NCBI GenBank assembly: GCA_963645945.1
Contig: CAVIUA010000003.1
Span: 149-64,148 of the forward strand
Length of the DNA stretch: 64,000 nucleotides
Direction of reading: 5' to 3'
Origin: a bacterium
Lineage (GTDB): Bacteria; Bacillota_I; Bacilli_A; RF39; UBA660
In this document: piece by piece, positions 1-64,000 of the stretch
Layout: every line of letters begins with the position of its first letter
How positions within the stretch are numbered: the stretch's first letter is position 1
Notes under the pieces: generated by a model
The model's input: only the letters and a program-made list of their open reading frames with translations
What the model was told of the DNA's origin: nothing
The model's database searches: none
Translations under genes and position numbers: made by a program

Positions 1-123
1 GATTACTTTTTACAAGATGTCAAAATCTATAGGATTTATTTTTTTGTTTGTAATAATATATTTGGAAGCTTAAGTTGAATAAGTGTCTACCTAATTTCTT
101 TTTTAGAAAGGAGGTTTGATGGA

Positions 124-216
124 ATGAAAACAAGAACCTTTGTTATAAAGTTTTTACACTCTCTTTCTATCATTTTATTTCTTTTAATCATATTGATTAT
201 TGTAATAAAAAAATGA
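124..216 (+). CDS. possible 30-aa hydrophobic small peptide (MKTRTFVIKFLHSLSIILFLLIILIIVIKK)
   Basis: ATG at 124 lies 9 nt downstream of GGAGG (110-114). The peptide has one predicted TM helix. An imperfect hairpin follows at ~215-242. It is below the ORF-track size cutoff. Confidence 0.25.
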   Translation: MKTRTFVIKFLHSLSIILFLLIILIIVIKK

Positions 217-359
217 CACTTAATTCTTAGGAATTAAATGTCTTATCAACAAAACGGTAGACATTCAATTTTCGAGTCAACTGAATGCTTCCTTTTTTTA
301 TCAAGTTTCCTTGACAAGTTAAATATATCATAAAATTTATATTTCTTCAATCATTTATT

Positions 360-1520
360 TTAATTGAAAAGTACTTTTTCTGACTTAAATTGTCTTACAA
401 TTATTTTTATAATGATAATTGAAATTACAATTGATGAGGCTAAACAAACAATAACATTATAGTAATTGACCTTAACTGTAAAAATATCCATTAATAGTTG
501 AACATGTGACAATATTGGTATCATATAATATATTTTACTTATTATTTCAACATTTAACATAGATATAAACATTGGTACTAAAGTAATAAATGTTAAAATT
601 TGACTGGCTATTTGAGCTTCTTTATAGCTTTTTGTATTAGCTGTTAAGGCTATAGCTAAACCAGATATTAGAAGCGATGACGCTATACATATTATAATTC
701 CTATTATGATATTTTCTGATGTAAAAAATAAACTTATGTCTTCATAAACCTTATATTTTCCTTTTGCGATTATCAAACTTCCAATAGTTATAATGTAGCC
801 AAACAAAGATGAGAACAGACTCATTATTGATGTTGCAAGATACTTGCCAGTAATTAATTCTTTACTAGTTACCGGGAATGTTAAAATTGTTTCCAATGTA
901 CCTTGCTCTTTTTCGACGGCTGTTGCACTGGTTGCGGTAGTAGATGCAGCCATAGATGCAGCAATAATTATATAAGTAAAGGCAATAGAAAGAATTGTTT
1001 CTAGTAGATAGTTTTCTCCTTCTATGTACTTTGTTTCAATAGAAAAATTATTATATACTTCTTCTGGATCAATATCTTTATTTATTAAATATTCATCACC
1101 TATATAGTTATTATACTGACTTAAATAAGCAGTTACATATTCAACAGAAGACATACCATCCATTCCTTCATCAGAGTATATTGTATACTTATTTTCTTTT
1201 TCATCATAATAGACATAAGTCGATACATCATGATTTTTAAAGGCTTCTTCCATACTTTTTAAGTCTGAATATTTTTTAATTTTTAATTGATTTTCTTTTA
1301 TTAGTTTGGTTTCTATTTCATTAGGTTCATAGTTTATAGCAACAGTATAAATTGTTTTATCATTAACACTATTTTCATATGTACTTGATAAATAAAAGAC
1401 AAAGAATGCAATTAGTAAAGGAAATAGAAAAATTAAAACAACAGTTTTTTTGTCACGAAATATTGATCTTAATTCTTTTTTAATAGTAATTTTAATATTA
1501 TTTTTATTCATAGTTATCAC
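360..1520 (-). CDS. ABC-2 type transporter permease (NatB-like)
   Basis: 386 aa with an N-terminal TM, a large extracytoplasmic loop and a C-terminal cluster of TM helices. It overlaps and is translationally coupled to the upstream ABC ATPase gene. Confidence 0.75.
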   Translation of the reverse strand: MITMNKNNIKITIKKELRSIFRDKKTVVLIFLFPLLIAFFVFYLSSTYENSVNDKTIYTVAINYEPNEIETKLIKENQLKIKKYSDLKSMEEAFKNHDVSTYVYYDEKENKYTIYSDEGMDGMSSVEYVTAYLSQYNNYIGDEYLINKDIDPEEVYNNFSIETKYIEGENYLLETILSIAFTYIIIAASMAASTTATSATAVEKEQGTLETILTFPVTSKELITGKYLATSIMSLFSSLFGYIITIGSLIIAKGKYKVYEDISLFFTSENIIIGIIICIASSLLISGLAIALTANTKSYKEAQIASQILTFITLVPMFISMLNVEIISKIYYMIPILSHVQLLMDIFTVKVNYYNVIVCLASSIVISIIIIKIIVRQFKSEKVLFN

Positions 1521-2256
1521 CTACTAAAGCAAAAAAGCTATCTCTTAAATTAGTTGTTTTGGTTTTCTTAAATATTTCTTCTTTACTACCCTCTATAATT
1601 TTTTTTCCTTTATTTATCATGACTATTTTATCACAAATATTTTCTGCCTCTTCCATATAATGAGTTGAATATAAAATACATTTATTTTCTTTTTTCATTT
1701 CTTTAATAAAGTCTATTATTGTTTTACTAGATATGACATCTAGTCCCGATGTTGGTTCATCTAAAATATAGTATTTTGGATCATGAATTAGACATCTTGA
1801 AATACTAGTTCTTTGATATTGACCTGTAGAAAGCGTTCCTATTCTTTGATGAAGAAAAGATTTCATATTAAATTTATTACTAATTTCCTCTATCTTTTTT
1901 TTATATTCTTTTTTAGATAGACCATAGTATGAAGCAGTCATTTCTAATAATTCATATGGCGAAATATCTTTATATAATTTTGTATTACCAGATAGATAGG
2001 CTATTTCTTTTTTTATTGTGATAGAGTCCTTTTTGTATGTTTTATCATCTATTGTAACAGTTCCTTTACTAGGTTCCATGATACCAGCAATTATTCTTAG
2101 TAATGTTGTTTTACCGGCACCATTTGGTCCTAGAATTCCTACTACTTCTCCGGACTTTGCGGTAAAAGAAATATTATCATCAGCTAAAAAAGTAACAGTT
2201 TCTTTTTCTGATGTTTTCTTGGTGAATTCTTTAGTAATATTTTCTACTTTTAACAT
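1504..2256 (-). CDS. ABC transporter ATP-binding protein (NatA-like)
   Basis: Walker A GPNGAGKTT, signature LSTGQ, Walker B ILDEPTSGLD. Confidence 0.9.
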   Translation of the reverse strand: MLKVENITKEFTKKTSEKETVTFLADDNISFTAKSGEVVGILGPNGAGKTTLLRIIAGIMEPSKGTVTIDDKTYKKDSITIKKEIAYLSGNTKLYKDISPYELLEMTASYYGLSKKEYKKKIEEISNKFNMKSFLHQRIGTLSTGQYQRTSISRCLIHDPKYYILDEPTSGLDVISSKTIIDFIKEMKKENKCILYSTHYMEEAENICDKIVMINKGKKIIEGSKEEIFKKTKTTNLRDSFFALVGDNYE

Positions 2257-2267
2257 AGGTTTCTCCT

Positions 2268-2780
2268 TTAATTCATTTTTATTAAAATCCAGTCATAGTC
2301 TTTTAAATTATATACTGACCTGCAATATGGACATATTCCGGTATTATTAGAATCTATACTTGCGCCACAGTTTGGACACTCTTTTATAATTCCTATTTCT
2401 TTAGCGCCTTTTATTTTACTGAATGTTAAATAGTGTTCTTTTTCTACACGTTCTGTATTTATGCCAGATACATATTTTCCTGTTGTTTTGTCTACTTGAT
2501 AATCCATATATCTAGACGTTAATAGTACGGTTATTTCATAATGATCTTCTTTTTCATATTGATCTTTTATTACTATATTTTTTACGTTTAATTCATCATA
2601 CATTTGACGTAAATTTTTACTGTTTAATTCTTCTGTAATTTTTAATAGTTGTTCCTTAACACTTGGACTAATTTTATGTTCTACTCTTTTAATATTATCA
2701 GTCATAATAGCTGTTAAAATCATAATATAAGTATTACTTACTTTACTTAAAAATTCTGTTTCATTAAATGTTTCATCCAT
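2268..2780 (-). CDS. Tim44-like domain protein with C-terminal zinc ribbon
   Basis: 170 aa with a CPNCG...CPYC zinc ribbon at the C-terminus. The preceding region resembles Tim44-like/SnoaL-fold domains (from memory). It is paralogous to the C-terminal halves of the next two genes. Confidence 0.55.
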   Translation of the reverse strand: MDETFNETEFLSKVSNTYIMILTAIMTDNIKRVEHKISPSVKEQLLKITEELNSKNLRQMYDELNVKNIVIKDQYEKEDHYEITVLLTSRYMDYQVDKTTGKYVSGINTERVEKEHYLTFSKIKGAKEIGIIKECPNCGASIDSNNTGICPYCRSVYNLKDYDWILIKMN

Positions 2781-2810
2781 TTTTATCTCTCCTTGTATGT
2801 ATTATATTTA

Positions 2811-3746
2811 TTATACTGTACTTCTTTTTCTTGCTAGAAGCCATTCATCTGACTCTTTAGTTATTTTAGACCTACAGAATTCGCAAGTATCAGCACCCTT
2901 TTTTATTTCAGCTCCACAATTTGGACATTTTGTAATGGTATTTTTTTTATCATTTCTTACAAATACCATTAAGTAGTATACAGATATTTTTTCATCCCTT
3001 TTACCAAAGACAATTTCTTTTGTCTTTTCATCTATAATATAATCACAAAATTTAACATTCATTTGCATAGTTAAAATTGTTTGATCCTCTATTTTTTGTA
3101 TTTCTACAACTCTACCATTTACAAAAGTAAAATCTTTCATAATTTTCTTTTGATGTTTTTTTTCTATCATCTCTAGTTGCATACAATATTGATTATACAT
3201 TTCATCAGTTGTTTTAGCGTTTATAGCGTCATAATCAAAATTCATTCTAGCATTTTGTATCGTTATGTAATCTTGAAAACGATCTAAGAGGAATTGTTCT
3301 TCTGTTTCATCTTGAATATACTTAGAAAATAACTTTGGATTTAGACTTAATTTAGGATCATATTTTCGATTTTCAAACGACCCTGCTAAACGAAGGCTTC
3401 TCCATTTTGCTTCTTTCTTGGCGGCATATTTTTTTATAGGTATCAGAAGTACTAGTAAAACAAAAGTTATTATATAAGGATAAAAATCTTCCTTTGATAG
3501 ATCAATAGAGTACGTATTAGATTTGTCGTTTTTAGAAGTATCTTTTTTCTCTATAGAAGGTGCTTGTGATACCTCTTCATTTCCATTTGATGTTTCAGGA
3601 TATACATCACCATCTCCAGAATTGTATTCATAAACAAAATCGTAATAAGTCGCAACATTTTTGGGATTCGTGTAGAGCCAAGCTGCCGATACAGTTAGAA
3701 CTAAAACTACTACTAGAATTATTTTTTTTAATCTTTTATTATTCAT
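2811..3746 (-). CDS. membrane-anchored Tim44-like domain protein with C-terminal zinc ribbon
   Basis: 311 aa with a signal/TM segment, a second TM, a Tim44-like region and CPNCG...CEFC. The C-terminal motif is ITKESDEWLLA. Confidence 0.55.
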   Translation of the reverse strand: MNNKRLKKIILVVVLVLTVSAAWLYTNPKNVATYYDFVYEYNSGDGDVYPETSNGNEEVSQAPSIEKKDTSKNDKSNTYSIDLSKEDFYPYIITFVLLVLLIPIKKYAAKKEAKWRSLRLAGSFENRKYDPKLSLNPKLFSKYIQDETEEQFLLDRFQDYITIQNARMNFDYDAINAKTTDEMYNQYCMQLEMIEKKHQKKIMKDFTFVNGRVVEIQKIEDQTILTMQMNVKFCDYIIDEKTKEIVFGKRDEKISVYYLMVFVRNDKKNTITKCPNCGAEIKKGADTCEFCRSKITKESDEWLLARKRSTV

Positions 3747-3776
3747 AACGTTTTCTACTCCTTATTATAAGTTTAA

Positions 3777-4650
3777 TTATAGTTGACTTAGACATTCTTT
3801 TTCTGCTAGAAGCCATTCTTCTGATTCTTTAGTTATTTTTGTTTTGCAAAATTTGCAAACGTTTGTACTTGTCTTTTTTAATTCTGCTCCACAGTTTGGA
3901 CAATGCGTTTGTTGTTCCTTTTTATCATCCTTTACAAATACCATACGATAATGCATACATATTTTTTTGCTATCTGTTCCTCTAATTATGACTTGGTTAT
4001 TTTCATTTATAATGTAATCGTAAAATTTAGTTACAATTTCTACAGTTACAGTCGTTTGATTATTAACTTTGGAAACATTGGTTATCATACCATCAACATA
4101 TAAGAAATCTTTCATGACATTTTTTTTGACCTTTTGTTTTTAATGTTTCTAGTTGCATTTGATATTGATTATATAATTCATTTGTTGTTTTATTACTTAG
4201 CATGTCATACTTAAATTCCATCCAAGCATATTGAATAGCTAAATAATCTTGATAGCGATTTAAAATAAATTGTTCCATCGTTTCATCTTTTATGTACTTA
4301 GCAAATTCTTCTTCTGTAATTGCTTTCTTTTTATTTAATGATAAAGCGCTATTAGAATCACGCGATATCCAAACATATATCGTAATGTTTATAATGAAAA
4401 ACATCCAAAGCGGCGAGAGTACTAGTAATTTTTCTGTTGTTGTTAATTTTCTCCATTCATCTAAGTTATGGCGCGATGATCCAGATGAATGACTGCTACC
4501 TCCAGATGAAGAGCTGCCTCCTCCACCATAGCTAGCGTCAAATCCTGAATCAGTCGCAATATCTCTTGGATTTGCATATAGACAGGTTGCCGCTACAGAT
4601 AAGGTTAAAACTACTACTAATATTATTTTATTTAAAAAACCTTTTTTCAT
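3777..4650 (-). pseudogene. frameshifted paralog of 2811-3746 (membrane Tim44-like/zinc-ribbon protein)
   Basis: ORFs 4093-4650 and 3777-4115 align colinearly with the 311-aa neighbour (..YNQYQMQLE..KGQKK / VMKDF..CPNCG..ITKESEEWLLA). The frames change at or next to the T8/A8 run at 4120-4127. Confidence 0.7.
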
Positions 4651-4709
4651 AGATTTACTCCTCTACTATATTAATTATATCATGGAACGAAAAAAAAACT
4701 ATTATATTT

Positions 4710-5732
4710 CTATAATAGTTCTAAATAATTATGTGAACAAGATCTAATTAATCTATTCATAATAGCTAAACCTAGGCCAGTTGGTTCAACTCCTTCTATT
4801 ATAACTAGATCAACTTTGTAATCATCTACTTTACGTAAAAGTGTAAATATATTTTTTGATATTTCTTCTAGAGTTTCTCCTAAAGGTAATGTATTTTTAA
4901 AATACTTAGTATTTGAAGTTTTACATAGTACTAGACAATTTTCTTTACTTTCTAGTTCTTTTACTTTGTCTATAAATTTATTATTATCCTTACTATATAT
5001 TAGTAAACACTTTGAGTCTGGAGCATAATGTTTATATTTCATTCCTGGTGAAAGTACTTTTTCGTTTTCTTTTATTTCTCCCAAAACATGAGAATCTACT
5101 ATTACAGGTGCAATATTTTCTAAATCTTCTTTAGTTATTTTTCCGGGTCTTAAAATGTGAATAATATTATCTAGTACTCTTATAACGGTTGACTCTACGC
5201 CTATTTCTGTTTGGCCTGCATCAATTATATAATCAACCTTGTCATTTAACTCATTAAAGATATCTTCTATATTAGTTCCAGAAGGTCTTCCTGATATGTT
5301 TGCGGAAGGTGCCGCTATTGGAGTATTAGATAATTCTATTAAGTCATGGGCTATTTTATTATTAGGCATTCTTATTCCTACTGTATCTAAATTACCAGTT
5401 ACAATGTTAGGAACTATATCTTTTCGGTTTAAAATTAACGTTAAAGGACCTGGAAAAAACTTTTCCATTAATTTATATTCAATTTCATTGATATCTTTAG
5501 CTATTCTTTCTACCATGTCGATATTTGATACATGTAAAATTAAAGGATTATCTTGTTTTCTTCCTTTCGCAATAAAGATATTTTTAACAGCTACTTCATC
5601 TAGTCCATTCGCTCCTATTCCATAAACTGTTTCTGTTGGAAAAAGGACTAATTTACCTTGTTTTATATATTCAGCAGCTTCTTTAATACTTTCTTTCTGA
5701 TAGTTACTTTTACAGTCTAGATACTTAGCCAT
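4710..5732 (-). CDS. tsaC: L-threonylcarbamoyladenylate synthase (Sua5/YwlC/TsaC family, long form)
   Basis: 340 aa. N-terminal YrdC-like motifs (FPTETVYGIG, KGRKQDNPLILH, SANISG) plus a Sua5-type C-terminal domain. Confidence 0.85.
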   Translation of the reverse strand: MAKYLDCKSNYQKESIKEAAEYIKQGKLVLFPTETVYGIGANGLDEVAVKNIFIAKGRKQDNPLILHVSNIDMVERIAKDINEIEYKLMEKFFPGPLTLILNRKDIVPNIVTGNLDTVGIRMPNNKIAHDLIELSNTPIAAPSANISGRPSGTNIEDIFNELNDKVDYIIDAGQTEIGVESTVIRVLDNIIHILRPGKITKEDLENIAPVIVDSHVLGEIKENEKVLSPGMKYKHYAPDSKCLLIYSKDNNKFIDKVKELESKENCLVLCKTSNTKYFKNTLPLGETLEEISKNIFTLLRKVDDYKVDLVIIEGVEPTGLGLAIMNRLIRSCSHNYLELL

Positions 5733-5845
5733 ATACGTATCACCTCGGCTTATAATTATACTACTATTTTGAATATTTTCAATAAAAGAGCGTTTATTTC
5801 TAGATTAATTTATACTATTAAGTTATAATTATTTAAGGTGATATA

Positions 5846-6697
5846 ATGATAAATACATGGCAATTTTGGGTAATTATATATTTAATAGCGGGAGTTTTAT
5901 TTGCTCAAAAGTTTAAAGCTGCTAATCGTAATATGAAAAATGCTGGTTCTTTGACTATTTTGTTGGAATTATTTACAGGTATTTTTTCATTACTAATGAT
6001 TCCTGTTTTTGATATAAAAATAGATATTAATAGTAATGTTTTATTAACACTTTTGATAGTTGTTTTTATATATGCAATTACAGATAGATTAAACATTGAA
6101 GCTAGATATGGATTAGATCCTTCTACTTTTAGTATGTTAAAACAATTATCGACTGTTTTTATGATTATCTTTGGATTCATGTTTCTAAAAGAAAAATTTG
6201 TATTTAGTAAATTACTTGGTACAATATTCATCATTGGTGCTAATATTATACTTGCTTATGATAAAGGCAAATTCGCTATAAATAAATATTTTATTATGTC
6301 TTTTGTTGCTAATTTTTTATTTGCTGTAGCGATGTTAATCAATGTTGATTTATCTGATCATTTTAATTTAGCTTTTTATACTTATATTACGGTTACTATT
6401 CCTTCTATATTAATATTTATTTTTGGTAGACATAATGTTACTGATATAAAAGAAGAATTTAATTTATGTAAAAGAAAAGACTTTTTAATAGCGGCTTTTT
6501 CTTGGGCTTTAATGTTAAATGCATCTATTAGAGCTTATCAACTTGGTAGTGTTACGGTTGTTGCTTCTCTATTTGCTTTGACTGCTATTCTTAATGCTTT
6601 AGTTGAATTTATATTTAGTCATAATAAAAATAAATTTATACAAAAAGTAATTGCAGCGACATTAATAATAATTGGAGTGATTCTTGTCAATGGATAA
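5846..6697 (+). CDS. DMT/EamA-like transporter permease
   Basis: 283 aa with ~10 predicted TM helices in two halves. It is the only convincing plus-strand gene. Confidence 0.6.
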   Translation: MINTWQFWVIIYLIAGVLFAQKFKAANRNMKNAGSLTILLELFTGIFSLLMIPVFDIKIDINSNVLLTLLIVVFIYAITDRLNIEARYGLDPSTFSMLKQLSTVFMIIFGFMFLKEKFVFSKLLGTIFIIGANIILAYDKGKFAINKYFIMSFVANFLFAVAMLINVDLSDHFNLAFYTYITVTIPSILIFIFGRHNVTDIKEEFNLCKRKDFLIAAFSWALMLNASIRAYQLGSVTVVASLFALTAILNALVEFIFSHNKNKFIQKVIAATLIIIGVILVNG

Positions 6698-7001
6698 GAA
6701 TCTTTTTTTATGACATAAGAAATGTAAAAAATTTAGTTTGGTTCGATTTTAGTTTGATTTAATCTTTGTTTTTTTTTAAACTTCTTTTATTTTTATTTTT
6801 TTTGTATACAATTCTAACTATGATAATAGTTTTTTCTTCATTTATTGTGCAATAATTTAGAGAATTTTACTTTTATACATCAATATACTTTTTTAAGTTT
6901 TTTCGTTATTTGATAGACTGGTATTCCTTATGGATAATCCTTAATGTTTTTTTCTTTCTTCTCTAAGTTTTTAATTATTTTTTTGCAGAGGCGATATTTT
7001 T

Positions 7002-8084
7002 TTAGTTTTTAGAAATATTCAGGATGATTCCAATACTTGCCATACTAACAAGAAGTGATGAACCTCCATAACTAATAAATGGCAACGTTACTCCTGTTAC
7101 AGGTATCATACCAATTACTACCATTAGATTCATTAAGGACTGGAATATTATTTGAAATATCATACCAAATGATAGGTATTTTGAAAAAGAATCTTTTGCC
7201 CTTAAAGAAATTTTTATGCCTCTGTATAATATTATGGAAAATAATCCTACTACAATAAAGGCACCTACTACGCCGAATTCTTCAGCTATAATTGAGAAGA
7301 TAAAGTCAGTTTGTGGTTCAGGTAGGTAGAAATGTTTTTGGATGGAATTTAAAAAACCTGTACCAAGAAGTCCTCCTGGTCCTATTGCATATAAACTTTG
7401 TATTATCTGAAAACCTGTACCTAGTGAATCTTCCCATGGATTAATAAAAGATGTTATGCGGTCCATTCTATATGGAGCAATTACTACTAATATTGCAATA
7501 CCTATGATACCTAAAACACCTATTCCAATAAAAAATTTCATATTTACACCTGCTATAAATAATAGTGAAATTATAGACATAACTAATATTACACCAGTAC
7601 CTAAGTCTGGTTGTAACATAATTAAAAAGAAAAATAATAAAGTAATGCCAAGGATAGGAAATACACCTTGTTTATAACTCTTTAGGAACTTATTACTATT
7701 TGAAAGATATTTACTTGTAAAAATTATCAAACCGAGTTTAGCTGCCTCACTAGGTTGTATTCCAAATGGTCCTATACCAAACCAAGATCTTGAACCATTT
7801 CTAATACTACCAATGCCTGGTATTATAACAGCAATTAATAAAATTAGACAGATTATAATTATTAAATTTGCCTTTTTATAATATACTTTATAATCTATTT
7901 TAGATACTATATACATTATAACTAAACCTAGTAAAAAAAATACTAATTGATATTTTAAATAATGAAATGAATCATTAAATTTATATTCTGACCAGATACT
8001 GGAAGCAGAATATATCATAACTATACCAAAAATAGATAAAATGATTACCGCTATTAAAAATATTTTATCTATTCTTTTTTTCAT
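7002..8084 (-). CDS. FtsW/RodA/SpoVE family (SEDS) peptidoglycan polymerase
   Basis: 360 aa polytopic protein. Motifs: RSWFGIGPFGIQPSE, PEPQTDFIF, GVTLPFISYGGSS. Confidence 0.9.
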   Translation of the reverse strand: MKKRIDKIFLIAVIILSIFGIVMIYSASSIWSEYKFNDSFHYLKYQLVFFLLGLVIMYIVSKIDYKVYYKKANLIIIICLILLIAVIIPGIGSIRNGSRSWFGIGPFGIQPSEAAKLGLIIFTSKYLSNSNKFLKSYKQGVFPILGITLLFFFLIMLQPDLGTGVILVMSIISLLFIAGVNMKFFIGIGVLGIIGIAILVVIAPYRMDRITSFINPWEDSLGTGFQIIQSLYAIGPGGLLGTGFLNSIQKHFYLPEPQTDFIFSIIAEEFGVVGAFIVVGLFSIILYRGIKISLRAKDSFSKYLSFGMIFQIIFQSLMNLMVVIGMIPVTGVTLPFISYGGSSLLVSMASIGIILNISKN

Positions 8085-8150
8085 TTTATCACCTATTAAA
8101 TTATATTTTATTTAAAATTTATTATGAAAAAAAGAGACCATTTGGCCTCT

Positions 8151-9875
8151 TTAGATTATTTCATCAATATCATCTTTTACTTTTTTTTTTTTATGATTGT
8201 TTTTTTTGCTCTTGTAATAATTATTTTTTTGATGTTGATACTTATTTTTATTTTTTTTCTTAGGTGCATTTGTTTTATTGTTTTCAACTTTTACTTCATT
8301 GATAATTACAGGTATGTTTTCATTTTTTTCTTTAACAATTACTTTTTCCGATTCTGCAGGACTTGGTGTATTGTCTTTCAATTCAACATTTTTTACTTCT
8401 TCAGTAACAATGACAGGTTCAATTGTCTTATCTTGCTTAGGTGTATTTAATATTTCATCTATCGTTGGTGAAACATAAGACTTTACCTTTGGTATATTTA
8501 TTTCAATATTACTTGGTGTATCTACTATTTCAGGTATTGTTACTGCAGGTTCTTCTTTAACTTTTTCATTTACAATATCTTTTACTTCATTTACAATATC
8601 TTCATTATCTTCTTGAACTGATTCATTTATAGATAACATATCATTTAACTCATTTGATATATCTATATTTTCATTTTCTTTCTTTTTAAAGATACTTCCA
8701 ATAATAGCAAATTTTGATAATTTTTCTTCAATAGCTTGATTTTTGGCAGCTACTCTTTTAGCTTCTTGTTCTTCTACTTCTTTTCTGACAACTTTAAACT
8801 TATATAATAATTCATCAGAAATAATTATGAATGTACTTATATCATTATCTGTATCTTCACTATATAATATTGGCTTACCTGTTGAATCGTGAGCATCTAA
8901 TAATTCTTCAATTCTAGGTACTTCAATAATTTCATATTTACTTTCATCTATCTTTTCTCCAGACTTACTCGATACTATTGCTCTATCATATTCTCTTAAT
9001 ATACCTCTTACTGTTGATTTATATATATCTTTTTTACTTCTATTAGTTAAGAAATTATAAATAACTATATATAATAGTGCTAAACTTAGTATACCAACAA
9101 TTATACCTAGTACTAAAGCAACTGGTTTCTTTATTTGTGACATATAATTTCTTTCTAATGTACCAGAATTATTTATATCACTTGTATCAATACCTATATT
9201 TATTGTTTGTTCTGACATAGGTATCGCAATTACTAATTTACTTGTTTTATTAAAATCTTCTTTTAGTAGAGAACTTTTGCCTTCTACATCAATTGTAAAT
9301 GTTAATACTAATTTGCTGTTTACTGATAAGGCATATTCTTTTTTAAATGCATTTACATAATTATTATATTCATCGTAGTTAATGCTTATATCTTTATCTA
9401 CTCTAAAGCTTGATCCTGATATTTTTTCTTTTGTATCTTTTAATAAGACACTTGGTTTTTTATATAACACTTTGTTATTATCGTTTGGATCGGATATTAT
9501 TAAATCGGCTGTTACTTTATAATTATATGTATATTCCATTTTTTCTTCTGAATGCATTTCATAAGTAAATGTTGGTACTATATTTTTAATTATACTTGCA
9601 ATATATTGCATATCTTTATCTAGATATTGTTCTTGATAATAATTATTATCTTTTAAATATACTTTGTAATCTATATTACCTAATTCATTATATCCTATAT
9701 ATGATTCAGCTTTTGTATACATTGATCCTTTTAATACTAGAAATGTTAATCCTAACATAATTAATGTTGGTATTAACATATAAAATAGCCATCTCTTAGT
9801 AGTATATGGTTTAATCTCAGTAGGTTTTTTATCTAGTTTTGGATTTTTATTAGGATCCAAATTATTATTTTTCAT
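8151..9875 (-). CDS. DUF5305-like bitopic membrane protein with long Lys/Glu-rich C-terminal tail (fibre locus A)
   Basis: 574 aa with topology TM, ~210-aa ectodomain, TM, cytoplasmic domain. It is a clear paralog of 21021-22115 (DYKVYLKDNNYY..QYIAS..FTYE). The start lies 2 nt after the stop of the upstream peptidase gene. Confidence 0.6.
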   Translation of the reverse strand: MKNNNLDPNKNPKLDKKPTEIKPYTTKRWLFYMLIPTLIMLGLTFLVLKGSMYTKAESYIGYNELGNIDYKVYLKDNNYYQEQYLDKDMQYIASIIKNIVPTFTYEMHSEEKMEYTYNYKVTADLIISDPNDNNKVLYKKPSVLLKDTKEKISGSSFRVDKDISINYDEYNNYVNAFKKEYALSVNSKLVLTFTIDVEGKSSLLKEDFNKTSKLVIAIPMSEQTINIGIDTSDINNSGTLERNYMSQIKKPVALVLGIIVGILSLALLYIVIYNFLTNRSKKDIYKSTVRGILREYDRAIVSSKSGEKIDESKYEIIEVPRIEELLDAHDSTGKPILYSEDTDNDISTFIIISDELLYKFKVVRKEVEEQEAKRVAAKNQAIEEKLSKFAIIGSIFKKKENENIDISNELNDMLSINESVQEDNEDIVNEVKDIVNEKVKEEPAVTIPEIVDTPSNIEINIPKVKSYVSPTIDEILNTPKQDKTIEPVIVTEEVKNVELKDNTPSPAESEKVIVKEKNENIPVIINEVKVENNKTNAPKKKNKNKYQHQKNNYYKSKKNNHKKKKVKDDIDEII

Positions 9876-9877
9876 TA

Positions 9878-18703: not shown

Positions 18704-21031
18704 TTACTTTTTATAGATAGCCTCAAAATGAGTGCCATGATAAATTATTACTTTGTCACCTGGCTGATACATATTGCCATCACCAGTATTGTACCAAGCT
18801 ATAAAATTTGTTTTATTCTTTGGCTCTTTTAATTTATAATAAGTACCTTCTTCTTGCAAATAATCTTCTTTATTTACTACTTCATCATCAGATGTTGTTA
18901 CCATCCAAATCCTTTTACCAGCACTATTTTCATTTGGCTTAAGAATCATTTCATCATTTAATTGAATTTCTAACAAATAGTTTCTAAAAGTATTTAAATC
19001 TAAGTATTTAGATAATAGTTTTCCATCCCCTACCCTTAATCCTTTAAACATATAATAAGGCATAATATCCTTAAATGATGAATAATCATATAAATCTAGT
19101 TTTTCATAATCTCTATTTATCCAGTTTATATTATTACCAAATTCATATAAATTGGATAACATTACATTTCCATCTGTTGTAAGTAGTCCATTCGCAATAA
19201 TATTATAATATCTTGTTGAAGCTATAAAATAATATTCTACATCTTCATCAAAGTTTTCTATATTAGTAACAGTTACATAAGTAATATTATTATTTTCATC
19301 TAATTTAGCTATTTCTGTTCCTATTTTAAAATTATTATTATCAAGTACTGATACAAATTGATTAAGATTTTTACTGAATAAACCATGATTAGTTACAACA
19401 TTCAAAATTGTTCCATCTGAGAATGATATTTTTTTATAATTAGGATTTATTTTTCTTTTTTCAATCCATATAGGATATTCATATGTATATGATCCAGTTT
19501 CATGATTCCATACGAGTAATAAATCATCGTAAGTAATATCTTCTATGTTTTTAGTTTTTCCAGTTGCAAGAGTTATTTTTGTTCCTTTGGCTAAACATCC
19601 TGAGGATTTTGCTGAGGCAGTAATTGTTACGTCTCCTTTTATTTCATTTATTTTTATTACACCAGTTGAAGATGAATATGTATAATCAGTACCGGATGAT
19701 AATGTGTTTCCTGCCATGGTTATTGTAACAGAATCAGGAAGCGTAGTCCATTGTCCTGATGCTGCAAGTGTTGTTGAATAGCTTTGACCAAGGCTAACAG
19801 TATCTGTAGTTGTTGATTTATTATCATGTGTTAAATTTGATAGAGAAAAGGTAATGGTAAACGTCCATTTCATTGCTGTTGTTGCACTCTTTCTAGCATA
19901 TGTAGAGTCTGTTGTTGCTGATGAGGCATAGCTTTCTCCGGTGTTTTCTGCTTCGTCTATTCCATATACAACAGCATAATAACTTCCTTCACTTTTATTT
20001 GTAAATCTATAAGTTGTATCTGAACTATTAGTATGAGCTTCTTCTATTAAATTGCCAGATGAATCATATAATAATATGACATAATCTGTAACAGGTGAAG
20101 CAGTGCTTGCATCATTATTAGTCCATGTAACATCAAATGTTCCATTGGTATTGTTAATATCTAATGATACTGGTCCAATTAAAGGAGGTTCATTATCTTC
20201 TTCATATCCAGTTGTTACATTTGTAGTTATTGCTAGGTTATCAAATGTAAAACTAGTTGTATCATGTTGAAGATAAATTTTCATATCATATTTTGTTTTA
20301 TAATAATTAATATTGGTTTTTTTAGAAACATATACATTTACTTCTTCTTGACTATTTGCTTTTATAGTTAAATTACCTAAAGCATTGCCAGATGAATCTG
20401 TTAAATCAAATTTAGTACTATCTGTTGTTAGTTGATAGGTAACATCTGTATCACCCGAATTTGCAATTTTTATTGTTATAGGTTTTCTTTCAACATTGGT
20501 TAGGTTAACGCTTTCCGTTATTAAATCGGCAGCTACTTTACCTGCATCATCAAAATTAAATGTCATATTTAAATCATAATCTCCAGAGGTTGCTGAATTA
20601 ATGTACCGATATGTTAATTCAAACGTTACACTTTCCCCTGGTAAAAGATATGATCCAGCAGTTAAATTTGATATTTCATAACTTATTATATTTTTTGTTG
20701 TATCTGTTACATTAAATGTTTCACCAGTGTACTTTTGTACTGAATCTGTACCATTTGAAATAGTAACACTATATGTAATAAATGATACTTCAGATGAGGA
20801 AAAAGTTGTTGATACATTAGTAGTTAGTGAAGAATATTCCGGTACTTTAGTCATGTTAACACCATTGGAATCCGTTGAATAAAATTCACTTATAAATAAT
20901 TCATTTAATTTTGTTGAAGAAACACTTCCTGAAACTGATATTGTTGATTGCATAGCAGCATATCCTATATTAAGTAAAAAAAGTAGTAAAAATAAAGATA
21001 TTGCTATGGCATTTTTTTTCTTAATCTTCAT
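18704..21031 (-). CDS. large secreted fibre-associated protein: subunit-like N-terminus, FN3-like region, C-terminal Hint (intein-like) domain plus 154-aa tail
   Basis: 775 aa. Signal/TM then NIGYAAMQSTISVSGSV. FN3-like block (PPLIGPVSLD..WTNNDAS..YYAVVYGIDEAEN). Hint signature from Cys479 (SG-CLAKGTKITLATGKTKNIEDITYDDLLLVW ... VVTNHGLF ... NIIANG). The tail ends in a Listeria/Bacteroides-repeat-like FIAWYNTGDG..FEAIY. Confidence 0.7.
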   Translation of the reverse strand: MKIKKKNAIAISLFLLLFLLNIGYAAMQSTISVSGSVSSTKLNELFISEFYSTDSNGVNMTKVPEYSSLTTNVSTTFSSSEVSFITYSVTISNGTDSVQKYTGETFNVTDTTKNIISYEISNLTAGSYLLPGESVTFELTYRYINSATSGDYDLNMTFNFDDAGKVAADLITESVNLTNVERKPITIKIANSGDTDVTYQLTTDSTKFDLTDSSGNALGNLTIKANSQEEVNVYVSKKTNINYYKTKYDMKIYLQHDTTSFTFDNLAITTNVTTGYEEDNEPPLIGPVSLDINNTNGTFDVTWTNNDASTASPVTDYVILLYDSSGNLIEEAHTNSSDTTYRFTNKSEGSYYAVVYGIDEAENTGESYASSATTDSTYARKSATTAMKWTFTITFSLSNLTHDNKSTTTDTVSLGQSYSTTLAASGQWTTLPDSVTITMAGNTLSSGTDYTYSSSTGVIKINEIKGDVTITASAKSSGCLAKGTKITLATGKTKNIEDITYDDLLLVWNHETGSYTYEYPIWIEKRKINPNYKKISFSDGTILNVVTNHGLFSKNLNQFVSVLDNNNFKIGTEIAKLDENNNITYVTVTNIENFDEDVEYYFIASTRYYNIIANGLLTTDGNVMLSNLYEFGNNINWINRDYEKLDLYDYSSFKDIMPYYMFKGLRVGDGKLLSKYLDLNTFRNYLLEIQLNDEMILKPNENSAGKRIWMVTTSDDEVVNKEDYLQEEGTYYKLKEPKNKTNFIAWYNTGDGNMYQPGDKVIIYHGTHFEAIYKK

Positions 21032-22115
21032 TTTTACCTTCTTCTTTCATAATTCTATTCATTGAATAATAGTATATATATACTAAACCTGAGTTAGTAG
21101 GTACAATAAATGCACTCTTTGTTTTACTTGGTTCTTGACAGAATAATATTGGTGATCCTGATGAGTTTCTTATTTCGAATAAATCTTCAAATTCTTCCAC
21201 TAATACTATTTGGAATTTATTATAACTTAGTTCTGACTGTATTTTTGAGATATATTGACCATAGTTATTAAAGATATCTTTTAATCCTTTATTGTAAATA
21301 GTATAACAGTTCTTAGTCTTTTTAGCATAAATAGTCGTTCTTACAGTTAATACAACAGCTACTATTATTAATATTATACCTAGTGTAAATAGTCTTACAT
21401 CCATGTAACTTGTATCTACACATTCTATTAATTTATCTGTTCCATTATTTAATACATAATTCATATCAACATTAACAGTATTTGTTGTTAAAGGCATGGA
21501 CATAGATATAACCGCATCATCCTTTATATTAGGTTCATATCCTTCACAATTTCCTTTTATACCGATGTGTAATTTTAATGTTAATTTACTATTTGTTCCT
21601 GTTAGATTATATCTTTTAATAAATGCACTTGCTATTGTATTATAGTAGTTATAATCTAAATTAACTGTTTTATTTATTGTAAATGAATTATTTATTGTAC
21701 TTGTTACTGTTTGTTTTGGTAATACAGTATCTACTTTTTGATATAGTTTTTTGTCATTATTATCTAATATATCTAATGTTGATTCTATATAATAATAATA
21801 TGAATAATCTATATCTTCTTTAATAGATAATTCGTATGTAAAGTTTGCTTCTATGTAATTAATTAAGCTTGCTATATACTGATTTCCTTTTCCTAAATAT
21901 GGACCAAAGTAATCATTATCTTTTAAGTATACTTTGTAATCTAAATCACTTTTTTCGTCGTAATGTAAATAATAATTTTTATCTTGATTAAATGAGGCAT
22001 ATAAACTGAATATTGAAGAAACAAATAGTACAGCAATTATAACTATTGATAATTTTATTATTTTGTTTCTTTTTTTTGTTTCTTTGATAATTTTATCAAT
22101 TTGTTTCTTATTCAT
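21021..22115 (-). CDS. DUF5305-like bitopic membrane protein (fibre locus B)
   Basis: 364 aa, paralog of 8151-9875 with the same TM-ectodomain-TM-cytoplasmic layout. Its 3' end overlaps the 775-aa gene start by 11 nt. Confidence 0.6.
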   Translation of the reverse strand: MNKKQIDKIIKETKKRNKIIKLSIVIIAVLFVSSIFSLYASFNQDKNYYLHYDEKSDLDYKVYLKDNDYFGPYLGKGNQYIASLINYIEANFTYELSIKEDIDYSYYYYIESTLDILDNNDKKLYQKVDTVLPKQTVTSTINNSFTINKTVNLDYNYYNTIASAFIKRYNLTGTNSKLTLKLHIGIKGNCEGYEPNIKDDAVISMSMPLTTNTVNVDMNYVLNNGTDKLIECVDTSYMDVRLFTLGIILIIVAVVLTVRTTIYAKKTKNCYTIYNKGLKDIFNNYGQYISKIQSELSYNKFQIVLVEEFEDLFEIRNSSGSPILFCQEPSKTKSAFIVPTNSGLVYIYYYSMNRIMKEEGKNED

Positions 22116-22131
22116 GTTATACCTCCTTTAC

Positions 22132-23265
22132 TTAATTATTAAATAATGATCTAAACCAGATTGCTGGGAATCCTATATATTTAATTCTTTTATGTATTAC
22201 TCCTACAATGTTTTCTTTATAAACGTAACCAGAGTCTGCATATTTATTGTTATCTCCTTTTGTTACATATACGTATTCATCATTAAATACTCCTATTTCT
22301 GTAATTCTATGGATTACATTTTTATCTTTCTTAGCATAAATTATGATATCTCCTATATCCAATTCTTGATCTTTATACTTTTCAAATATAACAGCATCTC
22401 CATAATTTATTGTTCCTGTCATGGAACCTGACCCTATTGCCATAATTCCATATCTAAATGCACAAGATACAAGAGCCGTTGCTAAAGATATGATTATTAA
22501 CAAGATTGTTGTACTTATGCTTAGGCCTTTCTTTTTGCTTTTCCTCATTACTTTTTCAAATTCTACTCTATCAAACATATATGACATTGTAAGATATATT
22601 ATTAATGGTAATGTTATTTTAAATACTGATTTAATTAGAAGATTCATGTTAGGAATTACTGGTATAAAATAATAACTTATTATTGTTATAATTCTATATA
22701 CTGTAATTGCTTTATATCCATATTTAACTGACATTTTGTTATATACTACGTTGTTTACTATACTTGGAAATAGAACTGTACCAAGAAATTCAATTGTTGA
22801 ATCAAGACTTCTTAAGTTTACTGTTGAGCCAAAAATATTTACATCTACTATTACAAAAAAGATTATTGTTAGTAGTTTAAATATTTTTGTATTTCCTTTA
22901 TTTATAGTGAACTGATATCGTAAGAATTCTTGAATTATTATTATTATTGATAATGGTAATACTATTACAAGTATTATGTGTCCACTCATTGGTAAGGAGT
23001 TTTTTGAAAAGTCTGTTAATAAACCAATTACATAATGAATACTTACTTGTATTACTCCAATAAGTGCCATCGTTCCTAGTATTGTATTTTTATTAAATAT
23101 ATTACATTGTCTATATTTAAATATTTTTTTTGATAGTATTAATAGAACGATAAATATTAGTGCTAATTCTATTTTACTATTCATATTTAGCACAAGAAGA
23201 TTAAGAAGGAAAAATATTATGAGGATTGCTAAGTAATAATTTGCTAACTTACGTCTTTTTATCAT
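22132..23265 (-). CDS. polytopic membrane domain fused to SipW-like (S26B) signal peptidase I
   Basis: 377 aa with GSGSM, VIHRI and KGDNN boxes at the C-terminus. N-terminal multi-TM region shares E(I/F)LRY(E/Q), YG, YR(L/I)I and P(I/V)IPN(I/M)N motifs with 9878-11011. Confidence 0.8.
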   Translation of the reverse strand: MIKRRKLANYYLAILIIFFLLNLLVLNMNSKIELALIFIVLLILSKKIFKYRQCNIFNKNTILGTMALIGVIQVSIHYVIGLLTDFSKNSLPMSGHIILVIVLPLSIIIIIQEFLRYQFTINKGNTKIFKLLTIIFFVIVDVNIFGSTVNLRSLDSTIEFLGTVLFPSIVNNVVYNKMSVKYGYKAITVYRIITIISYYFIPVIPNMNLLIKSVFKITLPLIIYLTMSYMFDRVEFEKVMRKSKKKGLSISTTILLIIISLATALVSCAFRYGIMAIGSGSMTGTINYGDAVIFEKYKDQELDIGDIIIYAKKDKNVIHRITEIGVFNDEYVYVTKGDNNKYADSGYVYKENIVGVIHKRIKYIGFPAIWFRSLFNN

Positions 23266-23304
23266 AGTCTTTCCTCCTTAACTATTTTCTACTAAATATT
23301 AAGT

Positions 23305-23865
23305 TTATTCAATAGCATCACCAGTAGCAGTTACTGTAAATGTTGCTTCAGTTTTAGCTTTTTCTTGATCATTAAAAGCTTTTATTAATTCAACTCTTAC
23401 AGTTACTGTTGTTGTTCCTTCAGGAGCAACGCTTGTTGCATCATCTGCCATTGTAGTAGTAACTTTATAATGTTCAGAATCAGTTATAGCTGATGATACT
23501 TCTGCTGTAATTTTAGCCTTTAGGTCTGTACTTTTATTAATTATTTTAAAAGTTGCTTCTCCATATTCACCAACGTACTTTAAATTAGAAACTTTAATTT
23601 CTGCTACATCTACACTTGTATAACTTGCTTCTACTTTTGTTGGATTTTCAGCATCTGTATTTACTTTTGATTTTGTTGTTCCTGTGTTACTAATGATATC
23701 GCTATTTATATTTGTAAACTGAATATCAAAATCAGTAGTTGCTGTTGCATGACCATTGATTGTTACTTTATCAGTACTTGTTGCTGCATAACCTATACCA
23801 ATAGTTACAAGTAGTAATAGTACTAAGATAAGAAGTCCTTTATTTTTCTTTTTCACTTTTTTCAC
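23305..23865 (-). CDS. secreted fibre-subunit-like protein (divergent, Cys-free)
   Basis: 186 aa with a basic N-terminus and TM then IGIGYAATSTDKVTINGHATAT. The GTG at 23865 abuts AGGAGG; the GTG at 23856 (8-nt spacing) is the more likely start. Confidence 0.5.
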   Translation of the reverse strand: MKKVKKKNKGLLILVLLLLVTIGIGYAATSTDKVTINGHATATTDFDIQFTNINSDIISNTGTTKSKVNTDAENPTKVEASYTSVDVAEIKVSNLKYVGEYGEATFKIINKSTDLKAKITAEVSSAITDSEHYKVTTTMADDATSVAPEGTTTVTVRVELIKAFNDQEKAKTEATFTVTATGDAIE

Positions 23866-23968
23866 CTCCTTACTTTAATAACTTACAAATATAAAACCAT
23901 CTGGAATACCCGTCAGAGCACTTTACCCTATTATCGATTTTATACTGTATTCATTTTACTATATTCGA

Positions 23969-24002
23969 CAAAAAAAAACAACCTACATTTTGAGGTAGGT
24001 TG
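23969..24002 (-). terminator. rho-independent terminator downstream of the LuxR-type gene
   Basis: Stem CAACCTAC/GTAGGTTG (23979-23986 / 23995-24002) with an 8-nt loop, followed on the minus strand by a T9 run. Confidence 0.7.
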
Positions 24003-24011
24003 TTAAAAATT

Positions 24012-25406
24012 TTATTTTATAAATTTAAATATTTCTTCTTTGGATGATATTTTTAATTTATCAAAAATTTGTTTCTTATGAAACTTAACAGTATTTTCAC
24101 TAATATCCATACTTATAGCAATTTGTCTAACTGATTCATTATTAAGTAAATGATTACATACTTCTATTTCTTTTTTTGTTAAATTATATTTCATAAACTT
24201 TCTTAAATTTAAATTATCAATATTTGCTTTTGTAGAGTCTTCATCCCATTTATGATTATAAAATGTTGCCATTAAAATTGGAGATATCATTAATAAAATT
24301 AACATTAATAAAAATGATGTTAATATGACTATTTCATTTATTGTAGGATTATCAATTTTATATATTACATTTCCAAATAATGAACCTACACCAGAACCTA
24401 TTATAGCAATTATCAATATATTATATTTTACATATGAATAATTCCAATATTTTTTACTAATAACTCCTAATATATAATACATACAAGTGATTCCCATAGT
24501 TATAGTTAATCCTAAAATGAAAGAGTAAATTGATAAAACAATCTTTTTGTCAGATAGTATTCCTAAAAACATTGAAAATATATATGAACCAAAGATTATG
24601 TTCCATGTTAGACTATTACTCTTTTTAGCGAATTTATATATTATAAAGAAAATTAAACTACCAAGTAAACCTCCAATATTATAATATATTTCAATATTTT
24701 CAGGATAAAGATCATTCATAATTAGTAAAAGTGCACGACCAGTTCCTCTACAGAATAATAAAAATATACAATTTATAATTATAGAAGTATATAAAATTTT
24801 AGTTATCTTTGGAGCATTTTTAGCATACTTATTTTCTTCTACTTTATAATCATTATTATCAAGTCTTTTACTTTGAATATATATCAAAATAAAACCTATT
24901 AATAAAATCAAATAACTAATAATTTTATTTAAACTAAGTGTATTGTTAATAAGAGCAAATAAAGATATTAAAACATTTGAGAATAAACAAGTATATATTT
25001 TTTCAGTATTATTTAAAATATAGACAAAAAAATCTAATGCTCCAACAGAAATGAAGGCAATACTTATTGATATTAGAATAATCAAATATTTTCCTATTAC
25101 AAAATTATTAAATAATAAATATATTCCATATATGAGCAATAAAACAATTCCAGAAATACTTGCATATTGTATATTATTTTTATATTTATCTGGTTTTATT
25201 TTAAATAGTAGAAAAGCTCCTAGAAATGACATTAATGCGTTAATAGTTATAACAATATTTTTGTCAAAAATTAATGAGTCATCAAATTTATTTATCCACC
25301 AGGTAAAGAATGTAATTAATATTGCATAAAATATTGACCAGGTTAGTATGTATGGTATTTTATCTTTACGTATGTTTTTTATATTAGTTACATTTGAATT
25401 AATCAT
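24012..25406 (-). CDS. polytopic membrane protein with C-terminal LuxR/GerE-type HTH
   Basis: 464 aa with ~10-12 TM helices, then LTKKEIEVCNHLLNNESVRQIAISMDISENTVKFHKKQIFDKL. Confidence 0.8.
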   Translation of the reverse strand: MINSNVTNIKNIRKDKIPYILTWSIFYAILITFFTWWINKFDDSLIFDKNIVITINALMSFLGAFLLFKIKPDKYKNNIQYASISGIVLLLIYGIYLLFNNFVIGKYLIILISISIAFISVGALDFFVYILNNTEKIYTCLFSNVLISLFALINNTLSLNKIISYLILLIGFILIYIQSKRLDNNDYKVEENKYAKNAPKITKILYTSIIINCIFLLFCRGTGRALLLIMNDLYPENIEIYYNIGGLLGSLIFFIIYKFAKKSNSLTWNIIFGSYIFSMFLGILSDKKIVLSIYSFILGLTITMGITCMYYILGVISKKYWNYSYVKYNILIIAIIGSGVGSLFGNVIYKIDNPTINEIVILTSFLLMLILLMISPILMATFYNHKWDEDSTKANIDNLNLRKFMKYNLTKKEIEVCNHLLNNESVRQIAISMDISENTVKFHKKQIFDKLKISSKEEIFKFIK

Positions 25407-25508
25407 ATTGCACCTCGTTTATTTTTTCTCAATTAATTATTTTAAAATATTTGTTTTTCATTGTAAAGAAAAAATTTTATCAAAAAATGAACTATTATAG
25501 TAATGTTA

Positions 25509-25901
25509 TTATAGTTCTTTTGATTTAGTTGTCTTTTTTAAGTTTAAAACATTCTTTATAGAAGAAGCGAGCTTGGCTATTTCTTCAGTTTTCATTTCCG
25601 TTGTACCATTAGAAGCTAATTCTCCTATTTTATTATTAATAATTACATTTGCCGTTTTTGTTGTTGCGGTTATAGCACCTAGTAAAGCTTCATCCATTCC
25701 AATTATAGGATCTGGTACTATTAAATCAATTACAAAAGCTACACCTGCTATTTTTGATGCTTTATCTAATATTTCATTTGTTGCTTCTAAACTTGCTATT
25801 TTTAAAGCTGTTTTTTCTGTCATCTCTAAGTTATTATACTTTTCTCTAATTTTATTAATTACTTCTTTTTTTTCAGGAACAACAACTGTTTTTCTACTCA
25901 T
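25509..25901 (-). CDS. hypothetical protein
   Basis: 130 aa with a central hydrophobic stretch (GVAFVIDLIVPDPIIG). It overlaps the stop of the upstream DUF1292 gene. No family recognised. Confidence 0.4.
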   Translation of the reverse strand: MSRKTVVVPEKKEVINKIREKYNNLEMTEKTALKIASLEATNEILDKASKIAGVAFVIDLIVPDPIIGMDEALLGAITATTKTANVIINNKIGELASNGTTEMKTEEIAKLASSIKNVLNLKKTTKSKEL

Positions 25902-26172
25902 CGTTTTTTCCTCCTACTTGAACAGCAATTTCATTATATGCCGCTACTACTATATCAATTTCTTCTTCTAAAATATCAAATATTTGTATATCATTTTCAT
26001 CTTCTCTTATAACTTCTCCAAGTAAAACTCCAGCCATTTTACTTTCTGAATTATCATCCATAATCGAATACATAATATATTCTTTGTCTAAAGAATCTAT
26101 TTTGAAAAAACCAAGTACATCAACACTAATTATTTCACCTTGTTCATTTTTAACTTTATAATCAATTTTCAT
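25894..26172 (-). CDS. DUF1292 family protein
   Basis: 92 aa, acidic. The pattern ..V..F......EYI.Y......E......V....E..EE resembles DUF1292. Confidence 0.6.
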   Translation of the reverse strand: MKIDYKVKNEQGEIISVDVLGFFKIDSLDKEYIMYSIMDDNSESKMAGVLLGEVIREDENDIQIFDILEEEIDIVVAAYNEIAVQVGGKNDE

Positions 26173-26175
26173 AAA

Positions 26176-26991
26176 TTATCTTTCCTTAAAGAAATCTCTT
26201 TTTTTAAATCCTGCGGTTAAGAATCTAGTAAAAGCTCTTCCATTTGATAGCCAAACAAATTTTGCGTTATTTTTTGTATTATTTATGATTTTATCAACCA
26301 TAAATTTTGCGATTGTTTCTGGATAATCCCCAAGTATATTATATATTTTTTTTGTTTTTTCATCTAATTCAATTTTTTCTCCATCGCCTAGTGATGTTTG
26401 AATAAAATTAGTAATCATAATACCTGGTGTAATTTTACCAATTAAGACATTGGTATTTTTCTTTTCTGCTTCAAAAGCTAAAGCTTCTGTAAAGTATGTT
26501 ATAGCTCTTTTACTTGTTCCATATAATGAAAGACCTAATATTTTTGCATCATTACTACCATGTCCTTCTACATTATAAATTTGTCCAAATCCTTGTTTGA
26601 TCATAACTGGCATAATTAACTTAGAACATAATATTGTACCTTTTATATCGATATCAATTAAACGATCTATAGTTTTCTTATCAAGTTCCCATAGAGCAAC
26701 ATTAGGTTGATTGACTCCAGCATTATTAATCCAAATATCAATTGTTGGAAAAATTTCTAAAGTATCATTAATTAACTTATTAATATCATTTTCATTTGTA
26801 ATATCCGCTACGAATGATATTACCTTTCCTTGCCCTTTTTCTTTACATTTACTTTTTAATTTTTTTGCTGCTTCTGCTACTGCATCTTCATTAACATCAC
26901 ATACTACCAAGTTATATCCTTTTTCGCAAAAAAATTCTAACATGGCATATCCAAATCCTCTTGCACTACCTGTAATTACTACCGTTTTCAT
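26176..26991 (-). CDS. SDR family oxidoreductase
   Basis: VVITGSARGFGYA (TGxxxGxG), NNAG, YGTSK (YxxxK). Confidence 0.85.
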   Translation of the reverse strand: MKTVVITGSARGFGYAMLEFFCEKGYNLVVCDVNEDAVAEAAKKLKSKCKEKGQGKVISFVADITNENDINKLINDTLEIFPTIDIWINNAGVNQPNVALWELDKKTIDRLIDIDIKGTILCSKLIMPVMIKQGFGQIYNVEGHGSNDAKILGLSLYGTSKRAITYFTEALAFEAEKKNTNVLIGKITPGIMITNFIQTSLGDGEKIELDEKTKKIYNILGDYPETIAKFMVDKIINNTKNNAKFVWLSNGRAFTRFLTAGFKKRDFFKER

Positions 26992-27062
26992 AATCTACCC
27001 TCCTAATAAAATTATATCATAACTATAGAAAAAGACCTAACTATTTTCTAGTTAGGTATCTC

Positions 27063-28376
27063 TTAAAACTCAACTTTAATGTTTCTTTCTTGGTATTCAT
27101 GTCCTTTAACATATTTAATTGTTAATTCAACACTATCTCCTTCATTTTTATTATTTAATACTTTCTTTAAATCTTCTATTTTTGTTATTTCTTTACCATC
27201 TATTGCGGTAATTATATCACCTATTTCTAAATCAGTTTTATATGCACTACCTGATTCTAATATCTTGGATACATAAAATCCTACTGGTAAATTATATCCA
27301 GATAGATTTCCTGAATTTGTCATATATCCTTCTATGCCTAAAGTAACTCCATTACTATCATTTTTTCCATTCATTAAATCTTCTATTAAATCTTCTACAT
27401 CAGTAATTGGAATAGCAAAGCCCATGCCTTCTACACTTGCGTTTGTTGTTGAAGCTGATGATGAATATTTAGCAGTATTTATCCCTACTAATTCTCCTTT
27501 ACTGTTAAGTAATGCTCCTCCTGAATTACCTCCATTTATAGCAGCATCTATTTGGATCATTTCTATTGTATATTCATCTGTTGTTACTTCTCTGTTTAAG
27601 GCACTCACTACACCTGTCGTTACTGATTGACCATAACCTAAGGCATTACCTATTGCTATGATTCCATTTCCTACTTTTAAATCATCACTGCTACCAATGG
27701 TTGCTATTTTAATAGCTTCTAATGTATCTTTTTTCATATTACTTATATCAACCGATATAACAGCAATGTCTTTTCTTTCTGACGTTCCAACTATCTTTGC
27801 TTCTGTTGATTCTTCATCAATAAATTGTACTATTAATTCACTTGAATCTTCTACTACATGATTATTTGTTAAAATATATATTTTGTCATCAGTTTCTTGT
27901 ATAATTACACCTGAACCCGCTCCTTCTGCATACGTATCTTCACTGAAAAAACTTGGTCCAAAATTTCCAGAATTAACTATTGTCTTACTCGTTATAGCAA
28001 CAATTGATGGCATAGCATTTTCTACTACTTCTGATACATCTGTAACATATACACCAGATGAAGTATTAGATGATGTTTCGACATGTTTCAATTCAATTTT
28101 TTCTTCTTTATCACTTGAAACTTTTTTAATAAAATCAAAATTTAATTTACCTGTTCCATATAAGCATGCAACTACTAGAATAATAGTTAATAAAAAGGTT
28201 AAAATAATGTCTTTTTTATCAGCTATAAAATTTTTTAAAGATGAAGTTTTTTTTCTTTTTGTTTTCTTTGGTTTTTTCTCCTCTTCAAAAATTATTATTC
28301 TATCATCATTTTCTTTTTTTATATTTTCTTCTTTTTCTTCATTATTTTTTTCCATATACATCTTCCTTTCTAACAT
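27063..28376 (-). CDS. htrA: HtrA/DegP-family serine protease with PDZ domain
   Basis: N-terminal TM anchor, TNNHV (His), GNSGGAL (Ser) and a C-terminal PDZ-like region (GDIITAIDGKEI). Confidence 0.9.
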   Translation of the reverse strand: MLERKMYMEKNNEEKEENIKKENDDRIIIFEEEKKPKKTKRKKTSSLKNFIADKKDIILTFLLTIILVVACLYGTGKLNFDFIKKVSSDKEEKIELKHVETSSNTSSGVYVTDVSEVVENAMPSIVAITSKTIVNSGNFGPSFFSEDTYAEGAGSGVIIQETDDKIYILTNNHVVEDSSELIVQFIDEESTEAKIVGTSERKDIAVISVDISNMKKDTLEAIKIATIGSSDDLKVGNGIIAIGNALGYGQSVTTGVVSALNREVTTDEYTIEMIQIDAAINGGNSGGALLNSKGELVGINTAKYSSSASTTNASVEGMGFAIPITDVEDLIEDLMNGKNDSNGVTLGIEGYMTNSGNLSGYNLPVGFYVSKILESGSAYKTDLEIGDIITAIDGKEITKIEDLKKVLNNKNEGDSVELTIKYVKGHEYQERNIKVEF

Positions 28377-29053
28377 TCTTTTACTTTTTTTAAGTCATAT
28401 ACTATATCAGCTGATTTACATACATTTGCTGAATGAGTAACAATTATTACACATTTATTTTCTTTATGAGCTAGTTCTTTAAACGTCTTTAATATTTCGT
28501 TTTCTGTTTGTTTATCTAGGTTACCTGTGGGCTCATCTGCAACTATCATTTTAGGATTATATGATAAGCTTCTCGCTATTGCGACTCTTTGTTGTTCTCC
28601 TCCTGATAGTCTTAATACTTTTCTGTTTGCGTAACTTGATTTCAGTCCTACTTTTTCCATTAGTTTAATTGCTTGTTCTTTCTTATTTTCAAATTTTTGT
28701 CCTGATGCATCCATTGATAATATTATATTTTCTACTGCTGTCATATAAGGTAGAAGATTATAACTTTGAAAAACTATTCCGATTTCTTTACTACGATACA
28801 CATCTAAATTTATATCTTTTAAGTCTTTTCCGTCGAAAATAATTTTTCCTTCTCTACATCTTTCTAGTCCTGTAATTAGAGATAATAATGTAGTTTTACC
28901 TGTTCCTGATCTGCCTCTTATGGCATATACTTTTCCTGCTTCAAAGTCATAACTTACATTTTTTAAAGCGTATTCATCTTTTTCGGCATCGGCATATCTA
29001 TAACTTGCTTTTTGTACGCTTAATAAAACACTACTTTTACTCATGTATATCAC
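28370..29053 (-). CDS. ABC transporter ATP-binding protein (MacB/FtsE-like)
   Basis: GRSGTGKTT, LSGGEQQRVAIAR, IVADEPTGNLD. Confidence 0.9.
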   Translation of the reverse strand: MIYMSKSSVLLSVQKASYRYADAEKDEYALKNVSYDFEAGKVYAIRGRSGTGKTTLLSLITGLERCREGKIIFDGKDLKDINLDVYRSKEIGIVFQSYNLLPYMTAVENIILSMDASGQKFENKKEQAIKLMEKVGLKSSYANRKVLRLSGGEQQRVAIARSLSYNPKMIVADEPTGNLDKQTENEILKTFKELAHKENKCVIIVTHSANVCKSADIVYDLKKVKEC

Positions 29054-30534
29054 GACCTTTCTTTCAATATTGTTAATGGCGAAAATCTTTGAATACTTAT
29101 CATAGCAGAAACACTACTTAATAGTACTAATAGTATACCTATTCCAAATAATTCAACTAATACTTTAGCATTAACAACTGCGTCTATTGTTTCATATGCT
29201 TGAATATTTGCTGTACCAGAAGGCATATTAGGCATTTCTTTAAAATCACCTTTCATATTGCCAACAAAATTTTGTTTCATGTCTTCTTTTTGACTGCTGG
29301 TGCTTTTTATCTCATTTTCTAAGAGTGAATTACTTACACTCTTCGATAGCATTGCTCCAAGTCCTGCTCCTAATGTTAAGGCAACTATCGCTATAATCAT
29401 TAATTCAGATACAAATTGAAGAGTTAATTTAAGTTTACTAAATCCTATTGTTCTAAATACACCTATTTCATATTTTCTTTCTCGAATATTTATAAGGTTT
29501 AGTATAACTAATACTACTCCAGCTATAACTAGAGTTATAATTAAGAACGTTATAGCAAAACTTTTTACATTTTTTACTGACTGTAAGGATGATGTTGCTT
29601 GTTCTTCATTTGTTTCTACTACATAGTTTTCATCTAGTCCTTTTTTATAAAACTCATCTTGTATTTTATCTTTATTTTTATAGGAGTCTATAATAAATGT
29701 TGGACTTAGATTAGCATTAATATTTTCATTGTCATCGGTAATATTTACTAAAGCATCTGCATTGGTAATAATTGTATTAGCTGATGATGAAAACATATCC
29801 ATTTTATTTGATTTAGTATTTTTGGAATCTTCATTTTCTTTATATATACCTATTATTTCAAATTCATAGGTATTTTCGTCTTCATCTTTAAGAGTTATTT
29901 TATTACCTAGTTCTAGATTATTATATTCAGCTAATTCTTCATTAATAAATACATAATTTCCAGAAAAGGCTATTTCCCAGGCATTATCTTTAATTTCACT
30001 CATTGTATAAGTTCCATTTATAAACTCACTCATTGCTTCCAGAGTACTATATCCTGTAACTGTGAAGTCTAAGGTGTTATTTCCTGGCATATCTTTATTT
30101 TCTTTCATATCTGGCATATTATTTTTTTCATCATTTGAAAATTCTGCTTTTTCAATAGTTTCTCCAGATAAAGATATACTATAAGTATAATAATAACTCT
30201 TTATATATTTACTTTTAGCAAAGTTTTTTATATCTTCTACTGTATATGAATCTATATTATTAAACTTTTCTTTAACTTTTTCTTTTCCTTCTTCATTAGA
30301 AAAGTCAAATTGTTCTTTCATATTTGTTCTATCAAATGCAATTGTTAATTCTTTATCATATGCACTTTTATATGAATTAATTAAATCTGTTGCTGTATTA
30401 TTGATTGCTAAAACAATGGTACAAGTACATGCTATTACTAATATTATTGATCCAATGAGAATATTTCTTCCTTTATTTCTTGTGATTGATATATATGCAT
30501 TCTTTAAAATATACATTTTTCCTCCTTTATACAT
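29050..30534 (-). CDS. FtsX/MacB-like ABC transporter permease
   Basis: 494 aa with an N-terminal TM, a ~280-aa extracytoplasmic domain and a C-terminal FtsX-type TM bundle. It is coupled to the ATPase gene. Confidence 0.8.
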   Translation of the reverse strand: MYKGGKMYILKNAYISITRNKGRNILIGSIILVIACTCTIVLAINNTATDLINSYKSAYDKELTIAFDRTNMKEQFDFSNEEGKEKVKEKFNNIDSYTVEDIKNFAKSKYIKSYYYTYSISLSGETIEKAEFSNDEKNNMPDMKENKDMPGNNTLDFTVTGYSTLEAMSEFINGTYTMSEIKDNAWEIAFSGNYVFINEELAEYNNLELGNKITLKDEDENTYEFEIIGIYKENEDSKNTKSNKMDMFSSSANTIITNADALVNITDDNENINANLSPTFIIDSYKNKDKIQDEFYKKGLDENYVVETNEEQATSSLQSVKNVKSFAITFLIITLVIAGVVLVILNLINIRERKYEIGVFRTIGFSKLKLTLQFVSELMIIAIVALTLGAGLGAMLSKSVSNSLLENEIKSTSSQKEDMKQNFVGNMKGDFKEMPNMPSGTANIQAYETIDAVVNAKVLVELFGIGILLVLLSSVSAMISIQRFSPLTILKERS

Positions 30535-30581
30535 TTTAAATTTAACATATAAATCTTAAATAAAACTTAAAAGGAATCAAA

Positions 30582-31787
30582 TTATTTTTGATTCCATGTT
30601 ACTTTAAATGTAGTTATTCCTGCTTCGGAATGAGCCATTATACTTCCATTATTCTTAGTTACTATATTTTTAGCAATAGCAAGACCTAATCCATATCTAT
30701 TACTATCTCTATTTCTAGAACTATCTGAGCGATAAAATCTTTCAAATATTTTTTCTTCTTCATTACTAGGTATTGCAGCACCTGTATTTTCTACCTTTAA
30801 GATAATTTCTTTTTTATTATTTTTAGATAAAAATATATTTACATATCCTTTTTTATCACAATGTTTTATAGCATTATCTATTAAAATAGACATTAATTCT
30901 TTTATTTGTTCATCATTACATTTGTAATAAATATCATCTTCTATATTATATGTTAATTTTATTTTCTTTTCATAGAATAGACTTTCAAATGTTAAAATAC
31001 TATTTTCTATTATTTTGGATATATTTAAATTACTTAAAATTACATTGTCTTGTTCTGTCTTAGATAATTCCAATAAATTTTTAACTAGATTTTCCATTCT
31101 TTCTGATTCACTTTTCATGTTATCTACCCATTTTACATTTTTATCTTGATAGTACATTTCGGCACTAGCTAGCATTACCGAAATAGGTGTTTTTAATTCA
31201 TGGGATGCATCAGCAATAAATTGTTTCTGTTTTTCAAAACTTTCTTTTACAGGTTTCATTATCCATTTAGTTAGTTTTATTGTTGTAAATGTTATTATTA
31301 TTTCTGACAGTATAATTAAAATTATTGTTTTTAGTAAATAAGTTTTTAATGTTTCATTTGTTGTACTTATATCTATTAAATTAATAGTATTATTATTTGT
31401 ATATGAATATACATATTTATTAAAGATTAAATTATTTATAGAAATGTTACTTTTATTTTTCTTTATTATTTTTTTTGATTTTTTAATTACTTCATCAATA
31501 TCAGTATCATTATTAGTATAATTAATTATTCCATAATATTTTCCTGATGAATCTAATATAATTGTATATACTTTGTATCCTAAATATATTTTATTATTGT
31601 TATCTGGCTCTATATGTGAATAGGGAGTTTTATTTTGTTCAAACATATTCATTTGTACTAATATTTTTTCTATTGTATCTTTTTGCATTTTATAGTTTTG
31701 ATAAAATGCAAATGTAAATACATATATTGTTAGTATTGTAAGTATTGAAAAAATTGTTATAAATATTTTGTTCCTAGTCTTCTTCAT
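30582..31787 (-). CDS. sensor histidine kinase
   Basis: Two TM helices flank an ~120-aa loop. H-box ADASHELKTP, then N, G1 and G2 boxes (DNAIKH, GLGLAIAK). Confidence 0.9.
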   Translation of the reverse strand: MKKTRNKIFITIFSILTILTIYVFTFAFYQNYKMQKDTIEKILVQMNMFEQNKTPYSHIEPDNNNKIYLGYKVYTIILDSSGKYYGIINYTNNDTDIDEVIKKSKKIIKKNKSNISINNLIFNKYVYSYTNNNTINLIDISTTNETLKTYLLKTIILIILSEIIITFTTIKLTKWIMKPVKESFEKQKQFIADASHELKTPISVMLASAEMYYQDKNVKWVDNMKSESERMENLVKNLLELSKTEQDNVILSNLNISKIIENSILTFESLFYEKKIKLTYNIEDDIYYKCNDEQIKELMSILIDNAIKHCDKKGYVNIFLSKNNKKEIILKVENTGAAIPSNEEEKIFERFYRSDSSRNRDSNRYGLGLAIAKNIVTKNNGSIMAHSEAGITTFKVTWNQK

Positions 31788-32460
31788 TGCAAATCTCCAA
31801 TTTGTATCCTACATTTCTAATTGATTTTATTCTTATATTGGCATTAATTGATTTAAGTTTTTTTCTAATGAATGATATGTATACTTCAACTGTATTTATT
31901 TCACTTTCACTATCATAACCCCAGATTTTATTAAAGATTTCTTCTTTGGAAATAATTATATTTTTATTTTGAAGAAGCATTGTTAGTAGATTATATTCTT
32001 TACCTATAACACCTATATTTTCCATGGTATCTTTATTAACTATTTTTAATTCATTACTATTTAGTTCAATATTTCCATAAGATAACTCTTTATTATTTTT
32101 AACTATTCTATTTAATAATACATTTACTCTGGCTACTAATTCTTCTATGTGAAATGGTTTTGTTAAATAATCATCTGCTCCTTTAGTAAATCCTTCTAAT
32201 TTATCATCTATACTTGATTTAGCTGTTAACATAATTACTTTGGAATCTATTTTATAGTTTTTTAATTCTTTTAATATTTCAAAACCATTAAGACCCGGTA
32301 GCATTACATCAAGTATTATAAGATTATAATTATTTGTTAGAGCTTCATCTAATCCTTTTTCACCAGTAGTTATTATTTTTACTGAATAATTTTCTTTACT
32401 CAATCGTATTGCAATTACATCTGCTAATTTATATTCATCTTCAATAATTAATATTTTCAT
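31774..32460 (-). CDS. OmpR-family response regulator
   Basis: Receiver domain (IILDVMLPG, LTAK) plus a winged-helix output domain (VEVYISFIRKKL..IRNVGYKL). Confidence 0.9.
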   Translation of the reverse strand: MKILIIEDEYKLADVIAIRLSKENYSVKIITTGEKGLDEALTNNYNLIILDVMLPGLNGFEILKELKNYKIDSKVIMLTAKSSIDDKLEGFTKGADDYLTKPFHIEELVARVNVLLNRIVKNNKELSYGNIELNSNELKIVNKDTMENIGVIGKEYNLLTMLLQNKNIIISKEEIFNKIWGYDSESEINTVEVYISFIRKKLKSINANIRIKSIRNVGYKLEICNEED

Positions 32461-32530
32461 ACTTCACCATCCAAAATATTTATTATTTATATTATTATAT
32501 AAATTAAAGTTTAAAGCAACCTTAAATTTA

Positions 32531-32558
32531 AAAGAAAAAGTTGAATTAATCAACTTTT
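32531..32558 (-). terminator. rho-independent terminator after fibre locus C
   Basis: AAAAGTTGA / TCAACTTTT stem (32536-32544 / 32550-32558) followed on the minus strand by TTTTTCTTTT. It overlaps the stop codon of 32557-34911. Confidence 0.6.
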
Positions 32559-34911
32559 AAGAAATTCTATATGGATCTGTTTTTGTACCTGTACCTGATG
32601 TATAGTTTGATGTTCCTAATATACTAAATGTTACTCTAACTGGTAAGCCATTATAAACTAAGCTGTAACCTATTCCACCGTTAGCATCTATTGTGGCAGC
32701 ATATTGACCATTTCCTCCATTACCATGAGAAATTGTCCATTCTTTTAATCCTAAATAGAGCCAGTTGTTTGCTCTAATAGTTGAATTACTATAAACTGCC
32801 ATGTTTCTACCCCAAGAACCTGAAGATGCACTTAGACCATATTCATAATTATATATGACACCAAACTTTCCTGTAGATGTTATTCCATCTACAATTTCTT
32901 GTGTATATACTGAAGATGCTTTATTAAGTATAGCATTAAAGTAATTTATCTCGGGATGATACCAAGTTGAGTCTACAATTTTACTTTGCCAAGTAGATGA
33001 AAATTGATTAAGAAAATTGACATTTAAGTTTGTTGTTAGAAAAGGTCCATTCCAATCATTTGGTGAAGCATATCCATCAGAATTGTTATAGGCGTATGTT
33101 GCTACATTGGCTTGACTTCCTACATAAGTATCAACAGAAGTACCAGCTGTTGTTCCTATATATGCACCATCCGTACCTAACATTTCTGTTGTAGCATAGT
33201 CTGCGGTTATTAATTTTACATTTCCATTTTCTACTCCAATCATTCTAAATAAGTATTTGTCTGGACATGTTGCTTCATCGGAACCGAAACAAATATAATT
33301 ATTCGGATTAGCTCCTGCGTATCTATAACTTCCATCAGAAATTCCATTAACTTGACTTCCGTCATGATGATATATAAAATCATCACCTTCATCTGATATT
33401 GTTTGAATTGTTTCAGCAAGCGTTTTTTGATTTTGATATGGTGTAGGGTCTACTACGTTCTTTGATTCTATTGTATATGGAGAACTTGCTGTCCCGTCTC
33501 CTTCATTATAATATAAATTGGCTTTTAAATTAATAACTGGTCTATATCCATATTCTCCTGTTACTATTCCGCCTGTTATTTTACCTGATGTATCTACATA
33601 CATAACATTTGCTGATTTTGTTAAGCCAAATAACGCATAGACAAATTCATATGGCGTCATTGTCCAGAAAGCTTGTCCTGTATATAGATAATAATTTGTG
33701 TTATTTGTACTATATCCTCCAGCAAAGTATACTTCGTCCATTGACAATAACGCTACTGGATATTCTAGTTTTTTTGTTCCTGATATTGCTGCTGTTGTAG
33801 TTATATAACTTGTTGATGGACATTCCAATGTTGGTGAACTATTAGCTAAACGAGTTTTACCTGAGAATGTTGCTTCTGAATTATTTGTATAATCACTATA
33901 GGTACCAGATGTTGTACTTATATCATTACAGTAGCCTGCATTATAATCTAAATAATCCGAATAATTTGTTAAGTTGCTTTCATACCAGGTTTTAATAGCA
34001 CTGTATACTTTTGATTGAATTGTTACGCTTTCATAATATTTTACTAATAAGTGTGCTGGTTTGCTTGATAACAATACGTTAGCATCATTATATTTATTTG
34101 TTCCTGGTGATGTTGCGGTTGAAGTTGCGTCTGCTGTTGTACCTTGATATACCAATCGTACAGATCCATCACCATTTATTCTTACTATTCTCCAGTAAAG
34201 ATTGGCAAAGTATACATAGTTATTTTTAACATCTCCACGGAAATAATATGTAGTTCCATCATTATCAGTAGTAGCATACATTCCTTCATCTGTTGTTGAA
34301 GCTTGGGTAAGAGTTGGCGTTCCTTTAGCGCTAATTGCATCGGTTCCACCATTGTCTAATAATACTTTATCTTTTAAATATATGTCTACTACTGGAGGAA
34401 TATATTCTTCAAAGACATATTTTAATTCCAATATGTTAGTATATTCTGAATTAGCTGGTCTTGATACTACTGGTAATACTTTAATAATAAAATCTACTGA
34501 GGTGCCTGGCTCAACAATATCTCCTATTGATAAACCTGATACTAAGTATGAAACGTTTTCTGAATTTGTATTATTTAAAACTATAATATCTTTTAATTCA
34601 TATCTTTTATCCGAATAATTTGTAACTGTTGCTTGATAATCAGCAACTGATGTATCCGATGGAAGGGATGTATAAGTTATTGTCGTATCTTTTGAATAAT
34701 TACAGTTATATGTTTCATAAGCATCATCTACCGTTCTTGACAATTTATTTCCAGTTATTCTAATGTCAGCAGCAATTCTTAGACTCATATCTCCTGATAT
34801 ATTTAATGATGTATTTAGAGCCGAATAACCAATACTAATGGTTAATATAAACAATGCAAAAGACATAATTACTACATTTCTTTTTGAAAAAATTAATTTT
34901 ATGTATTTCAT
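32557..34911 (-). CDS. large secreted fibre-associated/adhesin-like protein (locus C)
   Basis: 784 aa. Signal/TM then SIGYSALNTSLNISGDMSL. An N-terminal subunit-like domain is followed by two modules, each ending in G-x-G-T-x(3,4)-PY-x-I (GDGTASSPYTIES; GTGTKTDPYRIS). Contains YYFRGDVKNNYVYFANLYWRIVRINGDGSVRL. Confidence 0.6.
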   Translation of the reverse strand: MKYIKLIFSKRNVVIMSFALFILTISIGYSALNTSLNISGDMSLRIAADIRITGNKLSRTVDDAYETYNCNYSKDTTITYTSLPSDTSVADYQATVTNYSDKRYELKDIIVLNNTNSENVSYLVSGLSIGDIVEPGTSVDFIIKVLPVVSRPANSEYTNILELKYVFEEYIPPVVDIYLKDKVLLDNGGTDAISAKGTPTLTQASTTDEGMYATTDNDGTTYYFRGDVKNNYVYFANLYWRIVRINGDGSVRLVYQGTTADATSTATSPGTNKYNDANVLLSSKPAHLLVKYYESVTIQSKVYSAIKTWYESNLTNYSDYLDYNAGYCNDISTTSGTYSDYTNNSEATFSGKTRLANSSPTLECPSTSYITTTAAISGTKKLEYPVALLSMDEVYFAGGYSTNNTNYYLYTGQAFWTMTPYEFVYALFGLTKSANVMYVDTSGKITGGIVTGEYGYRPVINLKANLYYNEGDGTASSPYTIESKNVVDPTPYQNQKTLAETIQTISDEGDDFIYHHDGSQVNGISDGSYRYAGANPNNYICFGSDEATCPDKYLFRMIGVENGNVKLITADYATTEMLGTDGAYIGTTAGTSVDTYVGSQANVATYAYNNSDGYASPNDWNGPFLTTNLNVNFLNQFSSTWQSKIVDSTWYHPEINYFNAILNKASSVYTQEIVDGITSTGKFGVIYNYEYGLSASSGSWGRNMAVYSNSTIRANNWLYLGLKEWTISHGNGGNGQYAATIDANGGIGYSLVYNGLPVRVTFSILGTSNYTSGTGTKTDPYRIS

Positions 34912-34930
34912 TGTTTTTCACCTCTTTATT

Positions 34931-35527
34931 TTACATTGTTTGACCATAGTTAATTGTAATATCAAGATTAGATACAGCTACATCATTGTTTGGTAATTCT
35001 TCAGCTGTTATATCATCTTTATAAGTTAGTGTTAATATAAGTGATTTTGATGTTTCTTGATTTAAAATATCTCCTACATTTAAGGTTGTTCCATCAGAAT
35101 AAGTAAGAGTATATGTTAAATGTGAACATACATTATTGGCATCATTTACGGCGTTATCACCTGTTCCTGTACAACTTGGTGTTGATATGTCTAATGAAGT
35201 AATTTTTGCTTTAAATGTCCCTTCATTAGCAACATCAAATGTATAAGAAACAGAGTCTCCTGGTGTTGTAAATTTTACATTATAGCCAGAAAGTGTTGTA
35301 CCTTTTTCATTTATTTCTGGTGCTGTTATTTCTTCAGCAGTTCCAAGTAATGTTGCGGATGATAGGTTTTTAAACTTAATTACCCAGGACGAATGATTAA
35401 CAGTTGCTTCACCATTGATATTTAAGGCATCACTAAAAGAGGCATAACCTACAGTTATTGCTACTGTTGATACAATAAGAGCTACTATTAAAGCTATTTT
35501 ATAGTTAATGCTTTTTCTTCTCATCAT
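34931..35527 (-). CDS. secreted TasA/camelysin-like fibre-subunit candidate
   Basis: 198 aa with VGYASFSDALNINGEATV, the Cys pair PSCTG...VC and C-terminal VSNLDITINYGQ. It aligns along its full length with 11101-11712. RBS AAGGAGAA. Confidence 0.6.
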   Translation of the reverse strand: MMRRKSINYKIALIVALIVSTVAITVGYASFSDALNINGEATVNHSSWVIKFKNLSSATLLGTAEEITAPEINEKGTTLSGYNVKFTTPGDSVSYTFDVANEGTFKAKITSLDISTPSCTGTGDNAVNDANNVCSHLTYTLTYSDGTTLNVGDILNQETSKSLILTLTYKDDITAEELPNNDVAVSNLDITINYGQTM

Positions 35528-35545
35528 AACCCGTTCTCCTTTATA

Positions 35546-36157
35546 TTAATTACAACTTGAACTAGTACTTTGCCTGTATATTACATTAATTGAAAGATTT
35601 GATATCGTTACATCGGCTACTGGTAGTTCCTCTGCTGTTACTTCTTCACTATAACTTAAAAGTACGCGAAATTGATCGGTTGCGTTTGGTTTTAGTATTT
35701 TACCTGTTTCTATTTGATTTCCTGATGTATCAGTTAAGGTATATGTTAAATGTTTGCATACGTTTGCGGCATCATTAGTTGCATTTGTACCTGTACCAGT
35801 ACACACTGGTGTTGGTATTACAATACTTTCTATTTCAGCACAAAACGTACCTTTATTTTCAACATCAACAATATAACCAGCAAAGTCTCCAGGAGCTGTT
35901 AGACTTACACTATAGTTTCCTATAGTTGTTTTATTAGTATCTATTGATGGATGAGTTATTTCTGAGGCAAGTCCATTTAAATAAGCTGTTGATACATTTG
36001 TAAACACTACATTCCAACTAGAACTTTTAACACTAGCTGACCCAGAGATAGTTAGACTTTCACTAAATGAAGCATATCCTATGGCGATTGCTGTTACTAT
36101 TACTATCAATGTTCCAATTACAGTTATTTTTATATTTTGATTTGATCCTCTTCTCAT
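35546..36157 (-). CDS. secreted TasA/camelysin-like fibre-subunit candidate
   Basis: IGYASFSESLTISGSASV, the Cys pair PVCTG...VC and C-terminal ISNLSINVIYRQS. I prefer ATG 36157 (MRRGSNQ, 9 nt after AAGGAGA) to the track start at 36190. Confidence 0.6.
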   Translation of the reverse strand: MRRGSNQNIKITVIGTLIVIVTAIAIGYASFSESLTISGSASVKSSSWNVVFTNVSTAYLNGLASEITHPSIDTNKTTIGNYSVSLTAPGDFAGYIVDVENKGTFCAEIESIVIPTPVCTGTGTNATNDAANVCKHLTYTLTDTSGNQIETGKILKPNATDQFRVLLSYSEEVTAEELPVADVTISNLSINVIYRQSTSSSCN

Positions 36158-36410
36158 ATTGTTCATTCTCCTTGTATTATAATATAACATAAAAATACTA
36201 ATATGTCGATAATTTCATCATAGATGTTAATCCTTTTTTTAAATGTATACACTAATGAAGTTATATTATACCTTAAAAGGAGTACAAGCGATAATAGATA
36301 ATTAAAAACAACTTGAACAAGTTTTAAGAGAAAGAAATAAAAGATTAAAAGCAAGGGTTAATATGATGTGAACCCAAATCGGTAGGCATCTAAAAAAAGC
36401 AAATATAAAA

Positions 36411-36449
36411 ATCAAGGGCGAACGAAGTGAGTTCATCTAGACCCTTGAT
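36411..36449 (-). terminator. candidate terminator downstream of mraY
   Basis: ATCAAGGG / CCCTTGAT outer stem (36411-36418 / 36442-36449) with an inner GAAC/GTTC stem, T-rich on both sides (possibly bidirectional). Confidence 0.5.
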
Positions 36450-36508
36450 TTTTAGATTTCATTTGTTTAACATAATTTCATCATAGAACAAAAGACTTAT
36501 TAAAGTCC

Positions 36509-37498
36509 TTATAGCCATACTCCAAAAATTATTCCTGACATTGATAAAATTAATCCTACTACCCAGAATAATTTTACTATATCTGTTTCTTGCCAACCTA
36601 GTTTTTCAAAATGATGATGTAATGGTGTCATTAGGAATACTTTTTTATGAAATACTTGTACCCAGAATGTTTGTATTATTACTGATAATGTTTCTATTAC
36701 AAAGACACTGGCAACTACTAACAAAGTTAATTCTCTATGAGTAAGTATCGCAATAGCACCCATGGCTCCACCTAAAGCAAGGGAACCTGTATCACCCATG
36801 AATATTTTAGCTGGATAAGTATTATATATTAAAAATCCTAATAAACTTCCTGACAAAATCAAACTAAATATACCTATATCTTCAAATCCAACCATTAGGG
36901 ATATCAAACTAAAAGCTATAAAAGCTATAGCTGAAAGTCCTCCAGCTAAACCATCTAGACCATCTGTTAGATTAACAGCATTACTAGCACCTACTAATAC
37001 AAAAAGAATAAATAAACCATATAACCAGCCCATTTCAATATCGATGTGTAATGTTCCCACTACCCAGGATGTTTGTCCGCCAGATCGCATATAAATATAG
37101 AAAAATCCTATAGCAATTAAAACTTGCATAAATAGTTTTTGATAAGTTGTTAATCCTTCATTATGTCCTTTTCTAATAGATAAAAAGTCATCAATAAAAC
37201 CGATACATGCATAACCTAAAAATACTAGTAATACTATACCTAAATTAGAAGTATAAGGAATCTTACCAGTTAAGATTAAAGCCAATGTTGCTACGACTGT
37301 TGGTATTATAAATATTAGTCCACCCATGGTAGGAGTACCCTCTTTTTTTCGATGAGTTTCTCCAACGAATATGCTAATTTTTTGTCCTACTCGTAGTTTT
37401 TTTAAACATGGAACTAGTATCAAACCTAGTACTGCCGATATTAAGAATCCGGCCATAACAGCAAAAACCGCTTTTGTTAATAGTAACATTTTTGTCAC
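36509..37498 (-). CDS. mraY: phospho-N-acetylmuramoyl-pentapeptide transferase
   Basis: 329 aa polytopic protein. Motifs: KEGTPTMGG, DDFLSI, NAVNLTDGLDGLA, MGDTGSLALGG, PLHHHFE. Confidence 0.95.
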   Translation of the reverse strand: MTKMLLLTKAVFAVMAGFLISAVLGLILVPCLKKLRVGQKISIFVGETHRKKEGTPTMGGLIFIIPTVVATLALILTGKIPYTSNLGIVLLVFLGYACIGFIDDFLSIRKGHNEGLTTYQKLFMQVLIAIGFFYIYMRSGGQTSWVVGTLHIDIEMGWLYGLFILFVLVGASNAVNLTDGLDGLAGGLSAIAFIAFSLISLMVGFEDIGIFSLILSGSLLGFLIYNTYPAKIFMGDTGSLALGGAMGAIAILTHRELTLLVVASVFVIETLSVIIQTFWVQVFHKKVFLMTPLHHHFEKLGWQETDIVKLFWVVGLILSMSGIIFGVWL

Positions 37499-37576
37499 TC
37501 CATTTCTCTTGCAATATTATATCATATTCAAATTGTCAATATGAAAAAATAGACAATTGTAGACACAACTTTACAG

Positions 37577-39085
37577 TTAATTAATTTCTTCATATCTTTT
37601 TACTAATTTATTATTTTCTTTACTTTCTTGTAAATTCTTTTCTTGTTCTTCTTTTAATTTTATTAAGTCTTCATTCTTTTCTTTTAGTGAAGAATATATA
37701 TTTTCTAAGTTAGATAAAAGTTCTTTTATTTCTTTTTCTTGTAAATATTCTTTATAAGTAGTTTCTATTTCATTCATCATATTAAGTAATTCTTTTTCAG
37801 ATCTATTTAATAAGTAAATACTATTATCTATTTCTTTAAGACTGTTTTCAATATCGTTAGTGTAGTCTGTTACTTCATATGTTCTATATCTTCTAGTAAT
37901 CCTTCTTGGCCTTAGAGTGTTTCTAGCAAAGTATAAATATCCAGCTGTTAGAGCAGCCATTTGTCTGGCACTTCTTGGTCCAGGGATTAATGACTGTATT
38001 AAGAATAAATCCATTATGTGTCTTGCTCGAACATTTAAATATCTAACTTGAGTTTGAACTTTTTCTTGAACGGTTACAGAATTAGCTATTTTTTCTCTTA
38101 ACTCATTTATTAGATATTCTTGTTCTTCTTGAAACTTTAATAGTGATTGATTAAAAGCTTCATAGTCATTGTAGTTATCTTTTAAATTATTTAGAACTCC
38201 TTCATCTATTTTCAAATCTTCTTTTTTATCCATAAGTCTTAGATTAATTAATTCTTTTTCTATTTCTAATTCTTTTATTTTTGTGGATATCAATATATAT
38301 AACGGTGAATCCTTTATTTCTTCTACTATTTCTTCTTTATTAAATGAAGAAATGTATTCTCTAGCTAAATCTTCTATATATGAATAGTCATAACTAGCTG
38401 TTCCTTCTAATAATATTTTACTTTGTAATTCTTCTAGTTTTTTGATAAGTTCATTTAATTTATTTAATACTTCTTGTAATTGTTCAGTATTATATATGGT
38501 ATTAATATTATCTGATATTACTTGATATTCAAAAACTAATTCTTTTAATTCTCTTCTTGTTTCTTTTAATTTTTCTTCATACTGATTAATTATTTCTTTA
38601 TTTTTTATTTTTTCTAAGTCATCTGGAAGAGATGTTTTTTTAATAGAAATTTCGTCTTGAGTAATTTCAAGTACTTCTACTTCTTTTTTCTTCTTTTTAT
38701 TTTCGATTAGTTTTTCAATATTTTGATATACTGGCTTTACTTTCTCATTAGAATTTTTAATTACTACTTCAATTATATTATTATGTGAATCGGTTGTAAT
38801 AAATGAGATATTTTTATAATTTTCTTCTGATGATGTGTTAAACATTATTGGACTTTTACTTTCGATATGATTTTTGCCAGATAATGTTTTTAGGACGGTT
38901 CCTGTTACTATTATTGGTGTAACAGCTAGAACTGTTTTTAGTTGTTGTTTCTTTACTTCTTTTTCAAGTTTTTTTAAGTCTTCTTGTTCTTTAAATTTCT
39001 TTAATTTTTCTTCTTTACTCTTGGTAATGATTCTAGTTCTTCTACGATCATTCTTACCAGCTTTACCGCCTATTGTTTCATTCAT
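37577..39085 (-). CDS. coiled-coil membrane-associated protein, unknown function
   Basis: 502 aa, Lys/Glu-rich with heptad-like repeats. One N-terminal hydrophobic segment and a hydrophobic/basic patch (ALTAGYLYFARNTLRPRR). Confidence 0.45.
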   Translation of the reverse strand: MNETIGGKAGKNDRRRTRIITKSKEEKLKKFKEQEDLKKLEKEVKKQQLKTVLAVTPIIVTGTVLKTLSGKNHIESKSPIMFNTSSEENYKNISFITTDSHNNIIEVVIKNSNEKVKPVYQNIEKLIENKKKKKEVEVLEITQDEISIKKTSLPDDLEKIKNKEIINQYEEKLKETRRELKELVFEYQVISDNINTIYNTEQLQEVLNKLNELIKKLEELQSKILLEGTASYDYSYIEDLAREYISSFNKEEIVEEIKDSPLYILISTKIKELEIEKELINLRLMDKKEDLKIDEGVLNNLKDNYNDYEAFNQSLLKFQEEQEYLINELREKIANSVTVQEKVQTQVRYLNVRARHIMDLFLIQSLIPGPRSARQMAALTAGYLYFARNTLRPRRITRRYRTYEVTDYTNDIENSLKEIDNSIYLLNRSEKELLNMMNEIETTYKEYLQEKEIKELLSNLENIYSSLKEKNEDLIKLKEEQEKNLQESKENNKLVKRYEEIN

Positions 39086-39176
39086 ATTATCACCAGTTTC
39101 CTAAAATTAGTTTATCATATATTTTTTAGATTGTTTATTTTATTTGCGAGAAAAAAATCATATTTACATATGACTT

Positions 39177-39386
39177 TTATAGTAATAGTAATAATAGACC
39201 GAGTACTACTAAGAGGATTCCTAGAGTAAAGTATTTTGTTAAGTCTTTTTGATTTTGCTTATTGGCTTTCTTTTTCTTAGATAGTTTCTCGTCTAATCTT
39301 AAATATTTAATTAAAAATATAGTACCTAACGTTATTATTATAAGGGCTAGTATTTTTATAATTATCATTTTTAGCATTTTACTCAA
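39177..39386 (-). CDS. small two-TM membrane protein
   Basis: 69 aa with two hydrophobic helices flanking a Lys-rich loop. Confidence 0.35.
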   Translation of the reverse strand: MSKMLKMIIIKILALIIITLGTIFLIKYLRLDEKLSKKKKANKQNQKDLTKYFTLGILLVVLGLLLLLL

Positions 39387-39427
39387 TCCTTTTATTAAAT
39401 TGTACTATATTCTTGTATTTTTGCAAG

Positions 39428-39940
39428 TTATTTATTCATATTTAGATATTCTTTTATAACTTGAATAGTATCCTTTACAGGCATATCTCTTGTACAGGTT
39501 TCTAGAGAATCTTCTAATTTTTTGATTACTTCATCTTTATGAATGTATTCTAAATGGAAGTTACCATCTTTTTCATCATCAGTCAATTCTATTTGAGTCA
39601 TATCAGGAACTATATCAGCTTTTATACAGAAGTATTTAGCAATGTATTCAGTATTGTCATTTTCTGTTGGATAGCCTTTACATAGATGTCTTATAACTAA
39701 GAATGGCTCTCTTTCTTCTAATGGCAAAGTTATACCAGCTTCTTCTTTTACTTCTCTAACTAGACATTCATCATATGTTTCATTATCTTCTACATGTCCA
39801 CCAATGAGGAAATAGTTATGATGACTTAACACTACTAAGAATTCATCTTTAGAATTCATAATTAATACTTTTGCCCTTCTCACTACTTTATTTATATCTT
39901 TTTCTTCTAATTTATCATAATTATATAATATTTCTTTCAT
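39428..39940 (-). CDS. NUDIX hydrolase
   Basis: Complete Nudix box GGHVEDNETYDECLVREVKEEAGI (Gx5Ex7REUxEExGU). Confidence 0.85.
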   Translation of the reverse strand: MKEILYNYDKLEEKDINKVVRRAKVLIMNSKDEFLVVLSHHNYFLIGGHVEDNETYDECLVREVKEEAGITLPLEEREPFLVIRHLCKGYPTENDNTEYIAKYFCIKADIVPDMTQIELTDDEKDGNFHLEYIHKDEVIKKLEDSLETCTRDMPVKDTIQVIKEYLNMNK

Positions 39941-40014
39941 ATTATCAGATCCTTTCTTTTTTTGTTTTAGTTAATATTATGATTATATTTTTTAGTAGTG
40001 TTTAATAACCTTTC

Positions 40015-41616
40015 TTAATTTTTATTTTTAAATCTTTTGTAGTCTTCATAATTACCAGGTATTGTTTTTAGTTTATTATCTTCTATATAAACTAATCTTG
40101 TTGCGAGTGTATTAATGAAGTAACGATCGTGAGAAATAAATAGTAAAGTACCTTTATATTCTTGTAAAGCTGTTTCTAGTATTTCTTTTGTTTCTATATC
40201 AATATGATTAGTTGGCTCATCTAGGATTAGGAAGTTAATATCTTTTTGCATAAGACAAAATAATTTTAAACGTACTTTTTCACCGCCAGATAAACTTTTA
40301 AGTCTTTTTAGAATGTTGTCTTTAAAAAAATAAAATTTATTTAAGGCTGCACGTAGATGTTGTTCCTCACCTATCCAGTATTCTTTTGCTTCTTGGAGTA
40401 CAGTTTTATTATCATCTTCAAAAGATATCTCTTGCGGAATATATCCTATTTTTAGATTAGAACCATGCCCTTCTTTATGTTCTAGAATGTATTTTACTAG
40501 GCTCGATTTACCTGAACCATTATTTCCTAATAAGCATACTTTTTCTTGATAGTTAATATTTATATCAGTGTCCTTTAAGATTATTTTATTTGGATAAGAT
40601 ATATTAATAGATTTTAGACTTAGTGCCATTTTTCCAGATCTATTTGAAGAAAACTGTAAAGGAATAGCTTCTTTTTCGACTGGTTTTTCTAACTTTTCTA
40701 ATCTATTAAGTCTCTTTCTGATATTTTCTGCTCTTTTAAAGAACATTTCACTTTTTGCGATATTACCATACTCTTCTAATCTTTTAATAGAGGCTTCCAT
40801 GGCTTTTATTATTTTTTGTTGATCTTTATAATCTTTAAATTCTTTATTTATACGTTCTTCATTTTCTTTTAGATACTTAGTATAATTTCCGTGAAAGATA
40901 TTGATTCCAGCGTTTTCTAAAAGAATAGTTTTTGTTGCGACTTGGTCTAGGAAGTATCTATCATGAGAAATCATTAGAATGCTTCCTTTGTAATTTTTTA
41001 GATATTCTTCTAGCCAGTCTAAAGTATCAATATCTAAATGATTAGTTGGCTCATCTAGAAGTAAAATGTCAGGGGAAGATATTATTATTGAGGCAAAGTT
41101 AACGATAGTTTTTTCGCCACCAGATAAGCTATTAAACTTTCTAGGTAAAAGTTCTTTGTTGATTTTAAATCCTTTAATTACCTTTTCTACTTTTGCATCT
41201 ATTTCGTATCCGGACATATTAATGAATTCCGTTTGTAAATTTGTATATCTAACAATTAGTTTCTCAACATTTCCAGGTGTTGCGTTAGTTATTTTTTCTT
41301 CATATTCAGTTAATTTATCACGTAAGGCTATTAAGTCTTTTACACCTTCATATAAGACATCTTTAACGGTAATATTTTCTTCTTTATTATCGGCATTTTG
41401 TTTTAAGTAGCCTAGACGAGCATTTTTTCTTATGGAAACTGTTCCTGCATCTGATTTAATTGTGCCAGCAACTATATTTAATAAACTTGTTTTTCCAGAG
41501 CCGTTTGCTCCGATTAAAGCAATTCTCTCATTTGTTTTTACTTCAAAACTTATATCTTTTAAAACTGGCCCGAAGCCGTAGTTTTTTGTTACTTTATTTA
41601 TTCCTATTTCTATCAT
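40015..41616 (-). CDS. ABC-F family ATPase (two ABC domains, no TM domain)
   Basis: Two Walker A motifs (GANGSGKTS, GNNGSGKSS), two signatures (LSGGEK x2) and an ~65-aa basic interdomain linker. I prefer ATG 41616 (MIEIGINK, RBS AAGGA 9 nt upstream) to the GTG at 41685, which lies in the leader. Confidence 0.9.
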   Translation of the reverse strand: MIEIGINKVTKNYGFGPVLKDISFEVKTNERIALIGANGSGKTSLLNIVAGTIKSDAGTVSIRKNARLGYLKQNADNKEENITVKDVLYEGVKDLIALRDKLTEYEEKITNATPGNVEKLIVRYTNLQTEFINMSGYEIDAKVEKVIKGFKINKELLPRKFNSLSGGEKTIVNFASIIISSPDILLLDEPTNHLDIDTLDWLEEYLKNYKGSILMISHDRYFLDQVATKTILLENAGINIFHGNYTKYLKENEERINKEFKDYKDQQKIIKAMEASIKRLEEYGNIAKSEMFFKRAENIRKRLNRLEKLEKPVEKEAIPLQFSSNRSGKMALSLKSINISYPNKIILKDTDININYQEKVCLLGNNGSGKSSLVKYILEHKEGHGSNLKIGYIPQEISFEDDNKTVLQEAKEYWIGEEQHLRAALNKFYFFKDNILKRLKSLSGGEKVRLKLFCLMQKDINFLILDEPTNHIDIETKEILETALQEYKGTLLFISHDRYFINTLATRLVYIEDNKLKTIPGNYEDYKRFKNKN

Positions 41617-41650
41617 ATTATCACATCCTTCAAAAAAAATAAGAACTATA

Positions 41651-41738
41651 CATCCGTATAGTCCTTTGTATACAGATGCAGGCACGACGAAAACTTCACA
41701 CCTACATCTATTATTTTTTTATTTAGATGCTAGGTGTG
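41651..41738 (-). promoter_or_regulatory. leader hairpins upstream of the ABC-F gene (attenuator-like)
   Basis: Hairpin 1 has arms 41725-41738 and 41697-41709 (13 bp, one bulge) and is followed by GAAGUUUUCG. Hairpin 2 spans 41651-41678 (10 bp including one G.U) and has a U8 run 11 nt downstream. Confidence 0.5.
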
Positions 41739-41782
41739 ATAAGTAATGTATACATGATGACATGATTACGATAAATATTCAT
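41723..41782 (-). promoter_or_regulatory. 19-codon leader ORF (MNIYRNHVIMYTLLITPSI) upstream of the ABC-F gene
   Basis: GGAGGA (41791-41796) lies 8 nt upstream of ATG 41782. The last 4 sense codons and the stop codon lie inside the 5' arm of hairpin 1. Confidence 0.5.
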
Positions 41783-41853
41783 TTTATCACTCCTCCTTTT
41801 TTAATATTAGCATATTTTTTGGGGAATTGCAAATGTGATGATGAATGGAATGG

Positions 41854-42716
41854 TTATTCTAACAGAAGTCTTACTGTTCCTCTATCTTCTAACTTTGTCT
41901 TAGCATCTGGTGACTGAGAGACTACTTTTTCACCGGATCCAGAATATTCAACAGTAAAGTTAGAAAGGAGTTTTTTAGCGTCTTTTACATTCTTACCTAC
42001 AACATTTGGAACTTCATACATGATTTTATCAGTCCATTCTAAATCTTTTTCCATTCCTTCTTTTTGTTCTTTTATATCTAAGGCATCAATTATATCTAGT
42101 AATATTCTTCTAGCAATAGGTGTTGTGGTATAACTTGATAAAAGAGCGGTATTTTTAGGATTATCTATCGCAAGATATAGAACTGCTTCTGGATCATTTG
42201 AAGGGACTACAGCCATGAATGACATAATATAATTACCTACTAAGTATCTACCATTTTGGACTTTTTGGGCTGTACCTGTTTTTCCGCCAACACGATATCC
42301 TTCAATATAAGCAGCTTTTCCGCCACCTTTCGCAACAACACTTTCTAGTGCATGTCTCATTATGGCTGATGTTTCACTTGAAATTACTTTTCTAACTTGA
42401 CTTTTTTCTGTTTCTTTTATAATGGTATTTGTTTCTTTTTCAGCAATACTTTTTACGATATAAGGCTTATATAAATAGCCATTATTTACTACAGCTGATA
42501 CAGCTGTTACTTGTTGGATAGGTGTGACACTGACTCCTTGACCGAAAGCTGTTGTTGAAAGTTCAACATTACCTACTTTATCTAATGGAAAGATAATACC
42601 TTGACCTTCTCCATTTAAATCGACACCTGTTTTATTACCAAAGCCAAACTTTTCAATGTAGGAGAATAATTTTTCTTTACCAAGCATTTGTCCTAGTTTT
42701 ACGAATCCTGGGTTGC
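41854..42716 (-). pseudogene. 3' half of split class B penicillin-binding protein gene (transpeptidase C-part + PASTA)
   Basis: Begins ..SNPGFVKLGQMLG, with KTGT (GGKTGTAQ) and a C-terminal PASTA-like domain (VPNVVGKNVKDAKKLL). No plausible native start: an in-frame TAA lies 8 codons upstream of the GTG at 42723. Confidence 0.85.
42713..42716. repeat. 4-bp core (ttgc) identical at both element junctions, left copy
   Basis: Same tetranucleotide as at 53261-53264. The PBP coding sequence ends or resumes at this point on each side. Confidence 0.6.
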
Positions 42717-42760
42717 TGGGCACCGGTTTTACCTCTAAAAAAAATTATTCGACATAATAT

Positions 42761-44344
42761 TTAATTCTCAAAATAAATATTTTTTATACTTCCATCTTTA
42801 AAATATATTTCTAAATTCATTTTATATCTAGTTTCTAATTTAGTAACTATAATTTTTTCTATTAACAAATTCGTATACACTTTTAAATTGTTGTATACAT
42901 CACTTAGTTTTTCTATTTCTAAGTCTATATTTTTTAATCTTTGATGATAATCTTTTTTTGTGTCTAAATTTTTTAATTTAGTTTTTATTTTTAATATTTC
43001 TACATCATTTCTATTAAGTCTATCTTTAAGTTCATCACTAGATATTATATTAGATATATTTAAATTAATAAGTTTATCTCTTTTATTGTTTAATTCTTTT
43101 ATTTGTTCTTCTAAAGATAATTTTAATTTATTATTTGATTTAAAAAACACTTCATTACATAAGGATATAAATTCATTTTTCATTAACAATAAATTTTCAC
43201 TAATATATTCTGTTATTACATCACTTATAACTTTGTCTAATACCTTTTCTTTAATAATTGGAGAATCACAAGATAATACTCCTTCATTTTTATACTTTTT
43301 ACATACCCAAGTAGGATTATTTTTTCTATTACTTCCAGCACATCTAACAAATATTTCATTATGCTGATTACATATTAATTTATTTGTATATTTAGATTCA
43401 TCTACTATTTTTTGATTAGTAGTTATATGAATATTTCTAGAATTATATTTTTTTCTATATAATTCATTTGCTTTATTCCATAATTCTTCTGATACAATTG
43501 GATCAATTAAATCTGTTTTATATATTATTTGTTCATTCTTTGGAATTTTAACTTTTTTATGTGTTTTATAACTTTCTACTCTAGTTAAATTAGCAGTATA
43601 ATATCCTTTATATCTAGGATTAATTAAAAACTTTTTTAAAGTTGTACCAGAATAAGCTTTACCATTTTTATTTTTGTATCCTTTTTCATATAAAACATTA
43701 GATATTTTTTCAAATGAATATTTTCCGGTCGCATATAAATTAAATAATATTTCTATTATAGGTCTTTCTTCTTCATTTATAATCATTCTTCCATTTTTAC
43801 GATAATACCCAGTTAAATTACCACCAATAATTTTTCCATCCTTAATCATTCTTTTTATTCCAAATTTAACTCTTTCAGACAATTTTCTAACTTCGTCCTG
43901 TGCAAGAGATGACATTAAAGCAAGCCTAAATTCACTATCTGGGTAAATTGTATTTATATTATCACTTATAAAAAAAACTACCGTACCATTATTAAGAAGT
44001 TCTTCTGTATATTTGATACTATCTACTACATTACGAGAGAACCTAGATATTTCTTTCGTTACAATTAAATCTAATTTACCTTGTTTCGAGTCTTCTATCA
44101 TCCTTAAAAAATTATCTCTATTTTTAACACTTGTGCCACTTATACCTTCATCAATATATTCACCAACTAAATTCCATTTTTTATTCTCATTTATCATTTC
44201 TCTAAAATAATTAGATTGATTTTCCAAACTATTTAACTGATCATCTTTATCTGTAGACACTCTTGCATAATAACCCACATTCAAATTCATATCAAATATA
44301 GTTTTACCAAGTAATAGTTCACTTCTAGTTTGAAGTACATTCAT
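42761..44344 (-). CDS. large serine recombinase
   Basis: 527 aa. N-terminal resolvase catalytic domain (YARVSTDKDDQLNSLENQ), then a recombinase domain, a Cys-rich zinc-ribbon region (CNQHNEIFVRC..WVCKKY) and a C-terminal coiled coil. Confidence 0.9.
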   Translation of the reverse strand: MNVLQTRSELLLGKTIFDMNLNVGYYARVSTDKDDQLNSLENQSNYFREMINENKKWNLVGEYIDEGISGTSVKNRDNFLRMIEDSKQGKLDLIVTKEISRFSRNVVDSIKYTEELLNNGTVVFFISDNINTIYPDSEFRLALMSSLAQDEVRKLSERVKFGIKRMIKDGKIIGGNLTGYYRKNGRMIINEEERPIIEILFNLYATGKYSFEKISNVLYEKGYKNKNGKAYSGTTLKKFLINPRYKGYYTANLTRVESYKTHKKVKIPKNEQIIYKTDLIDPIVSEELWNKANELYRKKYNSRNIHITTNQKIVDESKYTNKLICNQHNEIFVRCAGSNRKNNPTWVCKKYKNEGVLSCDSPIIKEKVLDKVISDVITEYISENLLLMKNEFISLCNEVFFKSNNKLKLSLEEQIKELNNKRDKLINLNISNIISSDELKDRLNRNDVEILKIKTKLKNLDTKKDYHQRLKNIDLEIEKLSDVYNNLKVYTNLLIEKIIVTKLETRYKMNLEIYFKDGSIKNIYFEN

Positions 44345-44462
44345 TTTTTGTCTCCTTTATTATTTCTTCATTCATAATTTTTAATTCATCAAAACTAATT
44401 ATTTTTTTTTGATATAATTCTTTATTAATTATTAATTTCAATTCTTTAATTATTTCTTTCAT
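44325..44462 (-). CDS. 45-aa ORF overlapping the recombinase start (candidate accessory/directionality factor)
   Basis: MKEIIKELKLIINKELYQKKIISFDELKIMNEEIIKETKNECTSN. RBS GGGAGGT lies 4 nt upstream of ATG 44462. The 3' end overlaps the recombinase ATG by 20 nt. Confidence 0.3.
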   Translation of the reverse strand: MKEIIKELKLIINKELYQKKIISFDELKIMNEEIIKETKNECTSN

Positions 44463-44504
44463 ATTTACCTCCCATTTAATTTTATTATAAATTTAAATAA
44501 ATAT

Positions 44505-44529
44505 GAAAAAAGCAAGAATTAATCTTGCT
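44505..44529 (-). terminator. rho-independent terminator ending the cargo operon
   Basis: AGCAAGA / TCTTGCT stem (44511-44517 / 44523-44529) with a 5-nt loop and a T6 run on the minus strand, downstream of the speD-like gene. Confidence 0.65.
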
Positions 44530-44614
44530 TTTTCTTAGAGTGCATTTTTCTTATGAAAATACACATTTTGGTTCGTAATGCACTTAATTGTGCACTTTAT
44601 ATTTTATTTAACGT

Positions 44615-44977
44615 TTAAGTTGTAATTGGGATGACTCCACGATTAATTGTTCTCATTTTATAATTATTGGTTGAAAAAATATCACACAAATATTTTACCA
44701 CATTCTCAATATTAATATTTGTATCACATAAGAATATATCGATAGCTGCATATCGATATTCTGGCCATGTATGAATTGTAAAATGAGATTCTTTTAATAC
44801 TAATACACCACTAACACCATATGGTTTAAATTGATGAAAACAACTTTTTACAACATTAAAATTTCCAATTTTCCCAGCTTCTATCATCACTTCTTTTATT
44901 TTAGAAACTGATACTAAGTAGTCATTATTACAATCATAAAAGTCTAATAAATAATGTATTCCTAAAATATCATTCAT
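44615..44977 (-). CDS. speD: S-adenosylmethionine decarboxylase proenzyme (small pyruvoyl-dependent SpeD/SpeH type)
   Basis: 120 aa. Self-processing/active-site motif LKESHFTIHTWPEY. The size matches the Bacillus/Thermotoga class. Confidence 0.8.
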   Translation of the reverse strand: MNDILGIHYLLDFYDCNNDYLVSVSKIKEVMIEAGKIGNFNVVKSCFHQFKPYGVSGVLVLKESHFTIHTWPEYRYAAIDIFLCDTNINIENVVKYLCDIFSTNNYKMRTINRGVIPITT

Positions 44978-46058
44978 TATTATTTTCCTCCATAATCATT
45001 TGAAAATAATCTACTGAATAATTCCTAAAAAATTTTTTAGGATCTTCTACCCAATTATTTACTTCTTTCCACAATATATCTATTCCTTTATCTCCATAAC
45101 ATTTTATAAAACTATCATAATTAATAAATGCTCCATTAATATCTTTATAGGCATCATTTTTTAAATATAAACTTTTAGAGAACTTAGCACCAGACCAATC
45201 TAAAATAACTGGTGCGAAAAATCTTATTGGAAATTCATTAAAACCTAATCTAACAAGTCCTTCAGTATGCATTCGCTGAGCCCAAATGCCAGACCAATCT
45301 CCACCATCTAACATAATTGTTAAAGTGTTGTTTTTCTTATCTTCCTCTAGCATCGCTACCCCTTTAGTTAAATCTCTAAATTGAGTATTTATATCCACAT
45401 ATTCTTCATTTTCTTCTGTAACTTTTATCTCATATAAACCATGGATTGGACAATATCCTTTCAAAATTAACTCATTCTTATTATGTTTTTCTTCTAATCT
45501 TTTTATAGTTTTTTTACCAAGACCACACGTTGGACATATTGTCCTAATATGTAAATCTGATGCTGACGGAAATAAAAGTTCTTTAAAATATTCTTTGTCA
45601 TTTACAATATTAATAAGTGATTTTCTTATATATCTATTTTTTTGAAATTCATTATAACTTCTTACAGAATAAGGAATATTAGCCAAAACTGATAATTTTT
45701 CTAAAATCTCATTAAATCTTTTCATATTAATCTGTTCTTTAGATTCTTGTTGATAAAAACTATGTCGTTGATCTTTATAATAAATTTCTTCATTATATTC
45801 TATTGTTTCTGCTGGACTATTTTCCAATTCATCAAATTGAACTTCCGTTTCTACTTTCAAATCATCTCTAATTTTACTCGCTAATGCAAAAGCTGTCATA
45901 AGTGTTGTTATCGTTCCTAGATGCGGACTACTATTAGGTTGTGCCGATGTGTTTATTATTATCTTTTTTTGATTTTTGTACTTATACAAAATTAAATCAC
46001 TAAGTTTATTAGTTACATGAGCAATTCCGATTGGTGGATAAAATACTTCTCTTTTCAT
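44970..46058 (-). CDS. class-I aminoacyl-tRNA-synthetase-like ligase (HIGH/KMSKS)
   Basis: 362 aa with a HIGH-like PHLGT near the N-terminus, a KMSKS-like KFSKS near residue 290 and a Cys/His knuckle CPTCG..CPIHG. It is too short and divergent for a housekeeping aaRS. Confidence 0.5.
   Translation of the reverse strand: MKREVFYPPIGIAHVTNKLSDLILYKYKNQKKIIINTSAQPNSSPHLGTITTLMTAFALASKIRDDLKVETEVQFDELENSPAETIEYNEEIYYKDQRHSFYQQESKEQINMKRFNEILEKLSVLANIPYSVRSYNEFQKNRYIRKSLINIVNDKEYFKELLFPSASDLHIRTICPTCGLGKKTIKRLEEKHNKNELILKGYCPIHGLYEIKVTEENEEYVDINTQFRDLTKGVAMLEEDKKNNTLTIMLDGGDWSGIWAQRMHTEGLVRLGFNEFPIRFFAPVILDWSGAKFSKSLYLKNDAYKDINGAFINYDSFIKCYGDKGIDILWKEVNNWVEDPKKFFRNYSVDYFQMIMEENNNE

Positions 46059-64000: not shown

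Follow-up and report, generated by a model that had tools for sequence, protein, structure and literature searches.

A conserved four-gene operon, probably for a TasA/AbpX-type surface fibre, whose largest protein ends in a predicted Hint cassette

The DNA described here (the window, 64,000 nucleotides in all) carries a conserved four-gene operon, locus B, which we judge from its sequence and with moderate confidence to belong to a known type, that of surface fibres resembling TasA and AbpX. Its largest product, a protein of 775 aa, begins like a fibre subunit and ends, in residues 479–775, in what structural modelling indicates to be a Hint (Hedgehog/intein-like) autoprocessing cassette. No other part of the protein is as conserved or as informative, and the initial annotation did not mention it. 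We think it reasonably probable that the operon encodes an AbpX-like donor-strand fibre of an uncultured, low-GC gut bacterium of the Bacilli or “Tenericutes” type, and that the 775-aa protein contributes to it as a minor subunit with a pilin head, an Ig/FN3 stalk, and a self-detaching Hint cassette.

Operon layout and conservation

Locus B consists of four minus-strand open reading frames (ORFs), encoding proteins of 186, 377, 364, and 775 aa (Table 1). Their coordinates bear out the gene order and sizes given in the initial annotation, together with the 11-nt overlap (21021–21031) between the last two genes; the 377-aa gene begins 39 nt downstream of the 186-aa gene. Relatives of the 775-aa protein are encoded in 113 species-level genomes. 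Among 80 related loci, drawn from genomes of uncultured Bacilli or “Tenericutes” of the gut and rumen, 47 have the small subunit, the peptidase, the DUF5305 protein, and the big protein co-linear in this order on one strand, so the arrangement is not due to chance. The big gene is divergent, on the opposite strand, in another 7 loci, and in most loci its start overlaps the DUF5305 stop or lies within ~20 nt of it.

The LuxR/GerE membrane protein encoded upstream, a candidate regulator, is kept in the same place in two other loci (L003 and L006). The window also holds a paralogous module, locus A, which encodes small subunits of 195 and 203 aa, a peptidase fusion of 389 aa, and a DUF5305 protein of 574 aa, and is without a large subunit. 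Compared over their full length, the peptidases of loci A and B are 29.5% identical and the DUF5305 proteins 30.5%.

Table 1. Features of locus B and its surroundings, in window coordinates
Feature	Position	Strand	Basis
Locus A, paralogous module	8151–12314	-	ORFs, domain matches, pairwise identity
Gene for 775-aa protein, proposed minor subunit	18704–21031	-	ORF; relatives; AF2 model
Helical extension (residues 633–700) and small beta domain (701–775)	18707–19135	-	Conservation, model
Predicted Hint (BIL-like) domain (residues 479–632)	19136–19597	-	Foldseek and conservation
Cys479 codon	19595–19597	-	Start of Hint domain
Stalk, three Ig-like/FN3 domains (residues 173–478)	19598–20515	-	Profile match, Foldseek, model secondary structure
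Donor-strand-like segment and pilin-like domain D1 (residues 27–172)	20516–20953	-	hhalign to small subunits
Signal peptide with G-[YF]-A motif (residues 1–26)	20954–21031	-	Motif common to small subunits
Gene for 364-aa DUF5305 protein	21021–22115	-	PF17231
Gene for 377-aa putative signal peptidase I	22132–23265	-	TIGR02228, SipW model, Peptidase_S26
Gene for 186-aa small (presumed major) fibre subunit	23305–23865	-	ORF, AF2 model, family profile
Terminator-like hairpin between LuxR/GerE gene and operon	23977–24004		Hairpin found in sequence
Gene for polytopic membrane protein with C-terminal LuxR/GerE helix-turn-helix, upstream	24012–25406	-	GerE 3.1e-13; 11 hydrophobic segments

Small subunit, peptidase, and known relatives

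The 186-aa protein combines a hydrophobic signal segment with a G-Y-A motif of cleavage type and the strand-like stretch VTINGHATA; its core is a beta sandwich, all-beta in the AF2 model (mean pLDDT 82.8). Around the cleavage site, marked here by a slash, the consensus of the family reads G-F-A / A-[YF]-x-Q-T-L-N-I-N-G. When a profile of 48 small subunits was compared with the PDB, it matched AbpX as 9sj2_C (E 9.5e-4, over 144 of its 183 positions) and 9rhp_A (E 0.019), covering nearly the entire mature domain; the best unrelated match reached only E 1.5. A comparison of the small subunits with AbpX by hhalign gave 65–70%. The basis of the AbpX link is one moderate sequence match together with genomic context, and it points, with moderate strength, to homology between the small-subunit core and AbpX.

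Neither Pfam nor NCBIfam held a family matching the 186-aa protein, and Peptidase_M73 (Pfam) gave no significant match, with a single hit (E 0.003) among the 48 small subunits. The best Foldseek matches of the 186-aa model were generic beta sandwiches (TM ~0.3 or less), and the top 50 contained no TasA, AbpA, or AbpX, in a search run on the model with its signal peptide, against a library copy from which AbpX was possibly missing. At the aromatic-clamp position, which is W2 in AbpX (bioRxiv 10.64898/2026.01.04.697558), the 203-aa protein of locus A has Phe, the 186-aa protein Thr, and the 775-aa protein Met.

The 377-aa protein appears to be a dedicated signal peptidase I, in which a polytopic membrane domain is fused to an archaeal/ER-type (SipW-like) catalytic domain. 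It matches TIGR02228 (4e-23, 82 bits; cut-off 51.85 bits), the SipW model (2.2e-16), and Peptidase_S26 (4e-6), and the GSGSM, HRI, and GDNN motifs are all found in it. A crude hydropathy scan places ~8 hydrophobic helices N-terminal to the archaeal-type peptidase domain; ten transmembrane helices have been reported for AbpX-associated peptidases (bioRxiv 10.64898/2026.01.04.697558). The 364-aa protein, with two transmembrane segments by hydropathy (19–37 and 240–258), matches PF17231 (DUF5305) at 2.2e-11, and a match at 1.7e-23 was also obtained. We propose that it is an accessory partner of the peptidase, a role put forward for DUF5305 proteins by the AbpX paper (bioRxiv 10.64898/2026.01.04.697558) and the Tafi papers.

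AbpX-like loci, such as that of Pyrodictium abyssi AbpX, match locus B in several respects: the subunit is small, secreted, and a beta sandwich, next to it lies a dedicated signal peptidase I of the TIGR02228 type with many membrane-spanning helices, and a DUF5305 protein serves as accessory. Extra pilin-headed “tip” or “anchor” proteins, minor subunits, and occasional regulators are also shared. AbpX homologues have been reported from Bacillota (bioRxiv 10.64898/2026.01.04.697558). Besides the moderate sequence similarity of the small subunits, a difference lies in the accessory proteins, which in bacterial AbpX-like loci end in SLH/LPXTG anchors with sortases nearby, whereas locus B has the Hint cassette; the AbpX paper uses neither the word “intein” nor the word “Hint” (bioRxiv 10.64898/2026.01.04.697558).

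The tapA-sipW-tasA operon of Bacillus subtilis similarly unites a subunit, a dedicated peptidase of the SipW type, and an accessory/minor protein. In TasA the context of the cleavage site is also similar, namely a small residue, an aromatic residue, and then a beta strand. However, B. subtilis has no DUF5305 protein, its SipW is without the polytopic N-terminal domain, and its TapA is without Hint. The Tat-fimbriae of haloarchaea (TafA/E, TafD peptidase, and TafG DUF5305) share the pairing of peptidase and DUF5305 protein, small strand-donating subunits, and variable larger structural partners, but their subunits belong to different families and are exported via Tat, and a Hint domain has not been reported for them.

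Head, stalk, and C-terminal cassette

The N-terminus of the 775-aa protein, MKIKKKNAIAISLFLLLFLLNIGYAAMQSTISVSGSV, agrees with that quoted in the initial annotation, and the AF2 model of the whole protein has a mean pLDDT of 87.1. The G-[YF]-A motif and an LxIxG strand are common to the big-protein and small-subunit families, with G23 and A25 invariant in the former; the donor-strand-like segment of the 775-aa protein is QSTISVSGSVSS. Profile-profile comparison (hhalign) gives a probability of 95.7% for D1 and the small subunits (E 1e-8, 118 columns), and still one of 86–88% (E ~4e-6) for its core, stripped of the signal peptide and first strand. The other five domains served as controls, of which four stayed below 5% and the fifth below 10%. 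The large protein had been called a member of the small-subunit family, and on this homology the claim holds. Within D1, G35 and N93 are invariant. Residues 29–39 have a pLDDT <50 in the monomer model and the D1 core 84–92; such a low-confidence N-terminal strand beside a confident core is an indirect sign bearing on donor-strand complementation.

A different reading would make the 775-aa protein a co-processed surface protein that shares only the peptidase and the N-terminal motif with the fibre, that is, an adhesin, free-standing or separately attached, with a Hint tail that serves to mature or shed it. When the 775-aa protein was compared with the small subunits by BLASTP, no match reached significance (E 0.13 and 1.2) and the similarity was indeed confined to the signal peptide and first strand; direct similarity of D1 to AbpX was not found. 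Moreover, about five loci with ample flanks, mostly from bins labelled Saccharibacteria, encode a protein whose stalk and Hint are related but whose head differs, and the module is missing from their surroundings. Nevertheless, the homology of the D1 core survives trimming, the tight synteny and the start/stop overlap with the module are conserved, and longer variants of the big protein gain a second pilin-like domain (98.2%). We consider a co-processed adhesin unlikely, and prefer to regard the protein as a minor subunit.

The stalk is divided into D2 (173–278), FN3 (279–380), and D4 (381–478), and its Foldseek matches are tandem Ig/FN3 proteins (WxLIP, Caf1M, RbmA, and titin). The Ser/Thr/Asn-rich beta domains of the original description do include an FN3-like module, since family-profile residues 295–364 match titin FN3 domains (E 3.9e-9), but that description overlooked the last 300 residues.

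It is in these residues that the model has a Hint fold. By Foldseek it superposes on the Mtu RecA mini-intein (3ifj; TMt 0.86, rmsd 1.8 Å, probability 1.00) and on BIL2 from the Tetrahymena BUBL locus (6y75/6tmm; TMt 0.79–0.80, rmsd 2.8 Å, 21% identity, probability 1.00), the latter being the best compact structural match to residues 479–632. All 70 species-level homologues have both T618 and the position-1 nucleophile, Cys479, and at least 95% have the block B histidine, His549. Conservation is highest in the Hint domain (0.64, vs. 0.40–0.48 for D1–D4), with 32 of its 154 columns ≥90% conserved. All Pfam families of the Hint clan scored below their gathering thresholds (Intein_splicing 24 bits vs. 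35.8; Hint 18.2 vs. 29.7); Hom_end_hint was matched in 13 and Hint in 11 of 28 members, always below threshold; the domain is a divergent subtype. A terminal His-Asn followed by a Cys/Ser/Thr nucleophile was not found: the domain ends in T618-T619-D620, and the next residue is mostly Gly. Given the missing His-Asn, the expected reaction is not splicing but self-cleavage, or else transfer, at the N-terminal junction; Asp620 could in principle also permit C-terminal cleavage.

The subthreshold scores and the missing His-Asn would also suit a degenerate Hint, incapable of cleavage and left with a purely structural or binding role at the stalk’s end, as would the absence of the canonical TxxH threonine and the variable residue (−1) before Cys479. 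Set against this are the near-universal retention of Cys479 and His549, a Hint domain that is the best conserved while the others diverge quickly, and the close superposition on active Hint domains. We hold degeneration to be very doubtful and continue with a Hint that is predicted to be active.

In the helical extension W637, P658, and R666 are near-invariant, and the model places helices at 659–688 and strands at 707–773. Unrelated surface proteins likewise have the Hint domain, extension, and beta domain as a set at their very C-terminal end; among the best 146 clusters the cassette follows a TasA-type head in at least 66 and a type IV pilin-like head in at least 10, and large adhesin-like proteins also end in it. 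In secreted bacterial proteins, Hint domains commonly precede a C-terminal toxin domain, and the last 140 residues could accordingly be an effector or toxin freed by the Hint, as in MafB-type and PT-HINT proteins. Here, however, the C-terminal region is conserved along with the Hint across families and is not polymorphic, distant relatives stop directly after the helical extension, and the His-Asn for C-terminal cleavage is the one missing. None of the other loci, among them a 92% relative (L001), has the downstream gene (DUF3137), which leaves no conserved candidate for an immunity gene. A toxin is, in our opinion, highly improbable.

Proposed working of the fibre

We infer that the 186-aa protein would be the bulk subunit of the fibre, and that the SipW-type polytopic peptidase with its DUF5305 partner would cut the signal peptides after G-[YF]-A. 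The 775-aa protein would be a minor subunit, produced in amounts like those of the machinery owing to translational coupling between its gene and that for the DUF5305 protein, and its pilin head would insert it into the fibre via strand complementation.

The initial annotation had likened the gene layout to that of chaperone-usher and sortase pili and suggested a terminal subunit, such as a tip adhesin. Those pili do resemble locus B in that one operon encodes both a bulk subunit and a large, rare family member with several domains. The analogy fails on the machinery: no sortase, usher, or chaperone domain was found in the 17 proteins scanned in and around loci A and B (Pfam and NCBIfam), and an LPXTG-like motif is absent from the 775-aa protein and every ORF of the window. 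It fails on domain order as well, since the 775-aa protein retains the donor-strand motif and its additional domains follow the pilin domain on the C-terminal side, the opposite of the layout of chaperone-usher tip adhesins. What stands is that a decorated family member placed last in the operon fits AbpX loci; the tip is one of several placements that it might occupy.

As regards the chemistry, sortases also act via a thioester intermediate. The thioester acceptor is cholesterol in Hedgehog and lysine in ciliate BIL2, and transfer instead of hydrolysis is documented for BIL2, Hedgehog SRR/ARR, and BIL domains. BIL2 uses its thioester, without ATP, for an isopeptide bond to lysines; unlike the Hint of the 775-aa protein, it belongs to the eukaryotic cytoplasm, has ubiquitin-like domains on either side, and still possesses the C-terminal Asn. 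The autoprocessing domain of Hedgehog shares the C-terminal position, Cys at position 1, the block B His, and the lack of a C-terminal Asn, and it too is followed by a conserved, mostly helical extension, in Hedgehog the sterol- or adduct-recognition region. What it yields is the N-terminal portion of the protein, altered at its C-terminus, as we propose for the 775-aa protein, but the latter is bacterial and has an additional beta domain past the extension, and no specific sequence relationship to Hedgehog was detectable, Pfam Hint being below threshold.

A self-cleaving Hint-type tail is so far undescribed for fibres of the TasA/AbpX type. After export, the Hint would detach itself by way of a thioester, formed from the peptide bond that precedes Cys479, so that a pilin-plus-stalk fragment of ~450 aa with an activated C-terminus would remain on the fibre. 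This C-terminus may be hydrolysed or, as we slightly favour, transferred to an acceptor nucleophile.

The operon and its pilin-like last protein

The four reading frames that the initial annotation had assigned to locus B were recovered where it placed them, as was its 11-nt overlap between the genes for the 364-aa and 775-aa proteins. The catalytic domain of the 377-aa peptidase matches TIGR02228 (4e-23) and the SipW model (2e-16), and the peptidase motifs GSGSM, HRI, and GDNN are all found. A terminator-like hairpin separates the operon from the upstream gene for a LuxR/GerE-type regulator. This 464-aa polytopic protein keeps the same upstream position in the related loci L003 and L006, and it might regulate the operon from the membrane. 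A promoter scan gave a signal no higher than the shuffled expectation.

Coordinates of features in the window and in related loci
Feature	Location	Strand	Remarks
186-aa small subunit gene	23305-23865	-	ORF call
377-aa peptidase gene	22132-23265	-	~8 hydrophobic helices, then archaeal/ER-type signal peptidase I domain
364-aa DUF5305 gene	21021-22115	-	DUF5305 2.2e-11, two membrane helices
775-aa large protein gene	18704-21031	-	last gene of operon
464-aa protein gene	24012-25406	-	~11 hydrophobic segments, C-terminal LuxR/GerE helix-turn-helix; just upstream of operon
Terminator-like hairpin	23977-24004		
Locus A	8151-12314		paralogous copy of module
Locus A DUF5305 gene	8151-9875	-	574 aa
1,112-aa protein gene	13396-16734	-	between both fiber loci, no signal peptide
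DUF3137 gene (334 aa) and 143-aa gene	16938-18465	-	downstream of 775-aa gene
FtsW/RodA gene	7002-8084		
Long variants of the 775-aa protein	L048:8600-11932, L062:8320-11526, L052:135-3482		proteins P0023, P0026, P0029
Saccharibacteria-labeled cassette proteins	L066:8933-12205, L068:8894-12181, L078:8930-12190, L079:8924-12202		~1,090 aa, same stalk and Hint cassette
Type IV pilin-like cassette proteins	none in window		P0082, P0085, P0089, P0098, P0147, P0156, P0193, P0197, P0154, P0207; e.g., N-terminus MNKKGFTLVELLAV...

The window's small subunits matched no family in Pfam or NCBIfam, and a large protein search gave no family or names. Searched against the PDB, a profile of 48 small subunits found AbpX (9sj2_C) with E 9.5e-4 in an alignment spanning almost all of the mature domain, the best unrelated sequence after it scoring only E 1.5; hhalign gave 65-70% for the small subunits against AbpX. 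Foldseek of the AF2 model of the 186-aa protein (pLDDT 82.8) against the PDB returned no TasA-type structure and no informative match among its top 50 hits. Given the profile match and the locus context, but no TasA-type Foldseek match, assignment as TasA/AbpX-type subunits is moderately supported by sequence and strongly by context.

Papers found through DUF5305 describe TasA-superfamily fibers, including the haloarchaeal Tafi and AbpX, as assembling by donor-strand complementation. AbpX loci of archaea and Bacillota encode minor subunits alongside a dedicated signal peptidase I (ten transmembrane helices) and a two-helix DUF5305 accessory protein; they also encode pilin-headed “tip” or “anchor” proteins, which in bacteria carry SLH or LPXTG (bioRxiv 10.64898/2026.01.04.697558). 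The locus type has already been described, in this January 2026 preprint. A chaperone-usher or sortase system, the analogy behind the tip-adhesin reading in the initial annotation, was rejected because the defining genes and motifs are missing: none of the 17 proteins scanned in and around loci A and B has a sortase, usher, or chaperone domain, and no ORF of the window has an LPXTG-like motif.

In BLASTP, the 775-aa protein matched the 186- and 203-aa subunits only at the level of the signal peptide (E 1.2 and 0.13), so a comparison of profiles was needed. The small-subunit family matched the N-terminal domain (D1) of the large-protein family at 95.7% (E 1e-8, 118 columns) and still at 86-88% once the signal peptide and first strand were removed, whereas the same profile scored below 10% against the protein's five remaining domains, which are of similar composition. 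Both families also have a G-[YF]-A motif and a following LxIxG strand in common. Because the homology outlasts this removal, the controls are low, and the N-terminal motifs are shared, the central claim made earlier, that the 775-aa protein belongs to the small-subunit family, is supported. Compared directly, D1 and AbpX showed no similarity; the small subunits provide the transitive link between them. In variants of ~1,045-1,135 aa, D1 is preceded by a further pilin-like domain, which matches the small subunits at 98.2% (hhalign) and opens with a canonical TasA-like A-F-S-D motif; the donor-strand-like segment of D1 then becomes internal.

The 775-aa protein would be exported, trimmed by the dedicated peptidase, and joined to the fiber through D1. 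It is rather unlikely that it is instead an adhesin that is co-processed but does not polymerize.

A Hint domain behind the stalk

The initial annotation overlooked a Hint domain that opens at Cys479. Queried against the PDB as a single sequence, the 775-aa protein gave just a marginal intein match. The full-length AF2 model (pLDDT 87.1) contains a Hint fold that aligns with the Tetrahymena BIL2 domain (TMt 0.79-0.80, rmsd 2.8 A, 21% identity) and with the Mtu RecA mini-intein (TMt 0.86). Pfam matches to the Hint clan recur yet all fall below threshold, and we therefore regard this as a divergent Hint subtype. Of the catalytic residues, Cys479 is present in 70/70 species-level homologs and His549 is conserved; so is Thr618. 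Across these 70, Hint is the most conserved domain, with a mean top-residue frequency of 0.64 versus 0.40-0.48 for the four N-terminal domains; that it is inactive is improbable.

The domain ends in T-T-D, mostly followed by Gly. It has neither His-Asn nor a +1 nucleophile, so splicing is not expected, and a true intein was rejected on the same grounds. The conserved chemistry is probably an N-S acyl shift at the N-terminal junction, by analogy with Hedgehog. Behind the Hint domain lie a conserved helical extension (633-700; W637, P658, and R666 are near-invariant) and a small beta domain; both accompany Hint, and we refer to the three together as the cassette.

A polymorphic toxin was considered and rejected, as the C-terminus is conserved and the downstream gene is not. 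These two observations, together with the missing His-Asn, also make it highly implausible that the cassette is a device for toxin release.

Distribution of the cassette and of the operon

An exhaustive search with residues 470-700 returned 3,040 clusters at a cutoff of E 1e-3, of which 1,827 also passed E 1e-10. In the best 146 clusters, the cassette forms the extreme C-terminus of nearly all full-length proteins (in P0201 it lies mid-protein). At least 66 of these have a TasA/AbpX-type N-terminus, at least 10 a type IV pilin-like one (KGFTLVE), and a few are lipoproteins. Several cassette proteins are very large, with DUF285, Flg_new, or BspA-type LRR repeats, and in remoter relatives that carry Kelch or Flg_new repeats, the shared part is limited to the preceding Ig domain, Hint, and the extension. 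The variety of heads shows that the cassette is portable, serving surface and filament proteins as a C-terminal module, and the type IV pilin-like N-termini imply that subunits of two unrelated filament systems are decorated. One 560-aa protein, P0109, combines a DUF5305-like N-terminus (IDYKVYLKPNDFF...) with a Hint match at 255-460; it could be a genuine fusion, or the two adjacent genes may have been joined by an assembly or gene-calling artifact.

Full-length relatives of the 775-aa protein number ~30 in the protein collection, none of them named, and 113 species-level genomes encode relatives, almost all being uncultured gut or rumen MAGs labeled Bacilli, Tenericutes, Mycoplasmatota, or Erysipelotrichaceae. 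A search for contigs encoding the protein found only a 6.9-kb Logan contig, without taxonomy. We called ORFs in 80 fetched loci and queried these with the proteins of the window. In 47 of the loci, the genes for small subunit, peptidase, DUF5305, and large protein share one strand; 5 loci are cut by contig ends, 7 have the module divergently upstream of the large gene, and ~11 could not be assessed. In most loci, the large gene starts no more than ~20 nt from the DUF5305 stop or overlaps it. Ample flank but no module was found in 5 loci, 4 of which are in bins labeled Saccharibacteria. The proteins in these four (L066, L068, L078, and L079) have a different head, with signal peptide ...VFA|TIDPNNYS...; within ~9 kb upstream, the peptidase/DUF5305 module is missing. 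Either mis-binning or a distinct use of the cassette could explain this.

Within the window, locus A has two small subunits and no large gene, and its machinery proteins are ~30% identical to their locus B counterparts. Its DUF5305 protein has a ~200-aa C-terminal tail rich in Lys, Glu, and Asn that is missing from the locus B paralog. The 1,112-aa protein matched no Pfam or NCBIfam family; its homolog in L001, a 92% relative, has 1,335 aa and is directly preceded by the large gene. The DUF3137 and 143-aa genes are missing from L001, which indicates a recent insertion or deletion. Across positions 1-64000, long ORFs are nearly all on the minus strand, with GC at 22-31% and a negative GC skew all along; this fits a single replichore of a small low-GC genome. 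The FtsW/RodA gene suggests that peptidoglycan is made.

Possible fate of the thioester, and its significance

Cleavage at 478/479 would leave a pilin-plus-stalk product of ~450 aa. The thioester might be hydrolyzed, amounting to maturation or shedding, or transferred to an acceptor, the precedents being cholesterol in Hedgehog and lysine in BIL2. We lean slightly toward transfer because the conserved extension always accompanies Hint. In Hedgehog, cleavage does not require the sterol-recognition region, whereas transfer does. A reading in which the cassette replaces LPXTG or SLH as a cell-wall anchor was at first favored; it was downgraded because type IV pilin-like proteins and lipoproteins carry the cassette too. 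These are already attached N-terminally, which speaks for the cassette acting at the free, distal end. We tentatively suggest, as a possibility that may well prove wrong, that the cassette is a self-contained coupling device, independent of ATP and sortase, that transfers the C-terminal thioester of the stalk to a specific acceptor. Candidates would be an amine or hydroxyl of the envelope, matrix, or a target surface, or a lysine of another subunit. If so, the fiber would be covalently linked to something else. Two unrelated filament systems of uncultured gut Bacilli would then share a general “reactive end”, and Hedgehog lipidation or BIL2 conjugation would have its bacterial counterpart in the cassette.

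The finding is real and widespread; its function is still something that we infer. The Hint-tailed minor subunit is new relative to the AbpX loci of the preprint (bioRxiv 10.64898/2026.01.04.697558), in which the words Hint and intein are both missing, and the cassette would occupy the place that LPXTG and SLH anchors have there. TasA-superfamily fibers are an emerging cross-domain biofilm scaffold, and the finding bears on how they terminate, are anchored, and attach to other surfaces. A pilin-headed subunit with a Hint-processed C-terminus would be a new type of accessory subunit, in a family common in human-gut and rumen Bacilli without cultured representatives, and would give bacterial Hint domains a concrete extracellular role besides toxin release.

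Follow-up and report, generated by a model that had tools for sequence, protein, structure and literature searches.

A Hint domain with an obligatory C-terminal region ends a probable adhesin-like subunit of a pilus-type locus and may process it

Results

A Hint domain and its tail end a 775-aa secreted protein

The 775-aa protein encoded on the minus strand at positions 18704..21031 of the window (the whole 64,000-nucleotide stretch of DNA that was analyzed, which comes from an uncultured gut bacterium) carries a Hint domain of the Hedgehog/intein type at residues 479–620, and this Hint domain forms a two-part module with an obligatory C-terminal region. Our main reading, to which we assign a probability of roughly 70%, is that the protein is the large adhesin-like subunit of a pilus-type locus dependent on signal peptidase I (SPase I) and DUF5305, and that it ends in a Hedgehog-like two-part autoprocessing module.

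The ORF comprises a signal peptide, a passenger, the Hint domain and a tail, all on the minus strand, with the stop codon at 18704–18706. The predicted signal peptide (residues 1–25, ending in LLNIGYA|A; 20957..21031) was recognized by sequence comparison, its cleavage site being putative, and is followed by a passenger of 49 kDa (residues 26–478; 19598..20956). An invariant Cys marks the predicted scissile junction Gly478|Cys479 (19595..19600), where the Hint domain starts (19172..19597), as delimited by the family profile, an AlphaFold model, Foldseek and residue conservation. The tail is made up of a conserved post-Hint extension (residues 621–670; 19022..19171), defined by alignments and modeled at a pLDDT of 90–98, the remaining helical part (residues 671–700; 18932..19021; DSSP of the models) and a C-terminal beta domain resembling Flg_new and InlB B-repeats (residues 701–775; 18707..18931), assigned from the tail model, profile matches and a weak Foldseek match. 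An earlier note on this DNA had placed a Hint domain at 19169–19597 and a 154-aa tail at 18707–19168; the former range is exactly residues 479–621 (Cys479 at 19595–19597, Gly621 at 19169–19171) and the latter residues 622–775. An identical protein is found on a Logan contig, where it is flanked by DUF5305 and DUF3137 genes.

Fold and family of the Hint domain

In the Hint fold, a beta horseshoe, the N-terminal nucleophile comes to lie next to the last strand. That the region from Cys479 onwards has this fold, as the earlier note had claimed from sequence motifs, was borne out by a profile match to BIL2, by the AlphaFold model and by Foldseek matches. In Pfam and NCBIfam scans with the single sequence all Hint and intein matches were sub-threshold; the tail and the pilin-like proteins had no family match, and the passenger none beyond weak Ig-like ones. 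The Pfam scan scored PF14890 at 24 bits (cut-off 35.8), the Hedgehog Hog family PF01079 at 18–20 bits (18.2–20.1; cut-off 29.7) and PF05203 at 15–16 bits, and the best hit of a PDB search with the single sequence was an intein at E 0.1. The two families put forward earlier as a check, PF07591 (pre-toxin Hint) and PF13403 (Hint_2, BIL type B), had no match on the 775-aa protein; PF13403 matched a few relatives below threshold (2 of 64 scanned, at E 0.003; relative P0066 at 19.3 bits, cut-off 28.4).

A profile of 64 homologues matched BIL2, a Hint domain of Tetrahymena BUBL1 (PDB 6Y75/6TMM), over its full length with an E value of 1e-7, in an alignment that runs from Cys1 to the 'ANG(I/L)L' strand and stops two residues before Asn143 of BIL2. 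Residues 470–775 were modeled by AlphaFold2 with a pLDDT of 95.4 and a pTM of 0.92, Hint and tail appearing as a single compact, tightly packed unit. Foldseek matched this model to BIL2 (E 1e-9, TM 0.79) and, with probability 1.0, to about 50 Hint structures, among them BIL2, inteins, Hedgehog (1AT0/6TYY) and a BIL domain of Clostridium thermocellum (2LWY). Target-normalized TM scores were 0.75–0.89 for the compact mini-intein, BIL and Hedgehog entries and 0.47–0.72 for larger inteins.

Catalytic residues and the two junctions

Conservation was counted over 123 representatives of clusters at 50% identity, which thus differ by more than 50%. Cys1 is invariant (122/122), and so is the block-B His (123/123), while positions around them vary; the residue preceding Cys1 is itself variable (G, T, S, I and others). 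In the 775-aa protein these residues are Cys479, the sole cysteine among the 775 residues, and His549 (19385..19387), which aligns with the 'NH' of BIL2. The reading of 'VVTNH' as a block-B-like T-x-H motif therefore stood for its histidine, whereas Thr547 is not conserved and the canonical Thr position, three residues before the His, is occupied by Val. Neither the canonical block-B Thr nor the block-F Asp is conserved in the family, so that the activity could be weak or regulated. As Cys1 and the block-B His are the only conserved catalytic residues, the chemistry would be confined to the N-junction, as in Hedgehog.

At the other end of the domain, residues L616–T619 form the last Hint strand (DSSP of the model), and Asp620 (19172..19174), followed by Gly621, appears to occupy the position of the intein terminal Asn in the register given by the BIL2 alignment. 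The Asn of 'YYNIIANG', previously taken for a terminal residue, is N614 and belongs to the internal 'ANG' of block G, not to the domain end. A downstream Cys/Ser/Thr nucleophile is absent, as had been noted: the sequence here is Thr619-Asp620|Gly621, and the +1 residue in the family is G, E, P or D. The terminal position itself is D in 81, Y in 15, E in 9 and N in 2 of the 123 representatives, with S, F and V also present, and the penultimate residue is T or S, the intein penultimate His being absent. Among proteins with a Taf-like N-terminus the Hint domain mostly ends in D|G, and in the TasA-like class in Y|E or F|E (always Y/F).

Since Asp620 is well kept in the Taf-like class, a second cut at the C-junction is possible. 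Asp620 would then cyclize in place of the intein Asn and the Asp620-Gly621 bond would be cut, excising the Hint domain and freeing an 18-kDa tail, which comes close to the release of a C-terminal module suggested in the earlier note. Inteins with a terminal Asp are reportedly still able to cleave, a finding ascribed to Amitai, Dassa and Pietrokovski (J Biol Chem, 2004). Moreover, Asp is terminal in 81/123 and in most of the Taf-like class, usually with Gly after it, and BIL domains need no +1 nucleophile to cleave at their C-junction (reviews: PMC5874633, PMC7765530). Nevertheless, a third of the family has Y, F, E, S or V as the terminal residue, and TasA-like members invariably have Y/F, so a cut at the C-junction cannot be the conserved function. 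As Thr/Ser also replaces the penultimate His that assists cyclization, and Hint and tail were modeled as one tightly packed unit (pTM 0.92), we regard such two-site processing as unlikely.

About equally unlikely, in our judgment, is a catalytically dead Hint domain that breaks no bond and whose fold persists in a structural or binding role at an adhesin's end. The sub-threshold Pfam scores of the single sequence and the missing block-B Thr and block-F Asp would fit such a domain. What argues against it is the invariance of Cys1 and the block-B His across the 123 representatives while neighboring positions vary, together with the location of the lone cysteine exactly at the Hint N-terminus and with the short, variable, low-complexity linkers upstream of the Hint domain, which resemble those of a processing site. 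The Hint domain of the 775-aa protein thus appears, from the conservation of its residues, to be active in self-cutting.

The tail is found only with the Hint domain

In all 124 proteins with a full tail (124/124) the tail is directly preceded by the Hint domain and lies at the extreme C-terminus, and no tail without a Hint domain was found. It comprises the helical extension and the Flg_new-like beta domain. The first ~50 residues of the extension are kept in both long-tail and short-tail relatives, with the invariant N627 and with Y629, F631, W637, P658, G664, R666 and D/E669 as conserved residues. Modeled alone, the tail reached a pLDDT of 89.7, and a Foldseek search with this model gave nothing significant, the best match being an InlB B-repeat (E 0.4, probability 0.8). 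The Listeria/Bacteroides-repeat-like (Flg_new, PF09479) character proposed for the tail end found support in the family profile, whose positions ~108–161 match the tandem repeats of proteins scored as Flg_new by Pfam (E 1e-77 to 1e-125); Pfam gave no direct match on the tail itself. Only these last ~50 residues of the tail resemble anything else. Mean identity to relatives is 50% for Hint and tail and 32% for the fast-evolving passenger, and Hint and tail are the better conserved part in 56 of 59 loci.

The position of the Hint domain near the C-terminus of a large secreted protein had suggested an analogy with polymorphic toxins, in which a pre-toxin Hint releases a C-terminal toxin domain. 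This analogy did not hold, since the tail is conserved rather than a variable cargo and occurs only after the Hint domain. As PF07591 also lacks a match, the recognizable part of the tail is a Flg_new-like surface repeat and no conserved immunity-like gene lies downstream (the DUF3137 gene is absent from locus L007 and from the other loci), a pre-toxin is highly improbable.

A class 1 intein requires a penultimate His, a terminal Asn and a +1 Cys/Ser/Thr, and occupies a conserved site in a host protein of which insert-free versions also occur. Despite the weak matches to intein models, a genuine intein that splices passenger to tail can practically be dismissed: the present domain has none of these C-terminal residues and is not inserted in a conserved host protein, the tail never occurs without Hint, and the Hint-less passenger-type relative in the window, a 784-aa protein (32557–34911), simply ends. 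The earlier classification as a non-splicing Hint rather than a splicing intein was hence upheld.

A pilus-type locus and three kinds of carrier protein

Further genes of the locus lie on the same strand as that of the 775-aa protein. The nearest encodes a DUF5305 membrane protein (21021..22115), a TafG-like accessory of signal peptidase I supported by its Pfam score (44 bits, cut-off 29) and conserved synteny, and is followed by that of a protein in which a multi-pass membrane part is joined to a signal peptidase I of the archaeal/SipW type (22132..23265; TIGR02228 82 bits, cut-off 51.85; PF10502). Beyond them lie a 186-aa pilin-like protein (23305..23865), identified by a signal and first-strand motif as in the 775-aa protein and by homologous small proteins at the same place in related loci, and a membrane-associated LuxR/GerE-type regulator that heads the locus (24012..25406; PF00196; conserved in loci L035 and L068). 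A genome scan for related loci, for which a trimmed alignment of 8 sequences was used, revealed the order SPase I, DUF5305, Hint protein in 44 of the 50 loci with enough upstream DNA, and a ~185-aa pilin-like gene usually precedes this cassette. Its hosts are MAGs of gut Bacilli/'Tenericutes' and Saccharibacteria. The DUF3137 gene downstream is not a conserved neighbor, since relative L007, although 92% identical, lacks it, as do all other loci.

The combination of DUF5305 with SPase I characterizes donor-strand pilus loci of the Tafi/Abp/TasA-like kind (PMC11821415, PMC12337348, bioRxiv 10.64898/2026.01.04.697558), and in the window an archaeal-type signal peptidase I indeed adjoins DUF5305. 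This synteny and the N-terminal motif agree with the association of the 775-aa protein with a fibre that the earlier note had proposed. A profile search of the PDB with the pilin-like proteins of the window gave no match to a solved pilin or to anything else, and hhalign found no link between them and TasA/camelysin-like proteins (probability 2.7%); the word 'pilus' as used here therefore rests on synteny and the N-terminal motif.

That motif, in which xG[YF]A precedes (S/T)x(L/I)x(I/V)xG, is common to the signal region of the 775-aa protein and the small pilin-like proteins of the window. The passenger (residues 26–478) had weak Ig-like Pfam matches and no relative in a PDB search, and it probably consists of several Ig-like beta domains. 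Among 105 full-length carriers of the module, whose N-termini were classed by regular expressions with four 'other' sequences reassigned by eye, ~62 have a Taf-like xG[YF]A N-terminus and ~14 a TasA-like one, and six have the GFTLxE motif of type IV prepilins, five of these scoring above the Pfam N_methyl cut-off. Judged by these motifs, the N-termini of the proteins that carry the module seem to be those of pilus subunits of three kinds, Taf/Abp-like, TasA-like and type IV pilin-like.

Within the window, neither a sortase nor an LPXTG signal was found. TasA-like loci that encode a Hint-tail protein encode xPRTG+TM proteins as well, which weakens the idea that the module simply replaces sortase. 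A wall-less host with a sterol or lipid anchor was dropped as a leading idea because the window encodes FtsW/RodA and MraY.

Discussion

Proposed maturation of the 775-aa protein

According to our main reading, the protein would be exported by the Sec pathway, and the adjacent SipW/TafD-like peptidase would, with the DUF5305 protein, remove the signal peptide near Ala25, as the literature on such loci suggests. Once the Hint domain has folded, Cys479 and His549 would carry out an N-to-S acyl shift on the Gly478-Cys479 bond, as expected from their invariance and from established Hint chemistry. A nucleophile would then resolve the thioester, parting the 49-kDa passenger from a single Hint-tail fragment of 34.7 kDa. 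The pilin-type strand at the passenger's N-terminus would stay within or at the fibre, and no splicing of passenger to tail would occur. The release or transfer of a C-terminal module imagined in the earlier note is thereby probably reversed in direction: as only Cys1 and the block-B His are conserved, the carbonyl of Gly478 would be activated, so that the N-terminal fibre part is released or transferred while Hint and tail leave as one piece. A separate release of the tail would take place only if Asp620 can substitute for Asn.

The nucleophile that resolves the thioester is, with odds a little better than even, water, in which case the reaction would be plain maturation or shedding. It may instead, with odds somewhat short of even, be an amine or hydroxyl acceptor positioned by the conserved extension, which would give a covalent adduct. 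We only tentatively take this further, to a Hint-tail module acting as a built-in, single-use ligase for pilus proteins, in which the extension and the Flg_new-like domain would hold the acceptor that attacks the Gly478 thioester. Candidate acceptors would be an amine or hydroxyl of peptidoglycan or a lipid, a lysine on a different subunit, or a glycan or protein of the host. If such a ligase exists, a large pilus subunit would be covalently anchored, cross-linked or made adhesive without sortase or ATP, and the module would be a bacterial counterpart of Hedgehog cholesterolysis and BUBL conjugation across three unrelated pilus classes, common to gut Bacilli and Saccharibacteria.

Hint domains are known to cut or join proteins and, to our knowledge, there are hardly any documented cases beyond animals and ciliates of a Hint domain paired with a dedicated recognition region. 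The combination of a Hint domain with its own conserved tail appears to be a module not described before, and it may serve to cleave pilus proteins or to attach them covalently. The module is conserved and terminates large subunits of what seem to be three unrelated pilus types, whose hosts are Saccharibacteria and abundant gut Bacilli that have small genomes and are uncultured. If cleavage is all it does, it would add a new maturation step for such fibres; if it transfers, it would provide a sortase-independent way of covalently fixing a pilus protein to the cell or a target and, of practical interest, a C-terminal ligation tag that is natural, compact and independent of ATP. In either case, Cys479, His549 and the predicted 34.7-kDa product offer a simple biochemical handle on an unstudied pilus system.

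Comparison with known systems

Hedgehog and BIL2 are precedents for a transfer reaction, as Hedgehog passes its N-extein to cholesterol and BIL2 passes its own to a lysine amine (PMC8616854). The Hedgehog Hog domain shares with the present one a secreted passenger, a Gly|Cys junction, a Hint that would act at the N-junction only and an obligatory accessory region at the protein end, as well as the fold (1AT0/6TYY). However, the present Hint stays below the PF01079 cut-off, lacks the TxxH threonine and has a bacterial host, and its accessory region is unrelated to the sterol recognition region, twice as long and Flg_new-like at its end.

BIL2 of Tetrahymena thermophila BUBL1 (PDB 6Y75, 6TMM) is the best match in both profile and structure, and Cys1 and the catalytic His are common to both domains. 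In BIL2, whose catalytic His is His69, the thioester at the N-junction is attacked by an external lysine amine, and no ATP is needed (PMC8616854). Nevertheless, BIL2 is eukaryotic and cytoplasmic, has ubiquitin-like domains on its flanks and retains the C-terminal Asn (N143), whereas the present Hint is secreted, lacks this Asn, is only 21% identical and carries its own tail of 155 aa.

BIL domains of types A and B are likewise non-splicing Hint domains of variable secreted bacterial proteins, and type A matches in structure (2LWY). Type A is defined by a conserved C-terminal His-Asn (PMC7765530), which is absent here. Type B resembles the present Hint in being without the intein C-terminal motif (PMC7765530), but the 775-aa protein has no PF13403 match. 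No fixed partner domain follows BIL domains of either type, nor is either type linked to pilus loci.

With Tafi/Abp/TasA loci the window has in common a regulator, a small pilin-like protein with a Sec signal, a multi-pass SPase I, DUF5305 and a large variable subunit. The anchors described in such loci are, in contrast, TM, SLH or LPXTG, and the pilin-like proteins of the window are likened to theirs by the signal and first-strand motif only. 'Hint' and 'intein' are not mentioned in the cited papers on DUF5305-linked pilus loci (PMC11821415, PMC12337348, bioRxiv 10.64898/2026.01.04.697558), and our literature searches found no paper combining Hint with TasA, SipW, DUF5305 or pilin. Finally, sortase acting on LPXTG offers a functional analogy, as it too converts the C-terminal carbonyl of surface or pilus proteins into a thioester, which an amine can attack; unlike sortase, a separate enzyme of multiple turnovers, the catalyst proposed here would be built into its substrate and used once.

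The 775-aa protein carries a Hint domain

The 775-aa protein is encoded at 18704..21031 on the minus strand of the window (G+C 26.6%). Mapping onto this ORF the Hint domain proposed in an earlier note, together with its "154-aa tail", placed the former at residues 479-621, from the codon of Cys479 (19595-19597, minus strand) to that of Gly621 (19169-19171, minus strand), and the latter at residues 622-775. Single-sequence scans gave 24 bits for PF14890 (cut-off 35.8), 18-20 bits for PF01079 (cut-off 29.7), a weak 15-16 bits for PF05203 and an E of 0.14 for NCBIfam intein_Nterm; the Hint families named in that note, PF07591 and PF13403, had no match in the protein, and the best PDB hit of the single sequence reached only E 0.1. 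A profile built from the 63 homologues found with residues 470-775 aligned at E 1e-7 with the complete Hint domain BIL2 of the Tetrahymena BUBL1 locus (PDB 6Y75/6TMM), the match starting at the first Cys and extending to the "ANG(I/L)L" strand. An AlphaFold2 model of the same residues, based on the homologue alignment (pLDDT 95.4, pTM 0.92), matched BIL2 in Foldseek (E 1e-9, TM 0.79), as well as dozens of inteins, Hedgehog (1AT0/6TYY) and the bacterial intein-like (BIL) domain 2LWY of Clostridium thermocellum. Family profile, model and Foldseek thus bore out the proposal, and alignment and predicted fold place the domain in the Hint superfamily. The final Hint strand in the model is L616-T619, and the register of the BIL2 alignment would put Asp620 at the position of the terminal Asn of BIL2 and inteins; N614, previously read as the terminal Asn, lies in the internal ANG of block G.

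Conserved residues fit a non-splicing chemistry

A tail-only profile run against 1.84 billion cluster representatives retrieved 335 proteins (206 at E<=1e-10), and residues were counted in 123 members aligned across Hint and tail. Cys1 was kept in 122/122 and the block-B His in 123/123, followed by Asn627 (121/123), Asn610 (120/123) and Thr618 (114/123); of the "VVTNH" proposed as block-B-like, only the His matters. As Cys1 and this His are invariant, and Cys479 is the sole cysteine of the 775-aa protein, the machinery of the first step, an N-to-S acyl shift, is strictly kept. By contrast with the terminal Asn of inteins, the equivalent position was D81/Y15/E9/S5/F4/N2, with T/S at the penultimate position, G/E/P/D at +1 and a variable residue at -1. 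The family therefore lacks what Asn cyclisation and trans-esterification would require, which agrees with the non-splicing classification made earlier, and the residue pattern is best described as of Hedgehog/BIL-B type, not that of a splicing intein. A second, Asp-driven cut after Asp620 may nevertheless take place in the window protein's own class, since Asp620 followed by Gly is common there, but Asp at the terminal position is not family-wide, so such a cut would be no property of the whole family.

The tail is an obligatory partner of the Hint domain

Hint directly preceded the full tail in all 124 proteins with at least 150 residues upstream of it, and in this set the tail always formed the C-terminal end. 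Its first ~50 residues (N627, Y629, F631, W637, P658, G664, R666, E669) recurred in a group of more distant relatives that have a shorter tail of 60-90 residues. A tail-only model (pLDDT 89.7) showed an irregular stretch leading into three helices and a beta domain; Foldseek with this model found nothing better than a weak InlB B-repeat match. The last ~50 positions of the tail profile matched tandem repeats of proteins called Flg_new by Pfam, supporting the Listeria/Bacteroides-repeat-like end noted before. Mean pairwise identity among members was 48% in Hint, 39% in the beta domain and 28% in extension plus helices. In 56 of 59 loci, identity to the window protein was higher for Hint-tail than for the upstream secreted part, or passenger (50% vs 32%). 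These comparisons argue that the tail is a partner of Hint and not cargo; the toxin analogy drawn earlier is wrong, as the tail is conserved and found only behind this Hint.

Genomic context and distribution

Four genes lie upstream of the 775-aa ORF on the same minus strand. The nearest (21021-22115) codes for a DUF5305 protein and the next (22132-23265) for a fusion of a multi-pass membrane protein with a signal peptidase I of archaeal/SipW type; beyond them come the gene of a 186-aa protein without family assignment (23305-23865) and that of a LuxR-type regulator (24012-25406). The 186-aa and 775-aa proteins share with five further window proteins the motif xG[YF]A...(S/T)x(L/I)x(I/V)xG, covering signal and first strand.

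The window has a second, paralogous locus (8151-12314, minus strand), which lacks a Hint protein and encodes two pilin-like proteins (195 and 203 aa), a 389-aa signal peptidase I fusion 30% identical to that of the first locus, and a DUF5305 protein of 574 aa that is extended at its C-terminus by a long Lys/Glu-rich stretch. A third cluster (32557-36190, minus strand) holds two pilin-like genes, whose products (214 and 198 aa) each have a conserved pair of cysteines, and a gene for a 784-aa protein. The latter bears the signal motif described above and matches DUF6273, but lacks Hint-tail; over its N-terminal 140 residues it resembles the N-terminus of the 775-aa protein (28%, E 3e-6). Immediately downstream of the Hint protein gene, the window has a DUF3137 gene (17461-18465) that is missing in the 92%-identical relative L007, where genes for 143-aa and 1112-aa proteins follow directly, indicating a recent insertion or deletion; the window's own 1112-aa protein (13396-16734), with no family assignment, is 78% identical in L007. 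Elsewhere, at 41854-54306 (minus strand), the gene for a class B penicillin-binding protein is broken up into a 5' part (53212-54306, minus strand; PBP_dimer and Transpeptidase model positions 2-106) and a 3' part (41854-42723, minus strand; Transpeptidase positions 103-298 and PASTA). Among the genes in the ~10.5 kb between them are those for an AdoMet decarboxylase, an AlkZ-like glycosylase and an AlaDH-like enzyme; the segment ends in a large serine recombinase (42761-44344, minus strand) abutting the 3' fragment and resembles an intervening element of the skin type or an integrated island.

Scanning one genome for each species yielded 68 loci, almost all in uncultured gut/rumen MAGs labelled Bacilli, Tenericutes, Mycoplasmatota or Erysipelotrichaceae (G+C 26-31% in seven measured Bacilli-type MAG loci). 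Among the 50 loci with 5 kb or more of upstream sequence, 44 had the order signal peptidase I, DUF5305, Hint protein, usually with a ~185-aa pilin-like gene ahead at a fixed distance. Five loci (L061, L063, L064, L066, L067; G+C 43-50%) belong to Candidatus Saccharibacteria, and their contigs hold the whole cassette of putative pilin, signal peptidase I, DUF5305 and Hint protein, which points to transfer between phyla or an old origin. Identities of passenger and Hint-tail to the window protein were uncoupled between loci (61-62% and 50-52% in L068 and L019; 32-36% and 61-69% in L008-L016), suggesting recombination between the two.

The N-termini of 105 full-length carriers were classified by regex, with four "other" sequences reassigned by eye. 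About 62 were Taf-like (59 by regex alone), about 14 TasA-like (13 by regex alone) and six had a type IV prepilin motif, five of them (P0066, P0090, P0098, P0125, P0147) above the Pfam N_methyl cut-off (PF07963). Hint-tail proteins of a second group, ~500 aa long, are encoded in loci that also contain a short SipW, a protein of the camelysin/TasA family (Peptidase_M73) and further proteins whose N-termini are of TasA type. Given these three N-terminal types, the module appears to be a portable C-terminal end-piece on large subunits of three unrelated fibre systems.

Proposed mechanism

Fold, invariant Cys/His pair, lack of C-junction residues, obligatory tail and pilus-type synteny are directly supported. 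The 775-aa protein would be exported, with its signal peptide removed near Ala25, and would undergo an N-to-S acyl shift across Gly478|Cys479; resolution of the thioester would then separate the passenger (49 kDa) from a Hint-tail fragment of 34.7 kDa (computed masses). The Hint domain and its non-splicing nature stand, but the earlier interpretation had terminal residue and toxin analogy wrong, and also the direction of release or transfer, as the predicted reaction is at the N-junction. One candidate outcome is transfer of the passenger to an acceptor. Two points speak for it: the module has an obligatory, conserved tail like that of Hedgehog, and BIL2, the closest solved relative, hands its N-extein to a lysine amine (PMC8616854). 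A wall acceptor is conceivable, since FtsW/RodA and MraY are encoded in the window and the host thus makes peptidoglycan. The other candidate is plain hydrolysis, which is reported as what bacterial intein-like domains do by default (PMC5874633, PMC7765530). A role as simple sortase substitute is weakened, as TasA/camelysin-type Hint-tail loci also encode a ~370-380-aa protein with an LPXTG-like sorting signal (L001, 4230-5381; L004, 5161-6276), in which VPRTGD or NPRTGE is followed by a hydrophobic stretch and a basic tail.

Comparison with known systems

The window locus has exactly the pairing of dedicated signal peptidase I and DUF5305 (TafD/TafG) known from archaeal Tat-fimbriae, Abp bundling and TasA-like fibres, whose loci also hold small pilins, a tip protein and an anchor (PMC11821415, PMC12337348, bioRxiv 10.64898/2026.01.04.697558). 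The words "Hint" and "intein" were absent from two of these papers that were word-searched, and our literature search retrieved no paper that describes the tail, its pairing with this Hint or a connection of the pair to pili. No curated model in the family scans matched the tail or the pair, and the domain fell outside inteins, BIL-A, BIL-B/Hint_2, PT-HINT and Pfam Hint in the tests applied. The Hint-tail module would work most like the Hog domain of Hedgehog, in which Hint is combined with an adduct-recognition region.
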